Assembly: GCA_965215505.1 (NCBI GenBank)
Contig: OZ244065.1
Coordinates: 4,448,001 to 4,512,000, forward strand
DNA length: 64,000 nt
Direction: 5' to 3'
From: Capsulimonadaceae bacterium
GTDB taxonomy: Bacteria; Armatimonadota; Armatimonadia; Armatimonadales; Capsulimonadaceae
Shown here: positions 1 to 64,000 of the stretch, one piece after another
Layout: each line of letters opens with the position of its first letter
Position numbering within the stretch: the stretch's first letter is position 1
Notes under the pieces: generated by a model
Database searches by the model: none
What the model was told of the DNA's origin: nothing
What the model saw: only the letters and a program-made list of their open reading frames with translations
Translations under genes and position numbers: made by a program

Positions 1-170
1 CACACTGGCTTTCGCCGCGACGGCTGAAGCGGGACGGCCTGTTTGAACCCGATGCCGTTGCCCGTCTCCGGCGCGGCGAGGACCAGGGAGGCGAGTTCCG
101 GCGTCGCCGCGTGGGCGAAAAGCTTTGGGCCTTGCTGATGCTCCACGTCTGGCGCGAAACACACCCATGA
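1..170 (+). CDS. 3' end of an asparagine synthetase-like (AsnB/lasso-cyclase fold) protein, partial
   Basis: Not in the ORF track. The frame from base 3 reads HWLSPRRLKRDGLFEPDAVARLRRGEDQGGEFRRRRVGEKLWALLMLHVWRETHP*, a typical AsnB C-terminus resembling VKLWLLLTLELW in 1297..2994. The stop overlaps the next ATG (ATGA at 167-170). Confidence 0.8.
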   Translation, partial: HWLSPRRLKRDGLFEPDAVARLRRGEDQGGEFRRRRVGEKLWALLMLHVWRETHP

Positions 171-1270
171 AATGCATCCACTGTAACACGGACACCACCT
201 ACCCGGTGCGGCGCGGCAACGGGGGCCGCTGCCGCTCTTGTCAGCACCCGTTCGCCTTCGAGCCGAAGACCGACGCGCTCGGCGTCGCCGACGGTCTGTT
301 CCAAAGGGCGGTCAAGGACGTGTCCGGCGACAGGGCCGTCTTCTTCACCGAGGGCCAGTTGTGGTATGAGTTCAACCGCCGCCTGCTCCGCAAAAAGGTC
401 CCCGTCTCGTCCGGCTCGGTCCTGATCGGTGTCAGTGGTGCCGGCGGGGTCGTCGTCGCCCTCGCCGCCCACACCTTCTGGCCGCTCGCGTTCATCACCG
501 TCCCCGGCGTCATCGGCGGGGCCTTGCTGCGCGCCCGCGCCAAGCGCGCCAACATGCTCCCGCACCCCCTGATCTCGACGGGCGGGTTTCATGCCAAGTA
601 CCTGACCCGTTGGAGCGCGGTACATGGCCCGATCCCGAAGCTCCTGCCGCCCGTCGTTTCCCAGCCCGCGCCCGCCGCGCCGCCCTCGGACATCTCCGCG
701 TTCAGCTTCGACCGCGCCCTGGTCACGGACCACGCCGCCGTCGCCGCCATGCTGGTCGCCAACAACTTCCACTTCGAGAACAACTGTGCCATCCTGAGCG
801 CGGACGGCTACCCGCAGCACGTCGGGGCCACTCTGATGACCATGCTGCGGCGCAACCCGCGCCTGCGCGTCTTCGCCGTGCATGACGCTTCGGAGGCCGG
901 CTGCGGGCTGCCGCTGGAACTGCGGCGGGAAGGCTGGTTCCCGGACCCATCCGTCCAGGTCTTCGACCTGGGCCTGCGGCCGAGCCACGTCCTGAAGATG
1001 CGCCCGATCTCGTTGCCGGGCGGGTCGCGCACTCTGCCGCCCGCCCTGCGCGCCACGCTCGCGCCCGAGGAGGCGGCCTGGCTGGAAGGGGGAACCAGCG
1101 TGGGCCTGGAGGTCGTCCGCCCGGCCAAGCTCATGCGCTCGATCTATCAGGGCTTCGCCCGCGCCGACCAGGCCGGTTCCGTCGGCGGCGGTGACATGGG
1201 CGGAGACGGCATCATTATTTGGGGATACGACGGCGGCGCGGACATCCAGGCGGCGGACAGTTTCGGCTAG
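167..1270 (+). CDS. Hypothetical protein: N-terminal Zn ribbon, two TM helices, TOPRIM-like C-terminal region, Gly/Asp-rich tail
   Basis: MKCIHC...CRSC; hydrophobic stretch VLIGVSGAGGVVVALAA/FWPLAFITVPGVIGGALL; VFAVHDASEAG...DLGLRP; ends DGGADIQAADSFG. Start coupled to the upstream stop. Confidence 0.75.
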   Translation: MKCIHCNTDTTYPVRRGNGGRCRSCQHPFAFEPKTDALGVADGLFQRAVKDVSGDRAVFFTEGQLWYEFNRRLLRKKVPVSSGSVLIGVSGAGGVVVALAAHTFWPLAFITVPGVIGGALLRARAKRANMLPHPLISTGGFHAKYLTRWSAVHGPIPKLLPPVVSQPAPAAPPSDISAFSFDRALVTDHAAVAAMLVANNFHFENNCAILSADGYPQHVGATLMTMLRRNPRLRVFAVHDASEAGCGLPLELRREGWFPDPSVQVFDLGLRPSHVLKMRPISLPGGSRTLPPALRATLAPEEAAWLEGGTSVGLEVVRPAKLMRSIYQGFARADQAGSVGGGDMGGDGIIIWGYDGGADIQAADSFG

Positions 1271-1296
1271 AAAACATTTATGGTTAGAAGTCAGGC

Positions 1297-2994
1297 ATGA
1301 ACGACTTTTTCGGTGTTTACGGCGTCCCCGACCCGGCCCGCGCCCTGCGGTCCCTGGGCATCACGCCGGCTTGGAGCGATGCGGACGTGGCCTTCGGCGG
1401 TGCCCCGGTCTGGGCGGACTCGTCCGGGACGGTCATCGCCTGCGGCGAGCTGATACTCGACAACGCCGAGGAGTTGCGCCGAATGCTCGACCGACCCCAA
1501 GCCGAGCCGGGGGCGCTGCTGGCCGAACTCGCCCTGTGCCACGGTGACCAGGCCGGCAAATACGCGCGCGGCATGTTCGCCGTCGCCCTGTGGAACACGC
1601 GCGAGAAGACTTTGACCCTCCTGCGTGACGGGGTGGGGGCGCGGACGCTCTACTATGCCTCTTCGGGCCGTGCCTGCTGGTTCGGGGCGCGCCTGCGCGC
1701 CCTCCGCCGCTGCCCCGCCGTGTCCGACGCCCTCTCACTGCCCGCCCTCCGCGACTACCTCACCTGTGCCTTCGTGCCCGGCGCGCAGACACTGTGGCGG
1801 GACGTGTCCGAGCTGCGGCCCGGCACGGCGCGGGTCTGGCCCGGCGGTGCCACGCACTCCCACTGGGAGCCGGCGGAGGACGCCTCGGACTGGGCCGCCC
1901 CGATGGAGACACACGCCGCACGCCTGCGCGTTCTGCTGGAAGAGGCCGTGCGCGACTGCCTCCCCGCCACGGGTCCGACCGGCGTCTTCCTCTCGGGTGG
2001 ACTGGACAGCAGCCTGGTCGCGGCCCTTGCCGCCCGTGACGTGCCCGGACCGCTGCACACGTTCGCCATCCACTTCGGGCCGGAGTACCCGCACGAGCTG
2101 GAATACTCGGACCTGGTCGCGCGGCACTGCGGGACGCATCACCACGTCATCGCCCTGCCCGCCAAAAAGATCCGCGAGGCGCTGCCCGAGACGATGGCCG
2201 CCCTGGACGACCCCATCGGGGACCCTTTGACCACGCCGAACCTCATCCTGGGCCGGGCGGCCGCCGCCGAGACCGGCGTGGTCCTGAACGGCGAGGGCGG
2301 CGACCCCTGCTTCGGCGGCCCCAAGAACCTGCCCATGCTCCTGCACGAGCTTTACGGGGGGGGGCCTGACAGTGAACAGACGGGCCGTGCGGGGGCCTAC
2401 CTGCGCGCCTTCCAGAAGTGCTATGACGACCTGCCGCGCCTGCTCCTGCCGGATGTCCGGACGGCACTGCGCGCCTCGCCGCCCGAGGCGTTACTCACCC
2501 CGCTGCTGGACGATGAGGCTTCGGCACACTATCTGAACCGCCTGATGTACGTCAACACGCGCTTCAAGGGGGCCGACCACATTCTGACCAAGGTGAGCAA
2601 CCTGACCTCGGTGTGCGGCCTGCTGGGGCGCTCCCCACTGTTTGACCGCCGCGTCGTCGGGGCGAGCTTCGCCATCCCGCCCGAATTCAAGCTGTCCGGG
2701 GCCAGCGAAAAGGCCGTGCTGAAACGCGCCGTGGCCGACCTCCTGCCGGAAATCATTTTGACCCGCCCTAAGAGCGGAATGCTGGTGCCGGTGCAGGCCT
2801 GGTTCGCCCGCGATCTGCGCCCGATGGCCCGCTCCCTGCTCCTCAGCCGGCGCTCCCGCATCCGCCCATACCTGGACCAGACCCTGGTGCGCGAGTGGCT
2901 GCAAGGCCGCCCCCACCTGCGCCCCCGCGCGGGCGTCAAGCTGTGGCTCCTGCTGACGCTTGAGCTATGGCTGCGGGCGAATGAGGCGGAATGA
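1297..2994 (+). CDS. Asparagine synthetase-like ATP pyrophosphatase (no N-terminal catalytic Cys)
   Basis: GMFAVALW, RDGVGARTLYY, FLSGGLDSS ATP motif, NGEGGDPCFGG, RSPLFD, RPKSGM. Confidence 0.9.
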   Translation: MNDFFGVYGVPDPARALRSLGITPAWSDADVAFGGAPVWADSSGTVIACGELILDNAEELRRMLDRPQAEPGALLAELALCHGDQAGKYARGMFAVALWNTREKTLTLLRDGVGARTLYYASSGRACWFGARLRALRRCPAVSDALSLPALRDYLTCAFVPGAQTLWRDVSELRPGTARVWPGGATHSHWEPAEDASDWAAPMETHAARLRVLLEEAVRDCLPATGPTGVFLSGGLDSSLVAALAARDVPGPLHTFAIHFGPEYPHELEYSDLVARHCGTHHHVIALPAKKIREALPETMAALDDPIGDPLTTPNLILGRAAAAETGVVLNGEGGDPCFGGPKNLPMLLHELYGGGPDSEQTGRAGAYLRAFQKCYDDLPRLLLPDVRTALRASPPEALLTPLLDDEASAHYLNRLMYVNTRFKGADHILTKVSNLTSVCGLLGRSPLFDRRVVGASFAIPPEFKLSGASEKAVLKRAVADLLPEIILTRPKSGMLVPVQAWFARDLRPMARSLLLSRRSRIRPYLDQTLVREWLQGRPHLRPRAGVKLWLLLTLELWLRANEAE

Positions 2995-3007
2995 CCTTCC
3001 TACCTTC

Positions 3008-3031
3008 GTAGGGGCGGGGTTCCCCCGCCCT
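3008..3031 (+). repeat. GTAG-type REP palindrome
   Basis: GTAGGGGCGGGGTTCCCCCGCCCT, intergenic hairpin. Confidence 0.75.
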
Positions 3032-3068
3032 CTGGTCCTGATATGTCGCTGTGAAAGACAACCACCCA

Positions 3069-3794
3069 ATGACCTTCCTCCCGCTCCCCCTCCAAAACGG
3101 CCTCCTGCTGGACCTCACCGACGGTGCCCACCCCACGCAGGTCTTCGGCTGGACTGACGGCGTTCTGGACCTGCCGCCCGGCGCGACCCACTACGGCATG
3201 GTCACGGAGGGGGAGGCTGGACTGACCTTCGACGGCGGCCACTTCCGCCTGCGGCCCGGCATGTACTTCGTCCTCCCCGCCCAGGCAACACTCTCCGGGG
3301 CGGGCAGCCGGGGCCTGGTCGTCTCGCGGCTCGGCTACACTGGTCTGACCCAGTGGGGCGGGCCGGTGGAGGCGCAGGGCCGCCTGCGCTACATTGACGG
3401 CTGCTCCGACACCCTCCTCGTCTGCCCGCCCCAGAAGGGCGAGCCTTGCCTCAACCACCTGCACATCCCGCCCCGCACCAGCCAGTCCGCGCACACGCAC
3501 CCCTCGGAGCGCATCGGCGTCATCCTGCGCGGCGCGGGCGAGTGCCGCACACCGGACGGCACCTTCGCGCTGGCCCCCGGCATGGGCTGGCGCATCCCCG
3601 CCGGGTGTGAACACTCCTTCTTCACGACCGAGGCGAGCCTGGACGTCATCGCCTGGCACCCTGACTCCGACTTCGGCCCCACCCACGATGACCACCCCAT
3701 GGTCAACTTGACTCTGGTGGGCGGCGTCTCCGCCGCGCAGATTGACGCCATTCGGACCGGGGAGCTGAATGAAAGGAAACCCAATGGAAATTAA
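3069..3794 (+). CDS. Cupin-domain protein
   Basis: HTHPSERIGVILRGAG...IPAGCEHSF cupin His motifs; alternative GTG start at 3051. Confidence 0.85.
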   Translation: MTFLPLPLQNGLLLDLTDGAHPTQVFGWTDGVLDLPPGATHYGMVTEGEAGLTFDGGHFRLRPGMYFVLPAQATLSGAGSRGLVVSRLGYTGLTQWGGPVEAQGRLRYIDGCSDTLLVCPPQKGEPCLNHLHIPPRTSQSAHTHPSERIGVILRGAGECRTPDGTFALAPGMGWRIPAGCEHSFFTTEASLDVIAWHPDSDFGPTHDDHPMVNLTLVGGVSAAQIDAIRTGELNERKPNGN

Positions 3795-4302
3795 CATCAG
3801 CCCCGCGCCCCCCGACTGGCGCAAGACCGTCGCAGAGCGCACCCCGCTCTACGGCCACCGCAACTGGATCGCCGTCGTGGACTCCGCCTACCCCGCCCAG
3901 TCCCAGGGCGGCATCGAAACCATCGTTGCCGACGCCGACCAGGCCGAGGTCGTGGGGGCCGTGCTGCAAGCGCTGTCCGCCTCCCGGCATGTGCGCCCCG
4001 TCGTCTACACCGACGCCGAACTGGCCTTTGTAGACGAAGACGACGCCCCCGGCGTCACCGCCTACCGCCGGCAGCTCGCGGCGGTCCTGGGGGACAACGC
4101 CGCGACCGGCCTGATCCACGAACAGATCATCCAAAGGCTGGACGAGGCGGGGCAGACGTTCCGCATCCTCATCGTGAAGACGGACATGACGATCCCCTAC
4201 ACCTCTGTTTTCTTCCAGCTCGACTGCAAATACTGGAGCGCCGAGGCGGAGCAGCGGTTGCGCGCCCGGATGCCCGCCGAGACACCGGAGGCGGCCAAGT
4301 GA
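3784..4302 (+). CDS. RbsD/FucU family (sugar mutarotase/pyranase-like) protein
   Basis: YGHRNWIAVVDSAYP and IVKTDMTIPYTSVF motifs; AAAGGA SD before ATG 3784. Confidence 0.75.
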   Translation: MEINISPAPPDWRKTVAERTPLYGHRNWIAVVDSAYPAQSQGGIETIVADADQAEVVGAVLQALSASRHVRPVVYTDAELAFVDEDDAPGVTAYRRQLAAVLGDNAATGLIHEQIIQRLDEAGQTFRILIVKTDMTIPYTSVFFQLDCKYWSAEAEQRLRARMPAETPEAAK

Positions 4303-4850
4303 CGACGACAGCCATGTCCCTCAGAGCCGGCATTGAGATCGTGGAAGCGGCCATTGACGACAAGCCGATCCTGCGCCAACTTCTGGAGCTGTACCAGTAC
4401 GACTTCAGCGAGTTCGAGGGGACGGACGTCGGGCCGCACGGCGTTTACGGATACCGCTATTTGGACCACTACTGGACGGAGCCTGACCGCCACCCCTATC
4501 TTATCCGCGTGGACAGCCGCCTCGCGGGCTTCGCCCTCGTCAACCGCCACGCCGTCAGCGGCGAGGATCGCCGGTCACTCGCCGAGTTCTTCGTGATGCG
4601 GAAGTACCGGGGGCGAGGCGTCGGCGAATTCGCCGCCACCCGCGTCTTCGACCTCTGGCCTGGGAAATGGGGGGTCGCGCAGGTTGCCTCCCACCCAGGC
4701 TCCTCCGCCTTCTGGCGCAAGGTCATCCGCCGGTACACGCGCGGCGAGTTCGAGGAGCGCCAGGCCGAGTGGGGCGGACAGCACGGCCCCGTACAACTCT
4801 TCGACAACTCGGGCCGCGCAGCGGTGGGGGAGGAAGGCGCGGAGTCATAA
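4299..4850 (+). CDS. GNAT family N-acetyltransferase
   Basis: LAEFFVMRKYRGRGVG acetyl-CoA motif A; GTGA overlap with the upstream gene. Confidence 0.9.
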   Translation: MTTTAMSLRAGIEIVEAAIDDKPILRQLLELYQYDFSEFEGTDVGPHGVYGYRYLDHYWTEPDRHPYLIRVDSRLAGFALVNRHAVSGEDRRSLAEFFVMRKYRGRGVGEFAATRVFDLWPGKWGVAQVASHPGSSAFWRKVIRRYTRGEFEERQAEWGGQHGPVQLFDNSGRAAVGEEGAES

Positions 4851-4899
4851 TCAACTGACAGCAGTAGGCGTTTTAGATGACATGTACGGCGGCCCTGTA

Positions 4900-5763
4900 C
4901 TACCTCTGGAAGTCATACGCCCCGCCGTGCGCGATGTAGTTGATCGGGCCGTCTACAAACTCGGCGTCCGTCTTCAAGACGGGGTGCCGGAAGAACGCTT
5001 CCGCGCTCCGGGGGAACTGGACCGGCTGGGCCGGCCACCAGCTTACCCAGTGGATCATGGCGATCATGGGCCGGGCCTGGTCCGTCAGGTTCGGCATCCC
5101 GGCGTGCCAGAGCCGCAGGTCGCGGATGACAACACCGCCCGCCCGGACGGACGGCTGGAGCGGCGGGCGCACGGCCCGGCGGGCTTCCACCACATCCGAG
5201 GGCAGCTTGATGTCGCCCGCCTGGACGTAGATCGTCGTGTCCAAATGGGTGCCGGGCCAGACCTCCGTGCTGCCATTCTCGGCGCTCACATCCACGACGG
5301 GGATGTTGACAACCAGGCCATACGGGGGAGTGGCGGCTTTCAGGTCGGGCCACAACTGCCCGCTGTCGGCGTGGACCGGCTGGCGCTGGCCGCTGCCGCC
5401 GACGGCGGTGTTGCCGCTGTAAAAGCCGTTGTGCAGGCCGCCCCCAAGCAGGCCGTGCGTGACCGAGATCACGATGTCGTTCAGCAGGACGTCTCTGTAC
5501 AGGTAGGGCGCGAACGGCGGCGGCTCCTGCTGAACATTGCCCGTGTTGAAGTTGAACGGCGCGTCCGTCCGGGCCAGGTATGCGGGCAGATCGGCCAGCA
5601 TCTTCTCGCGCAGGGCGGCGATGTGGCCGAGGTCAACGACGCCGTTCAGGACGACGATGCCGTCATCCCGCAGGGCGCGCGTGGCCTCGGCCAGGTGGGC
5701 GAGCGTGAGGCGGCCCGATCGGACCTCTTCGGGCGCGATGTCGAGGGCGATGAGGTCTGTCAT
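4900..5763 (-). CDS. Phytanoyl-CoA dioxygenase family (Fe/2OG) protein
   Basis: QPVHAD (HxD), NGSTEVWPGTH, RLWHAGMPN. Confidence 0.88.
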   Translation of the reverse strand: MTDLIALDIAPEEVRSGRLTLAHLAEATRALRDDGIVVLNGVVDLGHIAALREKMLADLPAYLARTDAPFNFNTGNVQQEPPPFAPYLYRDVLLNDIVISVTHGLLGGGLHNGFYSGNTAVGGSGQRQPVHADSGQLWPDLKAATPPYGLVVNIPVVDVSAENGSTEVWPGTHLDTTIYVQAGDIKLPSDVVEARRAVRPPLQPSVRAGGVVIRDLRLWHAGMPNLTDQARPMIAMIHWVSWWPAQPVQFPRSAEAFFRHPVLKTDAEFVDGPINYIAHGGAYDFQR

Positions 5764-5826
5764 AGGTTTGATTCTCTTTACGGCCGGCGCGAGGATTAGA
5801 AAATTGTGGTCTGACACTCAAAAGTG

Positions 5827-5855
5827 TTGACTTTCTGCTGCTTGTCTGCTATACT
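5827..5855 (+). promoter_or_regulatory. Sigma70-type promoter
   Basis: TTGACT-N17-TATACT with extended TGn, about 200 nt upstream of the 6067 gene. Confidence 0.7.
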
Positions 5856-6066
5856 ATTCTTGCGGCTTTCCAAAGCACCACCTGCCGCATTGTTTTTCCT
5901 GTACTTTCTTTCTAACCGATCTGCCGGCAACCGGCGCGTCCGGCGGCCCGGCGTCTGCCTCATGTGCCGGCACGCACTGCCTTGGGCGACGCTGCGGCAC
6001 CGCCTGTCCGCCTTGTCAGCACCACGGCGACCATCATGCACGCACGACAAACAAAGGAGAATGACC

Positions 6067-7164
6067 ATGCCCGTCGCTGAACCTCCCGTAAGTCTGCCCG
6101 TCCCTGGACTCCCCCTGGAGCCGCTCATTCCTAAAATTCCATTCGAGGCACCTCTTTCCGGCCTGCGCTTGAGGCTGCCCATCGCCCAACTCGCTGCCTC
6201 CCTCGGCCTGCTCCAGAGTCTCCAGGGGGAATGGATCGGCACCGGCTTCAACCTGATCTGGCGGCCCAACTTCGCGCCCATCGGCGGGGTACCCAGCGAC
6301 CATTTCCTGGAACTCAACTTGACCCAGGAGATCACGAAACTCGACTTCATCGGGGCACCGATCCCGAACCGTGGGCTGGCGCAGCCGGACCAGACCCTGT
6401 TCGGCCTCCACTACTTGCAGCAGGTCAGTGACCTCGTCACGCGCGGGGCGCTCCACATCGAGCCGGGCATCTGGGTCAACATGACCGACCCGACGACGCA
6501 GCCCAAAGTCGCGCCCGCCGTCGCCCGACTCTCCACCATCCCGCACGGCAACGCCCTGGTCGCACAGGGCGAGGCCGCCAACTTCCCCGGCGGACCCGTC
6601 TTCACGCCCGCCAACGTCAACCCCTTCCCCATCGGCGGGGGACCGCAGATCCTCCCGCTTTTCCCTGAGCTAAACCTGGCGGTCCCCACTTCCTTCCGCA
6701 GCAGTCCCATACCCCCACCTCCTGGGCTGCCCCCGGCGATGGCCCCGGCGGTTTTTCAGAATGTGGTGCATAACCCGAACCTGATGCTGTCTAACGCCAT
6801 CGCGGGCCAGAAGATCCTCAACACGACGGTGATCACGGTCGCGACCTCGGCCAGCATCCCCTCCTTCACCGTCGCGAACAAACCGGCCCCCGTGGTCACC
6901 CCCAATGGCGAGGGAGGTGTCGAGAACATCGCCTTCCTGAACTCGGCCGCAGGCACCCCACCGGTCCCTGTTGCGCCCCATAACCTCCCCAACGCCAATG
7001 CCGCGGAACTCTTCGCCACCTTCTGGATCGAGGAGGTGCAGAACCCGCTCGGCGCGGGCACTTTCCTCCAACTCCAGTACACGCAGACTGTCTATCTGAA
7101 CTTCGCCGGTCTCACCTGGCCGCACGTCTCCGTCGCCACCCTGGTCAAGTCGAGCGTCGTCTAG
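6067..7164 (+). CDS. Putative heme-binding protein (FMP-peroxidase-like family), Pro-rich
   Basis: GEWIGTGFNLIWRP, IPNRG, LHIEPGIW, ARLSTIPHG, LQYTQTVYLNF, WPHVSVATL; AAGGAGA SD. Family name from recollection. Confidence 0.65.
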   Translation: MPVAEPPVSLPVPGLPLEPLIPKIPFEAPLSGLRLRLPIAQLAASLGLLQSLQGEWIGTGFNLIWRPNFAPIGGVPSDHFLELNLTQEITKLDFIGAPIPNRGLAQPDQTLFGLHYLQQVSDLVTRGALHIEPGIWVNMTDPTTQPKVAPAVARLSTIPHGNALVAQGEAANFPGGPVFTPANVNPFPIGGGPQILPLFPELNLAVPTSFRSSPIPPPPGLPPAMAPAVFQNVVHNPNLMLSNAIAGQKILNTTVITVATSASIPSFTVANKPAPVVTPNGEGGVENIAFLNSAAGTPPVPVAPHNLPNANAAELFATFWIEEVQNPLGAGTFLQLQYTQTVYLNFAGLTWPHVSVATLVKSSVV

Positions 7165-7221
7165 CCGACGGCCCCCTGCCCCCACCGACAGCGGGGGCGG
7201 GGCCATTCAGGAACAAAATCC

Positions 7222-8331
7222 ATGCCGCAGCTTCGATCCAACCCAAGCACGGGCCTCGCCTCGGACGTCACCGGCAGCGCCGCCGCCAACCTCGGCACGC
7301 TCAACCCGATTCCGGTGCCCCGAAAAAGCCCGCCCGCCTTCACGCTGGCGGACATCTCCCCCGCCGTCGCCACGCAGCATCTCGTGTTCCACGCGGGCGG
7401 CGACTCGGGTGGCACGAACCAGCAGACCCAGGAAAAACTCGCCGCAGCCATGGCGACGGACGCGCCGCTCGGCCAAAGCCCGGCGTTCCTGCTGCACCTC
7501 GGCGACGTCATGTACGGTGCCGGCAAGGATGCCGAGTATTTGGACCGGTTCTACCGGGCCTACGCGGGCTATCCCCACCCGATCGTCGCGATTCCGGGCA
7601 ACCACGACGGGGAGGTACGTTCGGGAACGGACCCGTCGAGCCTGCGGGCGTTCTGGGCCAACTTCTGTGCCGCCGCCGCCGCCGTGCCGGGCGACGTCGC
7701 GCAGACGGGCATCACCCGCACCACGATGACTCAGCCCGGCGTCTACTGGCAGATGACCTCGCCCCTGGCCGACATCATCGGCCTGTACACGAACTCCGGC
7801 GAGAACGGCGGCACACTTGAGGACGGGCACGGCGACCAGAGCCAGAAGGATTTCCTCGGTGCCGCCCTCGCCGGCATCGCCGCCCGGCGGGCCGCCGGGC
7901 CGCGCAAGGCCTTGGTGCTGGCGACCCACCACCCGCCCTTCAGCAGCAGCGGGCACGCCGGGAGCACGCTGCTGCTAAGTCAGATCGATGCCTCCTGTTC
8001 CACGGCGGGCGTCTACCCGGACCTGGTCCTGAGCGGACACGCGCACAACGACCAGATCTACTCGCGGCGCTTCACGTTCGGCGGTGCCGCCCTGACCGTC
8101 CCGTACTACGTCTGCGGGACGCTCGGCTTCGGACTCCAGGCGGTGGCCGAGCCGACCGGCACCACGACCCAGGGCACGTTGGGCGGCACGATCACTTATG
8201 CGCTGGGCAAAGAAGCCTACGGGTATTTGATCGTCCAGGTGACCGCGTCCCAGATCACCGTCACCGTCAGGACGATGTCGGCGGGCGGCACCGTCAGCGA
8301 CGCCGACACCCGGACCTATCCATTGGTCTGA
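7222..8331 (+). CDS. Calcineurin-like metallophosphoesterase (purple acid phosphatase-like)
   Basis: GDSGG, HLGDVMY, PGNHD, THHPP, SGHAH motifs. Confidence 0.9.
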   Translation: MPQLRSNPSTGLASDVTGSAAANLGTLNPIPVPRKSPPAFTLADISPAVATQHLVFHAGGDSGGTNQQTQEKLAAAMATDAPLGQSPAFLLHLGDVMYGAGKDAEYLDRFYRAYAGYPHPIVAIPGNHDGEVRSGTDPSSLRAFWANFCAAAAAVPGDVAQTGITRTTMTQPGVYWQMTSPLADIIGLYTNSGENGGTLEDGHGDQSQKDFLGAALAGIAARRAAGPRKALVLATHHPPFSSSGHAGSTLLLSQIDASCSTAGVYPDLVLSGHAHNDQIYSRRFTFGGAALTVPYYVCGTLGFGLQAVAEPTGTTTQGTLGGTITYALGKEAYGYLIVQVTASQITVTVRTMSAGGTVSDADTRTYPLV

Positions 8332-8360
8332 CACACTGGTCCAATACAAGTGATGACACC

Positions 8361-8969
8361 ATGAGCCACTATTTTCAAAACCATACGACGCCGCTCGACC
8401 GCGTTCCGGTGCCCGACGCCGGGCCGCTCCCCGTCAGCACCTACCTGTCGATCACCGGCGAATTCGACCACATCTCGCCGCTTTCCAGCGCCACCGGGAG
8501 GCCGGACGAGCGGCACGTCTTCCTCTGGGTCAACGTGACGACCGGGACCTATCAGGGCAAGTATGAGGCCGCCATAGATGTCCACTCCAACCGGCCCGGC
8601 AGCGGGGAGGCCGACCCCGAAGAGGTGAAGTACCACCTGGCGGTGGAGGCCGTTCAGGAGAGCGGGTGGCCCCCCATCGGGGTCAACACGCGCGCCCGGC
8701 TTTCCTTCGTCGGTCTGGGGCTGCATGAGAGCGATTTCACCCTGGCGGAAGAGGACGACCTGCATCATCTGGTGCAGGAATATGCCTCCAACTGTGACCG
8801 CATCTCCGTCTTCGGGATGTCCTATACCAACGGCAGAGGGCTGCATGACGTTCATAGGAACGGGGGTGAGAACCAGGACGGCGCGATCGCCTTTTATTAC
8901 GACGCCGCGAACGGCGGTCCGCTCGTGCGGTGGCTGTTCCTGAAGTTCCAGCAGCCCGTCCTGCCCTGA
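8361..8969 (+). CDS. YukJ/DUF2278-like protein
   Basis: YEAAIDVHS and GLHDVHRNGG..QDGAI resemble the YukJ GIHDIHMNQG..QDG motif. Confidence 0.55.
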   Translation: MSHYFQNHTTPLDRVPVPDAGPLPVSTYLSITGEFDHISPLSSATGRPDERHVFLWVNVTTGTYQGKYEAAIDVHSNRPGSGEADPEEVKYHLAVEAVQESGWPPIGVNTRARLSFVGLGLHESDFTLAEEDDLHHLVQEYASNCDRISVFGMSYTNGRGLHDVHRNGGENQDGAIAFYYDAANGGPLVRWLFLKFQQPVLP

Positions 8970-8977
8970 GCCGCCGC

Positions 8978-11900
8978 TCATTTCCCCCAGCCAAACTCCA
9001 GCTCGTTCGCCCAGTGTTCCAGCCAATCCACATGGAATGAGCCGTTACGCTTGGCGACGCTGCGCCCGCGCGACAGCTCCATCGTCCCCTCGCCCTTGTT
9101 GTCGTTGACACGGAAGCTGAACTTGACCGGCTGGCCCGCGTCCAGGCGCTTCTTGACGGCGGGCATCTCCGACCAAGGGATGCTGCACTCGACGATTCGC
9201 GTGGTGGCGTCGCGCGTCATCACCAGCCTGCCGCCTCTGACGGGGCCGTCTAAGGGAGAAGTCGGCTGGCGGGGGTAGAAGTGCTTCTGAGGCATTCCGG
9301 GGTAGGACAGCCGCCATATCTCCGTCCCGCCCCCGTACTGCGGCGCGACAAGGTTGAGCGCATACTCGTAGTCCGTGTCTTTATAGTTGGTGAAGCCCGC
9401 CATGACACCGGGCGGGTGGCTGTACCAGGGTTTCTCACTTGCCGGCAGGACGTTAAAGGCGATCTGGACGTTGTCGTGGGCGGGCGCATTGCCCGCCGGC
9501 AGCTCCGGGTCCTTGCGATAGGAGTAGCGGCGGACCGCGGCGGGCCAGGCCAGCGCCTGGGGCGCGTCCGTGTCTCCGGGCTTGACGGGGGCGGTCTGGG
9601 GCCTTTGCAGGCGGACGACGTCGCTGGTCGCGGGGTAGAAATACTCGTCATCGTCGCGCGTGGCGAAGCGGACGGTCCCGGCGTCGGGCGTCGCGTCGGC
9701 GACCTTGGCGGCGAAGTAGAAGTTTTTGTCGTCATACGCCAGGTACCCCGTCGCGAAGCCTGCGCCCACCGACGGGTCGAACGACTTGAACGGGAACCAG
9801 GCCGCCTCGGTCAGGCTGCGGGCGGCCTTGCCCGCCGTGACCGTCTGCGGAAGGACGCCCTTCCAGTCGTCCAAATTGCCGTCCACGGTGATCGTCCGGA
9901 GGGCGATGAGGTTGACGTGGATGTCCTCGGCGAGCTGCGCCCGGCCGTCCGCCCCCGCCTCAAACGTCGCGACGAACGGGTAGGTGTTGTCGGCGGTCGC
10001 TCGGCCCCCGAGAACGGGCAGCGACACCTCACGCGTCTCGTTCGGCCCCAGCGTCAGCGGGCCAGGCGCGCGGACGGACAGGCCGCCCAATGTCAGCCTC
10101 AGCCGGCCCGTGACGGCCCGGTTCAGCACGTTGGTCAGCGTCAGGCGCAGGGCGGGATGTGTCCCGACGGGCGCGAGCAGGTCGTGGGCGGCCAGGGCCA
10201 GCGGCTCGATGCCGAAGGTGTGCCCCGCCCGGAGGGCGCGCGTCAGGGCGGCGAACGAGCCGGGGGAGCCGTCCGCCCGCAGGAAGAAGCCGCGCCCATC
10301 AAGTGGCACGGTGATCTTGCCGCCGCGCGACGGGACGAGGTTGCCGTAGAAGTCATACAGGTGGAACCGCCCGCCGCCGTCGGCCAGCGTCAAAGTCGCG
10401 CCGCTCAGGGTCTCCGGCGTGTCTATCTGCGTCCGGATCTTCGCCCGGTCGGCGGCAGTTTGCCCCACGAGCCGCGCCCGTGGGGCGGCCTTGTGCGCCC
10501 GCTCGGCGAAGCCCCGCGCCGTGCGGAAGGGCAGGTTGTCCGCGCCGAACTCTTCCCCCAGATCGCCGACGATCACGGCCGTGCCGTCGTCAGGGTTCCG
10601 GTTCAAGCCGCCGAACAGCATCACCCAGGGCAGGCCGTTCTGGAAGAGCAGCCTGGAAAACGGGCGCTCGCCGAGGAAGTGCTGGCTCGCGCCGACCGAG
10701 GCCGCCGTGGACCAGGCGTGGACGAACGGGACGCGCTTCGTCTTGCCGCCTGGCAGGCGCATGTCGGCGTCGCCGCTGTCGCAGATGTTGCCCCCGAACA
10801 CCCCCATCGCGCGGTCGTAGCCCGCCGCCCGGTCGCCCGCCACCAGCGCGGCCACGCGGTCGTCGGTGTTGGCGACCCAGCTCTCCGTGTCCCAGATCTT
10901 GACCCGGCCATTCGGACTCTTCCGGTTCACCCAATCCTTGACCGTCGCCATCGAGGTCAGGCCTTGATAGTGGATCGAGAGGAAGTCGAATAGCGGCAGC
11001 ATCGCGTTCGTGCCGTCCGAGAACAGCTTGTCCATCGCGTTCGAGCTGGAGTCGCAGCCGCCGACCAGAACGCGCGCGCCGTCATGCCGGCGGGCCTCGG
11101 CGACCCCCCGGTACATGTGCGTGTACATCTCCCGGTAGCGCAGCATGTCCGCGCCCCAGCCGGAGATCGAGATGCCCTCCCAGGGTTCGTTCCAGAGCGA
11201 GACGGCGTTGATGGGGCCTTTGGGCCAGCCGAAATCGCGGGCGAACTGATACGTCCATTGCTGAAAATCATCGTCATAGGACGGCAGCCAGGCCAGGTCG
11301 AACTTCGTGTCCAGCATCACGCCCTTGTCGTCCAGCCACGGGCGTGGACGTCCGAGGGGCTGGGTCGGACTGAAGAACTCCCCGCCCCCAGCCATCAGCA
11401 GCACGGCGATGTCGGCCTCCTGATACCCCTTCAACTCGCGCCCCTTGTCGGCGTACCACTCGGCGAAATCGGGGTCCGTGGTCGGCTTGTAGCCGACGCC
11501 CCAGCGGATCGCGTGGACGTCGAGCCGCTTCAGTACCGGCAGCGGCAGGGCGTCCAGGCAGAACTTCGGGTACTGCACCCGCCGGGGCGTCGCGGCGAAG
11601 GTGCGGACGCACGAGGTCAAGAACCGCCGCCCTGCCGGCCCCAGGTCCACGACCAGCGCATAGCCGCCGAGGCGGGTTGGGATGGTCGGGCTGACCGTGA
11701 CGTCCGCGTAGCCGTGTGCGGGGACCTCCGCCGCCACTGGGACCGAGCCGGCCTGAGCGATCTTGAAGACGTGCGGCGTCCAGACGTCGCCCGGTGCCCC
11801 GCGCGTCCCGTAGGCGATGACCTCGACCCGACCCGCCCCGTTGATAACGTGGTCGCCGTCGTTGACGATCTGGAAGGTCCAGGTCGGCCTGTCGCCGGGC

Positions 11901-12091
11901 CACAGAATGTTGCCCGGCGCACTGCCCCCGATGATCTGCACCGTGTAGGCGGGGCGACCGGTCAGCCCAAAGGTCTCGGCGTAGCCGGGCATGGCCGCCC
12001 CCGTCACCATCTGCCCCCGGCCCGGCAGTGCGGGAAGCAGCAGCATCAGGGCGCAGAGCAGGCCGGCTAGGCGATAAGAGGCAGTCGGCAT
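8978..12091 (-). CDS. Large secreted glycoside-hydrolase-like protein with C-terminal CBM9/DOMON-like domain
   Basis: Signal peptide; WNEPW, LSIHY, IWDTESW (clan GH-A-like); ITVDGNLDDW and LAYDDKNFYFAAKV (CBM9-like). Confidence 0.7.
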   Translation of the reverse strand: MPTASYRLAGLLCALMLLLPALPGRGQMVTGAAMPGYAETFGLTGRPAYTVQIIGGSAPGNILWPGDRPTWTFQIVNDGDHVINGAGRVEVIAYGTRGAPGDVWTPHVFKIAQAGSVPVAAEVPAHGYADVTVSPTIPTRLGGYALVVDLGPAGRRFLTSCVRTFAATPRRVQYPKFCLDALPLPVLKRLDVHAIRWGVGYKPTTDPDFAEWYADKGRELKGYQEADIAVLLMAGGGEFFSPTQPLGRPRPWLDDKGVMLDTKFDLAWLPSYDDDFQQWTYQFARDFGWPKGPINAVSLWNEPWEGISISGWGADMLRYREMYTHMYRGVAEARRHDGARVLVGGCDSSSNAMDKLFSDGTNAMLPLFDFLSIHYQGLTSMATVKDWVNRKSPNGRVKIWDTESWVANTDDRVAALVAGDRAAGYDRAMGVFGGNICDSGDADMRLPGGKTKRVPFVHAWSTAASVGASQHFLGERPFSRLLFQNGLPWVMLFGGLNRNPDDGTAVIVGDLGEEFGADNLPFRTARGFAERAHKAAPRARLVGQTAADRAKIRTQIDTPETLSGATLTLADGGGRFHLYDFYGNLVPSRGGKITVPLDGRGFFLRADGSPGSFAALTRALRAGHTFGIEPLALAAHDLLAPVGTHPALRLTLTNVLNRAVTGRLRLTLGGLSVRAPGPLTLGPNETREVSLPVLGGRATADNTYPFVATFEAGADGRAQLAEDIHVNLIALRTITVDGNLDDWKGVLPQTVTAGKAARSLTEAAWFPFKSFDPSVGAGFATGYLAYDDKNFYFAAKVADATPDAGTVRFATRDDDEYFYPATSDVVRLQRPQTAPVKPGDTDAPQALAWPAAVRRYSYRKDPELPAGNAPAHDNVQIAFNVLPASEKPWYSHPPGVMAGFTNYKDTDYEYALNLVAPQYGGGTEIWRLSYPGMPQKHFYPRQPTSPLDGPVRGGRLVMTRDATTRIVECSIPWSEMPAVKKRLDAGQPVKFSFRVNDNKGEGTMELSRGRSVAKRNGSFHVDWLEHWANELEFGWGK

Positions 12092-12228
12092 GGGTTCCAA
12101 TCCTATCTCGCGTGTGATACAATGACTACAATGCAGTAGCCATGATAACACGGCGCGGGCGCCCTGTCAACCGAACGCGCCCCTTGTGTCACAACCTCTG
12201 TGACACTGTGACACAGCCAAACAAAACC

Positions 12229-14421
12229 ATGTCCAAAAAAACCTTTGCCCTCTGCGCCGCCCTGGTGATGGCCCTGATGCCTCTGCCGAGCCTGGCCCAA
12301 TCGCTGACCTACAGCACGTCCTGGATCGGCAACACGTTCGGCGGGAACCGGACGCCTGGCCAGCCACGAAAGCATGTGTCGCTGGCGACGGACGCGCTGT
12401 TCGTCGCGCCCGACGGCACCTGCTACACGAACACGTTCTGGGACGAGGACGGCGCGGAGGTCGCCTTCTACAAAGACGGCGATGTGCTGGGCAGCGCGGG
12501 CCACACCCACGGCTGGGGCTACGGCGGGGGTACGGAAGTCACCGCGAACGGCCGCTACCTCTTCTTCGCCCAGACCGTAGGCAGCGAAGGCGGCGGCCTG
12601 AAGGACGCGGGCACCTGGCCCGCTAAGGGCAAAGTCTGGTATGGGATCGCGCGCCGCACGCGCGACGGCCGCCCGGCACCGTTCTCCGGCGGCAAGGGCG
12701 GGGCGGGCGATACCCTGAAGCAAGGTTTCCTCCTCCTCGAAGAAGCGCCGGACGGGACGAACGCGGGTGTCGGCGGCCTGGCGGCGGACGAGACGCACCT
12801 CTACGTCAGCGACCCGGCAGCAGGCCGTGTCGAGGTCTATGACCCCAACACCATGGCGAAGACCGGCGGGTGGCCGCTGCCCCGGACCGGACGGATCGCG
12901 CTGGCCGCCGACGGGACTCTGTGGATCATCCAGCATGGCGCGGCGGCCGACAAGCCGCGCGTCGTCCATGTCACCCGTCAAGGGGCGCTGCTGCCTGGGG
13001 CGGTCACCGGCATCGCCGAGCCTGCGGCCCTCTGCTTCGACAGGCGTGGGCGGCTTCTGGTGGCGGACGGTGGTCCCGCCCAGCAGGTCCGCTTCTACGA
13101 TGTTCATGGTCCCCGGCCGCATTTCCTGGGGGCGCTCGGCTCGCCCGGCGGCATACTCGGGGGGCAGGCGGAGCAGGTCGGTCGCGACGGCCCGCTGCGC
13201 TTCAACCACCTCACCGGGGTCGGCTGCGACTCCCTGGGTGACATCTACGTCGCCTCGAACGGCTCGGTCGCGGGCGGCGGGACCGTCCTGGAGGGCTACA
13301 CGCCGGGCGGGGGACTCCGGTGGCGGCTGCTCGGCCTGGAGTTCATTGACTGCGCCGAGCCGGACCCGGCCTCCGAGACCGACGTCTACACCAAGGAAGA
13401 GCATTTCGTCACGGACTACGCCCGGCCCGCCGGTCATCAGTGGACGTACCAAGGCTACACCGTCAACCGCTTCAAGTACCCCGACGACCCGCGCCTGCAC
13501 ACCGGGGCGACCTCGGTGTTCGTCCGGCGCATCGCGGGCAAGCCCTTCCTGTTCACGACGGACATGTATTCGGCTGAACTGTCCGTGTTCCGGTTCCAGC
13601 CCGGCACGGACGGCGAAACAGCGGTCCCCGCGGCGATGTTCGCCAAGGGCCATTATGCGCCCGAGGACAAGTCGGTCTGGCCCGCCGCCCAGCCGGAGAA
13701 AGGCGAATGGCTCTGGCGTGACGCGGACGGCGACGGGAAGATGTCGGCGGGCGAGTTCGCGCAGCCCGGCACGGGCAAGGACGCGCCGAGCGGGTGGGGG
13801 TGGAGCGTGGACAGCCGGGGCGACGTCTGGCAGGCCTCGGACCGGGACGGCCTGCGCGAGTTCCCCTGCCTCGGCCTGGACGCGCACGGCGTCCCGCTTT
13901 ATTCCTATGCCTCCCTGAAGACGGCCCCGATGCCCGCGCCGTTCGTCGAGCTGTGCCGGGCCGAGTACGCCCCCGAAACCGACACGATGTTCCTGAGCGG
14001 CTACACGACCGAGCGCCCGCACAAGGGCGGCGAGTGGGGTACGGTGGGAACCGAAGTGGTCCGCTATGACCATTGGAGCCGGGGCGGGTCCCAGCCCGCA
14101 TTGCGGATCGCGCTGCCCTACGACGGCAAAAAAGACGCGCAGGTCTACATCAAGGCCATGTGCGTGGCCGGGGATTATGTGTTCGCCGCCGAGAGCCGCG
14201 ACCCGGAGCGCGTGTTTGTCTATGACGCGCGTACCGGCACTCTCCAGGGAACGATGCAGCCGGACGAGACGGTCGGCAGGAGCAGCGGCTGGGTGGACAC
14301 CCCCTACGGCATCCGTGCCGCCCGGCGCTCGAACGGCGAGTACCTGATCTTCGTGGAGGAAGACCTGGACGCCAAAGTGCTGCTGTACCGCTGGACGCCG
14401 CCCCTGCGCGCCGGGCGCTGA
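12229..14421 (+). CDS. Secreted beta-propeller (NHL/SMP-30-like) protein
   Basis: Signal peptide ending SLA-Q; repeats such as IALAADGTLWI, LCFDRRGRLLVADG, VGCDSLGDIYVA. Confidence 0.7.
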   Translation: MSKKTFALCAALVMALMPLPSLAQSLTYSTSWIGNTFGGNRTPGQPRKHVSLATDALFVAPDGTCYTNTFWDEDGAEVAFYKDGDVLGSAGHTHGWGYGGGTEVTANGRYLFFAQTVGSEGGGLKDAGTWPAKGKVWYGIARRTRDGRPAPFSGGKGGAGDTLKQGFLLLEEAPDGTNAGVGGLAADETHLYVSDPAAGRVEVYDPNTMAKTGGWPLPRTGRIALAADGTLWIIQHGAAADKPRVVHVTRQGALLPGAVTGIAEPAALCFDRRGRLLVADGGPAQQVRFYDVHGPRPHFLGALGSPGGILGGQAEQVGRDGPLRFNHLTGVGCDSLGDIYVASNGSVAGGGTVLEGYTPGGGLRWRLLGLEFIDCAEPDPASETDVYTKEEHFVTDYARPAGHQWTYQGYTVNRFKYPDDPRLHTGATSVFVRRIAGKPFLFTTDMYSAELSVFRFQPGTDGETAVPAAMFAKGHYAPEDKSVWPAAQPEKGEWLWRDADGDGKMSAGEFAQPGTGKDAPSGWGWSVDSRGDVWQASDRDGLREFPCLGLDAHGVPLYSYASLKTAPMPAPFVELCRAEYAPETDTMFLSGYTTERPHKGGEWGTVGTEVVRYDHWSRGGSQPALRIALPYDGKKDAQVYIKAMCVAGDYVFAAESRDPERVFVYDARTGTLQGTMQPDETVGRSSGWVDTPYGIRAARRSNGEYLIFVEEDLDAKVLLYRWTPPLRAGR

Positions 14422-14496
14422 CATGGCACGATCTTCGTGGCACGATGTATGCAGTGGGGTATCATAAGAGTCGTGCGACTGAAAGGAAATCGAAAC

Positions 14497-16692
14497 GTGT
14501 CTTTGTTACCAACATGCCGGGCAGCGCGCCGGGCAGGGCGTCTGGTCCCGCTGCTGGCCGCCCTCGCACTGGGAGGCTCAATCGCCGCCCGCGCCGACGA
14601 GGCGAAACCCTTCCTGCACCCGCTTTTCACCGACGACATGGTCTTGCAGCGGGGCGTCGCCGACCCCATCTGGGGCTGGACCACGCCCGGCAACCCCGTC
14701 AACGTCTCCCTGAATGGCCAGGCGACGCGCGTCATCGCGGGGCCGGACGGCAAATGGGTGGCGAAGATCGGCCCGTTCAAAGCGGGCGGCCCGTACACCC
14801 TGACCGTCAAGGGGCCGCAGTCGGTCACTCTGAAAAACATTCTGATTGGCGACGTGTGGCTCTGCTCGGGCCAATCCAACATGGAGTTCGGCGTGGGCAA
14901 CCTCACGAACGCGAGGGAAGAGATCGCCGGCTCGAACCACCCCGACATCCGACTGTTCACCGTCGCCCGCGCCACCTCGCAGACGCCGCTCGCGCTGCCC
15001 GTGGGCCGGTGGCAGGTCTGCGGGCCGAAGACCATCACCGAGGGCCAGTGGAACGGCTTCAGCGCCGTCGGCTACTTCTTCGGGCGCGGACTGGAGAAGG
15101 ACCTGCACGTCCCCATCGGCCTGATCCACACCTCCTGGGGCGGCACGCCCGCCGAGGCCTGGACCAGCGCGGAAGCCCTGGCACCCCTGCCGGACTTCGC
15201 CCCGGTCGTCACCGCCTTGCAGCAGGCGCGGCAGGACCCCAACGGGTTCGGCAAGACGACCGACGCCTGGTACGCCAAGCACGACCCCGGCTCCAAAGAC
15301 AAAACATGGGCCGACGCCGACCTCAGCACGACGGACTGGCAGCCGATCACGGAGCCGGTCGCGTTCCAGAAGTCCGGCATCGCCGAGCTTTCCGGCACCA
15401 ACGACGTCGTCTGGCTGCGCCGCGAGTTCGACCTGCCCGTCGCCTGGGCCGGCAAGGACCTGACGCTCCACCTAGGCCCCATAGACGACCGCGACACCAC
15501 CTACATCAACGGGACCGCCGTCGGCGGCCTGAACGACCCGGCCGCGCCGCGCGATTACAAGGTCCCCGCCGCCCTGCTGAAGCCGGGCCGGAACGTCCTC
15601 GCCGTCCGCGTCCTGGACACCGGCGGCGCGAACGACACCGGCGGGCTGACCGGCAAGGCCGACGCGCTCCGGGTCGAGGCCGTGGGCGACCCGACGCCCG
15701 CCGTCTCATTGGCAGGGCCGTGGCTGGTCAAGGTCGGGGCACCGATCCCCGCCGACGACCCCGCCCCGGTCGTGCCGGGCAGCGACCAGAACACGCCCAC
15801 GATCCTCTACAACGGCATGGTGAACCCGCTGATCCCCTTCGGCATCAAGGGCGCGATCTGGTATCAGGGCGAGTCGAACGCGGGTCGCGGCAAGCAGTAC
15901 CAGGCCCTCCTGCCCGCCCTGATCGGCGACTGGCGCAAGCGATTCGGGTCGGGCGACTTCCCGTTCCTCGTCGTCCAGCTCGCGAACTATGACCCCCACC
16001 TCGCCGACCACACCCAGCCCGGCGAGTCCGGATGGGCCGAAGTGCGCGAGGCGCAGCTCCTGACGGCGGAACACCTGACGAGGGTAGGGCTGGCCGTCAC
16101 CGACGACATCGGCGACGCGGGCGACATCCACCCGAAGAACAAGCAGGAGGTGGGCCACCGCCTGGCCCTCGCCGCCGAGGCCATCGCCTACGACAAGCCG
16201 GTCGAGTACGGCGGGCCGCTTTACCAGAGCATGACCGTCGAGGGCGGCAAGGTCCGCCTGAAGTTCACGCACCTCGGCGGCGGCCTGGTCGCCAAGCCCC
16301 TGGACCTCGGCGCACCCCTGGTCAAGAACGCCGAGGCGGCTAAGGACGCCGTCCCCGCCCCCGTCCAGGCCGCCAAGACCGCCGAGGCCGTGGGCGCGGC
16401 AAAAGCCGTGAAGGCCGCCGAGGCGGCCAACGTCACCGCGAAAAGTCCCGCCGAGAAGACGCCCGAAAAGGCCCCGGAGAAGGCTACCGAGAAGCTGCTC
16501 GGCTTCGCCGTGGCGGGCGCGGACGGCGCATTCGTCTGGGCGGACGCCCGCGTGGACGGCGACACCGTCGTCGTCTCCTCACCGACCGTGCCGCAGCCGA
16601 CGGACGTCCGCTACGGCTGGGCAGATAGCCCGGTCTGCAACCTCTACAACAAGGCCGGCCTGCCCGCCCCGCCGTTCCGAACGGGGAAATAA
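14497..16692 (+). CDS. Sialate O-acetylesterase (SGNH) with inserted beta-sandwich domain
   Basis: GDVWLCSGQSNM, WGGTPAEAW, WYQGESN, DIHPKNK; GTG start after AAAGGA. Confidence 0.92.
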   Translation: MSLLPTCRAARRAGRLVPLLAALALGGSIAARADEAKPFLHPLFTDDMVLQRGVADPIWGWTTPGNPVNVSLNGQATRVIAGPDGKWVAKIGPFKAGGPYTLTVKGPQSVTLKNILIGDVWLCSGQSNMEFGVGNLTNAREEIAGSNHPDIRLFTVARATSQTPLALPVGRWQVCGPKTITEGQWNGFSAVGYFFGRGLEKDLHVPIGLIHTSWGGTPAEAWTSAEALAPLPDFAPVVTALQQARQDPNGFGKTTDAWYAKHDPGSKDKTWADADLSTTDWQPITEPVAFQKSGIAELSGTNDVVWLRREFDLPVAWAGKDLTLHLGPIDDRDTTYINGTAVGGLNDPAAPRDYKVPAALLKPGRNVLAVRVLDTGGANDTGGLTGKADALRVEAVGDPTPAVSLAGPWLVKVGAPIPADDPAPVVPGSDQNTPTILYNGMVNPLIPFGIKGAIWYQGESNAGRGKQYQALLPALIGDWRKRFGSGDFPFLVVQLANYDPHLADHTQPGESGWAEVREAQLLTAEHLTRVGLAVTDDIGDAGDIHPKNKQEVGHRLALAAEAIAYDKPVEYGGPLYQSMTVEGGKVRLKFTHLGGGLVAKPLDLGAPLVKNAEAAKDAVPAPVQAAKTAEAVGAAKAVKAAEAANVTAKSPAEKTPEKAPEKATEKLLGFAVAGADGAFVWADARVDGDTVVVSSPTVPQPTDVRYGWADSPVCNLYNKAGLPAPPFRTGK

Positions 16693-16706
16693 TCACACCG
16701 CATCGT

Positions 16707-16732
16707 GTAGGGGCGAACCTTGTGTTCGCCCT
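16707..16732 (+). repeat. GTAG-type REP palindrome
   Basis: GTAGGGGCGAACCTTGTGTTCGCCCT, identical to the copy at 26781; lies between convergent genes. Confidence 0.8.
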
Positions 16733-16764
16733 TCTTTCCCCTCCCGTCTTTCCTTTCCCTGCCC

Positions 16765-17730
16765 TTATCTTCCTTCGCTTCGCCCCGCCTCCAGACTCTC
16801 CCGCTCTGCCTCGCTCATCTCCAGCCCGACCGCCATCACGCTGTCCTGTAGCTGCTCCACGGTGCGCGGGCCGACCACCGCCGCGCCGCCGCAGGGATGG
16901 TTCAGGAGATACGCCAGCGCGACGGCGTTAGCCGAAACCCCACGCTCCTCGGCCATCTGCCGGACGCGCTCCCAGCGGCTCGCGTTGACCTCGCTGTGGT
17001 ACAGCGCGTATTTGCCATCGGCGGGGTCATACGGGTGCGCGAAGAAGCCGCCCGCCTGTGGCGAGAAGGGGATCACTTTCAGACGCGCCGCGCAGTAATA
17101 CTTTAGTGCCTCGGCGTCCATGTGCAGTGAGTCGTACCATTGTCCCTGCACCACGTTCGGGACGGCCAGGCTCCAGCCGATCTGGCTGGCGACAAAGCCG
17201 CTCAGTCGGTGCGCTTCGGCATACTCCGCCGCCGCTTGGAGGCGCGCAGGCTGCCAGTTGGATGCGCCGGGGGCATGGATCCGGCCTGCCGCTTGGTGTT
17301 CGTTCAGCGCCTCTAGTATCTCGCCGACCGGCACGGCGGGGTCATCCCGGTGCAGCCAGTAGAGGTCTGTGTGACTCGTCCCCAGCCGCTCCAAGCTCTC
17401 CGAGATGTCACGGCTCAGATCCTCGGGCCGCAGGCGTGACCGCTCCATCGTCTCCAAACGGGGGTGACCGCCCTTCGTCGCCATCGCGAATTCGTTCCGG
17501 ACGCCGCGCGTCCGCAGCCACTCGCCCACGGTCCGCTCACTCGCCCCATGTCCGTTTGGCAGCCAGTCGGCGTAGACGTGGGCGGTGTCCAGGAAACTGC
17601 CGCCCGCCTCGGCGAAGGCGTCCAGCAAGGCAAACGACTCATCGCGCGTGTAAGCCGACCCGTAGTTCGCCGTGCCGAGACAGAGGACGGAGAGGGGCTG
17701 CTTGATGCCTGGAAGCGTGAAGTAGTTCAT
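16765..17730 (-). CDS. Aldo/keto reductase
   Basis: LCLGT, FLDTAHVY, ATKGG, SLERLGT..DLYWLHRDD. Confidence 0.92.
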   Translation of the reverse strand: MNYFTLPGIKQPLSVLCLGTANYGSAYTRDESFALLDAFAEAGGSFLDTAHVYADWLPNGHGASERTVGEWLRTRGVRNEFAMATKGGHPRLETMERSRLRPEDLSRDISESLERLGTSHTDLYWLHRDDPAVPVGEILEALNEHQAAGRIHAPGASNWQPARLQAAAEYAEAHRLSGFVASQIGWSLAVPNVVQGQWYDSLHMDAEALKYYCAARLKVIPFSPQAGGFFAHPYDPADGKYALYHSEVNASRWERVRQMAEERGVSANAVALAYLLNHPCGGAAVVGPRTVEQLQDSVMAVGLEMSEAERESLEAGRSEGR

Positions 17731-18116
17731 TAGGTTGTTCCCGTCCCGCCCGGCAGGCGTCGGCGTCGGTCCGCCCAGCGCCAGAGCGGGGCAGCCAAGA
17801 AAGCACCCGCCATCAGGCTCGGGCCGAGCCAGGCCAGGACCGAGTGCGGCAGCGGCAAATAATGGCCGATGAAGGAGTCGCAGTAGGCCGAGCCGGGCGC
17901 GTCCCAGTTCCGCAGGCCCTGCTCCCAGCGCGTCAGCGGACACTCGCCCCACAGGACGTTGGCGGCGATCACGACGGCCAGCAGCGCATAGTAGGCCCGT
18001 TCCCAGCGCGGGCGACGGCGCAGAAGCCCCAGCATCGCCGCGAGTGCGCCTAGGGCCACTACAGCCACGAGCAGCCCGTGCGTGACGGCGACGAGATCGG
18101 CAAGCCACAGGAACAT
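17730..18116 (-). CDS. DUF2784-like membrane protein
   Basis: LADLVAVTH, CPLTRWEQGLR, SFIGHY; hydrophobic. Confidence 0.75.
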   Translation of the reverse strand: MFLWLADLVAVTHGLLVAVVALGALAAMLGLLRRRPRWERAYYALLAVVIAANVLWGECPLTRWEQGLRNWDAPGSAYCDSFIGHYLPLPHSVLAWLGPSLMAGAFLAAPLWRWADRRRRLPGGTGTT

Positions 18117-18144
18117 TGTTTCCCCCTCCGGCAGCCGGTTACAT

Positions 18145-19149
18145 CTAACCCGCTTTCGGCGTCACCCACGCCTCTTGTTTCGCCCCCTCGTACATCGCCT
18201 CCATCACCGCGCTCCGGTAGGCCGCCTCGCGGACGCCGACCAGGGCCGCATCCTTTTGGCCGCCCAGCGCGTTCAGGAACGAGTCCAGGCCCGCCGGGAT
18301 ATTGGGCGGCAGGTCCGTCCAGGGCTGCTTGCCGTCCGCGCCCGGAACGTGCTTGCTGCGGAAATAGAGCTGCCCGTTCAGCACCATCGCGTGGCCTTCC
18401 GTCCCGCTGACCAGCAGGCTGACCGGGTCCGCCACGTCGTCCCAGGCGGCGGCCAGCGTCCCGATGGTCCCATTCACGAACCGCATCAGCCCCTCGCCAG
18501 TCTCGTCGCAGCCGTCATAGGCGTCCGTGCCCGCGTCGAGCTGGGCGGTCACGGTCGTCACGTCCCCCAGGAGCCAAAGCAGGATGTCCAGCGAGTGCGT
18601 CCCCAGGTCGCCGAACGCGCCCACGCCCGCGATCTTCGGGTCCGCCATCCAGCGCCACTCCGTGTCGAACCACCGCCCCAAGGCCCCGCTGTGGCAGTTG
18701 GAACCCCGGACGCGCGTGATCTTGCCGAACGCGCCCTGTGCGATCTGCTCTTTCAAATAGATGTTTTTGGCGTCCCCGCGCTGGAAATAGCCGGTCTGGT
18801 ACAGCACGCCCGCCTTCTCGATGGCGTCCGCCATGCGGTAGGCGTCCTCGGAGCCGAAGCCGAGCGGCTTCTCGACAAACAGATGCTTCCCCGCCGCTGC
18901 TGCGGGCAGGACGACCTGTTCATGCAGGTTCGTCTCGGTGCAGACGATCAGGGCCTCGATCTCCGGGTCGGCCAGCAGCGCGCCCATGTCGGCGGCGACG
19001 GCGGCCCCCAATTCGGCGGCCCGTTTGGCGGCCCGCGCCGGGTCGTGATCCCAGACGCTCTTGCACTGGACATCGGGACGGCCCTTGATGGTGTTGATAA
19101 AGCCGGGCGTGTGGATGTGCGCGCACCCGGCAAAGGCGACTGTGGTCAT
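18145..19149 (-). CDS. Gfo/Idh/MocA family oxidoreductase
   Basis: GKHLFVEKP, GAFGDLGTHSLD. Confidence 0.92.
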   Translation of the reverse strand: MTTVAFAGCAHIHTPGFINTIKGRPDVQCKSVWDHDPARAAKRAAELGAAVAADMGALLADPEIEALIVCTETNLHEQVVLPAAAAGKHLFVEKPLGFGSEDAYRMADAIEKAGVLYQTGYFQRGDAKNIYLKEQIAQGAFGKITRVRGSNCHSGALGRWFDTEWRWMADPKIAGVGAFGDLGTHSLDILLWLLGDVTTVTAQLDAGTDAYDGCDETGEGLMRFVNGTIGTLAAAWDDVADPVSLLVSGTEGHAMVLNGQLYFRSKHVPGADGKQPWTDLPPNIPAGLDSFLNALGGQKDAALVGVREAAYRSAVMEAMYEGAKQEAWVTPKAG

Positions 19150-19220
19150 GGAGGTTCATCCCTTCAAGAATGTTACTCCTCACTATCCGCCGCGCGGCGC
19201 GGAAAGTCCTGCCTCTATTT

Positions 19221-21521
19221 ATGGCTGGTTTAGCCTTGGCCCCAAACGGCGATACTATTCTTGTCATACGCCGCGCCGACGGGCGCTTAGAAAAGATCCG
19301 CTTGACTCCCGACACCTACCCCGCCGGCACCGTCCGCGCCCTGCTCCCGACTGACCTGGTGACGCCCGCCACGCGGGACGTTTTGCAGGGGCGCTTGTCG
19401 GGAGAAACCCCCGACCCGCGTTTCTTCGCCGCGCCCGAGCTAGACCTGCTGCAAGCGGCCCTGGCGCGGCTTTTCGCCGATCCCGAGGCACCCACCGCCC
19501 GTACTCTGGCCCTGTGCATAGATGCGCGCCTGGCGGACGGCAAATCCGACGGCTGGCGCTACGACGCCCTGCCGCCCGATGGCGAGGCCGCCCGGCGCGG
19601 CCCGCGCGGGCTGGACCAGACGGCCCAGGCGCTCCACGGCAGCGGCTTCGTCGCCCTCGACGCGGCCCGTCAAGAGGCCGTACTGGCCGCCGTCCAGAAG
19701 GGCAACCCGCCCGGCGAAGTCTGGCAGACGCTGTCCGCCGCCCGCTTCTTTGAAGAGCTGCTGGCCGAGGCGACGGAAGCGTACTACAGCCACCCGCTGG
19801 CTCAGGAAGAGATCGGCTACGTCGGCATGGCCGATGCGCGCGGCTGGACGCGGATTGCCATGAACGAACGCGAGCCGTGGGAGCCGCTGCCCGTCGTGGG
19901 TTCCGGCCTCGTAGGGGCGCGACTCATCGCGCCCTCTGCTTCGCCCGAGGGCGCGGCAAGCCACGCCCCCACCGACCCGGAACCAGGCAGGCAGTTCGCC
20001 CTCACCGAAACGCTGGACGCCGTCATCATTGGGACGGGCGCGGGCGGGGCACCCCTGCTGGCCCGGCTCGCCCAAGCCGGGCTGAAAGTCGTCGCCCTGG
20101 AAGCGGGCCGCTTCTGGGACCCCGCCCGCGACTTCGCCACTGACGAGCGCGCCCAGGCCAAACTATTCTGGAACGACGAGCGCCTGAGTGCGGGCGGCGA
20201 CCCGCTGCCCTTCGGGTCCAACAACTCCGGCATCGGCGTCGGCGGCTCGACCCTCCACTACACCGCCTACACGCCGCGCGCCCATACAGACGATTTTCGG
20301 CTGCACACGGAGTTCGGCATCGGCGCGGACTGGCCGCTCGGCTACACCGACCTGGAACCTTACTACGATGAGTTGGAGCAGTTCTTGGGCGTCTCCGGCC
20401 CGTCACCGTACCCGTGGGACCCGCACGGGCAGCCCTATCCCCTGCCGCCCCTGCCGCTGAACGGCGCGGCACAACTGATGCAGCGCGCGTGTGCCGCCCT
20501 GGGCATTCGGACCTCGCCCGCGCCCAATGCCGCTCTGTCCGGCCCCTACTACAAGCCCGGCGTCGGGTGGCGTCGCGCCTGCACCAACCGGGGCTTCTGC
20601 CAGGCCGGGTGCAGCGTCGGGGCAAAGGCCAGCATGGACGTGACGTTTATTCCTGTCGCCTTGCAGGCCGGGGCCGAGGTCCGCTCGGAGTGCTTCGTGA
20701 CGCAGATCGAGCGGGACAAAACGGGCCGCGTCTCCGGCGTCGTCTACACCCAGAATGGCGTCGAGCGGCGGCAGCCCTGCCGGAACGTCTTCCTCTGCGC
20801 CGGGGCCGTCGAGACCCCGCGCCTGCTCCTGCTGAACGGCCTGGCGAACGGCAGCGGACTGGTCGGGCGGAACTTCATGGCCCACACCGGGGTGCAGGTC
20901 TGGGGGCAGTTCGAGGCGGACATCCGGCCGTACAAGGGCATCCCCGGCGGCCTGATCTCCGAGGACACGCACCGGCCAAAGGACGCCGACTTCGCGGGCG
21001 GCTACCTACTGCAAAGCCTCGGCGTCATGCCCGTCACTTATGCCTCTCAACTTGCACGGGGGCCGGGCCTGTGGGGGGAACCGCTGCGCGCCCACATGCG
21101 CGGCTACAACCACGTCGCCGGCATCAATATCTGCGGCGAGGGCCTGCCCCACGCCGGCAACTTCCTGGAACTCTCGGACGAGAAGGACGCGCGCGGGCTG
21201 CCCAAGCCGCGCGTCCACTACACGGCGGGCGAGAACGAGAGGAAACTGACCGCCCACGCCGAAGCCCTCATGCGCGCGATCTGGGCCGAGGCTGGGGCGC
21301 ACGACGTCTGGGCGTTAGACCGCCACCCGCATACCCTGGGGACCTGCCGCATGGGGACCGACCCGGACACGTCCGTCGTCGGCCCGGACGGGCAGGCCCA
21401 CGACGTTCCCGGCCTCTACATCGCCGACGGCTCGGTCTTCCCCAGCGCCCTGGCCGTCAACCCGGCCCTGACGATCATGGCGGTGAGCCTGGGAACGGCG
21501 GATCGGTTTCTGGGGAAGTGA
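19221..21521 (+). CDS. Fusion of a gluconate 2-dehydrogenase subunit-3-like domain and a GMC oxidoreductase
   Basis: N-terminal GWRYD...EAYYSHPLAQEEIGYVG; C-terminal IIGTGAGG, GVGGST, HTLGTCRMG, NPALTIMA. Start uncertain (19221 or 19302). Confidence 0.88.
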   Translation: MAGLALAPNGDTILVIRRADGRLEKIRLTPDTYPAGTVRALLPTDLVTPATRDVLQGRLSGETPDPRFFAAPELDLLQAALARLFADPEAPTARTLALCIDARLADGKSDGWRYDALPPDGEAARRGPRGLDQTAQALHGSGFVALDAARQEAVLAAVQKGNPPGEVWQTLSAARFFEELLAEATEAYYSHPLAQEEIGYVGMADARGWTRIAMNEREPWEPLPVVGSGLVGARLIAPSASPEGAASHAPTDPEPGRQFALTETLDAVIIGTGAGGAPLLARLAQAGLKVVALEAGRFWDPARDFATDERAQAKLFWNDERLSAGGDPLPFGSNNSGIGVGGSTLHYTAYTPRAHTDDFRLHTEFGIGADWPLGYTDLEPYYDELEQFLGVSGPSPYPWDPHGQPYPLPPLPLNGAAQLMQRACAALGIRTSPAPNAALSGPYYKPGVGWRRACTNRGFCQAGCSVGAKASMDVTFIPVALQAGAEVRSECFVTQIERDKTGRVSGVVYTQNGVERRQPCRNVFLCAGAVETPRLLLLNGLANGSGLVGRNFMAHTGVQVWGQFEADIRPYKGIPGGLISEDTHRPKDADFAGGYLLQSLGVMPVTYASQLARGPGLWGEPLRAHMRGYNHVAGINICGEGLPHAGNFLELSDEKDARGLPKPRVHYTAGENERKLTAHAEALMRAIWAEAGAHDVWALDRHPHTLGTCRMGTDPDTSVVGPDGQAHDVPGLYIADGSVFPSALAVNPALTIMAVSLGTADRFLGK
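19911..19972. repeat. Inverted REP doublet inside a coding sequence
   Basis: GTAGGGGCGCGACTCATCGCGCCCT plus an inverted copy (revcomp GTGGGGGCGTGGCTTGCCGCGCCCT) that closely matches the REP at 29327. Confidence 0.75.
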
Positions 21522-22353
21522 CTCCACCCCGAAGGGTGGGGTGCGTCATCGTGGTCTCCGCGATGTGACTCATCAGGTTATATTCCAGCATCGGGCGGAC
21601 GCTCCGAAACCCTTCCGACTCGCGCCGCCAGCCCGCCAAACCGCCCTCGGCGACTATTCTCTGGCAGGCGTCGCTGCCCCTCGCCGCCTGCTCTTCGAGC
21701 CAGTCGCCTAGAAATTGAAGGACCGACTCCACCATGTCCAGCAGTCCCGGTGTCGCGGCGATGCCGTAAGCATGACAGAATAGGCACAGTCTGCGGCTCC
21801 CCTCTTCCCTGTCCGCCCGTGCCCGCTCGCTTAATTCGCCTTGCGACCAGAGCGGCGCGAGCCAGAAGGCCGCATACGCCACATCCCGCAGGCGCGGCCC
21901 CGGCCCGGCCATGTCGAAGTCAATCATCGCATAGGGGACGCCCCTCATGCAGACCAGGTTATATGGCGCGAAATCGTTGTGACAGATGACCTCGTGCCGC
22001 CGCGCATCCGGGTAGACAAACCCCCAGCGGGCGTCGGGGCCGGGGGCGAAGCCGGCCGTCGCGTCATGGTAGTCACGGAGCAGGCGGGCTGCCGCCACGA
22101 GCGGCGCGACGTCATCCCACAGGTAGGGCATGAAGCCGACCTCGCCCGGCAAGAATGTCAGCGCCTCCCGCCCCTGAGCATCCATGCCCAGGAACCGGGG
22201 ACAGCCCGAGAATCCCTGTGCCTCCAGATGCCGCAGCAGGCTTTGAACTGTCTGGCTGTGGGTGCCCACGGCACGGCGAACCGTGTCACCCACCCGCGCA
22301 ACGGTCGGGTTGATGTTGCCGCCGCCCAGTGGCTCTTCATCATAGTGTTCCAT
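21475..22353 (-). CDS. Aminoglycoside phosphotransferase-like kinase
   Basis: LGGGNIN, VICHNDFAPYN, MIDFD. Confidence 0.88.
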   Translation of the reverse strand: MEHYDEEPLGGGNINPTVARVGDTVRRAVGTHSQTVQSLLRHLEAQGFSGCPRFLGMDAQGREALTFLPGEVGFMPYLWDDVAPLVAAARLLRDYHDATAGFAPGPDARWGFVYPDARRHEVICHNDFAPYNLVCMRGVPYAMIDFDMAGPGPRLRDVAYAAFWLAPLWSQGELSERARADREEGSRRLCLFCHAYGIAATPGLLDMVESVLQFLGDWLEEQAARGSDACQRIVAEGGLAGWRRESEGFRSVRPMLEYNLMSHIAETTMTHPTLRGGVTSPETDPPFPGSPP

Positions 22354-22398
22354 GAGCGCATCATGCCTGTCCCTCCGGGTGTGCGCCCGGCAGACGTT

Positions 22399-23637
22399 CT
22401 AATCCAAAGCCAACAGCATGTCCAGGTCGAAATCGGCTTTGCGGATTTCGTCCTCCAGGCCGTCCACCGGCGGCTTGGTCCGCGCGATCTTTTCTAGAGT
22501 CTCGTAAAGCTCTTCGGGCGGGTTGACCGAGATCACCATCACGACCTCGTTGTTCTCGTCCACATACAGCTCGTCGAAGCGGTTGGAGTCCGGGTCGCCG
22601 TGGAACAGGCCGCCCTTGCCCCCCTGCGGGTCCCCGAACAGCTCGAAGTGGATGTCCAGCTCATCGGAGAAGAAGTTCGCGACGTGGTCGTAGGCAACAC
22701 GTTGCCCGGCCATGTTCGCCCCGGCGATCTCCCCGTGCCAGAAAGCGTTGTTCCAATGTTCGACGCGCCACTGTTTGCCCAGCACGGGGTCCTGAAAGCC
22801 CGCCACGTCGCCCGCCGCCCAGACGTCGGGGGCGCTGGTCTCCAGGAACTCGTTCACCAGGATGCCGTTCTTTTTCTCGTCCACGTCCAGCCCCGACGCC
22901 AGCGCGAACTCCAGGTTCGGCTTGACGCCGACGCCGACCAGGACGTAGTCGCCGTCTATCACTTTGCCCGCCTTCGTCTTGACGCCCCCCGCCGTGATCT
23001 CCGTCACCTCATCGCCCAGGATGACCTCGGCCCCCGCCGCTTCCAGCTTCTTCCTCAGGAACGCGCCGTACTCGGGCGAGGCGAACTTGCTCCACAGGTG
23101 GCCGGTCGGCTCGATGATCGTCGCCCGGCCCCCCTTGGTCACGAAGTCGGCAGCCACCTCGACGCCGATGTAGCCGCCGCCGACGAGGATGATCTTCTGG
23201 CCCAGGTGTGCCCGGATGGCCTCGCTGTCCTCGCGCGTCCGCAGCATCCGCACGTTCGGCCCTTCCGCGCCGGGGATGTCCAGCGCTTTGGGTGATGACC
23301 CGGTGGCGATCAGCAGCTTTTCGTATGTCACCGTATCGCCGCCGTCCAGCGTGACCGTCTTGGCCGACGTGTCCGCATTCTTCGCTTTCACGCCCGTCAG
23401 CAGGGTGACTTTGTTGTCTGTATACCAAGACGGCGGCTGGACCGGCAGGACGGCGTCGGCCTCCGCTTCGCCTCGCAGGTACTCCTTGGACAGCGGCGGG
23501 CGGTTGTACGGCGCGTGAGGCTCCGAACCGATGAGGAGGATCGCGCCGTCCGGGTCATGCTTGCGGATGTTCTCGGCCGCCGTCGCCGAGGCGAGGCCGC
23601 CGCCGACCAGAACATAATGGGCGGAATGGGATGCCAT
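22399..23637 (-). CDS. FAD-dependent NAD(P)H oxidoreductase (ferredoxin reductase-like)
   Basis: VGGGLAS, PYNRPPLSK, IATGS, GGGYIGVE, WAAGDVA, RVEHW. Confidence 0.92.
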   Translation of the reverse strand: MASHSAHYVLVGGGLASATAAENIRKHDPDGAILLIGSEPHAPYNRPPLSKEYLRGEAEADAVLPVQPPSWYTDNKVTLLTGVKAKNADTSAKTVTLDGGDTVTYEKLLIATGSSPKALDIPGAEGPNVRMLRTREDSEAIRAHLGQKIILVGGGYIGVEVAADFVTKGGRATIIEPTGHLWSKFASPEYGAFLRKKLEAAGAEVILGDEVTEITAGGVKTKAGKVIDGDYVLVGVGVKPNLEFALASGLDVDEKKNGILVNEFLETSAPDVWAAGDVAGFQDPVLGKQWRVEHWNNAFWHGEIAGANMAGQRVAYDHVANFFSDELDIHFELFGDPQGGKGGLFHGDPDSNRFDELYVDENNEVVMVISVNPPEELYETLEKIARTKPPVDGLEDEIRKADFDLDMLLALD

Positions 23638-23699
23638 GAGGGTTTGCCCTTTCTAGGGAGTGGGAGGGTATGCTGAAGTCTACCCGGTGGAGCAGGGCG

Positions 23700-25910
23700 T
23701 CAACCGGGCACATACTCCTCCCAGCGAATCTCCACCTCGCCGCCGCCAGGGATGGCGTATTCCCGGTGCCCCTCCGGTGTCGTCTCACCGACCAGTTCTG
23801 TGCCGCCGAGCCGGACCACGGTGTCGGGCATCCTGCCGTCATCCGGGATCAGGCGCAGGCGGCAGGCGGCTCGGGGAACACCGGGGAGCCGGAGGCCGAC
23901 GCACCCTTCGGCATGGCGCATCTCGGCCAGCGGGTAGTCGCAGTAGAGCAGGAACGGGACGCGCGGCAGCCGGTGGAAGGCGCGCGTGACGAAGGCGAAG
24001 GCCGCGCCCGCGCCGTACACCTCCTGGCCGACCGCCCCTGCCGGGTCGCCGTTCGCGTACAGGTCCTCCACCGGGAGGGCCAATGCCCGGTCCAGATGGC
24101 CGTTGCGAATTTCGGTCGCCAGTGCCTCCTCGGGCATCTCGCCCGGATAGTAGTACCAGGCCCGGTCCAGTAGGTGTCGGCAGTATTCTGTCAGCAGCAG
24201 CGTGACCGACGGAGGCAGGTCGTCGCCCGTGAGGCTCAGTATCTCATGGAAAGCGGCCAGCGACTCGAACGCCTCGAAGATGGCGGTGTATTCGGCGTCG
24301 TGCAGGCACAGGACGGCGAGGAATGTGGGGAAGAACTTGGCAGCGCCCAGGTCGGACTCGAACAGCGTGGTGTGATGGAAGAACGAGGCCAGCAGGACGA
24401 AAGCCTGGTCCCGGAAGAAGTCGTCGCCGGTTTCGCGCCACAGGCGGAGGCAGGCCGCCGCCCCGATGGCCGTGATGTTGTACTGGTAGCCCGTCGCGAA
24501 CCGGTAGCCGGACAAGGCGCGGGCAGCTTTTTTCGCCTCCTCCAGATAGCGGTCTTTTCCGGTCAGTCCCCAGGCGTGGAGGCAGACGTCGGCGTACAGC
24601 CCGCCGACGTCCGACTGCCCCGGCTCGCCCGGCTTTCGGTCCCCGGTGATCACCTCGAACGTCTCGACGTTGAACTGCACCGGCCAGCGGTATTGGAAGT
24701 GATGCGCCGCCTTGATGCCGTGTTCCAGGGAGTCCAGGAATAGACGCCTCGCCTCGCTGTCCCCCGTCCCGGCCAGCCGCGCCAGGTCGAGCAGAGGGTG
24801 GTACAAGTACCACGAGTCCACCTCGTCCGCGTCTTTCTCCTCGCCCACGGAGGGCAGGTAGCGCCGCATCGTCTTCAATTTAGCATCGTAGAAGGCCGGG
24901 ACGCCCCTCCTCAGTGCGTCCGCCAGCGGGATGGGTTCGCCGGTCCATCCCTCGAATTCGCGCAGCGGCAACAGCAGGGCGAGTTGGACCATGCTGTCCG
25001 GCTCCTCGGCGTCCAGGTAGGGCCGGGCGTAGGTGTGGCCGTCTTGGACCACCAGGCAACCGTCCGCGTGGGCCAGATCGTGCGCCGACTCCCGCGCCTT
25101 GCGCGGCCAGTCGTGCCACCGAGTCTCCGTCTGGGCGATGTGTGGGTAGAGCCGCGCCAGACCGTCCAGGAACAGCCGCGCCGCCTGCCGCTCATCGGCG
25201 GGCACTTGGGGGCTGAAGACGACGAGGGCGTCCGAAACCGTGACCTCGACGCCCGCTTTTAGCGGCGTCTCGGAGGGCGGCGGGGCGTAGCCGAGCTGCG
25301 GCCACTGCCCGCCGACCAGCCCGCTCGGCTTGGCTTCCAGGGCGGCCAGGAGGGGATTCAAGGCCGTCAGGTTTTGCAGGTAGAGCATCGTGCCGGAGGC
25401 AGGTGCGGTCCCGGTCCAGAACAGCACGGCCGCCCCCGAGTTCGGCTGCCCCGCGTGGGCCGTGCCACGCGCATCGCGCGGGTCATCGCCCCGCCCCAGC
25501 GGGTAGATGTCGCGCGGCCAGAAGGGCAGGCGCAGTTCGTCGCCCGGCGTCAGGCTGCTCCGCCACCGGAGCAGGCCGTCTTCGACCCGCTCCACTTCCA
25601 CCTTGTAGCGACCCAGCGAGGTGGTCAGGGCGAACCGGGCCGCGTCGTCCCCGGCCTCCGCCTCGTCCACCGTCAGCGGTGCCCCCGGCGCATAGGTCGT
25701 CCGGAAGGCGGTGCCGCCCTTGCCGCTCCGGGCGACGATCCACAGCGACTCGCGGCCCGCCCGCACGTCCACCGTCACCGGCCCACACTCCCAGGGCGTC
25801 GGGAGCAGGGAGCGGCTTGCCGCCAGCTCGTCCCGCACCGCCGCCGTCCACGGGTCAACCCCCGTCAGCTCGTCGTCGGGGATCACGTCTTTGTCCATCA
25901 CGTCTGCCAT
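23700..25910 (-). CDS. Conserved hypothetical protein, possible alpha/alpha-toroid fold
   Basis: Long ORF with a GAGGT SD; aromatic-rich helical region (DSWYLYHPL, LTGKDRYLEEAK). Fold is inference. Confidence 0.65.
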   Translation of the reverse strand: MADVMDKDVIPDDELTGVDPWTAAVRDELAASRSLLPTPWECGPVTVDVRAGRESLWIVARSGKGGTAFRTTYAPGAPLTVDEAEAGDDAARFALTTSLGRYKVEVERVEDGLLRWRSSLTPGDELRLPFWPRDIYPLGRGDDPRDARGTAHAGQPNSGAAVLFWTGTAPASGTMLYLQNLTALNPLLAALEAKPSGLVGGQWPQLGYAPPPSETPLKAGVEVTVSDALVVFSPQVPADERQAARLFLDGLARLYPHIAQTETRWHDWPRKARESAHDLAHADGCLVVQDGHTYARPYLDAEEPDSMVQLALLLPLREFEGWTGEPIPLADALRRGVPAFYDAKLKTMRRYLPSVGEEKDADEVDSWYLYHPLLDLARLAGTGDSEARRLFLDSLEHGIKAAHHFQYRWPVQFNVETFEVITGDRKPGEPGQSDVGGLYADVCLHAWGLTGKDRYLEEAKKAARALSGYRFATGYQYNITAIGAAACLRLWRETGDDFFRDQAFVLLASFFHHTTLFESDLGAAKFFPTFLAVLCLHDAEYTAIFEAFESLAAFHEILSLTGDDLPPSVTLLLTEYCRHLLDRAWYYYPGEMPEEALATEIRNGHLDRALALPVEDLYANGDPAGAVGQEVYGAGAAFAFVTRAFHRLPRVPFLLYCDYPLAEMRHAEGCVGLRLPGVPRAACRLRLIPDDGRMPDTVVRLGGTELVGETTPEGHREYAIPGGGEVEIRWEEYVPG

Positions 25911-26024
25911 TGCTGCCACCTCAAATCAATGTTGCCTAAAATCGATGCTGCTTATGCCTGCCCCGTTTGTTCCCAAAAAACGCCTGGGTATATCCGCCTC
26001 AGATTTGATGGAAGGGACACTCTC

Positions 26025-26765
26025 ATGCTGAAAAAGATCATCGGGACCAGCCTGCAAGGCAAGGCGGTCATCGTCACCGGGGGGACAACCGGAATCGGGC
26101 GCGCGACGGCGGAGCTTCTGGCCTCGGAGGGGGCCAAGGTGCTCATCTTCGGGCGGCACGAGAAGGAGCTGAACGAGGCGCTTGCCGACATGCCCGAGGG
26201 GCAGGTCTTCGGCCTGACGGCGGACACGACGAAGCCCGCCGACATCGAGCGCGTCTTCGCGACGGCCGACTCGAAGCTGGGCGGCGTGGATATTTTAGTC
26301 AGCAACGCCGCCGAAGCCGCCCAGAGCATCCTGGACACGGAGTATGCCGAGTGGGAATATGTGGTCCAGGCCAACCTGCTGGGGTACATGGCCTGCGCCC
26401 GCCACGCCGTTGACCGGATGAAGCCCAAGGGCAGCGGCCACATCGTCAACATCGGCTCCCTCAGCGCCAAGCTGCGGGACGCGGGCAGCGACGTGTATGT
26501 CGCCACGAAAAGCGCCATCGAGGGCTTTTCTGAGGCCCTGCGGAAGCAGGTGAACGAAATGGGCATCAAGATCTCGCTGATCGAGCCGGGCAAGGTCGGC
26601 GCGGACTTCCCGAACTCCACGCCGGAGGAGCAGCCCGCGCAGCAGGCCGAGGGCGAGATGCTGCTGGCCGAAGACATCGCCGCCGCCGTCCACTTCGTCC
26701 TGACCCAGCCGGCCCGCTGCGACATCATCCAGCTCCAGATCCGCCCGCACAAGCAGGCCATCTAG
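26025..26765 (+). CDS. SDR family oxidoreductase
   Basis: TGGTTGIG, NIGS, YVATK. Confidence 0.92.
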   Translation: MLKKIIGTSLQGKAVIVTGGTTGIGRATAELLASEGAKVLIFGRHEKELNEALADMPEGQVFGLTADTTKPADIERVFATADSKLGGVDILVSNAAEAAQSILDTEYAEWEYVVQANLLGYMACARHAVDRMKPKGSGHIVNIGSLSAKLRDAGSDVYVATKSAIEGFSEALRKQVNEMGIKISLIEPGKVGADFPNSTPEEQPAQQAEGEMLLAEDIAAAVHFVLTQPARCDIIQLQIRPHKQAI

Positions 26766-26780
26766 TGCGTCCGCTGCGCC

Positions 26781-26890
26781 GTAGGGGCGAACCTTGTGTT
26801 CGCCCTTCCCTCTAGGCCACGGTGGGGGCGCGGGGCGTCCGGGGCGCGGGGTCGTTGTTCAAGAAGGGCGAACACAAGGTTCGCCCCTAC
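26781..26890. repeat. Inverted REP pair (REPIN/BIME-like)
   Basis: GTAGGGGCGAACCTTGTGTTCGCCCTTC at 26781 and its exact reverse complement ending at 26890. Confidence 0.85.
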
Positions 26891-27423
26891 GCCCCCGAAT
26901 ACCGCCGCGCCCCGTCTTCCAGCAGTTCTTTGGCCCTCTCCGGCCCGCCGCGCCCGGTCGGCTTGAACTCCTTGCCCGCCAGCGTGTTGTAGGACACGAA
27001 GAACTGCTCGATCTCGACCACGGTGCTGTCTTCCAGGTGGTCCAGCGCCTCGATGCTTCGGTGAGACTGCGCGACGACCGCGACCGCGATGAGCCGGTCA
27101 TTCCGCATCGTTTCCCCGTCCCGCTCGGTCTGCTCGGCCTCGATGACGCCGATCAGCCGCGCTTCGACCAGGCAGCCGGGGAAGACCGGCTCATCCATCA
27201 GCACCAGCACGTCCAGCGGGTCGCCGTCCTCGCCGCGCGTAGACGGCAGGAAGCCCATGTCGAAGGGGAAGACCGCCCCCGCCGGCAGCACCTTGCTCAG
27301 ACGGAACAGGCCCCGCTTTGGCTCATAGGTGAACTTGTTCCGGCCGCCTTTGGGCGACTCGATGACCGCGTTCACCTGCCCCGTCTCCGGGTCCCGCGTT
27401 TCTAATCCTTCCAGGTTGGTCAC
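26887..27423 (-). CDS. ppa: Inorganic pyrophosphatase (family I)
   Basis: IESPKGGRNK, EDGDPLDVLVL, IEQFFVSY. Confidence 0.88.
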   Translation of the reverse strand: MTNLEGLETRDPETGQVNAVIESPKGGRNKFTYEPKRGLFRLSKVLPAGAVFPFDMGFLPSTRGEDGDPLDVLVLMDEPVFPGCLVEARLIGVIEAEQTERDGETMRNDRLIAVAVVAQSHRSIEALDHLEDSTVVEIEQFFVSYNTLAGKEFKPTGRGGPERAKELLEDGARRYSGA

Positions 27424-27542
27424 GGCTCACCTCTCGTTCTTCTCGTCACCCTCGGCGGCTTCGTCCTCTTTGGGGTCCCTGCGCTCGTGCAGGTAGGCCA
27501 TGCTCAGGGGGGGCTTTCCACAGCCCCGTCCGCTTCTTCGCC

Positions 27543-28466
27543 TCACCCGCCGGGACCCAGCAATTGATCCACGGTGACGAACCGGAAGCCGCGCGCCTTC
27601 AAGCGCTGGATGATCTGCGGCAGGATCAGCAGCGTCTGCGCGCTGCCGTCGTGTAGCAGGATGATCCCGCCGTCGCTGATCGTGTCCAGCGTCCGCGTCT
27701 CGATCACGCCCGTGCCGGGGTCGGCGTAGTCGCCGGGGTCGTCGCTGTAGAGGATCATCTTGTAGCCCAGGGCCTCCACCGACTCGGCGACGCCCCGGTT
27801 GTACTCGCCGCCGGGCGGGCGGAACAGGTGCGGCGGACGGCCCGTGATGCGCGTCAGCACCTCGCCGCAGGCCTTGATCTCGGTATCCACATACTCCGGC
27901 GGGATCTTGATGAGGCTGACGTGGTCGTAGGTGTGGTTGCCGACCTCGTGCCCCCCGGCGACCTCGGCGCGGATGAGGGCCGGGTAGCGTTCGGCCTGTT
28001 CGCCGACCACGAAGAAGGTGGCATGGATGCCGCTCTGCTTCAGGATTTGCAGCAGCCTTTGCGTGTAGACCGGGTGCGGCCCGTCGTCAATGGTCAGCGC
28101 GATCTCGCGCCGGCCTGGATCGCCGCGCAGGATGTCGTTGGCACGCAGACCGCGCAGCAGCATGGTCTGGTGCTGGGCGATCAGCTCCAGGCCGCTCTTG
28201 TAGACCTCATGCTTGGCGTTGAGCCAGTACTTGTCCCGCTCGCCCTCCACCAGCGCCAGCGCCTCCGAAGCGGGGAGCATGTTCGGGGCCACCTCCCGGC
28301 GGCGGGCCGTGTTCTGCGGCAGCTTGGACTTCACACGGACCGGGTTCGGGACGACGGCGCGGGCCGCCGGCGCACTCTGGGCGGATGCGGCGAGTGCCAG
28401 GCTTGCCAGCGCGGAGAGGGAGAGGCCGAGGGCTGCCCCGTGGCGCATTGCTTGGTTTCTCATCAT
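27543..28466 (-). CDS. Polysaccharide deacetylase (CE4/NodB), secreted
   Basis: LTIDDGP, GNHTYDH, FRPPGG, ILLHD; signal peptide. Confidence 0.92.
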   Translation of the reverse strand: MMRNQAMRHGAALGLSLSALASLALAASAQSAPAARAVVPNPVRVKSKLPQNTARRREVAPNMLPASEALALVEGERDKYWLNAKHEVYKSGLELIAQHQTMLLRGLRANDILRGDPGRREIALTIDDGPHPVYTQRLLQILKQSGIHATFFVVGEQAERYPALIRAEVAGGHEVGNHTYDHVSLIKIPPEYVDTEIKACGEVLTRITGRPPHLFRPPGGEYNRGVAESVEALGYKMILYSDDPGDYADPGTGVIETRTLDTISDGGIILLHDGSAQTLLILPQIIQRLKARGFRFVTVDQLLGPGG

Positions 28467-28484
28467 GGGGGCATTCTACCCGAA

Positions 28485-29249
28485 TCACAGCCGCAGGCAG
28501 GACTCCGCCGCCAGCCAGAACAGCTTCTCGCGCGCCGCCCCCTGCCGCTGCCAGCCCCGCGCGTCCCACACCCCGCCGCCCACGTCATCGCCGCCGTACA
28601 AAAGCTGCCCGAACTCCACACCGCGAAACTCGGCCACGGCGAAGAAGGCCGCCGCCTCCATCTCCACCGTCAGGCAGCCCTCCGCCCGGCGGCGCTTCAC
28701 CCTGTCCGGCGTCTCGCGGTACAAAGCGTCCGTCGTCCAGGTCTTCGTCTTCAGGTACTCCGTGCCCGCCGCCGTCAGCGTCTCCTCGATGGCGGCGACG
28801 GCGCGGGCAGTCGCCTCCACCTCGCGGGCCGGGGGCAGATAGTGGTACGACGTGCCCTCGTCGCGCACGGCGGCGTGGGGCACCAGGACGTGGCCCAGGG
28901 CGATGGCGCTGTCCAGGACGCCGCAGCCGCCGCAGGCGATGAACTTGCGCCCGCCCAGCGCGATGGCCTCCTCCAAAAGCCCCGCCGCCAGCGGGGCACC
29001 GACGCCGGGGTGGAAGACGGCCAGCCGCGTCCCCCGCAGCGTCACCTCGTAGATCGGGTGCAGTCCGATCTCGCTGGCGAGGTTATACAGCAGCCGCGCC
29101 TCGTGGTCCCGGAGCAGCGTGGCGACGACATCCTGAAAGAAGCAGACGACCGCCCGCTCCGGCATGTCCACGTCCGCGTTCAGGTGCTTCGGCTCGATCA
29201 GGGCCGTCCGCGCCGGATCAAATTCGAGGATGGGGTAGGGGTATTCCAT
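28485..29249 (-). CDS. Nucleoside phosphorylase (PNP/UDP family)
   Basis: GVGAP, AVRDEGTSYHY, WTTDALYRET, VEMEAA. Confidence 0.92.
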   Translation of the reverse strand: MEYPYPILEFDPARTALIEPKHLNADVDMPERAVVCFFQDVVATLLRDHEARLLYNLASEIGLHPIYEVTLRGTRLAVFHPGVGAPLAAGLLEEAIALGGRKFIACGGCGVLDSAIALGHVLVPHAAVRDEGTSYHYLPPAREVEATARAVAAIEETLTAAGTEYLKTKTWTTDALYRETPDRVKRRRAEGCLTVEMEAAAFFAVAEFRGVEFGQLLYGGDDVGGGVWDARGWQRQGAAREKLFWLAAESCLRL

Positions 29250-29326
29250 GATATGAGTAGTCACTGCCCCCGGATTGAGATCCGGGCATTCGGTGAGGCG
29301 AATGTCCGCCTGTACGGACAGAGTGC

Positions 29327-29351
29327 GTAGGGGTGCTGCTTGCCGCGCCCT
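29327..29351 (+). repeat. GTAG-type REP palindrome; other small hairpins at 29268-29307
   Basis: GTAGGGGTGCTGCTTGCCGCGCCCT. Confidence 0.65.
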
Positions 29352-29466
29352 CTTCTCTTGCCGCATCTTGATCTCCCGTGTCCGCGCAGGCAAATAATGA
29401 CACTTCTAAAGCCCTGGTCCTCAGACCGGGGCGTCCTTGCGCTGTTAAAACGTCATTAAACTGTCA

Positions 29467-30450
29467 TTAAACGGTTTTCCTGCCTCTCATCTCGTGCCAC
29501 CGCGCGGCGAACGGCACGAACGCGCCCGGCGTGAGGAAGGGCCGCACCCGCTCGTTGCCCTCCAGATAAAGAGCTTCGTAGACCCAGAGGTTCTGGTCGG
29601 CCAGGACGCCGTAACCCTCGGCGGCCTCTTGCAGTTCCGCCTCCGGGAGCGGGCAGAAGTCACGGTAGGCGGTCAGGAAGACGCGGCATGAACCGGGGGA
29701 CAGGTCCAGCATCAGGTGGAGGGCGCGCAGCACCTCCCAGGCGCGCGGGGCGACGCCGCACTGGTCCCAGTCTATGACGGCGCTGACCTCGCCCCCGTCG
29801 AAGAACAGGTTCGTCTCCTGGAAGTCGCCGTGTACGACTTGGAGGGGCAGGGCGCCGAAGCGGCGGCGCATGGATCCGTCGAGGGACGCCCGCCCTTGCA
29901 GCCATTCCCGGCGGCCCGCCAGGTGATGCAGGGCGGTCCGGTCGGCGTCCGTCTGAACGGCGCGGGCCGCGACCGCCGCCTGAATCCGTGCGAGGTTTTC
30001 CAAAGCTCCCGCCGTGTCGAAGGTGAACGCCTTGGGCCGTGCCTGAGCAATTGGGAAGTCGGCGAAGGCGAGGTGGATGCGCGCCAGGCAGCGGCCCGCC
30101 GCCGCGACCTCCGCCTCCTGTAAGTCGGCGCGCGCCACCTGCCGCCCGGCCGCCAGAGGGAACAGGGCGAACAAGCGCCCGTCCAGACAGGCCACCGTTC
30201 CGCCGTCCGGCAGGGGGAGAGGGGGGCAGACGGGTATGCCGCGCGCCGAGGCCCAGCCGATAGCCGTGTGTTCCCATTCGGCGCGCGCCGCGTCGGGGCG
30301 GCGGTAGGCGCGCAGGGCGCAAGCGCCGCCCGCCGTTTGGACGATGACCGTCCGGTTGACGGTGCCCGTCGCAGGCATGGTCGCGTTCAAGATGGGGCCA
30401 AGCCGCCACGACGACAGGGCGGCATGATCCTCGGGGGACAGAACGGACAC
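29467..30450 (-). CDS. Phosphotransferase (APH/homoserine kinase type II-like)
   Basis: GTVNRT, VVHGDFQETNL, VIDWD. Confidence 0.88.
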   Translation of the reverse strand: MSVLSPEDHAALSSWRLGPILNATMPATGTVNRTVIVQTAGGACALRAYRRPDAARAEWEHTAIGWASARGIPVCPPLPLPDGGTVACLDGRLFALFPLAAGRQVARADLQEAEVAAAGRCLARIHLAFADFPIAQARPKAFTFDTAGALENLARIQAAVAARAVQTDADRTALHHLAGRREWLQGRASLDGSMRRRFGALPLQVVHGDFQETNLFFDGGEVSAVIDWDQCGVAPRAWEVLRALHLMLDLSPGSCRVFLTAYRDFCPLPEAELQEAAEGYGVLADQNLWVYEALYLEGNERVRPFLTPGAFVPFAARWHEMRGRKTV

Positions 30451-30765
30451 TTACCCGAGCCACTGCCGCGCCCAGGCGACGAGCTGCATGGTCTGCGGCT
30501 GGGGCAGCCCGAGCGATTCGCCGATGATGCGGATCTGGTCCAGGAACTCCAGAAAAGAGCAGACCGGCTCGGCGGACCGCTCGCCAGACAGACGCAGCAG
30601 CACCTGCCCGTCGGGGGAGCGCCGGATGTCGGCGATGAAAGGGTCCGTCCGCACGCCGGCCAGCCAGCCGATGACGGCGACGCAGAGCGGCGAGGCCTTG
30701 ACGCCGCGCTCGAGGGAGGACTGGAGGAAGGCGCGGGTGTCCTCCGCGCCGGGATGGTCGGACAT
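30451..30765 (-). CDS. Hypothetical protein
   Basis: 104-aa ORF abutting the kinase gene; TGCTATAAT 6 nt before its ATG. Confidence 0.65.
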   Translation of the reverse strand: MSDHPGAEDTRAFLQSSLERGVKASPLCVAVIGWLAGVRTDPFIADIRRSPDGQVLLRLSGERSAEPVCSFLEFLDQIRIIGESLGLPQPQTMQLVAWARQWLG

Positions 30766-30807
30766 GGGGCTATTATAGCACGTCTTTAAGCACGTCAGGA
30801 CGGGGTA

Positions 30808-32532
30808 TCAGAACAGGAAGTAGCGCTGCGCCATCGGCAGGCTTTCGGCGGGCTTGCAGGTGAGCAGCACGCCGTCGGCGCGCACCTCGTAGGTCTCCGG
30901 GTCCACTTCGAGGACCGGCATGGCCGCGTTGTGTTTCATGTCGGCTTTACCGATGCATCGGCAGTCCTTGACGGCGGCGGCCTTCTTCTGGAGGCCCAAT
31001 GTCTCGGGCAGTCCGCTTTCGAGGGCGGCCTGGGAGACGAACGTCAGGCTCGTCGGGCCGACCGCCCCGCCGAACGCGCCGAACATCGGGCGGTACAAGA
31101 CCGGCTGCGGGGTGGGGATGGAGGCGTTCGGGTCGCCCATGGCGGCCCACGCGATGAACCCGCCCTTAACCACCATCTCGGGCTTGACGCCGAAGAAGGC
31201 GGGCCTCCACAGGACCAGGTCGGCCAGCTTGCCCGGCTCGATTGAGCCGATCTCATGGGCGACGCCATGGGTGATGGCGGGGTTGATCGTGTACTTGGCG
31301 AGGTAGCGCTTGACGCGGGCGTTGTCGTTCCGCGCGGAGTCTTCCGGCAGCGGCCCGCGCTGCGTCTTCATCTTGTGCGCGGTCTGCCAGGTCCGCGTCA
31401 CGACCTCGCCGACGCGGCCCATGGCCTGCGAGTCGCTGGAGATCATGCTGAGGACGCCCATGTCGTGCAGGATGTCCTCGGCGGCGATGGTCTCGGCGCG
31501 GATGCGGCTCTCGGCGAAGGCGACATCCTCGGGGACCTGCGGGTTCAGGTGGTGGCAGACCATCAGCATGTCCAGATGCTCGGCGATGGTGTTGACCGTG
31601 AAGGGCCGCGTCGGGTTGGTGGAGGAGGGCAGGACGTTCGGGAAGGACGCGATCCGCAGGATGTCCGGCGCGTGCCCGCCGCCCGCGCCCTCGGTGTGGT
31701 AGGTGTGAATCGTCCGCCCGGCGATGGCGGCGACGGTGTCCTCCAGGAAACCGGCCTCGTTGATGGTGTCCGTGTGGATCGCCACCTGTACGTCGTACTC
31801 GTCGGCGACCGCGAGGCAGGCGTTGATCGCCGCCGGGGTCGTCCCCCAGTCCTCATGCAGCTTCAGCCCGCAGGCCCCCGCCCGGACCTGCTCGGCCAGC
31901 GGCTCCGAGGTGGCCGCGTTGCCTTTGCCGGTGAACCCGAAGTTCATCGGCCAGGCGTCTGCGGCCTGGAGCATCCGCGCCAGGTGGAACGCGCCCGGTG
32001 TGCATGTAGTGGCCGCCGTCCCCGTCGCCGGCCCGGTCCCGCCGCCCAGCATCGTGGTCGTGCCGCCCGACAGCGCCTCGTGAATCTGTTGCGGGCAGAT
32101 AAAGTGGATGTGGCTGTCCATCGCGCCGGGCGTGACGATCAGGTTCTCGCCCGCGATGACCTCCGTCCCCGCGCCGACGACCAGTTGGGGGTCCACGCCC
32201 GCCATCGTGTCCGGGTTGCCCGCCTTGCCGACCTTGACGATGCGCCCGTCTTTGACACCGATGTCGCCCTTGACGATGCCCCAATGGTCTAGGATGAGCG
32301 CGTTCGTGATGACCAGATCGAGCGCCCCGTCAGGTCCTTCCCGCGTGGCCCGGCTGCTCTGCCCCATGCCGTCCCGGATGACCTTGCCACCGCCGAACGT
32401 GATCTCATCGCCATAGGTGGTGAAGTCGCGCTCGACCTCGATGATCAGGTCGGTGTCGGCCAGCCGCACCCGGTCCCCCGTCGTCGGGCCGTACAGGTCG
32501 GCGTAGGTCCGCCGTGGGATGCTCAGACTCAT
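30808..32532 (-). CDS. ureC: Urease subunit alpha
   Basis: [52 protein letters not shown]. Confidence 0.99.
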
Positions 32533-32891
32533 GCGGCTGCCCACTCCCTCACCCGGTCCAGCGCGGCCTGCCTGACACCGGCGTCATCCAGAGCGCCGCC
32601 GACCAGTCCGTTGTGGCCGTGCATCACGCGCTCCCCGGCCAGCGGCGTCAGTTCCACTTCCTTCTCCTCGCCCGGCTCGAAGCGGACCGCCGTCCCCGCC
32701 GCGATGTTCAGCCGCGCCCCGTAGGCCGCCTCCCGGTCGAAGCGCAGGGCGCGGTTGACCTCAAAGAAGTGGTAATGGCTGCCGACCTGGATGGGCCGGT
32801 CGCCCGTATGCGCGACCAGGACCGTGACCGTCGGGCGGCCCGCGTTGGCAACGATATCATCGGCTTCCAGCAAGTATTCGCCCGGCTTCAT
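32529..32891 (-). CDS. ureB: Urease subunit beta
   Basis: [26 protein letters not shown]. Confidence 0.99.
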
Positions 32892-32900
32892 CGCTTCCCC

Positions 32901-33203
32901 CTACTTGATCGGCTCATGCACCGTCACCAGCTTCGTCCCATCGGGGAAGGTCGCCTCGACCTGGACCTCATGGATCATCTCGGCGATGCCGTCCATGACG
33001 TCCGCGCGTGTCAGGACACCGCCGCCCAGCGTCATGATCTCGGCGACGCTCCGACCGTCGCGCGCCCACTCCATGATCTCGGCGGCCAGGATCGCCATCG
33101 CCTCCGGGTAGTTGAGCTTCAGCCCCCGCGCCTGCCTCTTGCGGGCCAGTTCGGAGGCGGTAAAGAGAAGCAGTTTTTCCTGCTCGCGTGGTGTCAGGTG
33201 CAT
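32901..33203 (-). CDS. ureA: Urease subunit gamma
   Basis: [31 protein letters not shown]. Confidence 0.99.
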
Positions 33204-33222
33204 GTGGTCCCCAAAGGAGCTT

Positions 33223-34092
33223 TCAGTAAACCTTGCGCGGCGGCAGCGCGTCCCGCCCGTACAGCACCCGCTTGGCGGCCTGCCAGAACGTCCGCAGGCC
33301 CGCCGGCAGGTCGCGGCCCGTGCGGCTCAGGCCGCGCACGGTCAGCCCGTGCATGGGCAGGGTGCTGGCCCCCCAGAGGGACTCGCCGGGCCGGTTCATG
33401 TCGCGCGCCAGTGCGCCCAATTCCGCTTCCAGCGCCGACCACCGGGCGGGCGGCTCGCCGACACGGCAGACGTAAAGGGTGCAGAAGTGTCCGTAAGGCC
33501 CCAGCCGGGCCGGCGTCTGTAGGGGCCGTAGGTGCGGCTCCAGCCGCGCCCGTTCCCGCGCAATCAGCCGGCCCTCGGCCTGCAAGTCTAAGGCCAGTTC
33601 GAGGCATTCATAGGCGAATGATTCACCGTGCGCGACCCGGCCCGGCGCGACCGTCTCCCACCAGAACAGGCCCGCGCCGGGTGCGAGGGTGATCCGCGTC
33701 TCCTGCCGGAAACGCGCCCCGGCGAAGGGGATGAGCGGGTCGGGCAGGTATTCCAGCAGGCCGCCCGCGGCCACGAAAACGTCCGTCGTCTGGATCGCCG
33801 GCGCGTCCGCCCCGCGCGGGCGATAGACCCGCGTCGCCCCGGTGGTCGTGAGCTGTGCCTGCGCCCCCGGCCCGACCTCGACCACCGTCTCCATCCGGTC
33901 GCCGCCCAGGATGCCGCCCGAGATGTTGTGCAGGTGGACAAGCGCGGCCCCATCGGGCAGATCGAACGCGCGGACGATCTGGAGCGGCGGCTCCTGGGCG
34001 CGCTCGGTCAGATGCGTCCTGCCTTCGGCGTCCGCCCCGAAGCACAGGCGCAGTCTTCCATGTGCCCGGCCTGGTGTCGTGCCTGGTGTCAA
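33223..34092 (-). CDS. ureD: Urease accessory protein UreD
   Basis: [36 protein letters not shown] start overlapping the ureF stop. Confidence 0.93.
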
Positions 34093-34772
34093 CTGATGAA
34101 CAGCCGCGTCGCGAGCGTCGGGTGACGCATGGCGGCGCTGTCCAGCATCGGCAGGAAACTGGAAACGGCCTCGGTGTCCGTCGAGGAGGCGGCCCGCGCG
34201 ACGTGCCCGTGCAGGTGCCAGAGCAGAGCGCCCGCCCGCGCCTGGCCGAGCGGCAGGAGGCGCTGGCCGGCGGAGACCAGCGCCGTGAGGGCCTGCTGCA
34301 AAAATGCCAGCGCCGCCTCGTCTTCGGACAGTCTTAACATCCCCCCGACCAGGCCGAATGCCGTGGCGTGATGAACGTCGGTTCCCGCCGCCTTCGCCGC
34401 CTGAAGCGCGTCCGCCAGCTGCTTCTGCTCCGTCAGGCTCGCGGCGAGCTGCAAGAAGCGCCGTCCCAGCGTCGCGCTCGCCGCCCGGCTCTCGCGCGCG
34501 GGCTGCAAGGCGCTCATCTGCTGGTTGAGCGTCAGCCAGGCGGCCTCGAACCGTCCGGCAGACGTGTCCGCCAGTCGGTGCGCGGCGCGGCAATAAGCGG
34601 CATCGCGCACCCCCGCTTCGCTCAAATAGCCCTCCAAGAACTGCCCCAGATCGTCCACCGTCACGGACCCGTCCGCCGTCAGCGTTTCCAGGCCGAACGA
34701 GTGCGCGGCGGAGCCGATGGGGACCTGGCTGTCGGCGAGCTGCAAGAGCTGAAGTAGGGCGCGGTGTTCCAT
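34089..34772 (-). CDS. ureF: Urease accessory protein UreF
   Basis: LQLADSQVPIGSAAHSFGLE, C-terminal TRLFIS. Confidence 0.95.
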   Translation of the reverse strand: MEHRALLQLLQLADSQVPIGSAAHSFGLETLTADGSVTVDDLGQFLEGYLSEAGVRDAAYCRAAHRLADTSAGRFEAAWLTLNQQMSALQPARESRAASATLGRRFLQLAASLTEQKQLADALQAAKAAGTDVHHATAFGLVGGMLRLSEDEAALAFLQQALTALVSAGQRLLPLGQARAGALLWHLHGHVARAASSTDTEAVSSFLPMLDSAAMRHPTLATRLFIS

Positions 34773-34809
34773 CGTGTGCCGGATTCTACGCTGGGCGCGC
34801 GAATTCCTC

Positions 34810-35511
34810 TCAGACCGCCAGGTAGCCCTTGACCGCCGCCTCGTCGAACTCCGAAACCTGCCCCTGCACGACGATGACGCCGTTCTCCATGACGTAGTAG
34901 CGGTCGGCGACGCGCAGGGCGAAATCCAGGAACTGGTCCACGAGCAGGATGGACAGGCCGCCGCGCTCGCGCAGCGACAGGATGACCTGCTCGATCTCCT
35001 GGACGATGTTCGGCTGGACCCCCTCCGTCGGCTCATCCAGCACCAGCAGGGTCGGGCGGCGGATCAGGGCGCGGCCGATGGCGAGTTGCTGCTGCTGGCC
35101 CCCGGAGAGCGTCCCGGCCATCCGCTTGTACATCTGTTTGAGTACCGGGAAGGTCGTGTACACTTCGTCCAGCGAGGCCGCAGCGTCCATCCCGCGCGGC
35201 GCGGCTTCCAGGCCCATCAGCAGGTTCTCGTAGATGGACAGGTACGGGAAGATGCCCCGCCCCTGCGGCACATAGCCGATCCCGGCCTGTGCGCGCTGGT
35301 TGGGCGGGCGGCGCGTCACGTCCTCCCCGCCGAACCTGATGCTGCCCCCGCGCGGGCGCAGGACGCCCATGATCGTCTTGAGCAGTGTCGTCTTGCCGAC
35401 CCCGTTGCGGCCCATGAGGCAGACGACCTGATCGGGGGGCACTTCCAGCCCGATCGAGTGCAGGATCTGGCTCTCGCCGTAGTAGACGTTGACGTCCTGG
35501 ACTTGCAGCAT
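34810..35511 (-). CDS. urtE: Urea ABC transporter ATP-binding subunit
   Basis: [35 protein letters not shown]. Confidence 0.95.
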
Positions 35512-35523
35512 CGGTGTTTCTCC

Positions 35524-36282
35524 TCAGTGTTTTTCCTCGCGGGCGCGGCCCAGGTAGACCTCGATAACGCGCGGATCGCTCTGGACGTCCGCCACCGAAC
35601 CCTCGCACAGCCACTTGCCCATGTGGAGGACGGTGACGGTCCGGGCATAGCGGCGCATGAAGTCCATGTCGTGCTCCACGACCAGGACCGAGCGGCGCGC
35701 GGCCATGCGGTGCAGCAGCTCGCCCGTGTGGTCGCGCTCGGGCCGGGTCATGCCCGCGATCGGCTCGTCCAGCAGCAGCAGCTTCGGCTCCTGCACCAGC
35801 AGCATCCCGATCTCCAGCCACTGCTTCTGGCCGTGCGCCAGAGTCCCGGCCGGTTCCCCTGCCCGCGCGGTCAGCCCGACCTCGTCCAGCGTGGCGGCGA
35901 TGCGCTCCTGGTGGCCCGAGGGGAGGGGGCGCAGCAGGCTGGCCGTGCCGTCGTGCAGGCCCACGGCGGCTTCCAGGTTCTCCCAGACCGTCAGGCTGCC
36001 GAAGACGGCCGGCGTCTGGAACTTGCGCCCGATGCCCTTCTGGACGCGCCGGTACTCGGGCCAGCGCCGGATGTCCGCCCCGCCGTCATAAAGCACCCGT
36101 CCGCTCAGGGGGCGCGTCTTGCCCGTGATGATGTCCAGCAGAGTTGTCTTGCCCGCCCCGTTCGGCCCGATCAGGAAGCGAAGCTCGCCCGGCTGCATGG
36201 AGAAGTTCAGGCCGTCCAGTGCCTTGAACCCGTCGAAGCTGACGGTCACGTCCTGCACGTCTATGACGGCGGGATGAGTCAT
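35524..36282 (-). CDS. urtD: Urea ABC transporter ATP-binding subunit
   Basis: [32 protein letters not shown]. Confidence 0.95.
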
Positions 36283-37397
36283 AAGAGCACCTCCAGTCCG
36301 TCTTCGCGCTCGGCGGCGAGGGCGGGTGCCGGGGCGAGGACGGGCCGCCGGAAGCGGCCCAGCCAGCGGACGGCGTTCCGGGCGTACCCGGCCATCCCCT
36401 GCGGGAACAGCAGGACGGTCCCGATGAACAGCGCGCCCATGAAGTACTGCCACTTGTCCGGGAACGAGTCGTTGAAGCTGCTCTTGCCCCAGTTGACCAG
36501 CAGCGCCCCCAGGATGGGGCCGAGCAAAGTCGCGCGCCCGCCGACGGCCACCCAGATCACCATCTCGATGGAGGGCACGACGTCCATGGAGGCGGGGGAG
36601 ATGATGCCGACCTGCGGCACGAACAGCGCCCCGGCCAGCCCGGCCATGCCCGCCGACAGGGCGAAGGTCAGCGTCTTGATCGTCACCGGGTTATAGCCGA
36701 GGAACCGCACCCGGTTCTCGTCGTCGCGGGTCGCCACCAGCAGCCGCCCGAAGCGCGACCGGGTCAGGGCGCGCGCCAGCAGGTAGACACCGGCCAAAGA
36801 CACCACCGTGGCGAGGTAGAGCGCCTTCTGCGTCCCCGAATCGTTCAAGGAGCGGCCGAAGATCGTGGACAGGTTGGTGATGCCGTTGGTGCCCCCCGTG
36901 ACCCCCTGCTGGCCGATAAACAAAATGCTCGCCATAAGCGTCAGGGCCTGCGTGATGATGGAGAAGTAAACCCCCTGGATGCGGCTGCGGAAGATCAGGA
37001 AGCCGATCACGCCGGCCAAAGCCGCCGGCACCAGGACCGCGACCAGCAGGGCGAAGACGGGCGAGTGGAAGGGCCGCCAGAAGGCGGGCAGGACCGTCAT
37101 GCCGTTGTAATCCATGAAGTCCGGAATGTGCGTGCCCGACGCTTCCAGCTTCAGGTACATGGCGAACGCATAGCCGCCCACCCCGAAGAACAGCCCCTGA
37201 CCCAGACTGAGCATCCCGCCGTAGCCCCAGATCAGGTCCAGGCCGACGGCGATGATGGCGTAGGTCAGGAACTTGCCGAGCAGGTTCAGGCCGAAGTCGC
37301 CCAAGAAGTGTGGCACGATGACCGTCATCAGCAGCATAGCCGCCGTGAAGGAGAGCCAGAACCCGAGGCCGCTGCGGTGGCGATTGACAAAGAACAT
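36279..37397 (-). CDS. urtC: Urea ABC transporter permease
   Basis: [35 protein letters not shown]. Confidence 0.95.
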
Positions 37398-37406
37398 GGC
37401 TTCCCC

Positions 37407-38303
37407 CTAACGTCCCCGCACCGCCGCCAGGCCGGCGGGCTTCCACTGCAAGAAGGCGATCACCAGGCCCAGGATCAGCACCTTGCCCAGCGAGGCCGTC
37501 GTCCCAAGCTCCAGGAACGTGTTGCCGACGCCGATAATGAGGGCCGCCAGGATCACGCCCGGCAGGCGGCCCACGCCGCCCAGCACGACCACGATGAAGG
37601 CGTCCACGATGTAGTGCGTCCCCAGCGACGGCCCGATGGGGCCGAGCAGGGTCAGCGCGGCCCCGGCCACGCCGGCAAGCCCCGCGCCCAGGGCGAACGT
37701 GCCCGCGTCCACCCGCCGCGAGGCGACCCCGAGGCAGGCGGCCATCTGCCGGTTCTGCATGGTCGCCCGCAGCCGCCGGCCGCCGGACGTGCGGAACAGG
37801 AACACATAGATCGCCCCGATGCAGACGCCGGCCAGCCCGATGATGAACAGGCGGCTGAACGGCAGCACCAGGTCCGGGCCGAGATGGACCGCGCCGCCGA
37901 GCCAGGCGGGGCTGTCCACCTGGACGTTCTGCGCGCCGAAAATGGACCGGGCGGCCTGCTGCAAGATCAGCCCCACGCCCCAGGTCGCCAGCAATGTGTC
38001 CAGGGGCCGCCCGTACAGGAAGCGGATCAGGCAGACCTCAAGCAGTGCGCCCAATAGGGCAGCCACGAGGAAGGCGGCGGGCAGGGCCAGAACAAACCAG
38101 ACGCCCCGCTCCACCCCGCCGAGCGGGGCGGCCAGGGTCTTCTGGAACTCGTAGGCGACATAAGCGCCGACCATGATGAACTCGCCGTGGGCCATGTTGA
38201 TGACGTTCATCAGGCCGAACGAGAAGACCAGCCCCAGCGAAATGAGCAGCAGGATCGAGCTGAGGCTGAGGCCATTGAAGAGCTGGGACAGGATCATGTC
38301 CAT
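37407..38303 (-). CDS. urtB: Urea ABC transporter permease
   Basis: [32 protein letters not shown]. Confidence 0.95.
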
Positions 38304-38355
38304 GGGAAACTCCTTCCCCGCCCGGTGCAGTGGCGGGCGGGGACCTTGTGAGTCG

Positions 38356-39636
38356 CTACTTCTCCATCTCGGCCACCACCGTCGGTTTGCCCTGGGCAAG
38401 CCCCTTGGCCCAGGCAAGCTTGGTCAGGTACGGGTCCGGCTCGACCGGCTTGCCTGAGCTGGAAACCTCGTCGATCAGGCCGTCCGCGCGGAACTTGCCG
38501 ATGCGGGCCGTCTTCCAGGTGTGGTGGTTGCCGCCGTCTATCTTGACCATCCCCTCCGGCGCGGCGAACGTGACGCCGTCCGCCGCCGCCTTCACGGCGT
38601 CCACGTCCGTGGACTTCGCCTTCTCGACGGCCGCTTTCCACAGGTAGACCCCGAAGTAGCCCGCCTCGATGGGGTCATCAGTCACGCGGTCCGCCCCGTA
38701 CTTCGCCTTGTAGGCGGCGACGAACTTGGTGTTCTCCGGCGTCTTGGTGGTCTGGAAATAGTTCCAGGCGCACAGGTGGCCGGCGATGTTGGCCGGGCCG
38801 ATGCCGCGCGCCTCCTCTTCGGCGACGCTCACCGAGAGGACCGGCATCTGGGCCGCCGTGATGCCCGCCTCCTTGAGCTGCTTGAAGAAGGCGACGTTGC
38901 TGTCGCCGTTCAGGGTGTTGAAGACGGCGTCCGGGCGGGCGGCCTTGATCTTGCTGATGACCGTGCTGTACTCGGTCGCCCCCAGCGGCGTGTACTCCTC
39001 GCCCGCCAGAATCCCGCCCTGGGCGGCGAGCTGCGCCTTGATGATCTTGTTGGCGGTGCGCGGGAAGACGTAGTCCGAGCCGAGCAGGAAGATCTTCTTC
39101 TTGCCGATCTTGAGCAGATAGTTCACGCCCGGCACGATCTGCTCGGTCGGCTCCGCCCCGGTGTAGTAGATGTCCGGCGACGTTTCCAGCCCCTCATACT
39201 GGACCGGGTAGAACAGCAGGCCGTGCTGGCTCTCGACCACCGGCAGGACGGCCTTGCGGCTGGCGCTGGTCCAGCAGCCGAAGATCACGGCGACCTTGTC
39301 CTGCTGGAGCAGCTTCTTGGTCTTCTCGGCGAAGGTGGGCCAGTCGCTCGCGCCGTCCTCGGTCACCGGGACGATCTGCTTGCCCAGGACGCCGCCGCCC
39401 TTGTTGATCTCGTCAATCGCCATCATCTCGGCGTCCTTGACGCTCACCTCACTGATCGCCATCGTGCCGCTGAGGGAGTGCAGGATGCCGACCTTGATGG
39501 TGTTCGCGTCGTCGGCGGGGGCCGCCGAGGCCGTCGTGCCGCCGGGCGCGGCGGCGTCCTTTTGGCCGCAGCCGCTCAGGGCGGCCACGCCCAGCGCGGC
39601 GGAGGCCGCCAGGCCGAGCCAGGAATTCTTACGCAT
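38356..39636 (-). CDS. urtA: Urea ABC transporter substrate-binding lipoprotein
   Basis: Lipobox [40 protein letters not shown]. Confidence 0.96.
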
Positions 39637-39659
39637 AGTGTTTCTCCTTATTGACAGGC

Positions 39660-40964
39660 CTAGAATGAGAACAGGCCGGCGACGAGGACCGCGTTCTGGT
39701 CCGAAGTGGGGTCCGGGCGATCACTCTTCGTGAAGCCGAAGAGGGCGGCATTATTGCTGTTGTCGTGCCGGTACTCGAAGCGCGTGGTGAAGTTCGCGGC
39801 GACCTTGTACTCGTAGGTCGCCGTGACCTCGTTGGCTCCGAAGCTGGTCGTGGCGTTCGGCGTGCCCAAAGTCTCCACATGTTTGGTCAGCCGCGAGACG
39901 CGCAGGGCGTAGGCGTTGCGCGGGTTGAGCTGCTGGCGGAGGTACGCGCCGTAGCCGTCGCCGCGCAGGTTGTAGCCGCCGCCCTTGTCGTGGTCCTTGC
40001 GGTAGACGTACTCGCCGGCCAGGGTGATGGCCTTGGTGGCATGGAAGGTGAGCCAGTTGTCAAAGAGGGTGATGTCCTCGTTGCCGCTGGCGGAGAGCTT
40101 GTCGCTGCCGACGCCGTAGGCGGGGATGTAGTTGAACCGGCCGTCGGGCGTGGTGTAGTTGAGCCGCAGGATGTAGTCCTTGCGGCCGTTGTCGTCCTGG
40201 ACGCCCGCGGTGGGCGTCTCTTCCAGCGAGTTGACCACGAAGGCGGAGACGGCGAGGTTGAGGTTCTTGATCGGGTAGGTGGCGCGCGCCCCGGCCAGGT
40301 AGTTCGGGACAAGATAAGTCGCCAGGGTGAGCGTGTAGTTGTAGTTCAGCGTCGCCTCGGTGGTGTCGTAGCCGTAGGGCGAAAGGAACTTCCCGAAATC
40401 CACGGTGAAGCCGCCTGACGTGGTGTAGGTGCCGAAGAGCTGCGCCACGTTCTTGAACCGCGACTCGCCGACGCCCGATCCGGCATCCGGGACGTCCCGG
40501 TCGGCGGCGTCACCCGTCGCGAGGCTGGCCTTGAAGCCGAACCCGCCGGCCGGGGGGGCGGTGTGGTAAACATCCAGCCAGGCGAGGCGGAGGGCGGGCG
40601 TGTTGTGGCGGAAGGCGTAGATGCGGCCGTTGAGCGGCTGGCCTTTGGTCGGGCTGGTCGCCTGGTACTGGTAGTAGCCGTCAATCTCTCCCGTCGTCAC
40701 GATGTTCGGGGCGGGGGCGACCGGCGTCTGCTTGGGCGGGGGCGCAGCCGCCGACGGCGAGGAAGGCGTGGGCGTCGTGGTCGTGGGAGTCGGGGGCGTC
40801 CCTGGCGCGGCCGGAGCCGGGGCCGGCGTGGTGACCGTGGGGACTGCGGGCGCGTCCTGGGCGCATGCGGGGACTGCGGCCAGTGCCGGCCAGGTCAAGG
40901 CGGCGAAGGCGAGGGCGTGGAGACGCCTTGGGGCGTGAGGACGCCTGTGGGAGCGGTGGGGCAT
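39660..40964 (-). CDS. Outer-membrane beta-barrel porin (BBP2-like)
   Basis: Signal peptide, Pro/Thr-rich linker, DFGKF.SPYG, RFEYRHD, C-terminal Phe. Confidence 0.82.
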
Positions 40965-41199
40965 GTTTGTCCTGTCCTCCGGTGAAGTCTACACGGCTCA
41001 GGGCCGTGCCGTTCTCGGGTGGTGCGTCCTGCACGGGACTCATGCGAGAGTGCATGAATGGGACAAACGTCTGCGTTTGACGGGGCGGAAGGCCGAAGAG
41101 CGGCGGGTGAGGGATGCCAAAGAGTGGCAGGCGTGGGAGCGGACGGGAGGCGTCAATGCCGGTGGCTGCTTGGGTGTGCTCAACAGTGAGGTTGCTGCC

Positions 41200-41228
41200 A
41201 GTATAGCGGTTATTCAGATGCCTGTCAA
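41200..41228 (-). promoter_or_regulatory. Sigma70-type promoter for the porin-urt-ure operon
   Basis: Minus strand TTGACA-N17-TATACT. Confidence 0.8.
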
Positions 41229-41263
41229 GGGGAAAGGCACTATTTTTTCGCGCCGTGCCGGAC

Positions 41264-41947
41264 TCAGTGGGTGTGCGCGTGGCTGTGCGGGATGCCGACG
41301 TAGGGCGCGTGGGCGTCAATGATGGACCGGCGCTCGCCCGAGGGCACGGCCAGCTTCCCCTCCAGCCAGCCGACCACGGCGTCCAGCCCCTCGCCGTCTT
41401 TGAGGTTCGTGAACAGGAAGGGCCGGTCAATACGCATGAGCCGCGCGTCGCGGTCCATGACGGCAAGCGACGCGCCGACCATCTCGGCCAGGTCCGTCTT
41501 GTTGATGACCAGCAGGTCCGAGCGCTGGACGCCCGGACCGCCCTTGCGCGGGACCTTGTCGCCGCCCGCCACGTCAATGACGTAGACCCAGACGTCCACC
41601 AGTTCGGGGCTGAACGCGGCGGAGAGGTTGTCGCCGCCGCTCTCGACGAAGATCAGTTCCAGCCCCGGCAGGGCGTCTTCCAGGTCGGCAATGGCCTCCA
41701 GGTTCATGGAGGCGTCCTCGCGGATAGCGGCGTGGGGGCAGCCGCCGGTCTCGACGCCCCGGATGCGCTCCAGGGGCAGCGTCCCCTGCCGCAGCAAAAA
41801 CTCGGCGTCTTCTTTGGTGTAGATGTCGTTGGTGACAACGGCGAGGCTATACTTCGCCGAGAGCCGGCGGCTCAGGCAATCCACAAGCGCCGTTTTGCCG
41901 CTCCCGACCGGCCCGGCGATCCCGACGCGATATGCTCTTTCAGTCAT
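41264..41947 (-). CDS. ureG: Urease accessory GTPase UreG with a His-rich tail
   Basis: [26 protein letters not shown]. Confidence 0.97.
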
Positions 41948-41973
41948 GATCCTGCTCCTCTCGGACGATTGAG

Positions 41974-42951
<978 letters not shown>

Positions 42952-43010
42952 GGTGTGTTCTTTCTGAGTGTCCGGGACTGCCGCCCGGCTTCCTCGGCCT
43001 GCCGGGCCTG

Positions 43011-45698
43011 TCACCGCTGCGGCTCCCCGTCAGCCAGCGCGTATTCCATTGCCTGCTCCATCGTCATCGCCCGCCCCGCGTCCCAGGCGGCGACGAAGGC
43101 GGCCTCCCCCAGCGCCGCGCGCACGGCAGCCACCTGCGCGTCGATCTTCCCTTGTGCCGCCGGGGGAAAAGGGCTGCCGATGCTCGCGCGCAGGGCGGAG
43201 GCGGCGGCCCCCAACCGCGCCGCTCGTGACGCCTGGCTCTGCCCACAGGCCACGGCAGACATGCCTTCCAAATTACAGGCGATGCCCCGCTGGTCCCCTA
43301 GCTGACGATAGAGGGTCAGGCTCTCCTCGTGCAAGGCCCGCGCCCCTACGAAGTCACCCTGTTCAAAGGCCACAACCCCCAGGTTTATGAGCGATTCGGC
43401 GATGCCGTTCTGGTCCCCCAACTGCCGAGAGAGGGTCAGGCCCTCCTCCTGCAAGGCCCGAGCATCCGCCAAGTCGCCTTGCTGGTAGGCCACATTTCCC
43501 AGGTTGTTCAGCGCGTTGGCGACGCCCTGCTGGTCCCCCAACTGCCGAAAGAGGCTCAGGCCCTCCTCGTACAAGGCCCGCGCCCCCGCAAAGTCGCTCT
43601 GACCAGAGGCCACAACCCCCAGGTTGCCGAGCGAGCCGGCGATGCCCTGCTGGTCCCCCAACTGCCGCCGGATCGTCAGGCTCTCCTCGAACAAGGCCCG
43701 CGCCCCCGCAAAGTCGCCCTGCGCCCAGGCCAGAGCGCCTGCTCCGTTGAGCGCCTTGGCCCGTGCCGCCGATCCCTCCCGGACTCCCACGCCCTCTCTC
43801 CCTGCGCCCTCCGGCTTTATCCGCGCCAACGCCCGGCCCAGCCATTGACGACCCTCCGTAAAGTGGCCGCGCACCCACCAGAACCGCCACAGCGGCCCCG
43901 CCAGGCGCAGGCCATCCTCCCGACCGTCCGCCGACTGCTCCTCCCAAGCAAGGCTCGCCCGCAGGTTGTCGTGCTCCCGCTCCAGACGCCCAAGCCACGA
44001 CGCCTGCTCAGGACCCCGCAACTGGCTCTCCGCCTCCTCCGCCAGACCCAGGAACCAAGACGCCGACCGACCCTGCACCGCCGCCGCCTCCCCGCTCTCC
44101 CCCAGACGGTCCCCCGCGTACTGCCGCACTGTCTCCAGCAGTCGGTAGCGCCCCACATCCCCGTCTACCCCTTCTTCATACACCGCCAGCGACTTGTCTG
44201 CTAACCCCGTCAGCAGGTCCAGCACCTCCCACCCCTCGACGCCATCGCCCGAACAGACCCCCTCTGCCGCCGCCAGAGTCCAACCCCCCGCGAAGACCGA
44301 CAGCCGGCAGAGCAAGGTCTTCTCCGCCGCAGTCAGCAGGTCATACGACCAGTCAATCAAAGCCCGCAGCGTCTGCTGCCGGGGGAGCGTGTTCCTCGCA
44401 CCGCCCGTCAGCAGCCGGAACCTCTGGCCCAGCCGCGTGTTGATCTCCTCCACCGACAAAGACCGCACCCGCGCCGCCGCCAGTTCCAGGGCCAGCGGGA
44501 TGCCGTCCAGGCGGAAACACACCCGCGCCACGGCGGGCGCGTTCCCGTTTGTCACCGCGAACGACGGCCGCACGGCCTGGGCGCGCTCGATGAACAGGCG
44601 CACCGCCTCGAACTGAGACAGCGACTCGAGCGTCTGCGCCCGCTTGGGGTCCGGCATGGACAATGACGGGACGCGGTAGACCTGCTCGCCCGCCACGTTC
44701 AGCGGCTCGCGCGAGGAGGCCAGCAGGTGAACGTCTGGGCAAGCGCGCAGCAGGTCGGCGGTCAGGGAGGCACAGGCGGCGACCAGATGCTCGCAGTTAT
44801 CCAGGACGAGCAGGAGGCGCTTGGCCTTCAAGGCATTCACGAGCGTCTGCTGGATCGGCTTTCCGGCCTGCTCCTGGACGCCCAGCACGTCGGCGACGGC
44901 CTGGGGGACGAGGGCGGGGTCGGAGAGTGCAGCCAGCTCGACGAGCCAGACGCCGTCGCCGTCGCCCGTCAGCAGGTCGGCGGCCACTTGCAGCGACAGC
45001 CGCGTCTTGCCCGCCCCGCCCGGCCCTACCAGAGTCAGCAGGCGCGTCCGGCCCAGCAGCGCCTCGACCTCCTCCACCTGTTTCTCGCGCCCGATGAAAC
45101 TCGTGGGCTGCTGGGGCAGGTTGTTGGGCAGGTCCGGGTTGTCCAGCGAGCGCAGGGGCGGGAAATCGGCGGCGAGCGCGGGGTGGAGAAGCTGGAAGAC
45201 CTGTTCGGGGCGTCCGAGGTCCTTGAGCCGGTGCTGGTTCAGGTCGCGCAGGGTGGCACCCGGCGGTAGCGCGTCCTGGACCAGTTCGCGTGTGGCCGTG
45301 GAGAGCAGCACCTGGCCGCCATGCCCCGCCGCCATCAGCCGGGCGACGCGGTTGAGGGGCGGTCCGAAGTAGTCGCCGCCGCGCTCTTCGGCGGCCCCGG
45401 TGTGCAGGGCCATCCGCACGGAAAGTGGCGTGGGCATCTCCCACGGCTCGGCGGCGAGTGCGAGTTGGGCGGCGAGGGTGGCCTCCAGCGCATCGTTTGC
45501 GGTGGGGAAGGCGGCGCAGAAGGCATCGCCGACGGTCTTGAAGACGTAGCCTTCATGGTCCTCGATATTGCTGCGAAGGAGGTCTTCGTGGCGGGCGAGG
45601 GCTTGGCGCATGGCCTCGGGGCGCTGCTCCCAGAGCTTCGTGCTGCCCTCGATGTCGGTGAACAGGAACGTGACGGTGCCGGTAGGCGGGAGAGGCAT
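43011..45698 (-). CDS. Class III adenylate/guanylate cyclase - STAND (AfsR-type) NTPase - TPR protein
   Basis: [51 protein letters not shown]; 40-aa TPR repeats. Confidence 0.92.
43286..43735 (-). repeat. 120-bp tandem repeats (about 3.7 copies) encoding TPR units
   Basis: TGGTCCCC(C/T)A(A/G)CTG(C/A)CG recurs at 43291, 43411, 43531 and 43651. Confidence 0.85.
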
Positions 45699-45961
45699 GG
45701 TGGTCCTCCTCGATGTGTCGCAGGACGTGTCGCAGGACGAGGGACGGCGGTAACAGTTCCACGGGTACGCCGGGATTTCCTGCCCGCCACTGTGACACGG
45801 GGGGCGCTCAAGGATTATGACAAGCCACCGGCACTCCCAGTGCCGGTCTACTGAGGAGTGAAAGTCGCTCCGCGACTGAGGACAGGAGGACAAGCCGGCA
45901 GGGGTCTGAGTCTTCACGATGGGCGTTGGTTTACAAGTGATGGCCTCCTAGCGAGGGGGTA

Positions 45962-46115
45962 CGAGTGGTTGGAAACCACTCGCTAGGAGCAGCGTCCTTC
46001 GGACGAGAACCAGCCCGGCCGAGGGATACGGGCATCTTCGCGCATGGCCGCACAGTTCCGTATTCCTCTGCCGTCCGCAGGACGCCTTTTCTAGCGAGTG
46101 GTTTCCAACCACTCG
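45962..46115. repeat. Inverted-repeat element (about 44-bp arms; second REP/REPIN-like family)
   Basis: CGAGTGGTTGGAAACCACTCGCTAG...GCGTCCTTCGGACG and an inverted copy at 46072-46115. Confidence 0.8.
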
Positions 46116-46134
46116 GCCTCTCTCGGCTATTGAT

Positions 46135-48477
46135 CTAATCGCTTGCCAGCGTGATGACCACCGAACCCGCGCCCGCCGTTGGCCGAATCAGAACACCGCC
46201 CTCAGTCGTCTCCGCCGCGCCGCCCTGCACCGCCTCAACGCCCGCGATGCCCACCAGCAGCACCCGCCAGTCGCCTTCGCCGCGCACGTCCGCCGTGAGC
46301 GTCCGGCCCCGCCGCTTGACTTCGATCACCAAAGCCTCGCCGCCCTCGCGGGTCGGGACCACGGCGCTCATCGTCGCGCCTTCCGATGCCTCATAGACCT
46401 GGAACGTGACGCCGCTTGCGTAGTCATAGTCCGGGCGGTCGTCGGTGTCGCCGACGGGGATGACCGAGCCGGGCCGCACCAGCAGGGGCAGGCTCAGGAA
46501 GCCGTGCGTTTCGTTGACCCAGCGCGGGCCGACAATGACCCGGCCCGTCAGGAAGTCGGTCCAGCGGCCTTCGGGCACATAGTAGCTCACGCGGTCATTT
46601 GAAAAGACGGGGGCGACCAGCAGGGACGGGCCGAGCATGTACTGGCGGTCCAAATAGTCGGAGGCCGGGTCGTCCGGGAACTCCAAGAGCATGGCGCGCA
46701 TCATCGGGGCACCCGTCTGGTGCGCCTCAGTGGCCGCGCCGAACAGATACGGCATGAGCCGGCACTTGAGCTTGGTGAAGAAGCGCAGCACGTCCACGGC
46801 TTCATCGTCATACACCCAGGGCACCCGGTACGACGAGCTTCCGTGCAGGCGGCTGTGCGGGGACAGCAGGCCGAAGGCCACCCAGCGTTTGTAGACGGCG
46901 GCGGGCGGCGTCCCCTCGAAGCCGCCGATGTCGTGGCTCCAGAACCCGAACCCGGACAGGCACAGCGACAGGCCGCCACGCAGGCTCTCGGCCATGGACT
47001 CGAACTCCGAGGCACAGTCGCCGCCCCAGTGGACCGGGAACTGCTGGCTCCCCGCTGACCCCGACCGCGCGAACAGGACCGCCTCTCCCTCCCCGCGCTC
47101 CTGACGCAGCAGGTCGAAGACCACTTTGTTGTAGAGGTACGAGTAGTAGTTGTGCATCCCCGCCGGGTCCGACCCGTCAAAGTAGGCGACATCGGTCGGG
47201 ATGCGCTCCCCGAAGTCCGTCTTGAAGCAATCCACGCCCTGATGGAGCAGTGCCCGTAGCTTGCCCGCGTACCACGCAGCGGCCTCGGGGTTGGTGAAGT
47301 CCACGATGCCCATGCCCGGCTGCCACTGGTCGGTCTGCCAGACGGACCCGTCGGCCCGCTTCAGCAGGTAGCCATTTGCCTCGCCCTCCTTGAACAGCGG
47401 CGACCGCTGGCCGATGTACGGGTTGATCCAGACGCAGATGTGCAGGCCGCGCTCCTTGAGCCGCGCGAGCATCCCCGCCGGGTCCGGGAAGACGCGCGCG
47501 TCCCACTCGAAGTCGCACCAGCGGAACTCGCGCATCCAGAAGCAGTCGAAGTGGAAGACGTGCAGCGGCAGGTCTCGGTCGGCCATGCCCTGGATGAACC
47601 CCGTGACCGTGTCCTCATCGTAGCTCGTCGTGAACGAGGTCGTCAGCCACAGCCCGAACGACCACGGCGGCGGCAGCGCGGGCCGCCCGGTCAGGGCCGT
47701 ATACTTTGCCAGCACCTCTTTGGGCGAAGGCCCGTAGATGACGAAGTATTCCAATGCTCGGCCCGGAACGCTGAACTGGACGCGCGAGACCTTCTCCGAG
47801 GCCACTTCAAACGAGACGTTCTCGGGGTGGTTGACGAAGACGCCGTAGCCCCGATTGGTCAAATAGAACGGCACGTTTTTGTAGGCCTGGTCGCTGCCGG
47901 TGCCGCCGTCCTTGTTCCACATCTCCACGACCTGGCCGTTCTTGGCAAAGGCCGTGAACCGCTCGCCTAGGCCGTAGACGTTCTCGCCGACGCCAAGCCC
48001 GAGCCGCGTCATCATGTACGGCCCGAGCGGGTCACCTTCGGCCCCCGCGCCAAGCTCGGCCAGGCCCATGCTGCGGTCCCCACTCCGGGTGACGATTTTG
48101 CCCTCGGCGTCTACGAAGTCCAGGCTAAAGCCCGACCGGCTGACGCGCGCCGTCAGGCTCCCGCTGGTCAGGGAGGCGTACTGCTCGCCGTCCTGCACCG
48201 TGACCTCGTGCCCCTCCTGCGGGTAGACGGGGAAGTGCGGGCCGGAATCGAGGCCGCCCTCGTAGTGCGTCAGGCGCACCCGGATCACGTCCGGCATCGG
48301 GGAAGAGAGCCTCAGGGTCAGCAGCGGCCCAGTGAGCGTATCGCCCCGGTGCCGGATCGGCTGGGCTGGGGCGTAGACCGTCAGCGTCTCGTCGGTCGCG
48401 TCTACTTCGTGTGCCTGCGCCGGGTAGGAAGCGCGCACGCCCTGACGCATCAGCCAGTTGCCATCGGTAAATTTCAT
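46135..48477 (-). CDS. yicI: Alpha-xylosidase, GH31
   Basis: MKFTDGNW, FHFDCFWM, FKTDFGERIP, WSHDIGGF. Confidence 0.95.
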   Translation of the reverse strand: MKFTDGNWLMRQGVRASYPAQAHEVDATDETLTVYAPAQPIRHRGDTLTGPLLTLRLSSPMPDVIRVRLTHYEGGLDSGPHFPVYPQEGHEVTVQDGEQYASLTSGSLTARVSRSGFSLDFVDAEGKIVTRSGDRSMGLAELGAGAEGDPLGPYMMTRLGLGVGENVYGLGERFTAFAKNGQVVEMWNKDGGTGSDQAYKNVPFYLTNRGYGVFVNHPENVSFEVASEKVSRVQFSVPGRALEYFVIYGPSPKEVLAKYTALTGRPALPPPWSFGLWLTTSFTTSYDEDTVTGFIQGMADRDLPLHVFHFDCFWMREFRWCDFEWDARVFPDPAGMLARLKERGLHICVWINPYIGQRSPLFKEGEANGYLLKRADGSVWQTDQWQPGMGIVDFTNPEAAAWYAGKLRALLHQGVDCFKTDFGERIPTDVAYFDGSDPAGMHNYYSYLYNKVVFDLLRQERGEGEAVLFARSGSAGSQQFPVHWGGDCASEFESMAESLRGGLSLCLSGFGFWSHDIGGFEGTPPAAVYKRWVAFGLLSPHSRLHGSSSYRVPWVYDDEAVDVLRFFTKLKCRLMPYLFGAATEAHQTGAPMMRAMLLEFPDDPASDYLDRQYMLGPSLLVAPVFSNDRVSYYVPEGRWTDFLTGRVIVGPRWVNETHGFLSLPLLVRPGSVIPVGDTDDRPDYDYASGVTFQVYEASEGATMSAVVPTREGGEALVIEVKRRGRTLTADVRGEGDWRVLLVGIAGVEAVQGGAAETTEGGVLIRPTAGAGSVVITLASD

Positions 48478-48522
48478 GGCGCTATTATACTGCGAAGTCG
48501 CCGTTTGCACAAGTAGAGTCTC

Positions 48523-48551
48523 TTGACTCGGCTCCCATTCGCCGCTATAAT
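48523..48551 (+). promoter_or_regulatory. Sigma70-type promoter for the GH2 gene
   Basis: TTGACT-N17-TATAAT. Confidence 0.75.
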
Positions 48552-48611
48552 CAAAGCATAACCTGACGACCCCGCAATGCGCCGGCTCCGCCGGCCCCCC
48601 GAACTAACCCG

Positions 48612-51600
48612 ATGAAAACAAAACTTTTTCTCTGCTTCTTTGCCCTCCTTGCGCCGGTATCTGTGACGCCGGCCATGTCCCAGATCATGCCGTCGGCCAC
48701 GCCGGGCGTGTCCCCCGCCTCACTGCCCCTGCCGCTGCCCGGCATGTCCGCGCTGCCTCCGGACCGGCTGCGGGCCGAAAACCCGTGGAACCTGCCAATG
48801 ACCGGCCTGTGGCGTTTCAAGCTGACCCACGGGCGAATCATAGACGGCCATTTCCAGACGGGGCCGCCCGGAGACCGGTTCGTGACCGCCTCCAGCAGCG
48901 AGAACGGCAACCCGCCCCGAAACGCCTTCGACGGTGACCCCAACACGCGCTGGTGCGCCGACGGCCCGACCTTCCCGCAGCGTCTCCAGGCCGACCTGGG
49001 GCGGACCCGGCGCGTCTCCGGCCTCACCCTGACTTGGGAGAAGCCCGACGAGCGGTTCCAGTGCCGCGTGGAGGGCGGCGCGGACGGGCGGCGCTGGACG
49101 ACGCTGGCGGATGCGTCCGCCGCGCCCGGCCTCGGCGACGGGCCAGTGACGCTCACGCCCGCCGACGTCCGCTACGTCCGCGTCGTCGTCCTGGGCGGCG
49201 CATCGGGCAACTGGGCGTCCCTCCGCGAGTGCCGGATTCAGTTCGTTGAGGACGGCAAGGAGGTCGCCTGGCAGCCGCCCGCCCCGGAGCCTGTGACCGT
49301 CCCGGCCTCCGACACCGACTTCGCCCAGCCCGCCACGGCGGACCAGGACTGGGACAATCTCGCCGTCCCCTCCAACTGGGAGATGGCGGGCTACTCCGTC
49401 CCGACCTACAACTCCGTGGATGACACCGTGGGCCAATACCGGCGCTATGTCACCATCCCCAAGACGTGGACGGGCCGGCACATCTTCTGGCGCTTCGACG
49501 GGGCATTGGTCGGCGCGGAGGTCTTCGTCAACGGACAGTCGGCGGGCTACCACGAGAGCGGCTATACGGCCTTCGATGTGGACGTGACCGGCCTGGTCAA
49601 GCCAGGCCAGCGCAACCTGTTCGCCGTGCGCGTCTCCAAAACGACGCCCTCTTCGGACTGCGAGACCGGGGACTTCCAGTGCATGGGAGGCATCTACCGG
49701 GAGACGTCTTTGATCTCCGTCCCCGCCACACACGTCCACGACCTGACCGTGCGGACCCCCCTGGCCGCCAACCACCAGGACGCCACCCTCGCCGCCGACG
49801 TGCAGGTGATGGGGACGCCGGGCGAGGCGGTCGGCCTGGCCGGAACCCTGGTCGGGTCAGACGGGCGGCAGACGCCGGTCCGGCTGGCCGGGTCTGGCCG
49901 CGTCGGCGCGGACGGGACGGTCACGGTCGCCCTGAGCAGCCCCGTCGCCGCCCCCAGGCTGTGGTCGGCGGAGAAGCCGAACCTGTACTACCTCGTCTTG
50001 CAGTTAACGCGCGCCGGCAAACCGGTCGAACGGGTGGAGCAGCGGTTCGGGTTCCACCAGGTCGAGATCCGAAACAACGTAGTTTTGTGGAACGGCAAGC
50101 CCATCAAATGCACCGGCGTCTGCCGGCACGACGAGTGGGCCGACAAGGGCTTCGCGCTGACCGATGTGCAGTGGCGCAAAGATTTGAGCATGATGAAGGC
50201 CGCCAACATCAACGCCATCCGCACCTCCCACTACAACCATGCCGCCCGGTTCCTGGAACTGTGCGAGGAGCAGGGCGTCTATATCCTGGACGAAGTGCCC
50301 TTCTGCTGGATCAATGAGAAGAATAATGACCCCGCCTTCGCGCCCGCCCTGCTGCGCCGCGCCGCCGACACCCTGGGCCGCGACAAGAACCGGCCCTGCG
50401 TTCTCTCCTGGAGCCTGGGCAACGAGAACGGGGTCGGGAAGAACTCCCAGACCGTGATCGATTTCGTCAAGGCGCAGGACCCGACGCGCCCCTCCTTCAT
50501 CTCGCAGGGCGGCTATTGGGGACCGAAGGGGCAGTCCTTCCAGGACATGCACTACCCGACGCCCGCCGACGTGGACAACTACGTCGCTCGGGACTCGGGC
50601 AGGCTGCCCGCCCAGTTCTCCGAGCAGCCGCACATCTTCTACCAGAAAGAGGCGCAGGACTTCGACCCCGGCGCCTCCGATCTCTGGTCCGAAACCCTGA
50701 CGCGGACCTGGGACAAGATCCGGGTCGCGCCGACGATCCTCGGCTCGTTCATCTGGGAGTGGCAGAACCAGGGCATCGCGGACCCGAACCCCGACAAGAC
50801 GCGCGACTTCTACTACGGCAGAGACTATCTGCGCCAGGAGAACAACAAGGGCGTCGTGGACGCCTACCGCAACCCCAAGCCCGAGTATTGGATCGTTAAG
50901 ATGGCCTACAGCCCGGTCGGCATCGGCGCGCGCACGGTTTCCCCGGTGGGCGGCTCCTGTGCGGTCGCACTCACGAACCGCTACTCCTTCACCGACCTCA
51001 GCGAACTCCCCTGCCGCTGGACCGCCCTCAGCGGCGCGGCCGTCCTGAAGAGCGGCGTCAGCCGCATCCCCTGCGCCCCTGGCGGGTCGGCGACGGCTCA
51101 CTTCCCGGCCCCGGCCAACATGACCGCGCTGCGCCTGGAGTTCGTCCGGGCCGATGGAGTCGCGCTTGCCCTCGCGCGGCTGGATGTGACGGGTGCCCCG
51201 GCCCCGATGCCGCCCGCTGCCGTTGCCACCGGCGGGCCGCTGGCCGTTCAGGACGGCGCGGACGCGCTGACGGTCAGCAGCGCCGCGCAGGCCATCACCT
51301 TTGATAAGGCCGACGGGTCCATCCGGTCCTGGCACGTCGCTGGGCGCGACATGCTGGCGTCCGGCCCCGCGCTCACCCTGGGCGAGTCGCGCGGCGGCAA
51401 CACGAGAGGCTATTACCGGTCTGCCACACCGCCCGTCACGGGCGGCGCGACCGTCACCTCCCAGACTCAGCCGGACGGCTCCGTCCGCGTCGCCGTCACC
51501 GGCCCCGTCTTGGCGAGCGTTGGAGGTCAAGCCCTTGGCACTCTCGACCGCACCTACGACATCCGGCCTACGGGCGAGGTCGCCGTCCACTGGACACTCA

Positions 51601-52037
51601 ACTGGACTGCCCCCCAGACCAATCTGTGGGAGGTCGGCATGAAGCTCGCCGCCCCCGCCGCCGACACCCGCCTGAACTGGCTGCGCGACTCGTTCTTCAC
51701 CGTCTACCCCGCCGGGCACCTGGGCGAGCCGACCGGAACCGCCGTCGCCGGCAGCACCCTGTTCCGCGCCTCCAAGCGCGGCCTGCACTGGTTGACGCTC
51801 ACGGATGCATCGGGCGCAGGCCTCGCCCTCCTGGAAGACGGCTCGCCGCTCGTGGGCCGCGCCCAGCCCACAGACGGGGCCACAGCCCTGTTCGCCAGCC
51901 GCGAAGTCGCCGTGTCCAAGGAGTTCAGCGGGACTTGGGTGGCTGACCATGACATCGTCGCCGCTCCGGGCAAGCCGATCACCGGGGCCTTCACCCTGCG
52001 CGCGGTCGCGCCGGGCCGGGCCGTGGCGAAGCGATAG
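48612..52037 (+). CDS. GH2 beta-galactosidase-like protein with an F5/8 (discoidin) domain
   Basis: Signal peptide; NAFDGDPNTRW; GGIYRE, WSAEKPNLY, NAIRTSHY, WSLGNE. Confidence 0.92.
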   Translation: MKTKLFLCFFALLAPVSVTPAMSQIMPSATPGVSPASLPLPLPGMSALPPDRLRAENPWNLPMTGLWRFKLTHGRIIDGHFQTGPPGDRFVTASSSENGNPPRNAFDGDPNTRWCADGPTFPQRLQADLGRTRRVSGLTLTWEKPDERFQCRVEGGADGRRWTTLADASAAPGLGDGPVTLTPADVRYVRVVVLGGASGNWASLRECRIQFVEDGKEVAWQPPAPEPVTVPASDTDFAQPATADQDWDNLAVPSNWEMAGYSVPTYNSVDDTVGQYRRYVTIPKTWTGRHIFWRFDGALVGAEVFVNGQSAGYHESGYTAFDVDVTGLVKPGQRNLFAVRVSKTTPSSDCETGDFQCMGGIYRETSLISVPATHVHDLTVRTPLAANHQDATLAADVQVMGTPGEAVGLAGTLVGSDGRQTPVRLAGSGRVGADGTVTVALSSPVAAPRLWSAEKPNLYYLVLQLTRAGKPVERVEQRFGFHQVEIRNNVVLWNGKPIKCTGVCRHDEWADKGFALTDVQWRKDLSMMKAANINAIRTSHYNHAARFLELCEEQGVYILDEVPFCWINEKNNDPAFAPALLRRAADTLGRDKNRPCVLSWSLGNENGVGKNSQTVIDFVKAQDPTRPSFISQGGYWGPKGQSFQDMHYPTPADVDNYVARDSGRLPAQFSEQPHIFYQKEAQDFDPGASDLWSETLTRTWDKIRVAPTILGSFIWEWQNQGIADPNPDKTRDFYYGRDYLRQENNKGVVDAYRNPKPEYWIVKMAYSPVGIGARTVSPVGGSCAVALTNRYSFTDLSELPCRWTALSGAAVLKSGVSRIPCAPGGSATAHFPAPANMTALRLEFVRADGVALALARLDVTGAPAPMPPAAVATGGPLAVQDGADALTVSSAAQAITFDKADGSIRSWHVAGRDMLASGPALTLGESRGGNTRGYYRSATPPVTGGATVTSQTQPDGSVRVAVTGPVLASVGGQALGTLDRTYDIRPTGEVAVHWTLNWTAPQTNLWEVGMKLAAPAADTRLNWLRDSFFTVYPAGHLGEPTGTAVAGSTLFRASKRGLHWLTLTDASGAGLALLEDGSPLVGRAQPTDGATALFASREVAVSKEFSGTWVADHDIVAAPGKPITGAFTLRAVAPGRAVAKR

Positions 52038-52065
52038 TCTTGCTGCAATCGAAAGGAAATAGAAA

Positions 52066-52992
52066 ATGACTGTTATCACCCCTACGGGCTTGGTCGGAAC
52101 CTCAGCGCGGCTGCCGGGCCTGACCCGCTACGTCTACGGCACCACGCGGCTCGGCGACGGCTCCCTGCCCTTCGAGGCGCGCGTCGCCGTCGCCCGCGCC
52201 GCCATTGATGCGGGCGTGTCCCTGCACACCAGCCACTCCTACGGGGACGCCCTGCAAGTCCTGCGGGCGGCTCTGGATCAGGACCGCTCCACCATCCCCA
52301 CCATGATCTACAAGATCGGCTGGGACTCGGTCGCGCAGATCCGCGAGGTCATCCAGCAGAACCTCGAACCGCTGGCCCTGGACCACATGGCCGTCGGCCA
52401 GCTCTGCCTGGGCGGCCCGCTGGCCGAACAGTTCCGCACCGGTGGCCCCGCCTGCGCCGAGCTGCGCGGGCTGAAGGAAGAGGGCTTGGTCGGGCGCTTC
52501 GTGCTGGAAACCTGGCCCTGGAGTTCCGATGTGCCTGTGGACGCCCTCCGCGGCGGCCACGCCGAGGGCCTGATTGACGGCTACATCTTCTACCTGAATC
52601 CCTTGCAGCGCTTCGTTTCGGACGCCCTGTGGGACCTGCTCCAAGAGCGTGGGGAGACGATCGTTGCCATGCGGACCGTCGCGGGCGGGTCGCTGGACCG
52701 GCTGAAGGAGAATGGCCCGGAGTACCTGCGGACGCGGGCGGCACAGATGGCCCCCGTCTACGCGCGTTCGGGCTGCGGGTCGTGGCCGGAGTTCTGCGCG
52801 CGTTTTGCTCTGGGGTATTCCAACGTGGCGGCGACGGTGGGGGCGACCTCGCGGGTGGAGAACCTGCGCGAGTTCACGGCGGCGGTGGAGGCTGTGGAGC
52901 CGCTGCCGGCTGACGTGGTAGCGGAGATCGAGGCCTTACAGCGGCGCTGGGCCGACGAACACGACCGGCATGCGGCCCCGTGGTCCATGTAG
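52066..52992 (+). CDS. Aldo/keto reductase-like protein
   Basis: YVYGTTRLG, HTSHSYG, ATVGATSRVENL. Confidence 0.75.
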   Translation: MTVITPTGLVGTSARLPGLTRYVYGTTRLGDGSLPFEARVAVARAAIDAGVSLHTSHSYGDALQVLRAALDQDRSTIPTMIYKIGWDSVAQIREVIQQNLEPLALDHMAVGQLCLGGPLAEQFRTGGPACAELRGLKEEGLVGRFVLETWPWSSDVPVDALRGGHAEGLIDGYIFYLNPLQRFVSDALWDLLQERGETIVAMRTVAGGSLDRLKENGPEYLRTRAAQMAPVYARSGCGSWPEFCARFALGYSNVAATVGATSRVENLREFTAAVEAVEPLPADVVAEIEALQRRWADEHDRHAAPWSM

Positions 52993-53038
52993 AGGCAGGG
53001 GACGGGGACCCGGCCCGAAAGACCCGGCGCGCATGAAC

Positions 53039-53097
53039 CCGGCCCTGAAGGGCCGGTCTACTCCCGGCTCCGCCGGAGGGCCGCCCCTTCGGGGCTT
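53039..53097. repeat. Hairpin cluster between convergent genes (REP-like/terminator)
   Basis: CCGGCCCTGAAGGGCCGG and GCCCCTTCGGGGC palindromes. Confidence 0.55.
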
Positions 53098-53101
53098 CGG
53101 A

Positions 53102-54502
53102 TTATTCTGGAGGCGGGCGGCGTGACGGGCGGCGCGAGGGCCGGGCCGCCGCCTCGGCGCGCATCTTTGTCAGGCGCGGCAGGGCGAAGAACTGCACATA
53201 GACCCACCAGGCCACGCCGATCCCCCCCAACAGCAAGCCCGCGCCCCAGAACTCGACGCCGGGCTGGGCGAACACCCCAACACCCATCGCGACGAAAATC
53301 AGGGCGGTCAGGCCGGGCAAGGCCAGGCCGCCCGTCATGCGAAAGGGCCGCGCCCGGTCACGGTCTTTGAGGCGCAGCGCGATGACGCAGGCCGCAGCGA
53401 AGGCATAGATGAACGCCTCGGTCCCCGCCGCCAAATTGACCAGCAGGATGAACTTCTGCGTCCAGTAGACGAGGGCCGAGACCAGCAGCGCGATCCCATA
53501 GACCACCAGAACCGCCCGGTCCGGCGTGCTGAACCGCTGGGAGATGTTCGCCAGCCCCTTCGGCAGCACCTGGTCGCGTGCCATGCCGTAGAGGAACCGG
53601 CTGATGCTCATCAGGCCCGCGTTGAAGGTCGTCAAGGACATGCACAGGCTCGTCCCGATCATGCACCAGCGCCCGGCGGGGCCGAGCGCGGCAAGGGCGA
53701 AGACGAGGTGCGGGACCGGGACTCGGGCGCTTGGCGTCCCGAACAAAGCTGGGCGGCCTTCATGGGGCAGGGCGGCGAACATGGCCGTCGAGAGCAGCGC
53801 GTAGACCAGGACCAGCAGGACGACTGCGATGAACATGCCGACGGGGATGGCCCGCGCCGACTTGACCTCGTCGGCCAGCGGCGTCACCCACTCAAACCCG
53901 ACGAACAGGAAGATGGCGACCCCGACCGCCTGGAAGACCGGCCCGACGCCCCCCGTGTGCAGCGGCTGCGGGACCACGAAATGGGCGTGGGAAAGCGCCA
54001 AAATACTCATCGTCACGATGGAGGCCACGACCGAGTAGGTGACGACGTTCTGGAAGGTCCCGGCGATCCTCAGCCCGCCGTAGTTGAAGAGCGTTGCCAG
54101 GGAGAGCATCAGGAATATCCACCAGGGCGGGGAGACGGCGGGCAGGGCGGCGCTCAGGACGTGCGAAAGGACATACGCTTCCGTGCCGACCACGAGTGTC
54201 ACGCCCGACATGTAGGTCAGCGCGACCACGAGGGAGAGCTTTTCGCCGAAGGCGCGGAGGATATAAAGCCGGATGCCGTTGACGCTCGGCCACATCCCGT
54301 TCAGCTCGGAGAAGGCCGCCGCCGCCAGCGTACACAGCCCCCCCGCCAGGAGGATCGCGATCCAGGCGGCGTCCCCGGCGAGGTAACAGGCTACCTGGAC
54401 GACGACGAGGAACGTGGAGGAGGCGAAGGTCAGGCCGGCGCTGGTCGAGACGACGGTCGCCAGGCCGATGCTCCGCTTGAGCTGCGGCCCGGTTACTGCC
54501 AT
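53102..54502 (-). CDS. APC family permease
   Basis: About 12 TM helices; FSEL, FLFVGFE, RFLYGMARD, RPFR. Confidence 0.92.
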   Translation of the reverse strand: MAVTGPQLKRSIGLATVVSTSAGLTFASSTFLVVVQVACYLAGDAAWIAILLAGGLCTLAAAAFSELNGMWPSVNGIRLYILRAFGEKLSLVVALTYMSGVTLVVGTEAYVLSHVLSAALPAVSPPWWIFLMLSLATLFNYGGLRIAGTFQNVVTYSVVASIVTMSILALSHAHFVVPQPLHTGGVGPVFQAVGVAIFLFVGFEWVTPLADEVKSARAIPVGMFIAVVLLVLVYALLSTAMFAALPHEGRPALFGTPSARVPVPHLVFALAALGPAGRWCMIGTSLCMSLTTFNAGLMSISRFLYGMARDQVLPKGLANISQRFSTPDRAVLVVYGIALLVSALVYWTQKFILLVNLAAGTEAFIYAFAAACVIALRLKDRDRARPFRMTGGLALPGLTALIFVAMGVGVFAQPGVEFWGAGLLLGGIGVAWWVYVQFFALPRLTKMRAEAAARPSRRPSRRPPPE

Positions 54503-54506
54503 GAGA

Positions 54507-54857
54507 TCACTCCCATAGCATCGCCGTCACGAAGTCGAGCCGGACGATGTCCGCCTCCGGCCCCTGGATACGCAGCGTCCCGGCGTTGTACGGGTCGTTG
54601 GGGGACACCTCGCCGTAGAAGATCTGGGACAGGATCCCCGCCGTGGACTGGAGGGCCAGGTCAGCGGACGTAGGTGCCCCCCGCTGCGCGGTCATCACGC
54701 CGTCCCGCGTGGTCAGCGTCCCTTCCACGCCGATGTCGGCGGCGTGGATGTGCATGGTCCGGTTCCAGTCCTTGATCATCGCCATCAGGCGCGCGTTCTC
54801 GTTGCAGCTCCGGGCGAACGATTCGAGGCTGTCGTACATCTCTTCGGCGGGTGTCAT
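54507..54857 (-). CDS. SCP2 sterol/lipid-binding domain protein
   Basis: ADLAL...IFYGEVSPNDPYNAGTLRIQG pattern. Confidence 0.75.
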   Translation of the reverse strand: MTPAEEMYDSLESFARSCNENARLMAMIKDWNRTMHIHAADIGVEGTLTTRDGVMTAQRGAPTSADLALQSTAGILSQIFYGEVSPNDPYNAGTLRIQGPEADIVRLDFVTAMLWE

Positions 54858-55792
54858 CGCGCGTCCGTCTCCTTCGATTCCTCGTTCTCGTCAAATAAAT
54901 GGACCGCGCCGTGCCAGCCCAGGCGCTCGGTCCAGTCTTCGTAATCCTGGGGCGTGATCTCGGCCAGCGGTTTCTCCATGAGAGCGACCAGGGCGGCCTC
55001 CATCAGATTGGTGCCGCCCGAAAGGCCGTCCATCTCGGGCGTCGTGGTCGCGACCCAGCGGATGCCGGCCGCCCGGAAGCGCGCCATGCTCTGCGGCCGG
55101 GTCGTGTTGGTGACGATCCCCTTGCCCGCCACTGCCGGGGGCAGGTGACGCAAAATAAGATGGCCGTCGCCTGCGATCACGTCCGCCGCCTCGTAATACT
55201 TGGCATAACGCGGGTCCGCCTCGGGCGCGTCCTGGGCCGCTCCGGTCGGGTAGAGCTGGTGGAAAGGCGTCGTGAGCAGGCGCGAGCGGTACTTCCGGGC
55301 GAGGTCTTCGATCTCGGCGAGTGTCGTCAAGGGGAAGTCCAGGCCGATGTTGAAGATCAGGTCCCCGAAGACGCAGGGGCAGCCCATCCCGACGAACGCC
55401 TCGGCCATGCCGAAGCGGTCCAGGGCGCTGACCATCAGCACCTTCGTCGCGGGGGTGACCAGCCCGCGCGAGGCCAGAGTGCGCACCACGTCCCGCTCCA
55501 GAGTGTTCTTCAGCCCGCTGCCGTCCACGACCGGCGTCCGGGTCGCCGCCTCGGCCAGCCGCAGGCCGTCGCCGATGACGAACCGCTCCCCGTTGACCGA
55601 GAGGTACATGTCAATGCCGCCCAGCCCCAGCGCGTCCACCTGGCCGTCCATCTCCTGGATGCGGGCGCGGGCGCGGGCCATGTCCCCGCCGGTCCCCTCG
55701 CGCGAGAGCCGCACCGTCTGACCCGCCAGCGTGACCTCGCGGACGAAATCCCCGCCCGCCGACCCGAGGCTGACGCTCACCACCTGCTTCAT
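54854..55792 (-). CDS. Conserved uncharacterised protein (family often loosely labelled 'quinate 5-dehydrogenase')
   Basis: VVSVSLGS, DGQVDALGLGGID, PVVDGSGLKNTLER, DRFGMA, GTNLMEA. Label from recollection; function unknown. Confidence 0.7.
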   Translation of the reverse strand: MKQVVSVSLGSAGGDFVREVTLAGQTVRLSREGTGGDMARARARIQEMDGQVDALGLGGIDMYLSVNGERFVIGDGLRLAEAATRTPVVDGSGLKNTLERDVVRTLASRGLVTPATKVLMVSALDRFGMAEAFVGMGCPCVFGDLIFNIGLDFPLTTLAEIEDLARKYRSRLLTTPFHQLYPTGAAQDAPEADPRYAKYYEAADVIAGDGHLILRHLPPAVAGKGIVTNTTRPQSMARFRAAGIRWVATTTPEMDGLSGGTNLMEAALVALMEKPLAEITPQDYEDWTERLGWHGAVHLFDENEESKETDAR

Positions 55793-55905
55793 GCCGTAAT
55801 CATACCTCTTTTTTGCGGGCGGTTGGAACCGCCTCCGTATCCGATTCCGCCCCGATTGGGGTATCTTTAAGGGACTCTAGCGAACTAGAACGGTATCACC
55901 CACCC

Positions 55906-57621
55906 ATGCTATCCCGCTTTCTCTCCTACTACCGGCCCCACCGGGGGCTGTTCCTGCTCGATTTCTGCTGTGCGGTCGTGTCCGGCCTGCTGGAGCTTGC
56001 CTTCCCGCTCGCCGTCAAAATGTTCGTGGACAAGCTGCTGCCGGGCCAGAACTGGGGGCTGATCCTTGGTGCGACGGCGGGCCTGCTCGGGATCTATTTC
56101 CTGAACACGGGCTTGCAGTACATCGTCAACTACTGGGGGCACGTCCTGGGCATCTCGATTGAAACGGAGATGCGGCGCAAGATCTTCGACCACATGCAGA
56201 AGCTCTCGTTCCGGTTCTACGACAACCAGAAGACGGGCCGGCTGGTCGCCCGCGTCACGAAAGACCTGGAGGAAGTGGGCGAGGTGGCCCACCACGGGCC
56301 GGAGGACGCCTTCGTCGCCGTGATGACCTTCCTCGGCTCGTTCGGGCTGATGGTTTCGCTGAACCTCAAGCTCGCCCTGATCACCGGGCTGGTCGTGCCG
56401 CCCATGATGTGGATCTCGACCCGCTACGGGCGGGCGATGACGCAGACCATGCGGACGCTGTTCGGGCGCGTCGGGGACTTCAACGCCCGGATCGAGGAGA
56501 ACGTCGGCGGCATCCGCGTGGTCCAGGCGTTCGCCAATGAGGACCACGAGCGCGCCCTGTTCGCGGTGGACAACGGGAAGTACCGCGAAACCAAGCTGAA
56601 CGCCTACCTGCTCATGTCCAAGAGCATGTCCCTGAGCTACATGACCATGCGGATCGTGACGATGTTCGTGATGCTCGCGGGTGCCTACTTCGTCCTGCAC
56701 CACGCTCTCTCCGTGGGCGGGTTCATGGGTTTCCTGCTCCTGGTGAACGTCTTCTTCCGGCCCGTCGAGAAGATCAACGCCGTGCTGGAGTCGTACCCCA
56801 AGGGGATCGCGGGCTTCAAACGCTACACGGAGCTTCTGGACACCGAGCCGGACATCGCCGACGCGCCCGATGCCGTGGACGTCGGGCACCTGCGCGGCGC
56901 GATCCGGTTCGAGGGCGTGACCTTCGGCTACGACCGCCACAAGACCGTGCTGCGCGACATCGACCTGTCCATCCGCCCCGGCGAGACGATCGCCTTCGTC
57001 GGCCCGAGCGGCGCGGGCAAGACGACCCTCTGCTCCCTCCTGCCGCGCTTCTATGACCTGGACTCGGGGCGGATCACGATTGACGGCGTGGACATCCGGC
57101 ACATGACACTGGCCTCCCTGCGGCGCAACATCGGCATCGTCCAGCAGGACGTGTTCCTGTTCGCGGGCACGGTCCGGGAGAACATCGCCTACGGCCGCCT
57201 GGGCGCGAGCGACGCCGACATCTGGGAGGCGGCCCGGCGGGCGCGGCTGGGCGAGATGATCCAGGGCCTCCCGGACGGTCTGGACACCCTGACCGGCGAG
57301 CGCGGCGTGAAGCTGTCCGGCGGGCAGAAGCAGCGCATGGCCATCGCGCGCATGTTCCTGAAGAACCCCCCCATCCTGATCCTCGACGAAGCCACGTCCG
57401 CCCTGGACACCGAAACCGAGCGGGCGATCCAGGCTTCCCTGGCCGAACTCGCCGTGGGCCGCACGACCCTGGTCATCGCGCACCGCCTGGCGACCATCCA
57501 GAACGCCGACCGCATCGTCGTCGTGGACGAGAGCGGGGTCGCCGAGCAGGGCCGCCACGACGACCTGCTCGCCTTCGCCGGGGTCTACCAGCGCCTCCAC
57601 GCCGCCCAGTTCGGGTCGTAG
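55906..57621 (+). CDS. ABC exporter, fused permease/ATP-binding protein
   Basis: TM domain, AHHGPED, GPSGAGKT, LSGGQKQR, LDEATSALD. Confidence 0.95.
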   Translation: MLSRFLSYYRPHRGLFLLDFCCAVVSGLLELAFPLAVKMFVDKLLPGQNWGLILGATAGLLGIYFLNTGLQYIVNYWGHVLGISIETEMRRKIFDHMQKLSFRFYDNQKTGRLVARVTKDLEEVGEVAHHGPEDAFVAVMTFLGSFGLMVSLNLKLALITGLVVPPMMWISTRYGRAMTQTMRTLFGRVGDFNARIEENVGGIRVVQAFANEDHERALFAVDNGKYRETKLNAYLLMSKSMSLSYMTMRIVTMFVMLAGAYFVLHHALSVGGFMGFLLLVNVFFRPVEKINAVLESYPKGIAGFKRYTELLDTEPDIADAPDAVDVGHLRGAIRFEGVTFGYDRHKTVLRDIDLSIRPGETIAFVGPSGAGKTTLCSLLPRFYDLDSGRITIDGVDIRHMTLASLRRNIGIVQQDVFLFAGTVRENIAYGRLGASDADIWEAARRARLGEMIQGLPDGLDTLTGERGVKLSGGQKQRMAIARMFLKNPPILILDEATSALDTETERAIQASLAELAVGRTTLVIAHRLATIQNADRIVVVDESGVAEQGRHDDLLAFAGVYQRLHAAQFGS

Positions 57622-57639
57622 GAGCCTGGAGGGAGTGCC

Positions 57640-58155
57640 ATGACGCTCGTGCTGCGCCCGCTGCGACCCGAAGACATCGCCGAAGTCGCCGCCGCATTCG
57701 CCGCCCTCGGCTGGGGCGGGAAGTTGGAGGCGCAGTACGCGAGGTATCTGGCAGAACACGAGGCCGGAATGCGGGTGACACGCTTCGCGTTCGTCGGCGG
57801 CGTGTTCGCGGGCTACCTGAACGTGCTGTGGCGCTCAAACTACCCGCCGTTCGCCGACGCCCACATTCCCGAGATCAACGACTTCAACGTGATGCCCTCA
57901 GCCCGGCGGCGCGGCATCGGGACGGCCCTCATGGACGAAGCGGAACTGGTGATTGCGACGCGCTCCCCGATCGCGGGGGTCGGCGTGGGCATGGCGGCGG
58001 GCTACGGCCCGGCGCAAAGGCTGTACGTCAAGCGCGGCTACGTCCCCGACGGGCGCGGGCTGAGGACCCACGAGCGGCCCGTTGTTGAGGGTGAAAGCGT
58101 CCGTGTTGACGACGACCTAGTCCTGTATTTCACCAAACAACTGCGGGCGGCGTAA
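57640..58155 (+). CDS. GNAT family N-acetyltransferase
   Basis: EINDFNV, RRRGIGT, AQRLYVKRGY. Confidence 0.9.
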   Translation: MTLVLRPLRPEDIAEVAAAFAALGWGGKLEAQYARYLAEHEAGMRVTRFAFVGGVFAGYLNVLWRSNYPPFADAHIPEINDFNVMPSARRRGIGTALMDEAELVIATRSPIAGVGVGMAAGYGPAQRLYVKRGYVPDGRGLRTHERPVVEGESVRVDDDLVLYFTKQLRAA

Positions 58156-58171
58156 GCAAACTCGGAATGCT

Positions 58172-58501
58172 TCAGGCCGCGCTGCCGCCTGCGCCGGGTT
58201 CGTCATCATCGGCGACGACCTCGATCTCGACGGCCTGGTACATCTTGACGGCGAAGCCGTCTTCCATCATGGCCTCGCGGACGCCCAGCGCGATCTCCAG
58301 GTCCTCGCAGACCTCAAAGGCGACGTCCTCGCCCGCCTCGCCGACCACGATGTAAGTCTCTTCGTCCTCCTCGATCTCGTCGCTCTGGTCTACCAGGGTG
58401 AGCGGAACGAGCGGCTTGCGCTCGCCGCCTTTGCCCCCGCCCCCGTTGCTGCCGCCGTTCTTGTTGCCGCCGTTCTTGGTGCCTGCCATCGGTCGCGTCA
58501 C
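58172..58501 (-). CDS. Small acidic hypothetical protein
   Basis: AAGGAG SD; Gly/Asn/Lys-rich N-terminus, acidic C-terminus. Confidence 0.6.
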   Translation of the reverse strand: MTRPMAGTKNGGNKNGGSNGGGGKGGERKPLVPLTLVDQSDEIEEDEETYIVVGEAGEDVAFEVCEDLEIALGVREAMMEDGFAVKMYQAVEIEVVADDDEPGAGGSAA

Positions 58502-58518
58502 TCCTTGTGTGTGGTTCG

Positions 58519-59556
58519 TTATTCGGCACCCAGGGGGGTGTCCGGGTCGGTCGTCGCCGTGCGGGACGCGCGCGGGGTCAGTGGTTTTCCTACCGCCCCG
58601 CCCGTCAGCGTCTCGACGACCAGGCGGTTGAAGGCCTGCGCCTGCTCGTCGTGCGGGAGCAGTCCGCTCTTGTCGAAGACGGTCAGCTCGGCGCGGGCGT
58701 TGGCGGCGAGAAACGCCTCGGCGTCGGAGAGCGGCGTCAGCCGCGCCTCCCGGCCCCAGATGATCCGCACGGCCTTCTGCGTCAGTTTGGGGAACGTCTC
58801 CGCCACGCTCAGGTTCAGCAGGCCGCTGAAGAAGGACGGCGGCGCGTTCTGCGAGCCGTACTGGTGGGTCGCCGTCGAGTAGTGGTCGAGCAGGGCGTCG
58901 TCCACATGGGACGGGTCAAAATACGTCTCGTTCATCAAATAGTGGCGCAGGCCCGGCAGTGACGTGATCGCGTTATGGATCGTTGTCCCCAGCAGGGGTG
59001 CATGGGTGAGCGCGTAGACCGCCGCCGTGCGCGCGTCGGGCGCTTTGGCGAGGTGCCGGAAGCCGGTCGGGCAGACCAGTACCAGGCTGTGAACGGCGTC
59101 GGGGAGGTCGGCGGCCACCTGGACGGCATAGGCGCAGGCGAGCGAGGAGGCGACGATGTCGCACGGCTCCTTGACCACTTCACGCAGGAACTGGCCGAGC
59201 TGCTCGACATACTGGGCGGCGGTGTAACGGACGCGCGGCTTGTCCGACAGCCCAAAGCCCAGCCAGTCGGGGGCGTAGACCAGGCCGTGTTCCGAGAGCG
59301 CGTCGAAGTTCTTGCGCCACTCGTAGCCGGACGCGCCCGCATAGATGCCGTGCAGCAGGACGACAGGGCGGCCGCCCTCGGCGGGTTTCCCCTGGCGCGT
59401 GTAGAAGATGTCGCCATACGGGCCGGGCCAGAAGCGGCCTTCGCCGCCGAGCGGGTTGCCGAGCGCCTTGGCCCGGCCAAAGACGGCGTTGTTGGCGGCG
59501 GCCAGGGCGGTCGCCCCCGCGCCGGCCCAGAGCAGCGTCTTGAGGGTCTTGTTCAT
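58519..59556 (-). CDS. Alpha/beta hydrolase
   Basis: VLLHG, DWLGFGLSD, VASSL, LPHDE. Confidence 0.9.
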   Translation of the reverse strand: MNKTLKTLLWAGAGATALAAANNAVFGRAKALGNPLGGEGRFWPGPYGDIFYTRQGKPAEGGRPVVLLHGIYAGASGYEWRKNFDALSEHGLVYAPDWLGFGLSDKPRVRYTAAQYVEQLGQFLREVVKEPCDIVASSLACAYAVQVAADLPDAVHSLVLVCPTGFRHLAKAPDARTAAVYALTHAPLLGTTIHNAITSLPGLRHYLMNETYFDPSHVDDALLDHYSTATHQYGSQNAPPSFFSGLLNLSVAETFPKLTQKAVRIIWGREARLTPLSDAEAFLAANARAELTVFDKSGLLPHDEQAQAFNRLVVETLTGGAVGKPLTPRASRTATTDPDTPLGAE

Positions 59557-60353
59557 CGGGTGGGGACCTCGCGCGTTGTGATGGGGCTAGTATACCCAAG
59601 AACCCACCCCGGCGCAAGCGCGGCGCTTGCGCCGGGGTGGGTTCCAAAATGCCCCGCCAGAGCGTCCCGGAACGCCCCCGGCCCCGCCCCGTCCCCCGCC
59701 GCCCCCAACGCGGCGAAGCGCCAGTATTCGGTCGCGAAGAAGAGCAGCGGGCGGTCGCCGCCGGTCTGGGCGGCGACGGCGAGGCCCAGACGGAACTCGT
59801 TCCCCTCGGCGGTCGGGCGGCCCGCAGGCATGGCGTAGACGTCCAGCGGCCTGCCGCCGGGGAGCGCGTAAGTGGCGTGGAACAGGGTCGTGAGCGTGGA
59901 GGGTAGGACGGTCTTCCGGTCACGCGCGAGCCGCCGGTAGGGGCCGAGCGTTGGCGGGAAAACGTCATCGAGCGTGGCGGCGGCGACCGGCAGGGTCGTC
60001 AGCGCGGCGGCCGGGGGGACCGCAGGCGCGGCGTGGGTGATGGCGGCAGGCGCGGCGTGGCGGTGACGGCTACGGGCGCCGCTGACGATCAGGACGATCC
60101 CCAGGATCAGCGTGACGAGGGTGATCCCCACAACGGCAAGGCACGCGCCGAAGGACTGCTCTTTGAACCGCTCATCGTCGGCGGCCTTCACCTGCTGGAA
60201 CTCCGGCGATCGCTCCACCTCCGCGCGGGCGGCGGTCAGCTCCTCCGCCGTGGCGTCGTCCACGGTGACCAGGACGGCGAAGCACTCCGGGCAGGTGGTG
60301 GATTTGAGGTTCGGGTACTGCGCGCCGCAGCGCGGGCAGACTTTGGCGGGCAT
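59553..60353 (-). CDS. Zn-ribbon membrane protein, hypothetical
   Basis: CPRC...CPEC, one TM helix, Ala/Pro linker. Confidence 0.7.
   Translation of the reverse strand: MPAKVCPRCGAQYPNLKSTTCPECFAVLVTVDDATAEELTAARAEVERSPEFQQVKAADDERFKEQSFGACLAVVGITLVTLILGIVLIVSGARSRHRHAAPAAITHAAPAVPPAAALTTLPVAAATLDDVFPPTLGPYRRLARDRKTVLPSTLTTLFHATYALPGGRPLDVYAMPAGRPTAEGNEFRLGLAVAAQTGGDRPLLFFATEYWRFAALGAAGDGAGPGAFRDALAGHFGTHPGASAALAPGWVLGYTSPITTREVPTR
59601..59643. repeat. Perfect 20-bp inverted repeat with a 3-nt loop
   Basis: AACCCACCCCGGCGCAAGCG-CGG-CGCTTGCGCCGGGGTGGGTT. Confidence 0.9.
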
Positions 60354-60397
60354 GGGCCTATTGTACCCCGCCCGGCGTCACAGAACTGCCCTTGATG

Positions 60398-60952
60398 TCA
60401 GGGCTTCAGCGTCTCGCGTCCCGGTTTCCAGTCGGAGGGGCAAAGTCCGCCTGATTGAACGGCTTGCAGGACGCGCAACGTCTCCTCCACACTGCGCCCA
60501 ACATTAAGGTTGTTGATCGTTGCGTGTTGAACGATGCCCTCAGGGTCCACGATGAACAAGCCGCGCAGAGTCAGCCCCGCATTTTCAACCAGAACCCCGT
60601 AGTCCGCCGCGACTTGGTGTGTTCGGTCAGCCAGGAGCGGAAAGCGGAGGCCGGAAATGCCGTTCGCCTCGCGTGGGATTGCTACCCATGCTTTGTGACA
60701 ATGCTCACTGTCGGTACTGGCCCCAAGGATATCACAGTCCAGTTCCAGGAACTCGTCAGCCCGGTCCGAGAGCGCCGTGATCTCCGTGGGGCAGATGTGC
60801 GTGAAGTCCGAGGGATACCAGAACAGCACCAGCCACCGGCCCACATAGTCGCTGAGGCTGATGGAGCGGAACGGCGCAAGTGGGGGAAGGGTAGGGTCGT
60901 AGGCTTGCGCCGTGAAAGGAGCGGCGGGCTGACCGACTTGAAGGCTGGTCAT
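60398..60952 (-). CDS. 2-Cys peroxiredoxin (AhpC/Prx1 family)
   Basis: YPSDFTHICPTE, RGLFIVDPEG, GRSVEE, GLCPSDW; alternative GTG start at 61000. Confidence 0.93.
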   Translation of the reverse strand: MTSLQVGQPAAPFTAQAYDPTLPPLAPFRSISLSDYVGRWLVLFWYPSDFTHICPTEITALSDRADEFLELDCDILGASTDSEHCHKAWVAIPREANGISGLRFPLLADRTHQVAADYGVLVENAGLTLRGLFIVDPEGIVQHATINNLNVGRSVEETLRVLQAVQSGGLCPSDWKPGRETLKP

Positions 60953-60999
60953 GGTAATGTGGCTTCCTCTCAGACGTGGTGACGTATCAACAACAGCCA

Positions 61000-61692
61000 C
61001 TACGGGTACTCAGGCGCTTCATAGGAGAACAGCCCCGTCAAATCAAATGAAGACCCCGAAAGGCTCTTCACATGTCCATCCGCCATCAAGACATTGTAAC
61101 GGCGGTAAGGAGACTCCTTTTCCCCATGCCAGGCACCACAGCCATCGTAAAATAGCGGAATCTCGGACGGCCCATATTCCGGGTAGTGTTCCGCCGCGAT
61201 GTCATAAAGGTTGTAGGCTGTTAGACTCGACACCGTGGCGTGTGCTAAAACAATTTTTGTTGTGTAGTAGTAGCTGGTGCCGAAAGTCTCAAAAGAACTG
61301 TTCCTTGCATCCAGCGGATAATAAGAAAACAGATCGAAACTCGAAAATCCCGCGTCTGACGGACATCTCCAAGCATTCGGAGAGTTGACATACGGCTGCA
61401 ATACGACGTTGATTGGCTTCATCTGAGAGACGAGAAGCCAGTCTTCCCCGCCCACGGTCTGCCAGTAGTTTGTTTTTAGATCAAACGGATCGCCACCAAG
61501 GGGGTAAAAGTCGTCATTGTCTTGGGAATACAGGCTGCAAGCCATCCCCAGGTTCCGGAGGTTCGATAGGCAAGCCGTGCGCCGCCCTGCTTCTCTGACG
61601 GACTGAAACACCGGGAAAATCATTGCGGCTAGAATAGAGACGATCCCTATTACTATCAGCAACTCGACAAGAGTGAACCCTTTTCGTTTCAT
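61000..61692 (-). CDS. Prepilin-type N-terminal cleavage/methylation protein (DUF1559 / H-X9-DG type)
   Basis: KRKGFTLVELLIVIGI, CLSNLR, WRCPSD, WH...NVLMADGHVK. Confidence 0.92.
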   Translation of the reverse strand: MKRKGFTLVELLIVIGIVSILAAMIFPVFQSVREAGRRTACLSNLRNLGMACSLYSQDNDDFYPLGGDPFDLKTNYWQTVGGEDWLLVSQMKPINVVLQPYVNSPNAWRCPSDAGFSSFDLFSYYPLDARNSSFETFGTSYYYTTKIVLAHATVSSLTAYNLYDIAAEHYPEYGPSEIPLFYDGCGAWHGEKESPYRRYNVLMADGHVKSLSGSSFDLTGLFSYEAPEYP

Positions 61693-61696
61693 GACC

Positions 61697-62149
61697 TTAA
61701 TCCTGTTGCATCAGTCTTTTCAACGAGTTCTCCGCCGTCTTCAAGCCAAGCCCGCCTGCGGCTCGGCTACGCAGTTTTCCGGCGGCATCAAAGAGAAAAT
61801 AGCTCGGCCAAAGCCCTGATGTTTGGAAGCGGTCCCCAATCGTGTGATCATTGTCTATGGCGCAGGGACCATTAATCCCTAGCTCTTCCGCGACCACTTT
61901 CACCTTCGCTATCTCTGTGTCCTCTGGGGAACGGGGCTGATGTATCGAAACCAAATACAATCCTTGCTCCCGGTATGCCGCCAATAGTTCTTTGAGCCGA
62001 GGCATGTTCATTTTGCAGATCGGGCAAGAGATAGCCCAAAACTGAAACAGTGTCGGGCGCTCAATTAGGTCTTGACTCGCCACACTACGATTCAGCCACT
62101 CCGTTGCTCCTTCCAGTGAAGGAATTGATGTACCAACTTGCAAAGCCAA
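61697..62149 (-). CDS. TlpA-like thiol-disulfide oxidoreductase (redoxin)
   Basis: FWAISCPIC, WPSYFLFD. Confidence 0.88.
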   Translation of the reverse strand: MALQVGTSIPSLEGATEWLNRSVASQDLIERPTLFQFWAISCPICKMNMPRLKELLAAYREQGLYLVSIHQPRSPEDTEIAKVKVVAEELGINGPCAIDNDHTIGDRFQTSGLWPSYFLFDAAGKLRSRAAGGLGLKTAENSLKRLMQQD

Positions 62150-62170
62150 AACCGCTCTCCACTGAAAGAC

Positions 62171-62797
62171 TCATTGCGAACTGATATGCTTGATCGCGCT
62201 CGCGGCCCTGCGGCGAACCACAACGTCAGTATCGTTCAATAAAGGCGTCAGGTATGGGAGCGCTCGTGTATCCTTCAACTGGTTGAAAACTCCCATAGAC
62301 CGTAATTTGTCTGTTCTGTTTGAATGCATTATGAACGTTGCCATGGTCTGAAATACCACTTCTTTTTGAGAGGGTGTATAGCTCTTGACTTCCTGCAACG
62401 CCTCAAAGAAATTTGCCCGCCTGATGGATGAGACAGTAACATCTTGGCTGGGTCCTGGGCTTTTCAACATCTGAATGAGCCAGTTCAAATCTGTGTCAGA
62501 GATAGTGCCGTTCTTCGCGCTTTCTAGAATATGTCCCCTCTTAACGTAGTCATCTTTATACATCACCCCTTCACTCTCGTTGATCTTGGCTTGTTCAGCA
62601 GGAGGCATATCCGAAAAATTGACTGGGTGGCGATGTAGAGATTGCACTGAGACATGGTTACTGCGGAGGGTAAGCAGGCCAAACACGACACAGAGGGCGA
62701 TAAAACCAATTAGTAGAATTGCCGGCCTTGAAATTTTCAATGCAAAAGTCCTCGACGCCCAGGCAGTCATGAAACTGATGTCACACGGGCTTTCCAT
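62171..62797 (-). CDS. Membrane-anchored HEAT-repeat protein
   Basis: N-terminal TM helix; DTRALPYLTPLLNDTDVVVRRRAASAI. Confidence 0.7.
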   Translation of the reverse strand: MESPCDISFMTAWASRTFALKISRPAILLIGFIALCVVFGLLTLRSNHVSVQSLHRHPVNFSDMPPAEQAKINESEGVMYKDDYVKRGHILESAKNGTISDTDLNWLIQMLKSPGPSQDVTVSSIRRANFFEALQEVKSYTPSQKEVVFQTMATFIMHSNRTDKLRSMGVFNQLKDTRALPYLTPLLNDTDVVVRRRAASAIKHISSQ

Positions 62798-62913
62798 TCA
62801 GACTGAAATCTGCGTCTTCAACGAAGCAACCGTCCGCCTGCACGGACTGATGAAGTAGATATGGACTCCGGCCCGAATGGAAAGCCTGTGTGACATCAGC
62901 CACCCATATGGCA

Positions 62914-63381
62914 TTAGCCAGTAGGAGAAACTCCTCCCCCACAGTAATTGTCCCCCACTCTGGCTTGGCATAGTAGGCCAGCTTGAGTGAGATTGCCATC
63001 TGGAGTTGTTCCAAAACATCTGCCGCAGGCATTTATTACACACTGATCGCAGGTTCCACCTTCGATTGGATGTGTACGAGGTCCTCCCGGTTGTGCTGGG
63101 CATCCTGAGCAGTTGAAGCCTAATTGTGCGTCGGAACATCCATCGGCGTCGCAGACCGGATTCGCGAACGCGATTCCCGCCTGCTGGAACTCCTTAGCGA
63201 TCGCCTGAGCCACCCTGTTGTCACCCGCCATGCGCTCCATGCGTTGGCCGACGAGACGTGCAAGATCGTCCACGCTGAACATGGACAGCGCGGCGATGCC
63301 CGCCCCAAAGCCCAGTTTCCGGAGGGCCGCTCGGCGCGTCATCTTCTCGCGCTCCACCCGCCGCGCGGTGTCGGCGTCCAT
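62914..63381 (-). CDS. Cys-rich secreted peptide precursor with a twin-arginine-like leader
   Basis: MTRRAALRKLG, AGIAFA/NP cleavage-like site, 10 Cys in the last ~80 aa. Confidence 0.7.
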   Translation of the reverse strand: MDADTARRVEREKMTRRAALRKLGFGAGIAALSMFSVDDLARLVGQRMERMAGDNRVAQAIAKEFQQAGIAFANPVCDADGCSDAQLGFNCSGCPAQPGGPRTHPIEGGTCDQCVINACGRCFGTTPDGNLTQAGLLCQARVGDNYCGGGVSPTG

Positions 63382-63418
63382 TGCCTTGGTTTTGGCAGGT
63401 TAATCCGCCTTCGTTTGC

Positions 63419-63637
63419 TCATTGTCCGGCATGTGTGTTCTCCTCAGATGATCCCTCTGATGCTTCGATGAGTGCTTCGCCTAACACGGCTTTTGCCTGC
63501 GCCTGTATCTCTTGCAAGGCCAAGACGCGGGCCACGACCAGTCCGACCAGACCTTCAATCCGGTCGCGCTCTTCCATCTTGTCGATGACGGCCTGGGCAA
63601 CGAGGTCAACGAACTCGTCACGGTCTTCGATACGCAT
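63419..63637 (-). CDS. Small helical hypothetical protein (72 aa)
   Basis: GAGGAG SD before ATG 63637; MRIEDRDEFVDLVAQAVIDK... Confidence 0.65.
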   Translation of the reverse strand: MRIEDRDEFVDLVAQAVIDKMEERDRIEGLVGLVVARVLALQEIQAQAKAVLGEALIEASEGSSEENTHAGQ

Positions 63638-63695
63638 GGGCGCTCCTCGCGCGGTGGTTTGGGTGGCGACCCTCGCATTTCGTCCGGCATCTCTT

Positions 63696-63767
63696 GGGAG
63701 GGAGGATGTCAGAGGGAGGGAGGATGTCAGAGGGAGGGAGGATGTCAGAGGGAGGGAGGATGTCAGA
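63696..63767. repeat. Perfect tandem repeat, 4 x 18 bp (GGGAGGGAGGATGTCAGA)
   Basis: Units start at 63696, 63714, 63732 and 63750. Confidence 0.97.
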
Positions 63768-63879
63768 GACATTATACAGCACAATTTCGAGTTTTGATGT
63801 TAAGAAAATGTTAAATCCGCGATTTATTTTTGGACCGAGAGCGTCGGCTATTTTTGGCGTCGAGCCACGGCCCGGCGGC

Positions 63880-63908
63880 TTGAATTTGCCGGCCCGTTCT
63901 GTTATGAT
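63880..63908 (+). promoter_or_regulatory. Sigma70-type promoter, apparently leaderless
   Basis: TTGAAT-N17-TATGAT with TGn, 7 nt before ATG 63916. Confidence 0.6.
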
Positions 63909-63915
63909 GGTGGGC

Positions 63916-64000
63916 ATGAAGGCAAGTCTTTTCCTGACGCCGCTGCTGGCGATCATCGGCCTCTGTGTGGCCCCGCGCGCCAACGCGGACCCCTCCGGCC
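63916..64000 (+). CDS. 5' end of a secreted protein, partial
   Basis: MKASLFLTPLLAIIGLCVAPRANADPS, a Sec signal peptide with an ANA/D site. Confidence 0.65.
   Translation, partial: MKASLFLTPLLAIIGLCVAPRANADPSG

Follow-up and report, generated by a model that had tools for sequence, protein, structure and literature searches.

Polymorphic toxin and bacteriocin-immunity modules have a trafficking N-terminus, a swappable C-terminus and a small cognate gene downstream, and they show low GC, varying insertion sites and tandem duplication. RiPP precursors of the Nif11 and NHLP type, like the prochlorosins, possess a conserved leader of ~60-80 aa followed by hypervariable, often Cys-rich cores, and occur as many paralogues. 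The peptide HalC8 has ten Cys, and MauA carries a long leader of the Tat type. Halocin C8 (ProC8, giving HalI and HalC8), one of the microhalocins of haloarchaea, is described as a small antimicrobial peptide, the active C-terminal 76 aa of a larger pre-pro-protein with a predicted Tat signal, with immunity encoded at the same locus (PMC3387779). In conotoxins and the mussel MgCRP-I peptides, the pre-pro region is described as conserved, and the disulfide-rich mature peptide behind it as hypervariable (PMC4558851, PMC11860864). MauA is reported to be a small exported subunit that contains six disulfide bonds and needs a thioredoxin-fold CxxC protein in order to mature (bioRxiv 10.64898/2026.03.05.709764). 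In Bacillus subtilis, AhpA appears to use AhpT as reductase, and the pair is presented as a plain peroxidase system (PMC5300871).

The window analysed here, a stretch of 64,000 nucleotides from a Capsulimonadaceae bacterium, harbours a cassette of six co-oriented ORFs on the minus strand. All six genes of the original prediction were present in their predicted places and orientation. The six genes also constitute a single compositional island of ~3.4 kb, foreign to the rest of the window: the GC3 of its ORFs is 0.54-0.68, while 39 of the 46 remaining window ORFs have a GC3 of at least 0.80. We compared the cassette with five related genomic loci (L001-L005), all from Armatimonadota, which hold six precursor copies, two of them in L002. 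Conserved linkage with the neighbouring genes had been named beforehand as a test, and it was found: a 72-aa ORF lies directly upstream of the precursor in 6/6 copies, and a peroxiredoxin gene is present in 5/5 loci, a thioredoxin-fold gene in 4/5 and a pseudopilin gene in 4/5. A membrane- or lipid-tethered protein, hereafter X, is encoded directly downstream of the precursor in 7/7 cases, counting the window. Since these genes are found together again in five further genomes, their grouping is not due to chance. In L002, the triplet of 72-aa ORF, precursor and X is present twice, and the outer flanks of the cassette differ in every locus. Foreign GC3 and differing flanks suggest a horizontally moving module.

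Similar to polymorphic toxin modules, the cassette combines a conserved N-terminal part, a swappable C-terminal part and a cognate gene directly downstream, as well as low GC, differing insertion sites and tandem duplication of the unit. However, the variable part, a putative toxin, is a small Cys-rich domain with no known toxin fold (0/150 family members with a Pfam match), and the trafficking part is a twin-arginine leader, not a T5/T6/T7-type or double-glycine domain.

A TATAAT box is located at 63771-63776, and 3 nt after it begins a tandem repeat of 18 bp in 4.1 perfect copies (100% matches; 63696..63768, minus strand), C/T-rich on the sense strand and without a stable fold of its own (z 0.06). 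By its position, the repeat probably lies in the cassette's 5' UTR or operator. Similar arrays of 19-20 bp with a CTGA.A..CTCC core occur at the same place in L001 and L003, and none was found there in L002, L004 and L005. The ORF that follows encodes a cytoplasmic protein of 72 aa without signal peptide (63419..63637, minus strand), predicted to form one long alpha-helix (AF2 helix 3-64, mean pLDDT 83.7). A 121-aa version with a TTG start was rejected as an artefact that reads through the tandem repeat; the start Met of the 72-aa ORF is common to all 37 aligned homologues. The family comprises 57 non-self matches, and an alignment of 38 sequences has 11 invariant columns. Searches in Pfam, NCBIfam, PADLOC, PHROGs and PDB gave no match to this ORF. 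In 27 of the 57 matches the longest contig equals in size that of a precursor match, which is a proxy only. With linkage as its basis, we propose that the 72-aa protein may be a partner of the leader or a chaperone.

The precursor of 155 aa is encoded at 62914-63381 on the minus strand. The features predicted for it were all read directly in the ORF, namely T-R-R-A-A-L-R-K-L-G, a hydrophobic stretch of 13 residues, a helical spacer, A-F-A followed by N-P, and 10 Cys. The family alignment sets the leader at residues 1-73 (63163..63381, minus strand). It consists of a charged conserved N-region, R16 R17, a 13-residue h-region, V-D-D-L-A-R, a long amphipathic helix and A-F-A, in this order, and AF2 places helices at residues 3-22, 28-33 and 37-67.

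A word-indexed search with the precursor gave 68 matches, and a wider search at least 297 representatives at E<=1e-3 (273 at <=1e-10). The sample examined comprises 196 proteins, the 68 word-indexed matches plus 128 new ones among 150 listed; 195 of them extend to the end of the leader model and are the base for the leader and core counts. The leader contains RR in 190/195 members and is free of Cys in 191/195. It ends most often in AFA (79), ALA (38) or AMA (22), with Ala at -1 in 191/195 and a small residue at -3 in 195/195. TIGR01409 was the sole family matched by more than one member (5/38, best E 0.032), and the window precursor itself gave no match to TAT_signal models. The nearest language-model clusters of the leader, which are leads only, were the Tat-exported MauA light chain (0.92) and a Rieske Tat-signal segment (0.89); MauA clusters compared with the leader gave 139/256 language-model features. 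Tat signals often have a basic residue after the h-region; here two acidic residues follow it. From its sequence, the precursor would be exported, most likely by Tat. Nevertheless, some 36 residues separate the A-x-A from the h-region, a distance that signal peptidase I usually does not come near to spanning, and this counts against the reading preferred below.

Neither Pfam nor NCBIfam matched the window precursor. Pairwise identity was 0.49 for the leader and 0.22 for the core, against 0.21 for a shuffled-core control (1500 random pairs, 171 filtered members); the cores are thus no more similar to each other than shuffled sequence. We found 105 core types among 185 cores, and two leader clades carry the same core type in common. 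We place the precursor in a large family without annotation, known to date only from Armatimonadota, with a conserved Cys-free leader of ~73 aa fused to a nearly fully divergent core. This bears out the undescribed family of conserved leader and variable Cys-rich core that had been predicted: the leader has homologues, the core is neither as conserved as the leader nor part of a known family, and the neighbours are linked. A conserved N-terminal region with a hypervariable Cys-rich tail is also the layout of conotoxins and MgCRP-I. Those are eukaryotic, are exported by the ER/Sec route and as a rule retain one Cys framework per superfamily, whereas the cassette family has 160 distinct Cys spacings among 171 members and a linked partner gene.

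The core of the window precursor, read directly in the ORF, covers residues 74-155 plus the stop codon (62914..63162, minus strand). It is 82 aa long, and its 10 Cys include those of a CxxC and a CxxCxxxxCxxC motif. In the family, the core has a median of 81 aa and 10 Cys (12.6% Cys). Of the 195 members, 174 have an even number of Cys, 16 an odd number and 5 none (binomial p 1e-34). This parity favours disulfides over metal binding, so the disulfide-rich half of the predicted "disulfide-rich or metal-binding" core is retained and the metal half disfavoured. AF2 gave a pLDDT of ~78-81 across residues 90-140, and no fold in PDB matched the core. Only three of the 68 word-indexed matches (P0001-P0003) align over 88-99% of the whole precursor, with 59-78% identity. 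Between L001 and L003, dN/dS was 0.19 for the core, 0.05 for the leader and 0.15 for X, values weakened by a dS near saturation. Judged by these ratios, the core is under purifying selection within a core type.

A long conserved leader joined to a hypervariable Cys-rich core is shared with the Nif11 and NHLP families, and the precursor could accordingly be read as that of a RiPP, with the leader recognised by modifying enzymes whose genes lie at other places in the genome, as for Nif11/NHLP leaders and scattered prochlorosin genes. A radical-SAM gene ~1.3 kb upstream on the opposite strand in L002, and HPr-kinase-like and NTP_transf_5 genes downstream in L003, fit this reading. Nonetheless, we consider it very improbable. 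As the original prediction held, the island encodes no RiPP-modifying enzyme, and none is kept across the window and the five loci. In the Nif11/NHLP families, LanM, cyclodehydratase or radical-SAM enzymes recognise the leader in the cytoplasm, and a peptidase-ABC exporter cleaves it off at its terminal Gly-Gly, whereas the cassette has no such enzyme or linked peptidase-domain ABC exporter, no homology to these families (no NHLP or Nif11 match in the NCBIfam search) and a leader end of A-x-A. Cores of ~81 aa with even Cys resemble small folded proteins, and the leader contains a twin-arginine signal-like segment, which RiPP leaders are not known to have.

Between the precursor stop and X, a long RNA hairpin with 36-nt arms was predicted (62775..62899, minus strand; -72.7 kcal/mol, z -7.8), and 0/200 shuffles were equally stable. 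The annotated start codon of X falls within the 3' arm. L001, L002 (first copy), L003 and L004 have non-homologous stem-loops in the corresponding position, of which just two, in L003 (z -3.5) and L004 (z -2.6), exceed shuffles.

X, the gene with the lowest GC of the island (0.47), encodes a 208-aa helical protein with a predicted N-in membrane anchor and a HEAT-like C-terminus (62171..62797, minus strand; ORF, topology and profiles). Of the predicted "TM-HEAT protein", the membrane anchor holds and the HEAT label is only suggestive, with scores under the Pfam cut-offs (HEAT 21.7 vs 23.5 bits; HEAT_2 21.8 vs 27.7). The N-terminus of X is lipobox-like or an anchor in 7/7. Only three non-self homologues of the window X were found among 5.8 billion clusters (73, 55 and 57% identity), and they parallel three precursors that align full-length with the window precursor, core included (78, 59 and 61%). 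One X homologue and one precursor of the same core type share a longest contig of 205123 bp. Identities between L001 and L003 were 0.88 for the leader, 0.64 for the core and 0.74 for X; between the L002 paralogues they were 0.87, 0.31 and 0.23, respectively. Core and X co-vary with r 0.96 over 7 pairs, a value driven by the single pair L001/L003. X proteins in 4/7 pairs have weak motifs in common, so they are not unrelated cassettes. At sequence level, and in a small sample of 7 pairs plus one coincidence of contig size, X was shown to track the core type and not the leader. The suggestion that the HEAT protein is a partner or immunity factor thereby gains support, and we propose X as a putative cognate binder or immunity protein of the core.

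By description, the cassette is also like microhalocins and halocin C8, with a small C-terminal peptide from a Tat-type pre-pro-protein and immunity at the same locus. However, halocin C8 is archaeal, its immunity function resides in the N-terminal portion of the polypeptide that also yields the peptide, and not in a separate downstream gene, and it has no conserved-leader/hypervariable-core family, one-helix upstream gene, or redox or pseudopilin genes.

The adjacency of X in 7/7, its tracking of the core and the purifying selection on both would fit equally a core that is specific but non-toxic, acting at the surface or in the periplasm in recognition, adhesion or signalling, as a secreted protease inhibitor or as an uncleaved signal-anchor tether, with X serving it as a receptor, a dock or an aid in folding. 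The flanks of the h-region, basic before and acidic after, suit a signal peptide and an N-in anchor alike, and the unusually distant A-x-A points the same way. Yet the (-3,-1) cleavage-type motif stands exactly where conservation stops (195/195), arguing for release of the core, and a stable anchor would call for more than the 13-15 residues of the h-region. Moreover, the diversity of core types, foreign composition and shifting insertion sites are more typical of antagonistic modules. We regard a non-toxic core as unlikely, and a toxic core with X as its immunity protein as the preferred reading.

Three further genes accompany the triplet. The first encodes a thioredoxin-fold protein of 150 aa with C-P-I-C (61697..62149, minus strand; AhpC-TSA E 2e-11), which matches YkuV (2b5x) full-length (residues 8-148, E 1.1e-30) and MauD weakly (E 9e-4), and reached none of the curated cut-offs for ResA, DsbE and TlpA. 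No N-terminal hydrophobic segment, signal peptide or anchor was detected in the window protein or in those of four loci. The predicted CxxC redoxin is present, but as a YkuV/AhpT relative without signal peptide it is probably not the "TlpA-like" disulfide handler. Because of the missing signal peptide in every locus and the full-length kinship to cytoplasmic YkuV/AhpT (E 1e-30), a role as reductant for the neighbouring peroxiredoxin is more likely than one in periplasmic disulfide handling. The second is a DUF1559/H-X9-DG pseudopilin-like protein of 230 aa with a prepilin-type (class III) signal (61000..61692, minus strand). In agreement with its prediction, N_methyl, DUF1559 and H-X9-DG (19.3 vs 19) all score above cut-off. 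It bears the only prepilin motif of the entire window, and its homologues in 4/5 loci have 43-46% identity. The third, also as predicted, is a typical 2-Cys peroxiredoxin of the Prx1/AhpC subfamily without signal peptide (60398..61000, minus strand; AhpC-TSA 121.9 bits, Prx1 E 4e-58), with 58-64% identity to its homologues (5/5 loci). The two redox genes are adjacent in L001-L003 and one gene apart in the window. By synteny, the redox pair and the pseudopilin may be tied to the peptide, although the B. subtilis pair AhpA/AhpT is a plain peroxidase system.

Similar to AhpA (YkuU) and AhpT (YkuV) of B. subtilis, a 2-Cys peroxiredoxin lies near a thioredoxin-fold protein of the YkuV type that lacks a signal peptide. 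This protein has C-P-I-C as its active site instead of the C-H-L-C of YkuV, and, unlike AhpA/AhpT, the two belong to a mobile cassette that also encodes a putatively exported Cys-rich protein. The cassette also resembles MauA with MauD/MauE in having a putatively exported Cys-rich protein, a nearby thioredoxin-fold CxxC gene and the leader's language-model neighbour (a lead only). However, MauA is an enzyme subunit, conserved and carrying a TTQ cofactor; none of the 38 + 150 precursor family members matched PF02975, and the thioredoxin-fold protein here is cytoplasmic.

With redox genes so regularly linked and inside the compositional island, with cores so rich in Cys, and with Tat commonly transporting cofactor-loaded proteins, the exported product might instead work together with the peroxiredoxin and the thioredoxin-fold protein as a thiol buffer, peroxide sink or metal binder, with a core that varies because only its Cys content matters. 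This appears improbable to us: even Cys numbers indicate pairing in disulfides and not free thiols or metal sites, no metal site is conserved among the many Cys spacings, selection on the core within its type is purifying, and the partner gene follows the core. In addition, both redox proteins lack a signal peptide, which places them in another compartment than the exported product.

In the preferred reading of a toxic core with its immunity protein, the leader would take the protein across the cytoplasmic membrane, most likely via Tat, and the 72-aa helix would bind the leader in the cytoplasm as escort or proofreader. A cut at A-F-A/N-P would remove the leader and free the fully disulfide-bonded core, which would hit competitors outside the cell as a bacteriocin-like toxin, while tethered X would bind its cognate core in the producer's periplasm and confer immunity. 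The thioredoxin-fold protein and the peroxiredoxin would form a cytoplasmic pair like AhpA/AhpT, either shielding the producer or giving oxidising equivalents for folding before export, and the pseudopilin-like protein may aid the product in crossing the outer membrane. We give an even chance to a polymorphic, probably Tat-exported, disulfide-rich, bacteriocin-like peptide of ~8 kDa with a cognate immunity protein on a horizontally moving module. On this reading, the cassette would most resemble a secreted toxin-and-antidote system of a new kind.

Six co-oriented minus-strand genes are present between 60398 and 63784, as listed in the original prediction. The small gene (63419-63637, minus strand) encodes a 72-aa protein, and its start Met is common to all 37 aligned homologues; a longer, TTG-started version was rejected, since it reads through a tandem repeat and the homologues (37/37) start at this Met. 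The neighbouring gene (62914-63381, minus strand) encodes the 155-aa precursor, which possesses a twin-arginine motif, a 13-residue hydrophobic stretch, a helical spacer, the residues A-F-A followed by N-P, and 10 Cys within the last 82 residues; all of these features had been named beforehand and are read directly in the sequence. Residues 1-73 are called here the leader, and residues 74-155 the core. The gene downstream of the precursor (62171-62797) encodes X, a membrane-anchored protein of 208 aa. Pfam and NCBIfam identify a redoxin (the 150-aa thioredoxin-fold protein), a prepilin-like DUF1559/H-X9-DG protein and a 2-Cys peroxiredoxin, and contain no match for the precursor or the 72-aa protein. 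The earlier assignment of the prepilin-like gene agrees with scores above cut-off for N_methyl (33.3 vs 21.2) and SBP_bac_10 (DUF1559, 37.2 vs 23.3), and borderline above it for TIGR04294 (H-X9-DG, 19.3 vs 19).

The six genes form one sharp compositional island (60398-63850) relative to the remainder of the window. GC3 is at least 0.80 in 39 out of the 46 non-cassette ORFs from a greedy ORF call over the whole window, with GC of 0.62-0.72, whereas the five cassette genes listed have GC3 of 0.54-0.68 and GC of 0.47-0.60, against a typical window GC3 of about 0.88. The GC drop starts exactly at the stop of the peroxiredoxin gene (60398) and ends between 63785 and about 63916, where the upstream edge is marked by a divergent gene (63916-64000, plus strand) of host-like GC that runs off the window end. 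The product of this divergent gene has a signal-peptide-like or lipoprotein-like N-terminus. A search of the window revealed neither flanking repeats nor tRNA-like sites nor mobility genes inside the island. Directly downstream of the island, a host-GC gene (59553-60353, minus strand) encodes a 266-aa protein with one membrane segment and an N-terminal zinc-ribbon-like CxxC...CxxC, with only a weak DZR match.

The precursor family is sizeable and without annotation. A word-indexed search with the precursor returned 68 relatives, and a profile built from 38 sequences (37 hand-chosen matches and the window protein), searched against 1.84 billion representatives, detected 297 representatives at E<=1e-3, of which 273 at E<=1e-10. 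We examined 196 members, namely the 68 word-search relatives and 128 new ones among the 150 profile matches listed of the 297; the end of the leader model (residues 1-73) is reached by 195 of them. Among the matches listed, RR is present in 190 and [ST]RR in 182 of the 195 leaders, the final leader residue is Ala in 191/195, the -3 residue is small in 195/195, and 191/195 leaders are free of Cys. The commonest leader ends in this set (n=195) are AFA (79), ALA (38) and AMA (22). At least 90% of the 38 aligned precursors retain R16 and R17, and the motif of the window protein reads T-R-R-A-A-L-R-K. No description of the family was found in targeted searches of the literature outside subscription journals, and PADLOC and PHROGs gave nothing relevant for the three uncharacterised proteins (precursor, 72-aa protein and X).

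An in-frame TAA (63400-63402) separates the precursor from a short ATG-started stretch of 10 codons that overlaps the end of the 72-aa ORF. The closest homologue, P0001 (78% identical), has this stretch as an N-terminal extension with no stop in between; the extension is probably dispensable or mis-called elsewhere, because family conservation starts at the Met of the window protein. P0061, a family match (5 member sequences, 3 contigs), carries some 50 residues from the N-terminus of the YkuV-like thioredoxin-fold protein, CxxC included, joined in frame to the leader immediately ahead of the RR motif. This arrangement may stem from a deletion, a fusion or a chimeric assembly, and it shows that the thioredoxin-fold gene and the precursor gene adjoin elsewhere.

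The core is hypervariable yet a real predicted folded domain. Among the matches listed, the median core has 81 aa and 10 Cys (12.6% Cys), and the Cys count is even in 174 cores, odd in 16 and zero in 5 (even versus odd, p 1e-34, n=195), which we take as strong sequence evidence that the core Cys would be completely paired into disulfides. Identity was compared in 1500 random pairs of 171 filtered members (core of 40-150 aa with 4 or more Cys, leader no shorter than 68 aa). The median was 0.49 for the leader, 0.22 for the core and 0.21 for a shuffled-core control; thus cores are no more alike than shuffled sequence, and the expected combination of a conserved leader with divergent Cys-rich cores was recovered. 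Among the 171 members 160 different Cys spacings occur. Composition-corrected BLAST, with a threshold of at least 30% identity across at least 70% of the length, divided 185 cores into 105 types, including 76 singletons; clustering without composition correction was discarded, as Cys-Cys matches lumped 146 of the 185. The larger types include members of both main leader clades, therefore either leaders and cores were recombined or the core types are very old.

None of the 150 members listed from the profile search matched Pfam at E<=0.001, and in the 38 aligned members the only recurrent family match at E<=10 was TIGR01409 TAT_signal_seq (5 members). In the AF2 model of the precursor the core has a moderate pLDDT of about 78-81 over residues 90-140, with an overall mean of 67.9. 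The PDB fold search with this model gave 0 matches at E<=0.001 (best E 4), and a PDB search with sequence profiles yielded no match to the precursor family and none below E 0.22 to the 72-aa family.

Tat signals carry an S/T-R-R-x-hydrophobic-hydrophobic motif at the n/h boundary, an h-region of 12-20 residues and a signal peptidase site a few residues on, for a total of about 25-50 aa. The leader possesses this motif at the n/h boundary and an h-region of 13-15 residues, but its first A-x-A-type site lies about 36 residues further and its total is 73 aa; as noted at the outset, it is longer than a normal Tat signal. AF2 models three helices in the leader (3-22, 28-33 and 37-67). Three lines, weak and partly dependent, favour a Tat substrate: the near-invariant [ST]RR with a short Gly-rich h-region, the TIGR01409 matches in 5/38 members (best E 0.032), and the language-model neighbours of residues 1-76. 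These neighbours, leads only, belong to clusters of MauA, a Tat-exported light chain (0.92, with only 139/256 features in common), and of a Rieske Tat-signal segment (0.89). Against a plain Tat signal stand the two acidic residues after the h-region, the A-x-A about 36 residues downstream, and the window precursor itself, which matches neither TIGR01409 nor PF10518 even at E<=10; PF10518 matched 0/38 members.

One scan of GTDB species genomes with one exact peptide pattern retrieved five related loci (L001-L005), all in Armatimonadota MAGs, a number that is a lower bound because a single exact pattern was used. Their gene content was established by tblastn with the window proteins and reading of frames. 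All precursor copies in the five loci (6/6) are directly preceded by a homologue of the 72-aa ORF, which lacks the ATG in the second L002 copy. The peroxiredoxin gene is present in 5/5 loci, and the thioredoxin-fold and pseudopilin-like genes in 4/5 each; L004 is a 2.8-kb contig ending inside the peroxiredoxin gene. These are the neighbours that had been expected from the window. A low-GC gene with a product of 136-208 aa, the counterpart of X, directly follows the precursor in 7/7 cases, window included, and L002 harbours a tandem duplicate of the triplet small ORF-precursor-X. Genes outside the cassette set differ in every locus. Similar to the window, the cassette of the other loci is below its flanks in GC, most of all the post-precursor gene (GC 0.42-0.47). 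L005 also encodes a double-zinc-ribbon/TM2 protein about 7 kb from the precursor; its zinc-ribbon likeness to the 266-aa window protein is probably a coincidence.

The logic of a conserved leader and a hypervariable core is common to Nif11/NHLP RiPP leaders and to animal Cys-rich peptide superfamilies, and the precursor could be that of a RiPP with remote modifying enzymes. Neither a linked modifying enzyme nor a peptidase-ABC exporter is present in the window island, as the original prediction had it for the enzyme, and none is conserved across the five loci. The leader ends in A-x-A, not Gly-Gly, and NCBIfam and Pfam contained no Nif11/NHLP match for the window protein or, at E<=10, for the 38 members. 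We therefore consider a RiPP precursor very unlikely. Some non-conserved neighbours could be misleading in a RiPP search. L003 encodes, just downstream of the cassette (10827-14389), an HPr-kinase-C-like protein (E 1e-4, below cut-off), a DDE transposase and NTP_transf_5, and L002 encodes, upstream on the opposite strand (2264-6374), a radical-SAM protein and a BlaR1/BlaI-like pair.

Conservation of the 72-aa protein equals that of the leader; 11 of its alignment columns are invariant across 38 sequences. For 27 of its 57 non-self matches the longest contig has the same length in bp as that of a precursor match, which is a proxy for co-location only; for contigs of at least 3 kb this proxy gave 20/27. 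AF2 models the protein as a single long helix (3-64, mean pLDDT 83.7), in agreement with the helical ORF foreseen, and no usable match was found in the ESM Atlas. When leader residues 1-76 and the 72-aa protein were modelled as a complex, both runs scored 0.00; the controls were not folded, and the result is uninformative either way. A ribbon-helix-helix repressor binding the upstream repeats was dropped as a candidate, because the model has one helix and no strand, and repeats occur in 3/6 sources (window, L001 and L003). Between L001 (7532-7717) and L003 (7748-7966) the 72-aa ORF has a dS of 0.27, over 61 codons only, and neighbouring genes have 0.75-1.85, which hints at nucleotide-level constraint or recent gene conversion.

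The N-terminus of X has a lipobox-like signal in L001, both L002 copies and L003, and a membrane anchor in the window, L004 and L005. X had been described as a TM-HEAT protein; the membrane anchor stands, and the HEAT-type Pfam scores of window X are below cut-off (21.7 vs 23.5 and 21.8 vs 27.7). The L004 protein matches HEAT_2 (29.4 vs cut-off 27.7), and the remaining five X proteins have no HEAT match. Between L001 and L003 identity is 0.88 for the leader, 0.64 for the core and 0.74 for X, and between the L002 paralogues 0.87 for the leader, only 0.31 for the core and 0.23 for X. Core and X identities correlate with r 0.96 over 21 pairs, a value driven by the single L001/L003 pair. For window X, just three homologues were detected among 5.8 billion clusters (73, 55 and 57% identity), mirroring the three precursors that can be aligned to the entire window precursor with its core (78, 59 and 61%); the longest contig is 205123 bp both for one of these X homologues and for one of these precursors. 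On this small sample (7 pairs and one 205123-bp match), X behaves like the core, conserved parts pairing with conserved and variable with variable. The dN/dS values between L001 and L003 (core 0.19, X 0.15, leader 0.05) are rough, as dS is near saturation; at that precision both core and X are under purifying selection.

As in toxin-immunity layouts, the variable part lies behind a conserved trafficking part, and the co-varying gene is immediately downstream (7 pairs and the one 205123-bp match). From the observed family architecture, Cys parity, junction motif, synteny, island and, on a small sample, tracking of the core by X, we propose that the precursor is exported, probably by Tat, that the one-helix 72-aa protein would bind the leader, that the leader would be cleaved at A-x-A, and that the released core may have antagonistic activity to which X would confer immunity. 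We give this composite an even chance of being right. A system in which core and X are specific, non-toxic partners appears unlikely. The closest functional analogues of the cassette are the haloarchaeal microhalocins, Tat-signal pre-pro-proteins from whose C-terminus a small antimicrobial peptide is released and whose locus also provides the immunity (PMC3387779).

The thioredoxin-fold protein has AhpC-TSA and Redoxin matches above cut-off and a C-P-I-C motif. A CxxC dipeptide that begins with Pro is typical of the DsbA and glutaredoxin types, which are more oxidising; the active site is C-P-I-C here and C-P-V-C in L001, in contrast to C-H-L-C in B. subtilis YkuV. The earlier view of a TlpA-like disulfide handler was not upheld. 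Curated bit scores are far under cut-off (ResA 52.5 vs 170, DsbE 25 vs 123, TlpA 13.4 vs 230), and a hydrophobic N-terminus is absent from the thioredoxin-fold protein in the window and in the four loci carrying the gene, and likewise from the peroxiredoxin. The best solved relative is YkuV (2b5x, E 1.1e-30, residues 8-148/150), and the peroxiredoxin gene adjoins the thioredoxin-fold gene in L001-L003 and is one gene apart in the window. In B. subtilis, YkuV (AhpT) appears to be the reductase of the peroxiredoxin AhpA, encoded by ykuU (PMC5300871). Given the signal-less pair, the YkuV match and the AhpT role, both proteins are best read as a putative AhpA/AhpT-like cytoplasmic unit, not as a periplasmic disulfide handler. 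As an alternative to antagonism, the core could have a redox or metal role and be drifting in sequence. The even-Cys parity, the purifying selection and the compartment suggested by redox proteins without hydrophobic N-terminus argue against this role, which we regard as improbable.

Upstream of the 72-aa ORF, a perfect 18-bp tandem repeat of 4.1 copies (63696-63768) lies 3 nt past a TATAAT box; the box was read by eye, and a consensus promoter scan flagged no minus-strand promoter. On the sense strand the repeat is rich in C and T and includes CCTCC-type runs. In L001 (7389-7470, abutting a masked run of N) and L003 (7640-7695) this place is taken by 19-20-bp arrays that have a CTGA.A..CTCC core in common, and a comparable array is absent in L002, L004 and L005. 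The repeat may serve as operator, 5' UTR element or slippage-prone switch; folding of the 5' repeats to mask the ribosome site was rejected, as no stable fold was found (z 0.06). Between the precursor stop and X (62775-62899) there is a hairpin with 36-nt arms (-72.7 kcal/mol, z -7.8). Its 3' arm covers the annotated start codon of X, so the true start may be the Met at residue 11. L001, L002 (first copy), L003 and L004 have non-homologous stem-loops in the corresponding place, of which just two, in L003 (z -3.5) and L004 (z -2.6), are distinct from shuffles, and Rfam gave only sub-threshold generic hairpin matches. This layout would be expected if the small ORF and the precursor were made in excess over the downstream genes.

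A bolder reading is a mobile, self-contained 'disulfide-peptide factory', in which peroxide-driven cytoplasmic oxidative folding would feed Tat, with a pseudopilin exit and a paired toxin/immunity repertoire. The 2-Cys peroxiredoxin would use peroxide to oxidise the C-P-x-C thioredoxin-fold protein, which would hand disulfides to the still cytoplasmic core, and the one-helix protein would hold the long leader until folding is complete. Tat takes only folded cargo; the fully oxidised protein would leave by this route, and the dedicated pseudopilin would push the product through the outer membrane. We hold this reading to be rather improbable. If true, nature would have its own version of the engineered CyDisCo-plus-Tat route and a parallel to the ER PRDX4-PDI relay, linked to a virtually unlimited set of toxin cores with a dedicated immunity protein for each. 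Export of pre-oxidised proteins by Tat has been achieved by engineering (PMC9995818, PMC6350376).

The small exported MauA has six disulfides and requires the thioredoxin-fold helper MauD (bioRxiv 10.64898/2026.03.05.709764). The sole link of the cassette to MauA is the language-model resemblance of the leader, and the MauA family (PF02975, Me-amine-dh_L) was matched by 0/38 and 0/150 members. As membership in the compared systems was not found where testable, the cassette is not a member of any described family.

Conotoxins, prochlorosins and polymorphic toxins are known examples of a fixed handle with a variable payload. The family found here would add a bacterial one with several hundred known representatives, currently without annotation, that pairs a fixed delivery handle with a changing disulfide-rich payload. 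In its cores, nature provides a library of over 100 different small disulfide scaffolds, and Pfam covers none of these. How very long twin-arginine leaders work can be approached directly by experiment through the fixed leader, its single-helix partner and the A-x-A junction, and these elements also allow asking whether bacteria naturally export pre-oxidised proteins by Tat; in its portable, tight 3.4-kb format the whole system is easily moved to a test host. To our knowledge, almost nothing is known of the secreted biology of Armatimonadota, the phylum in which this fixed-handle, changing-payload family would have its place.
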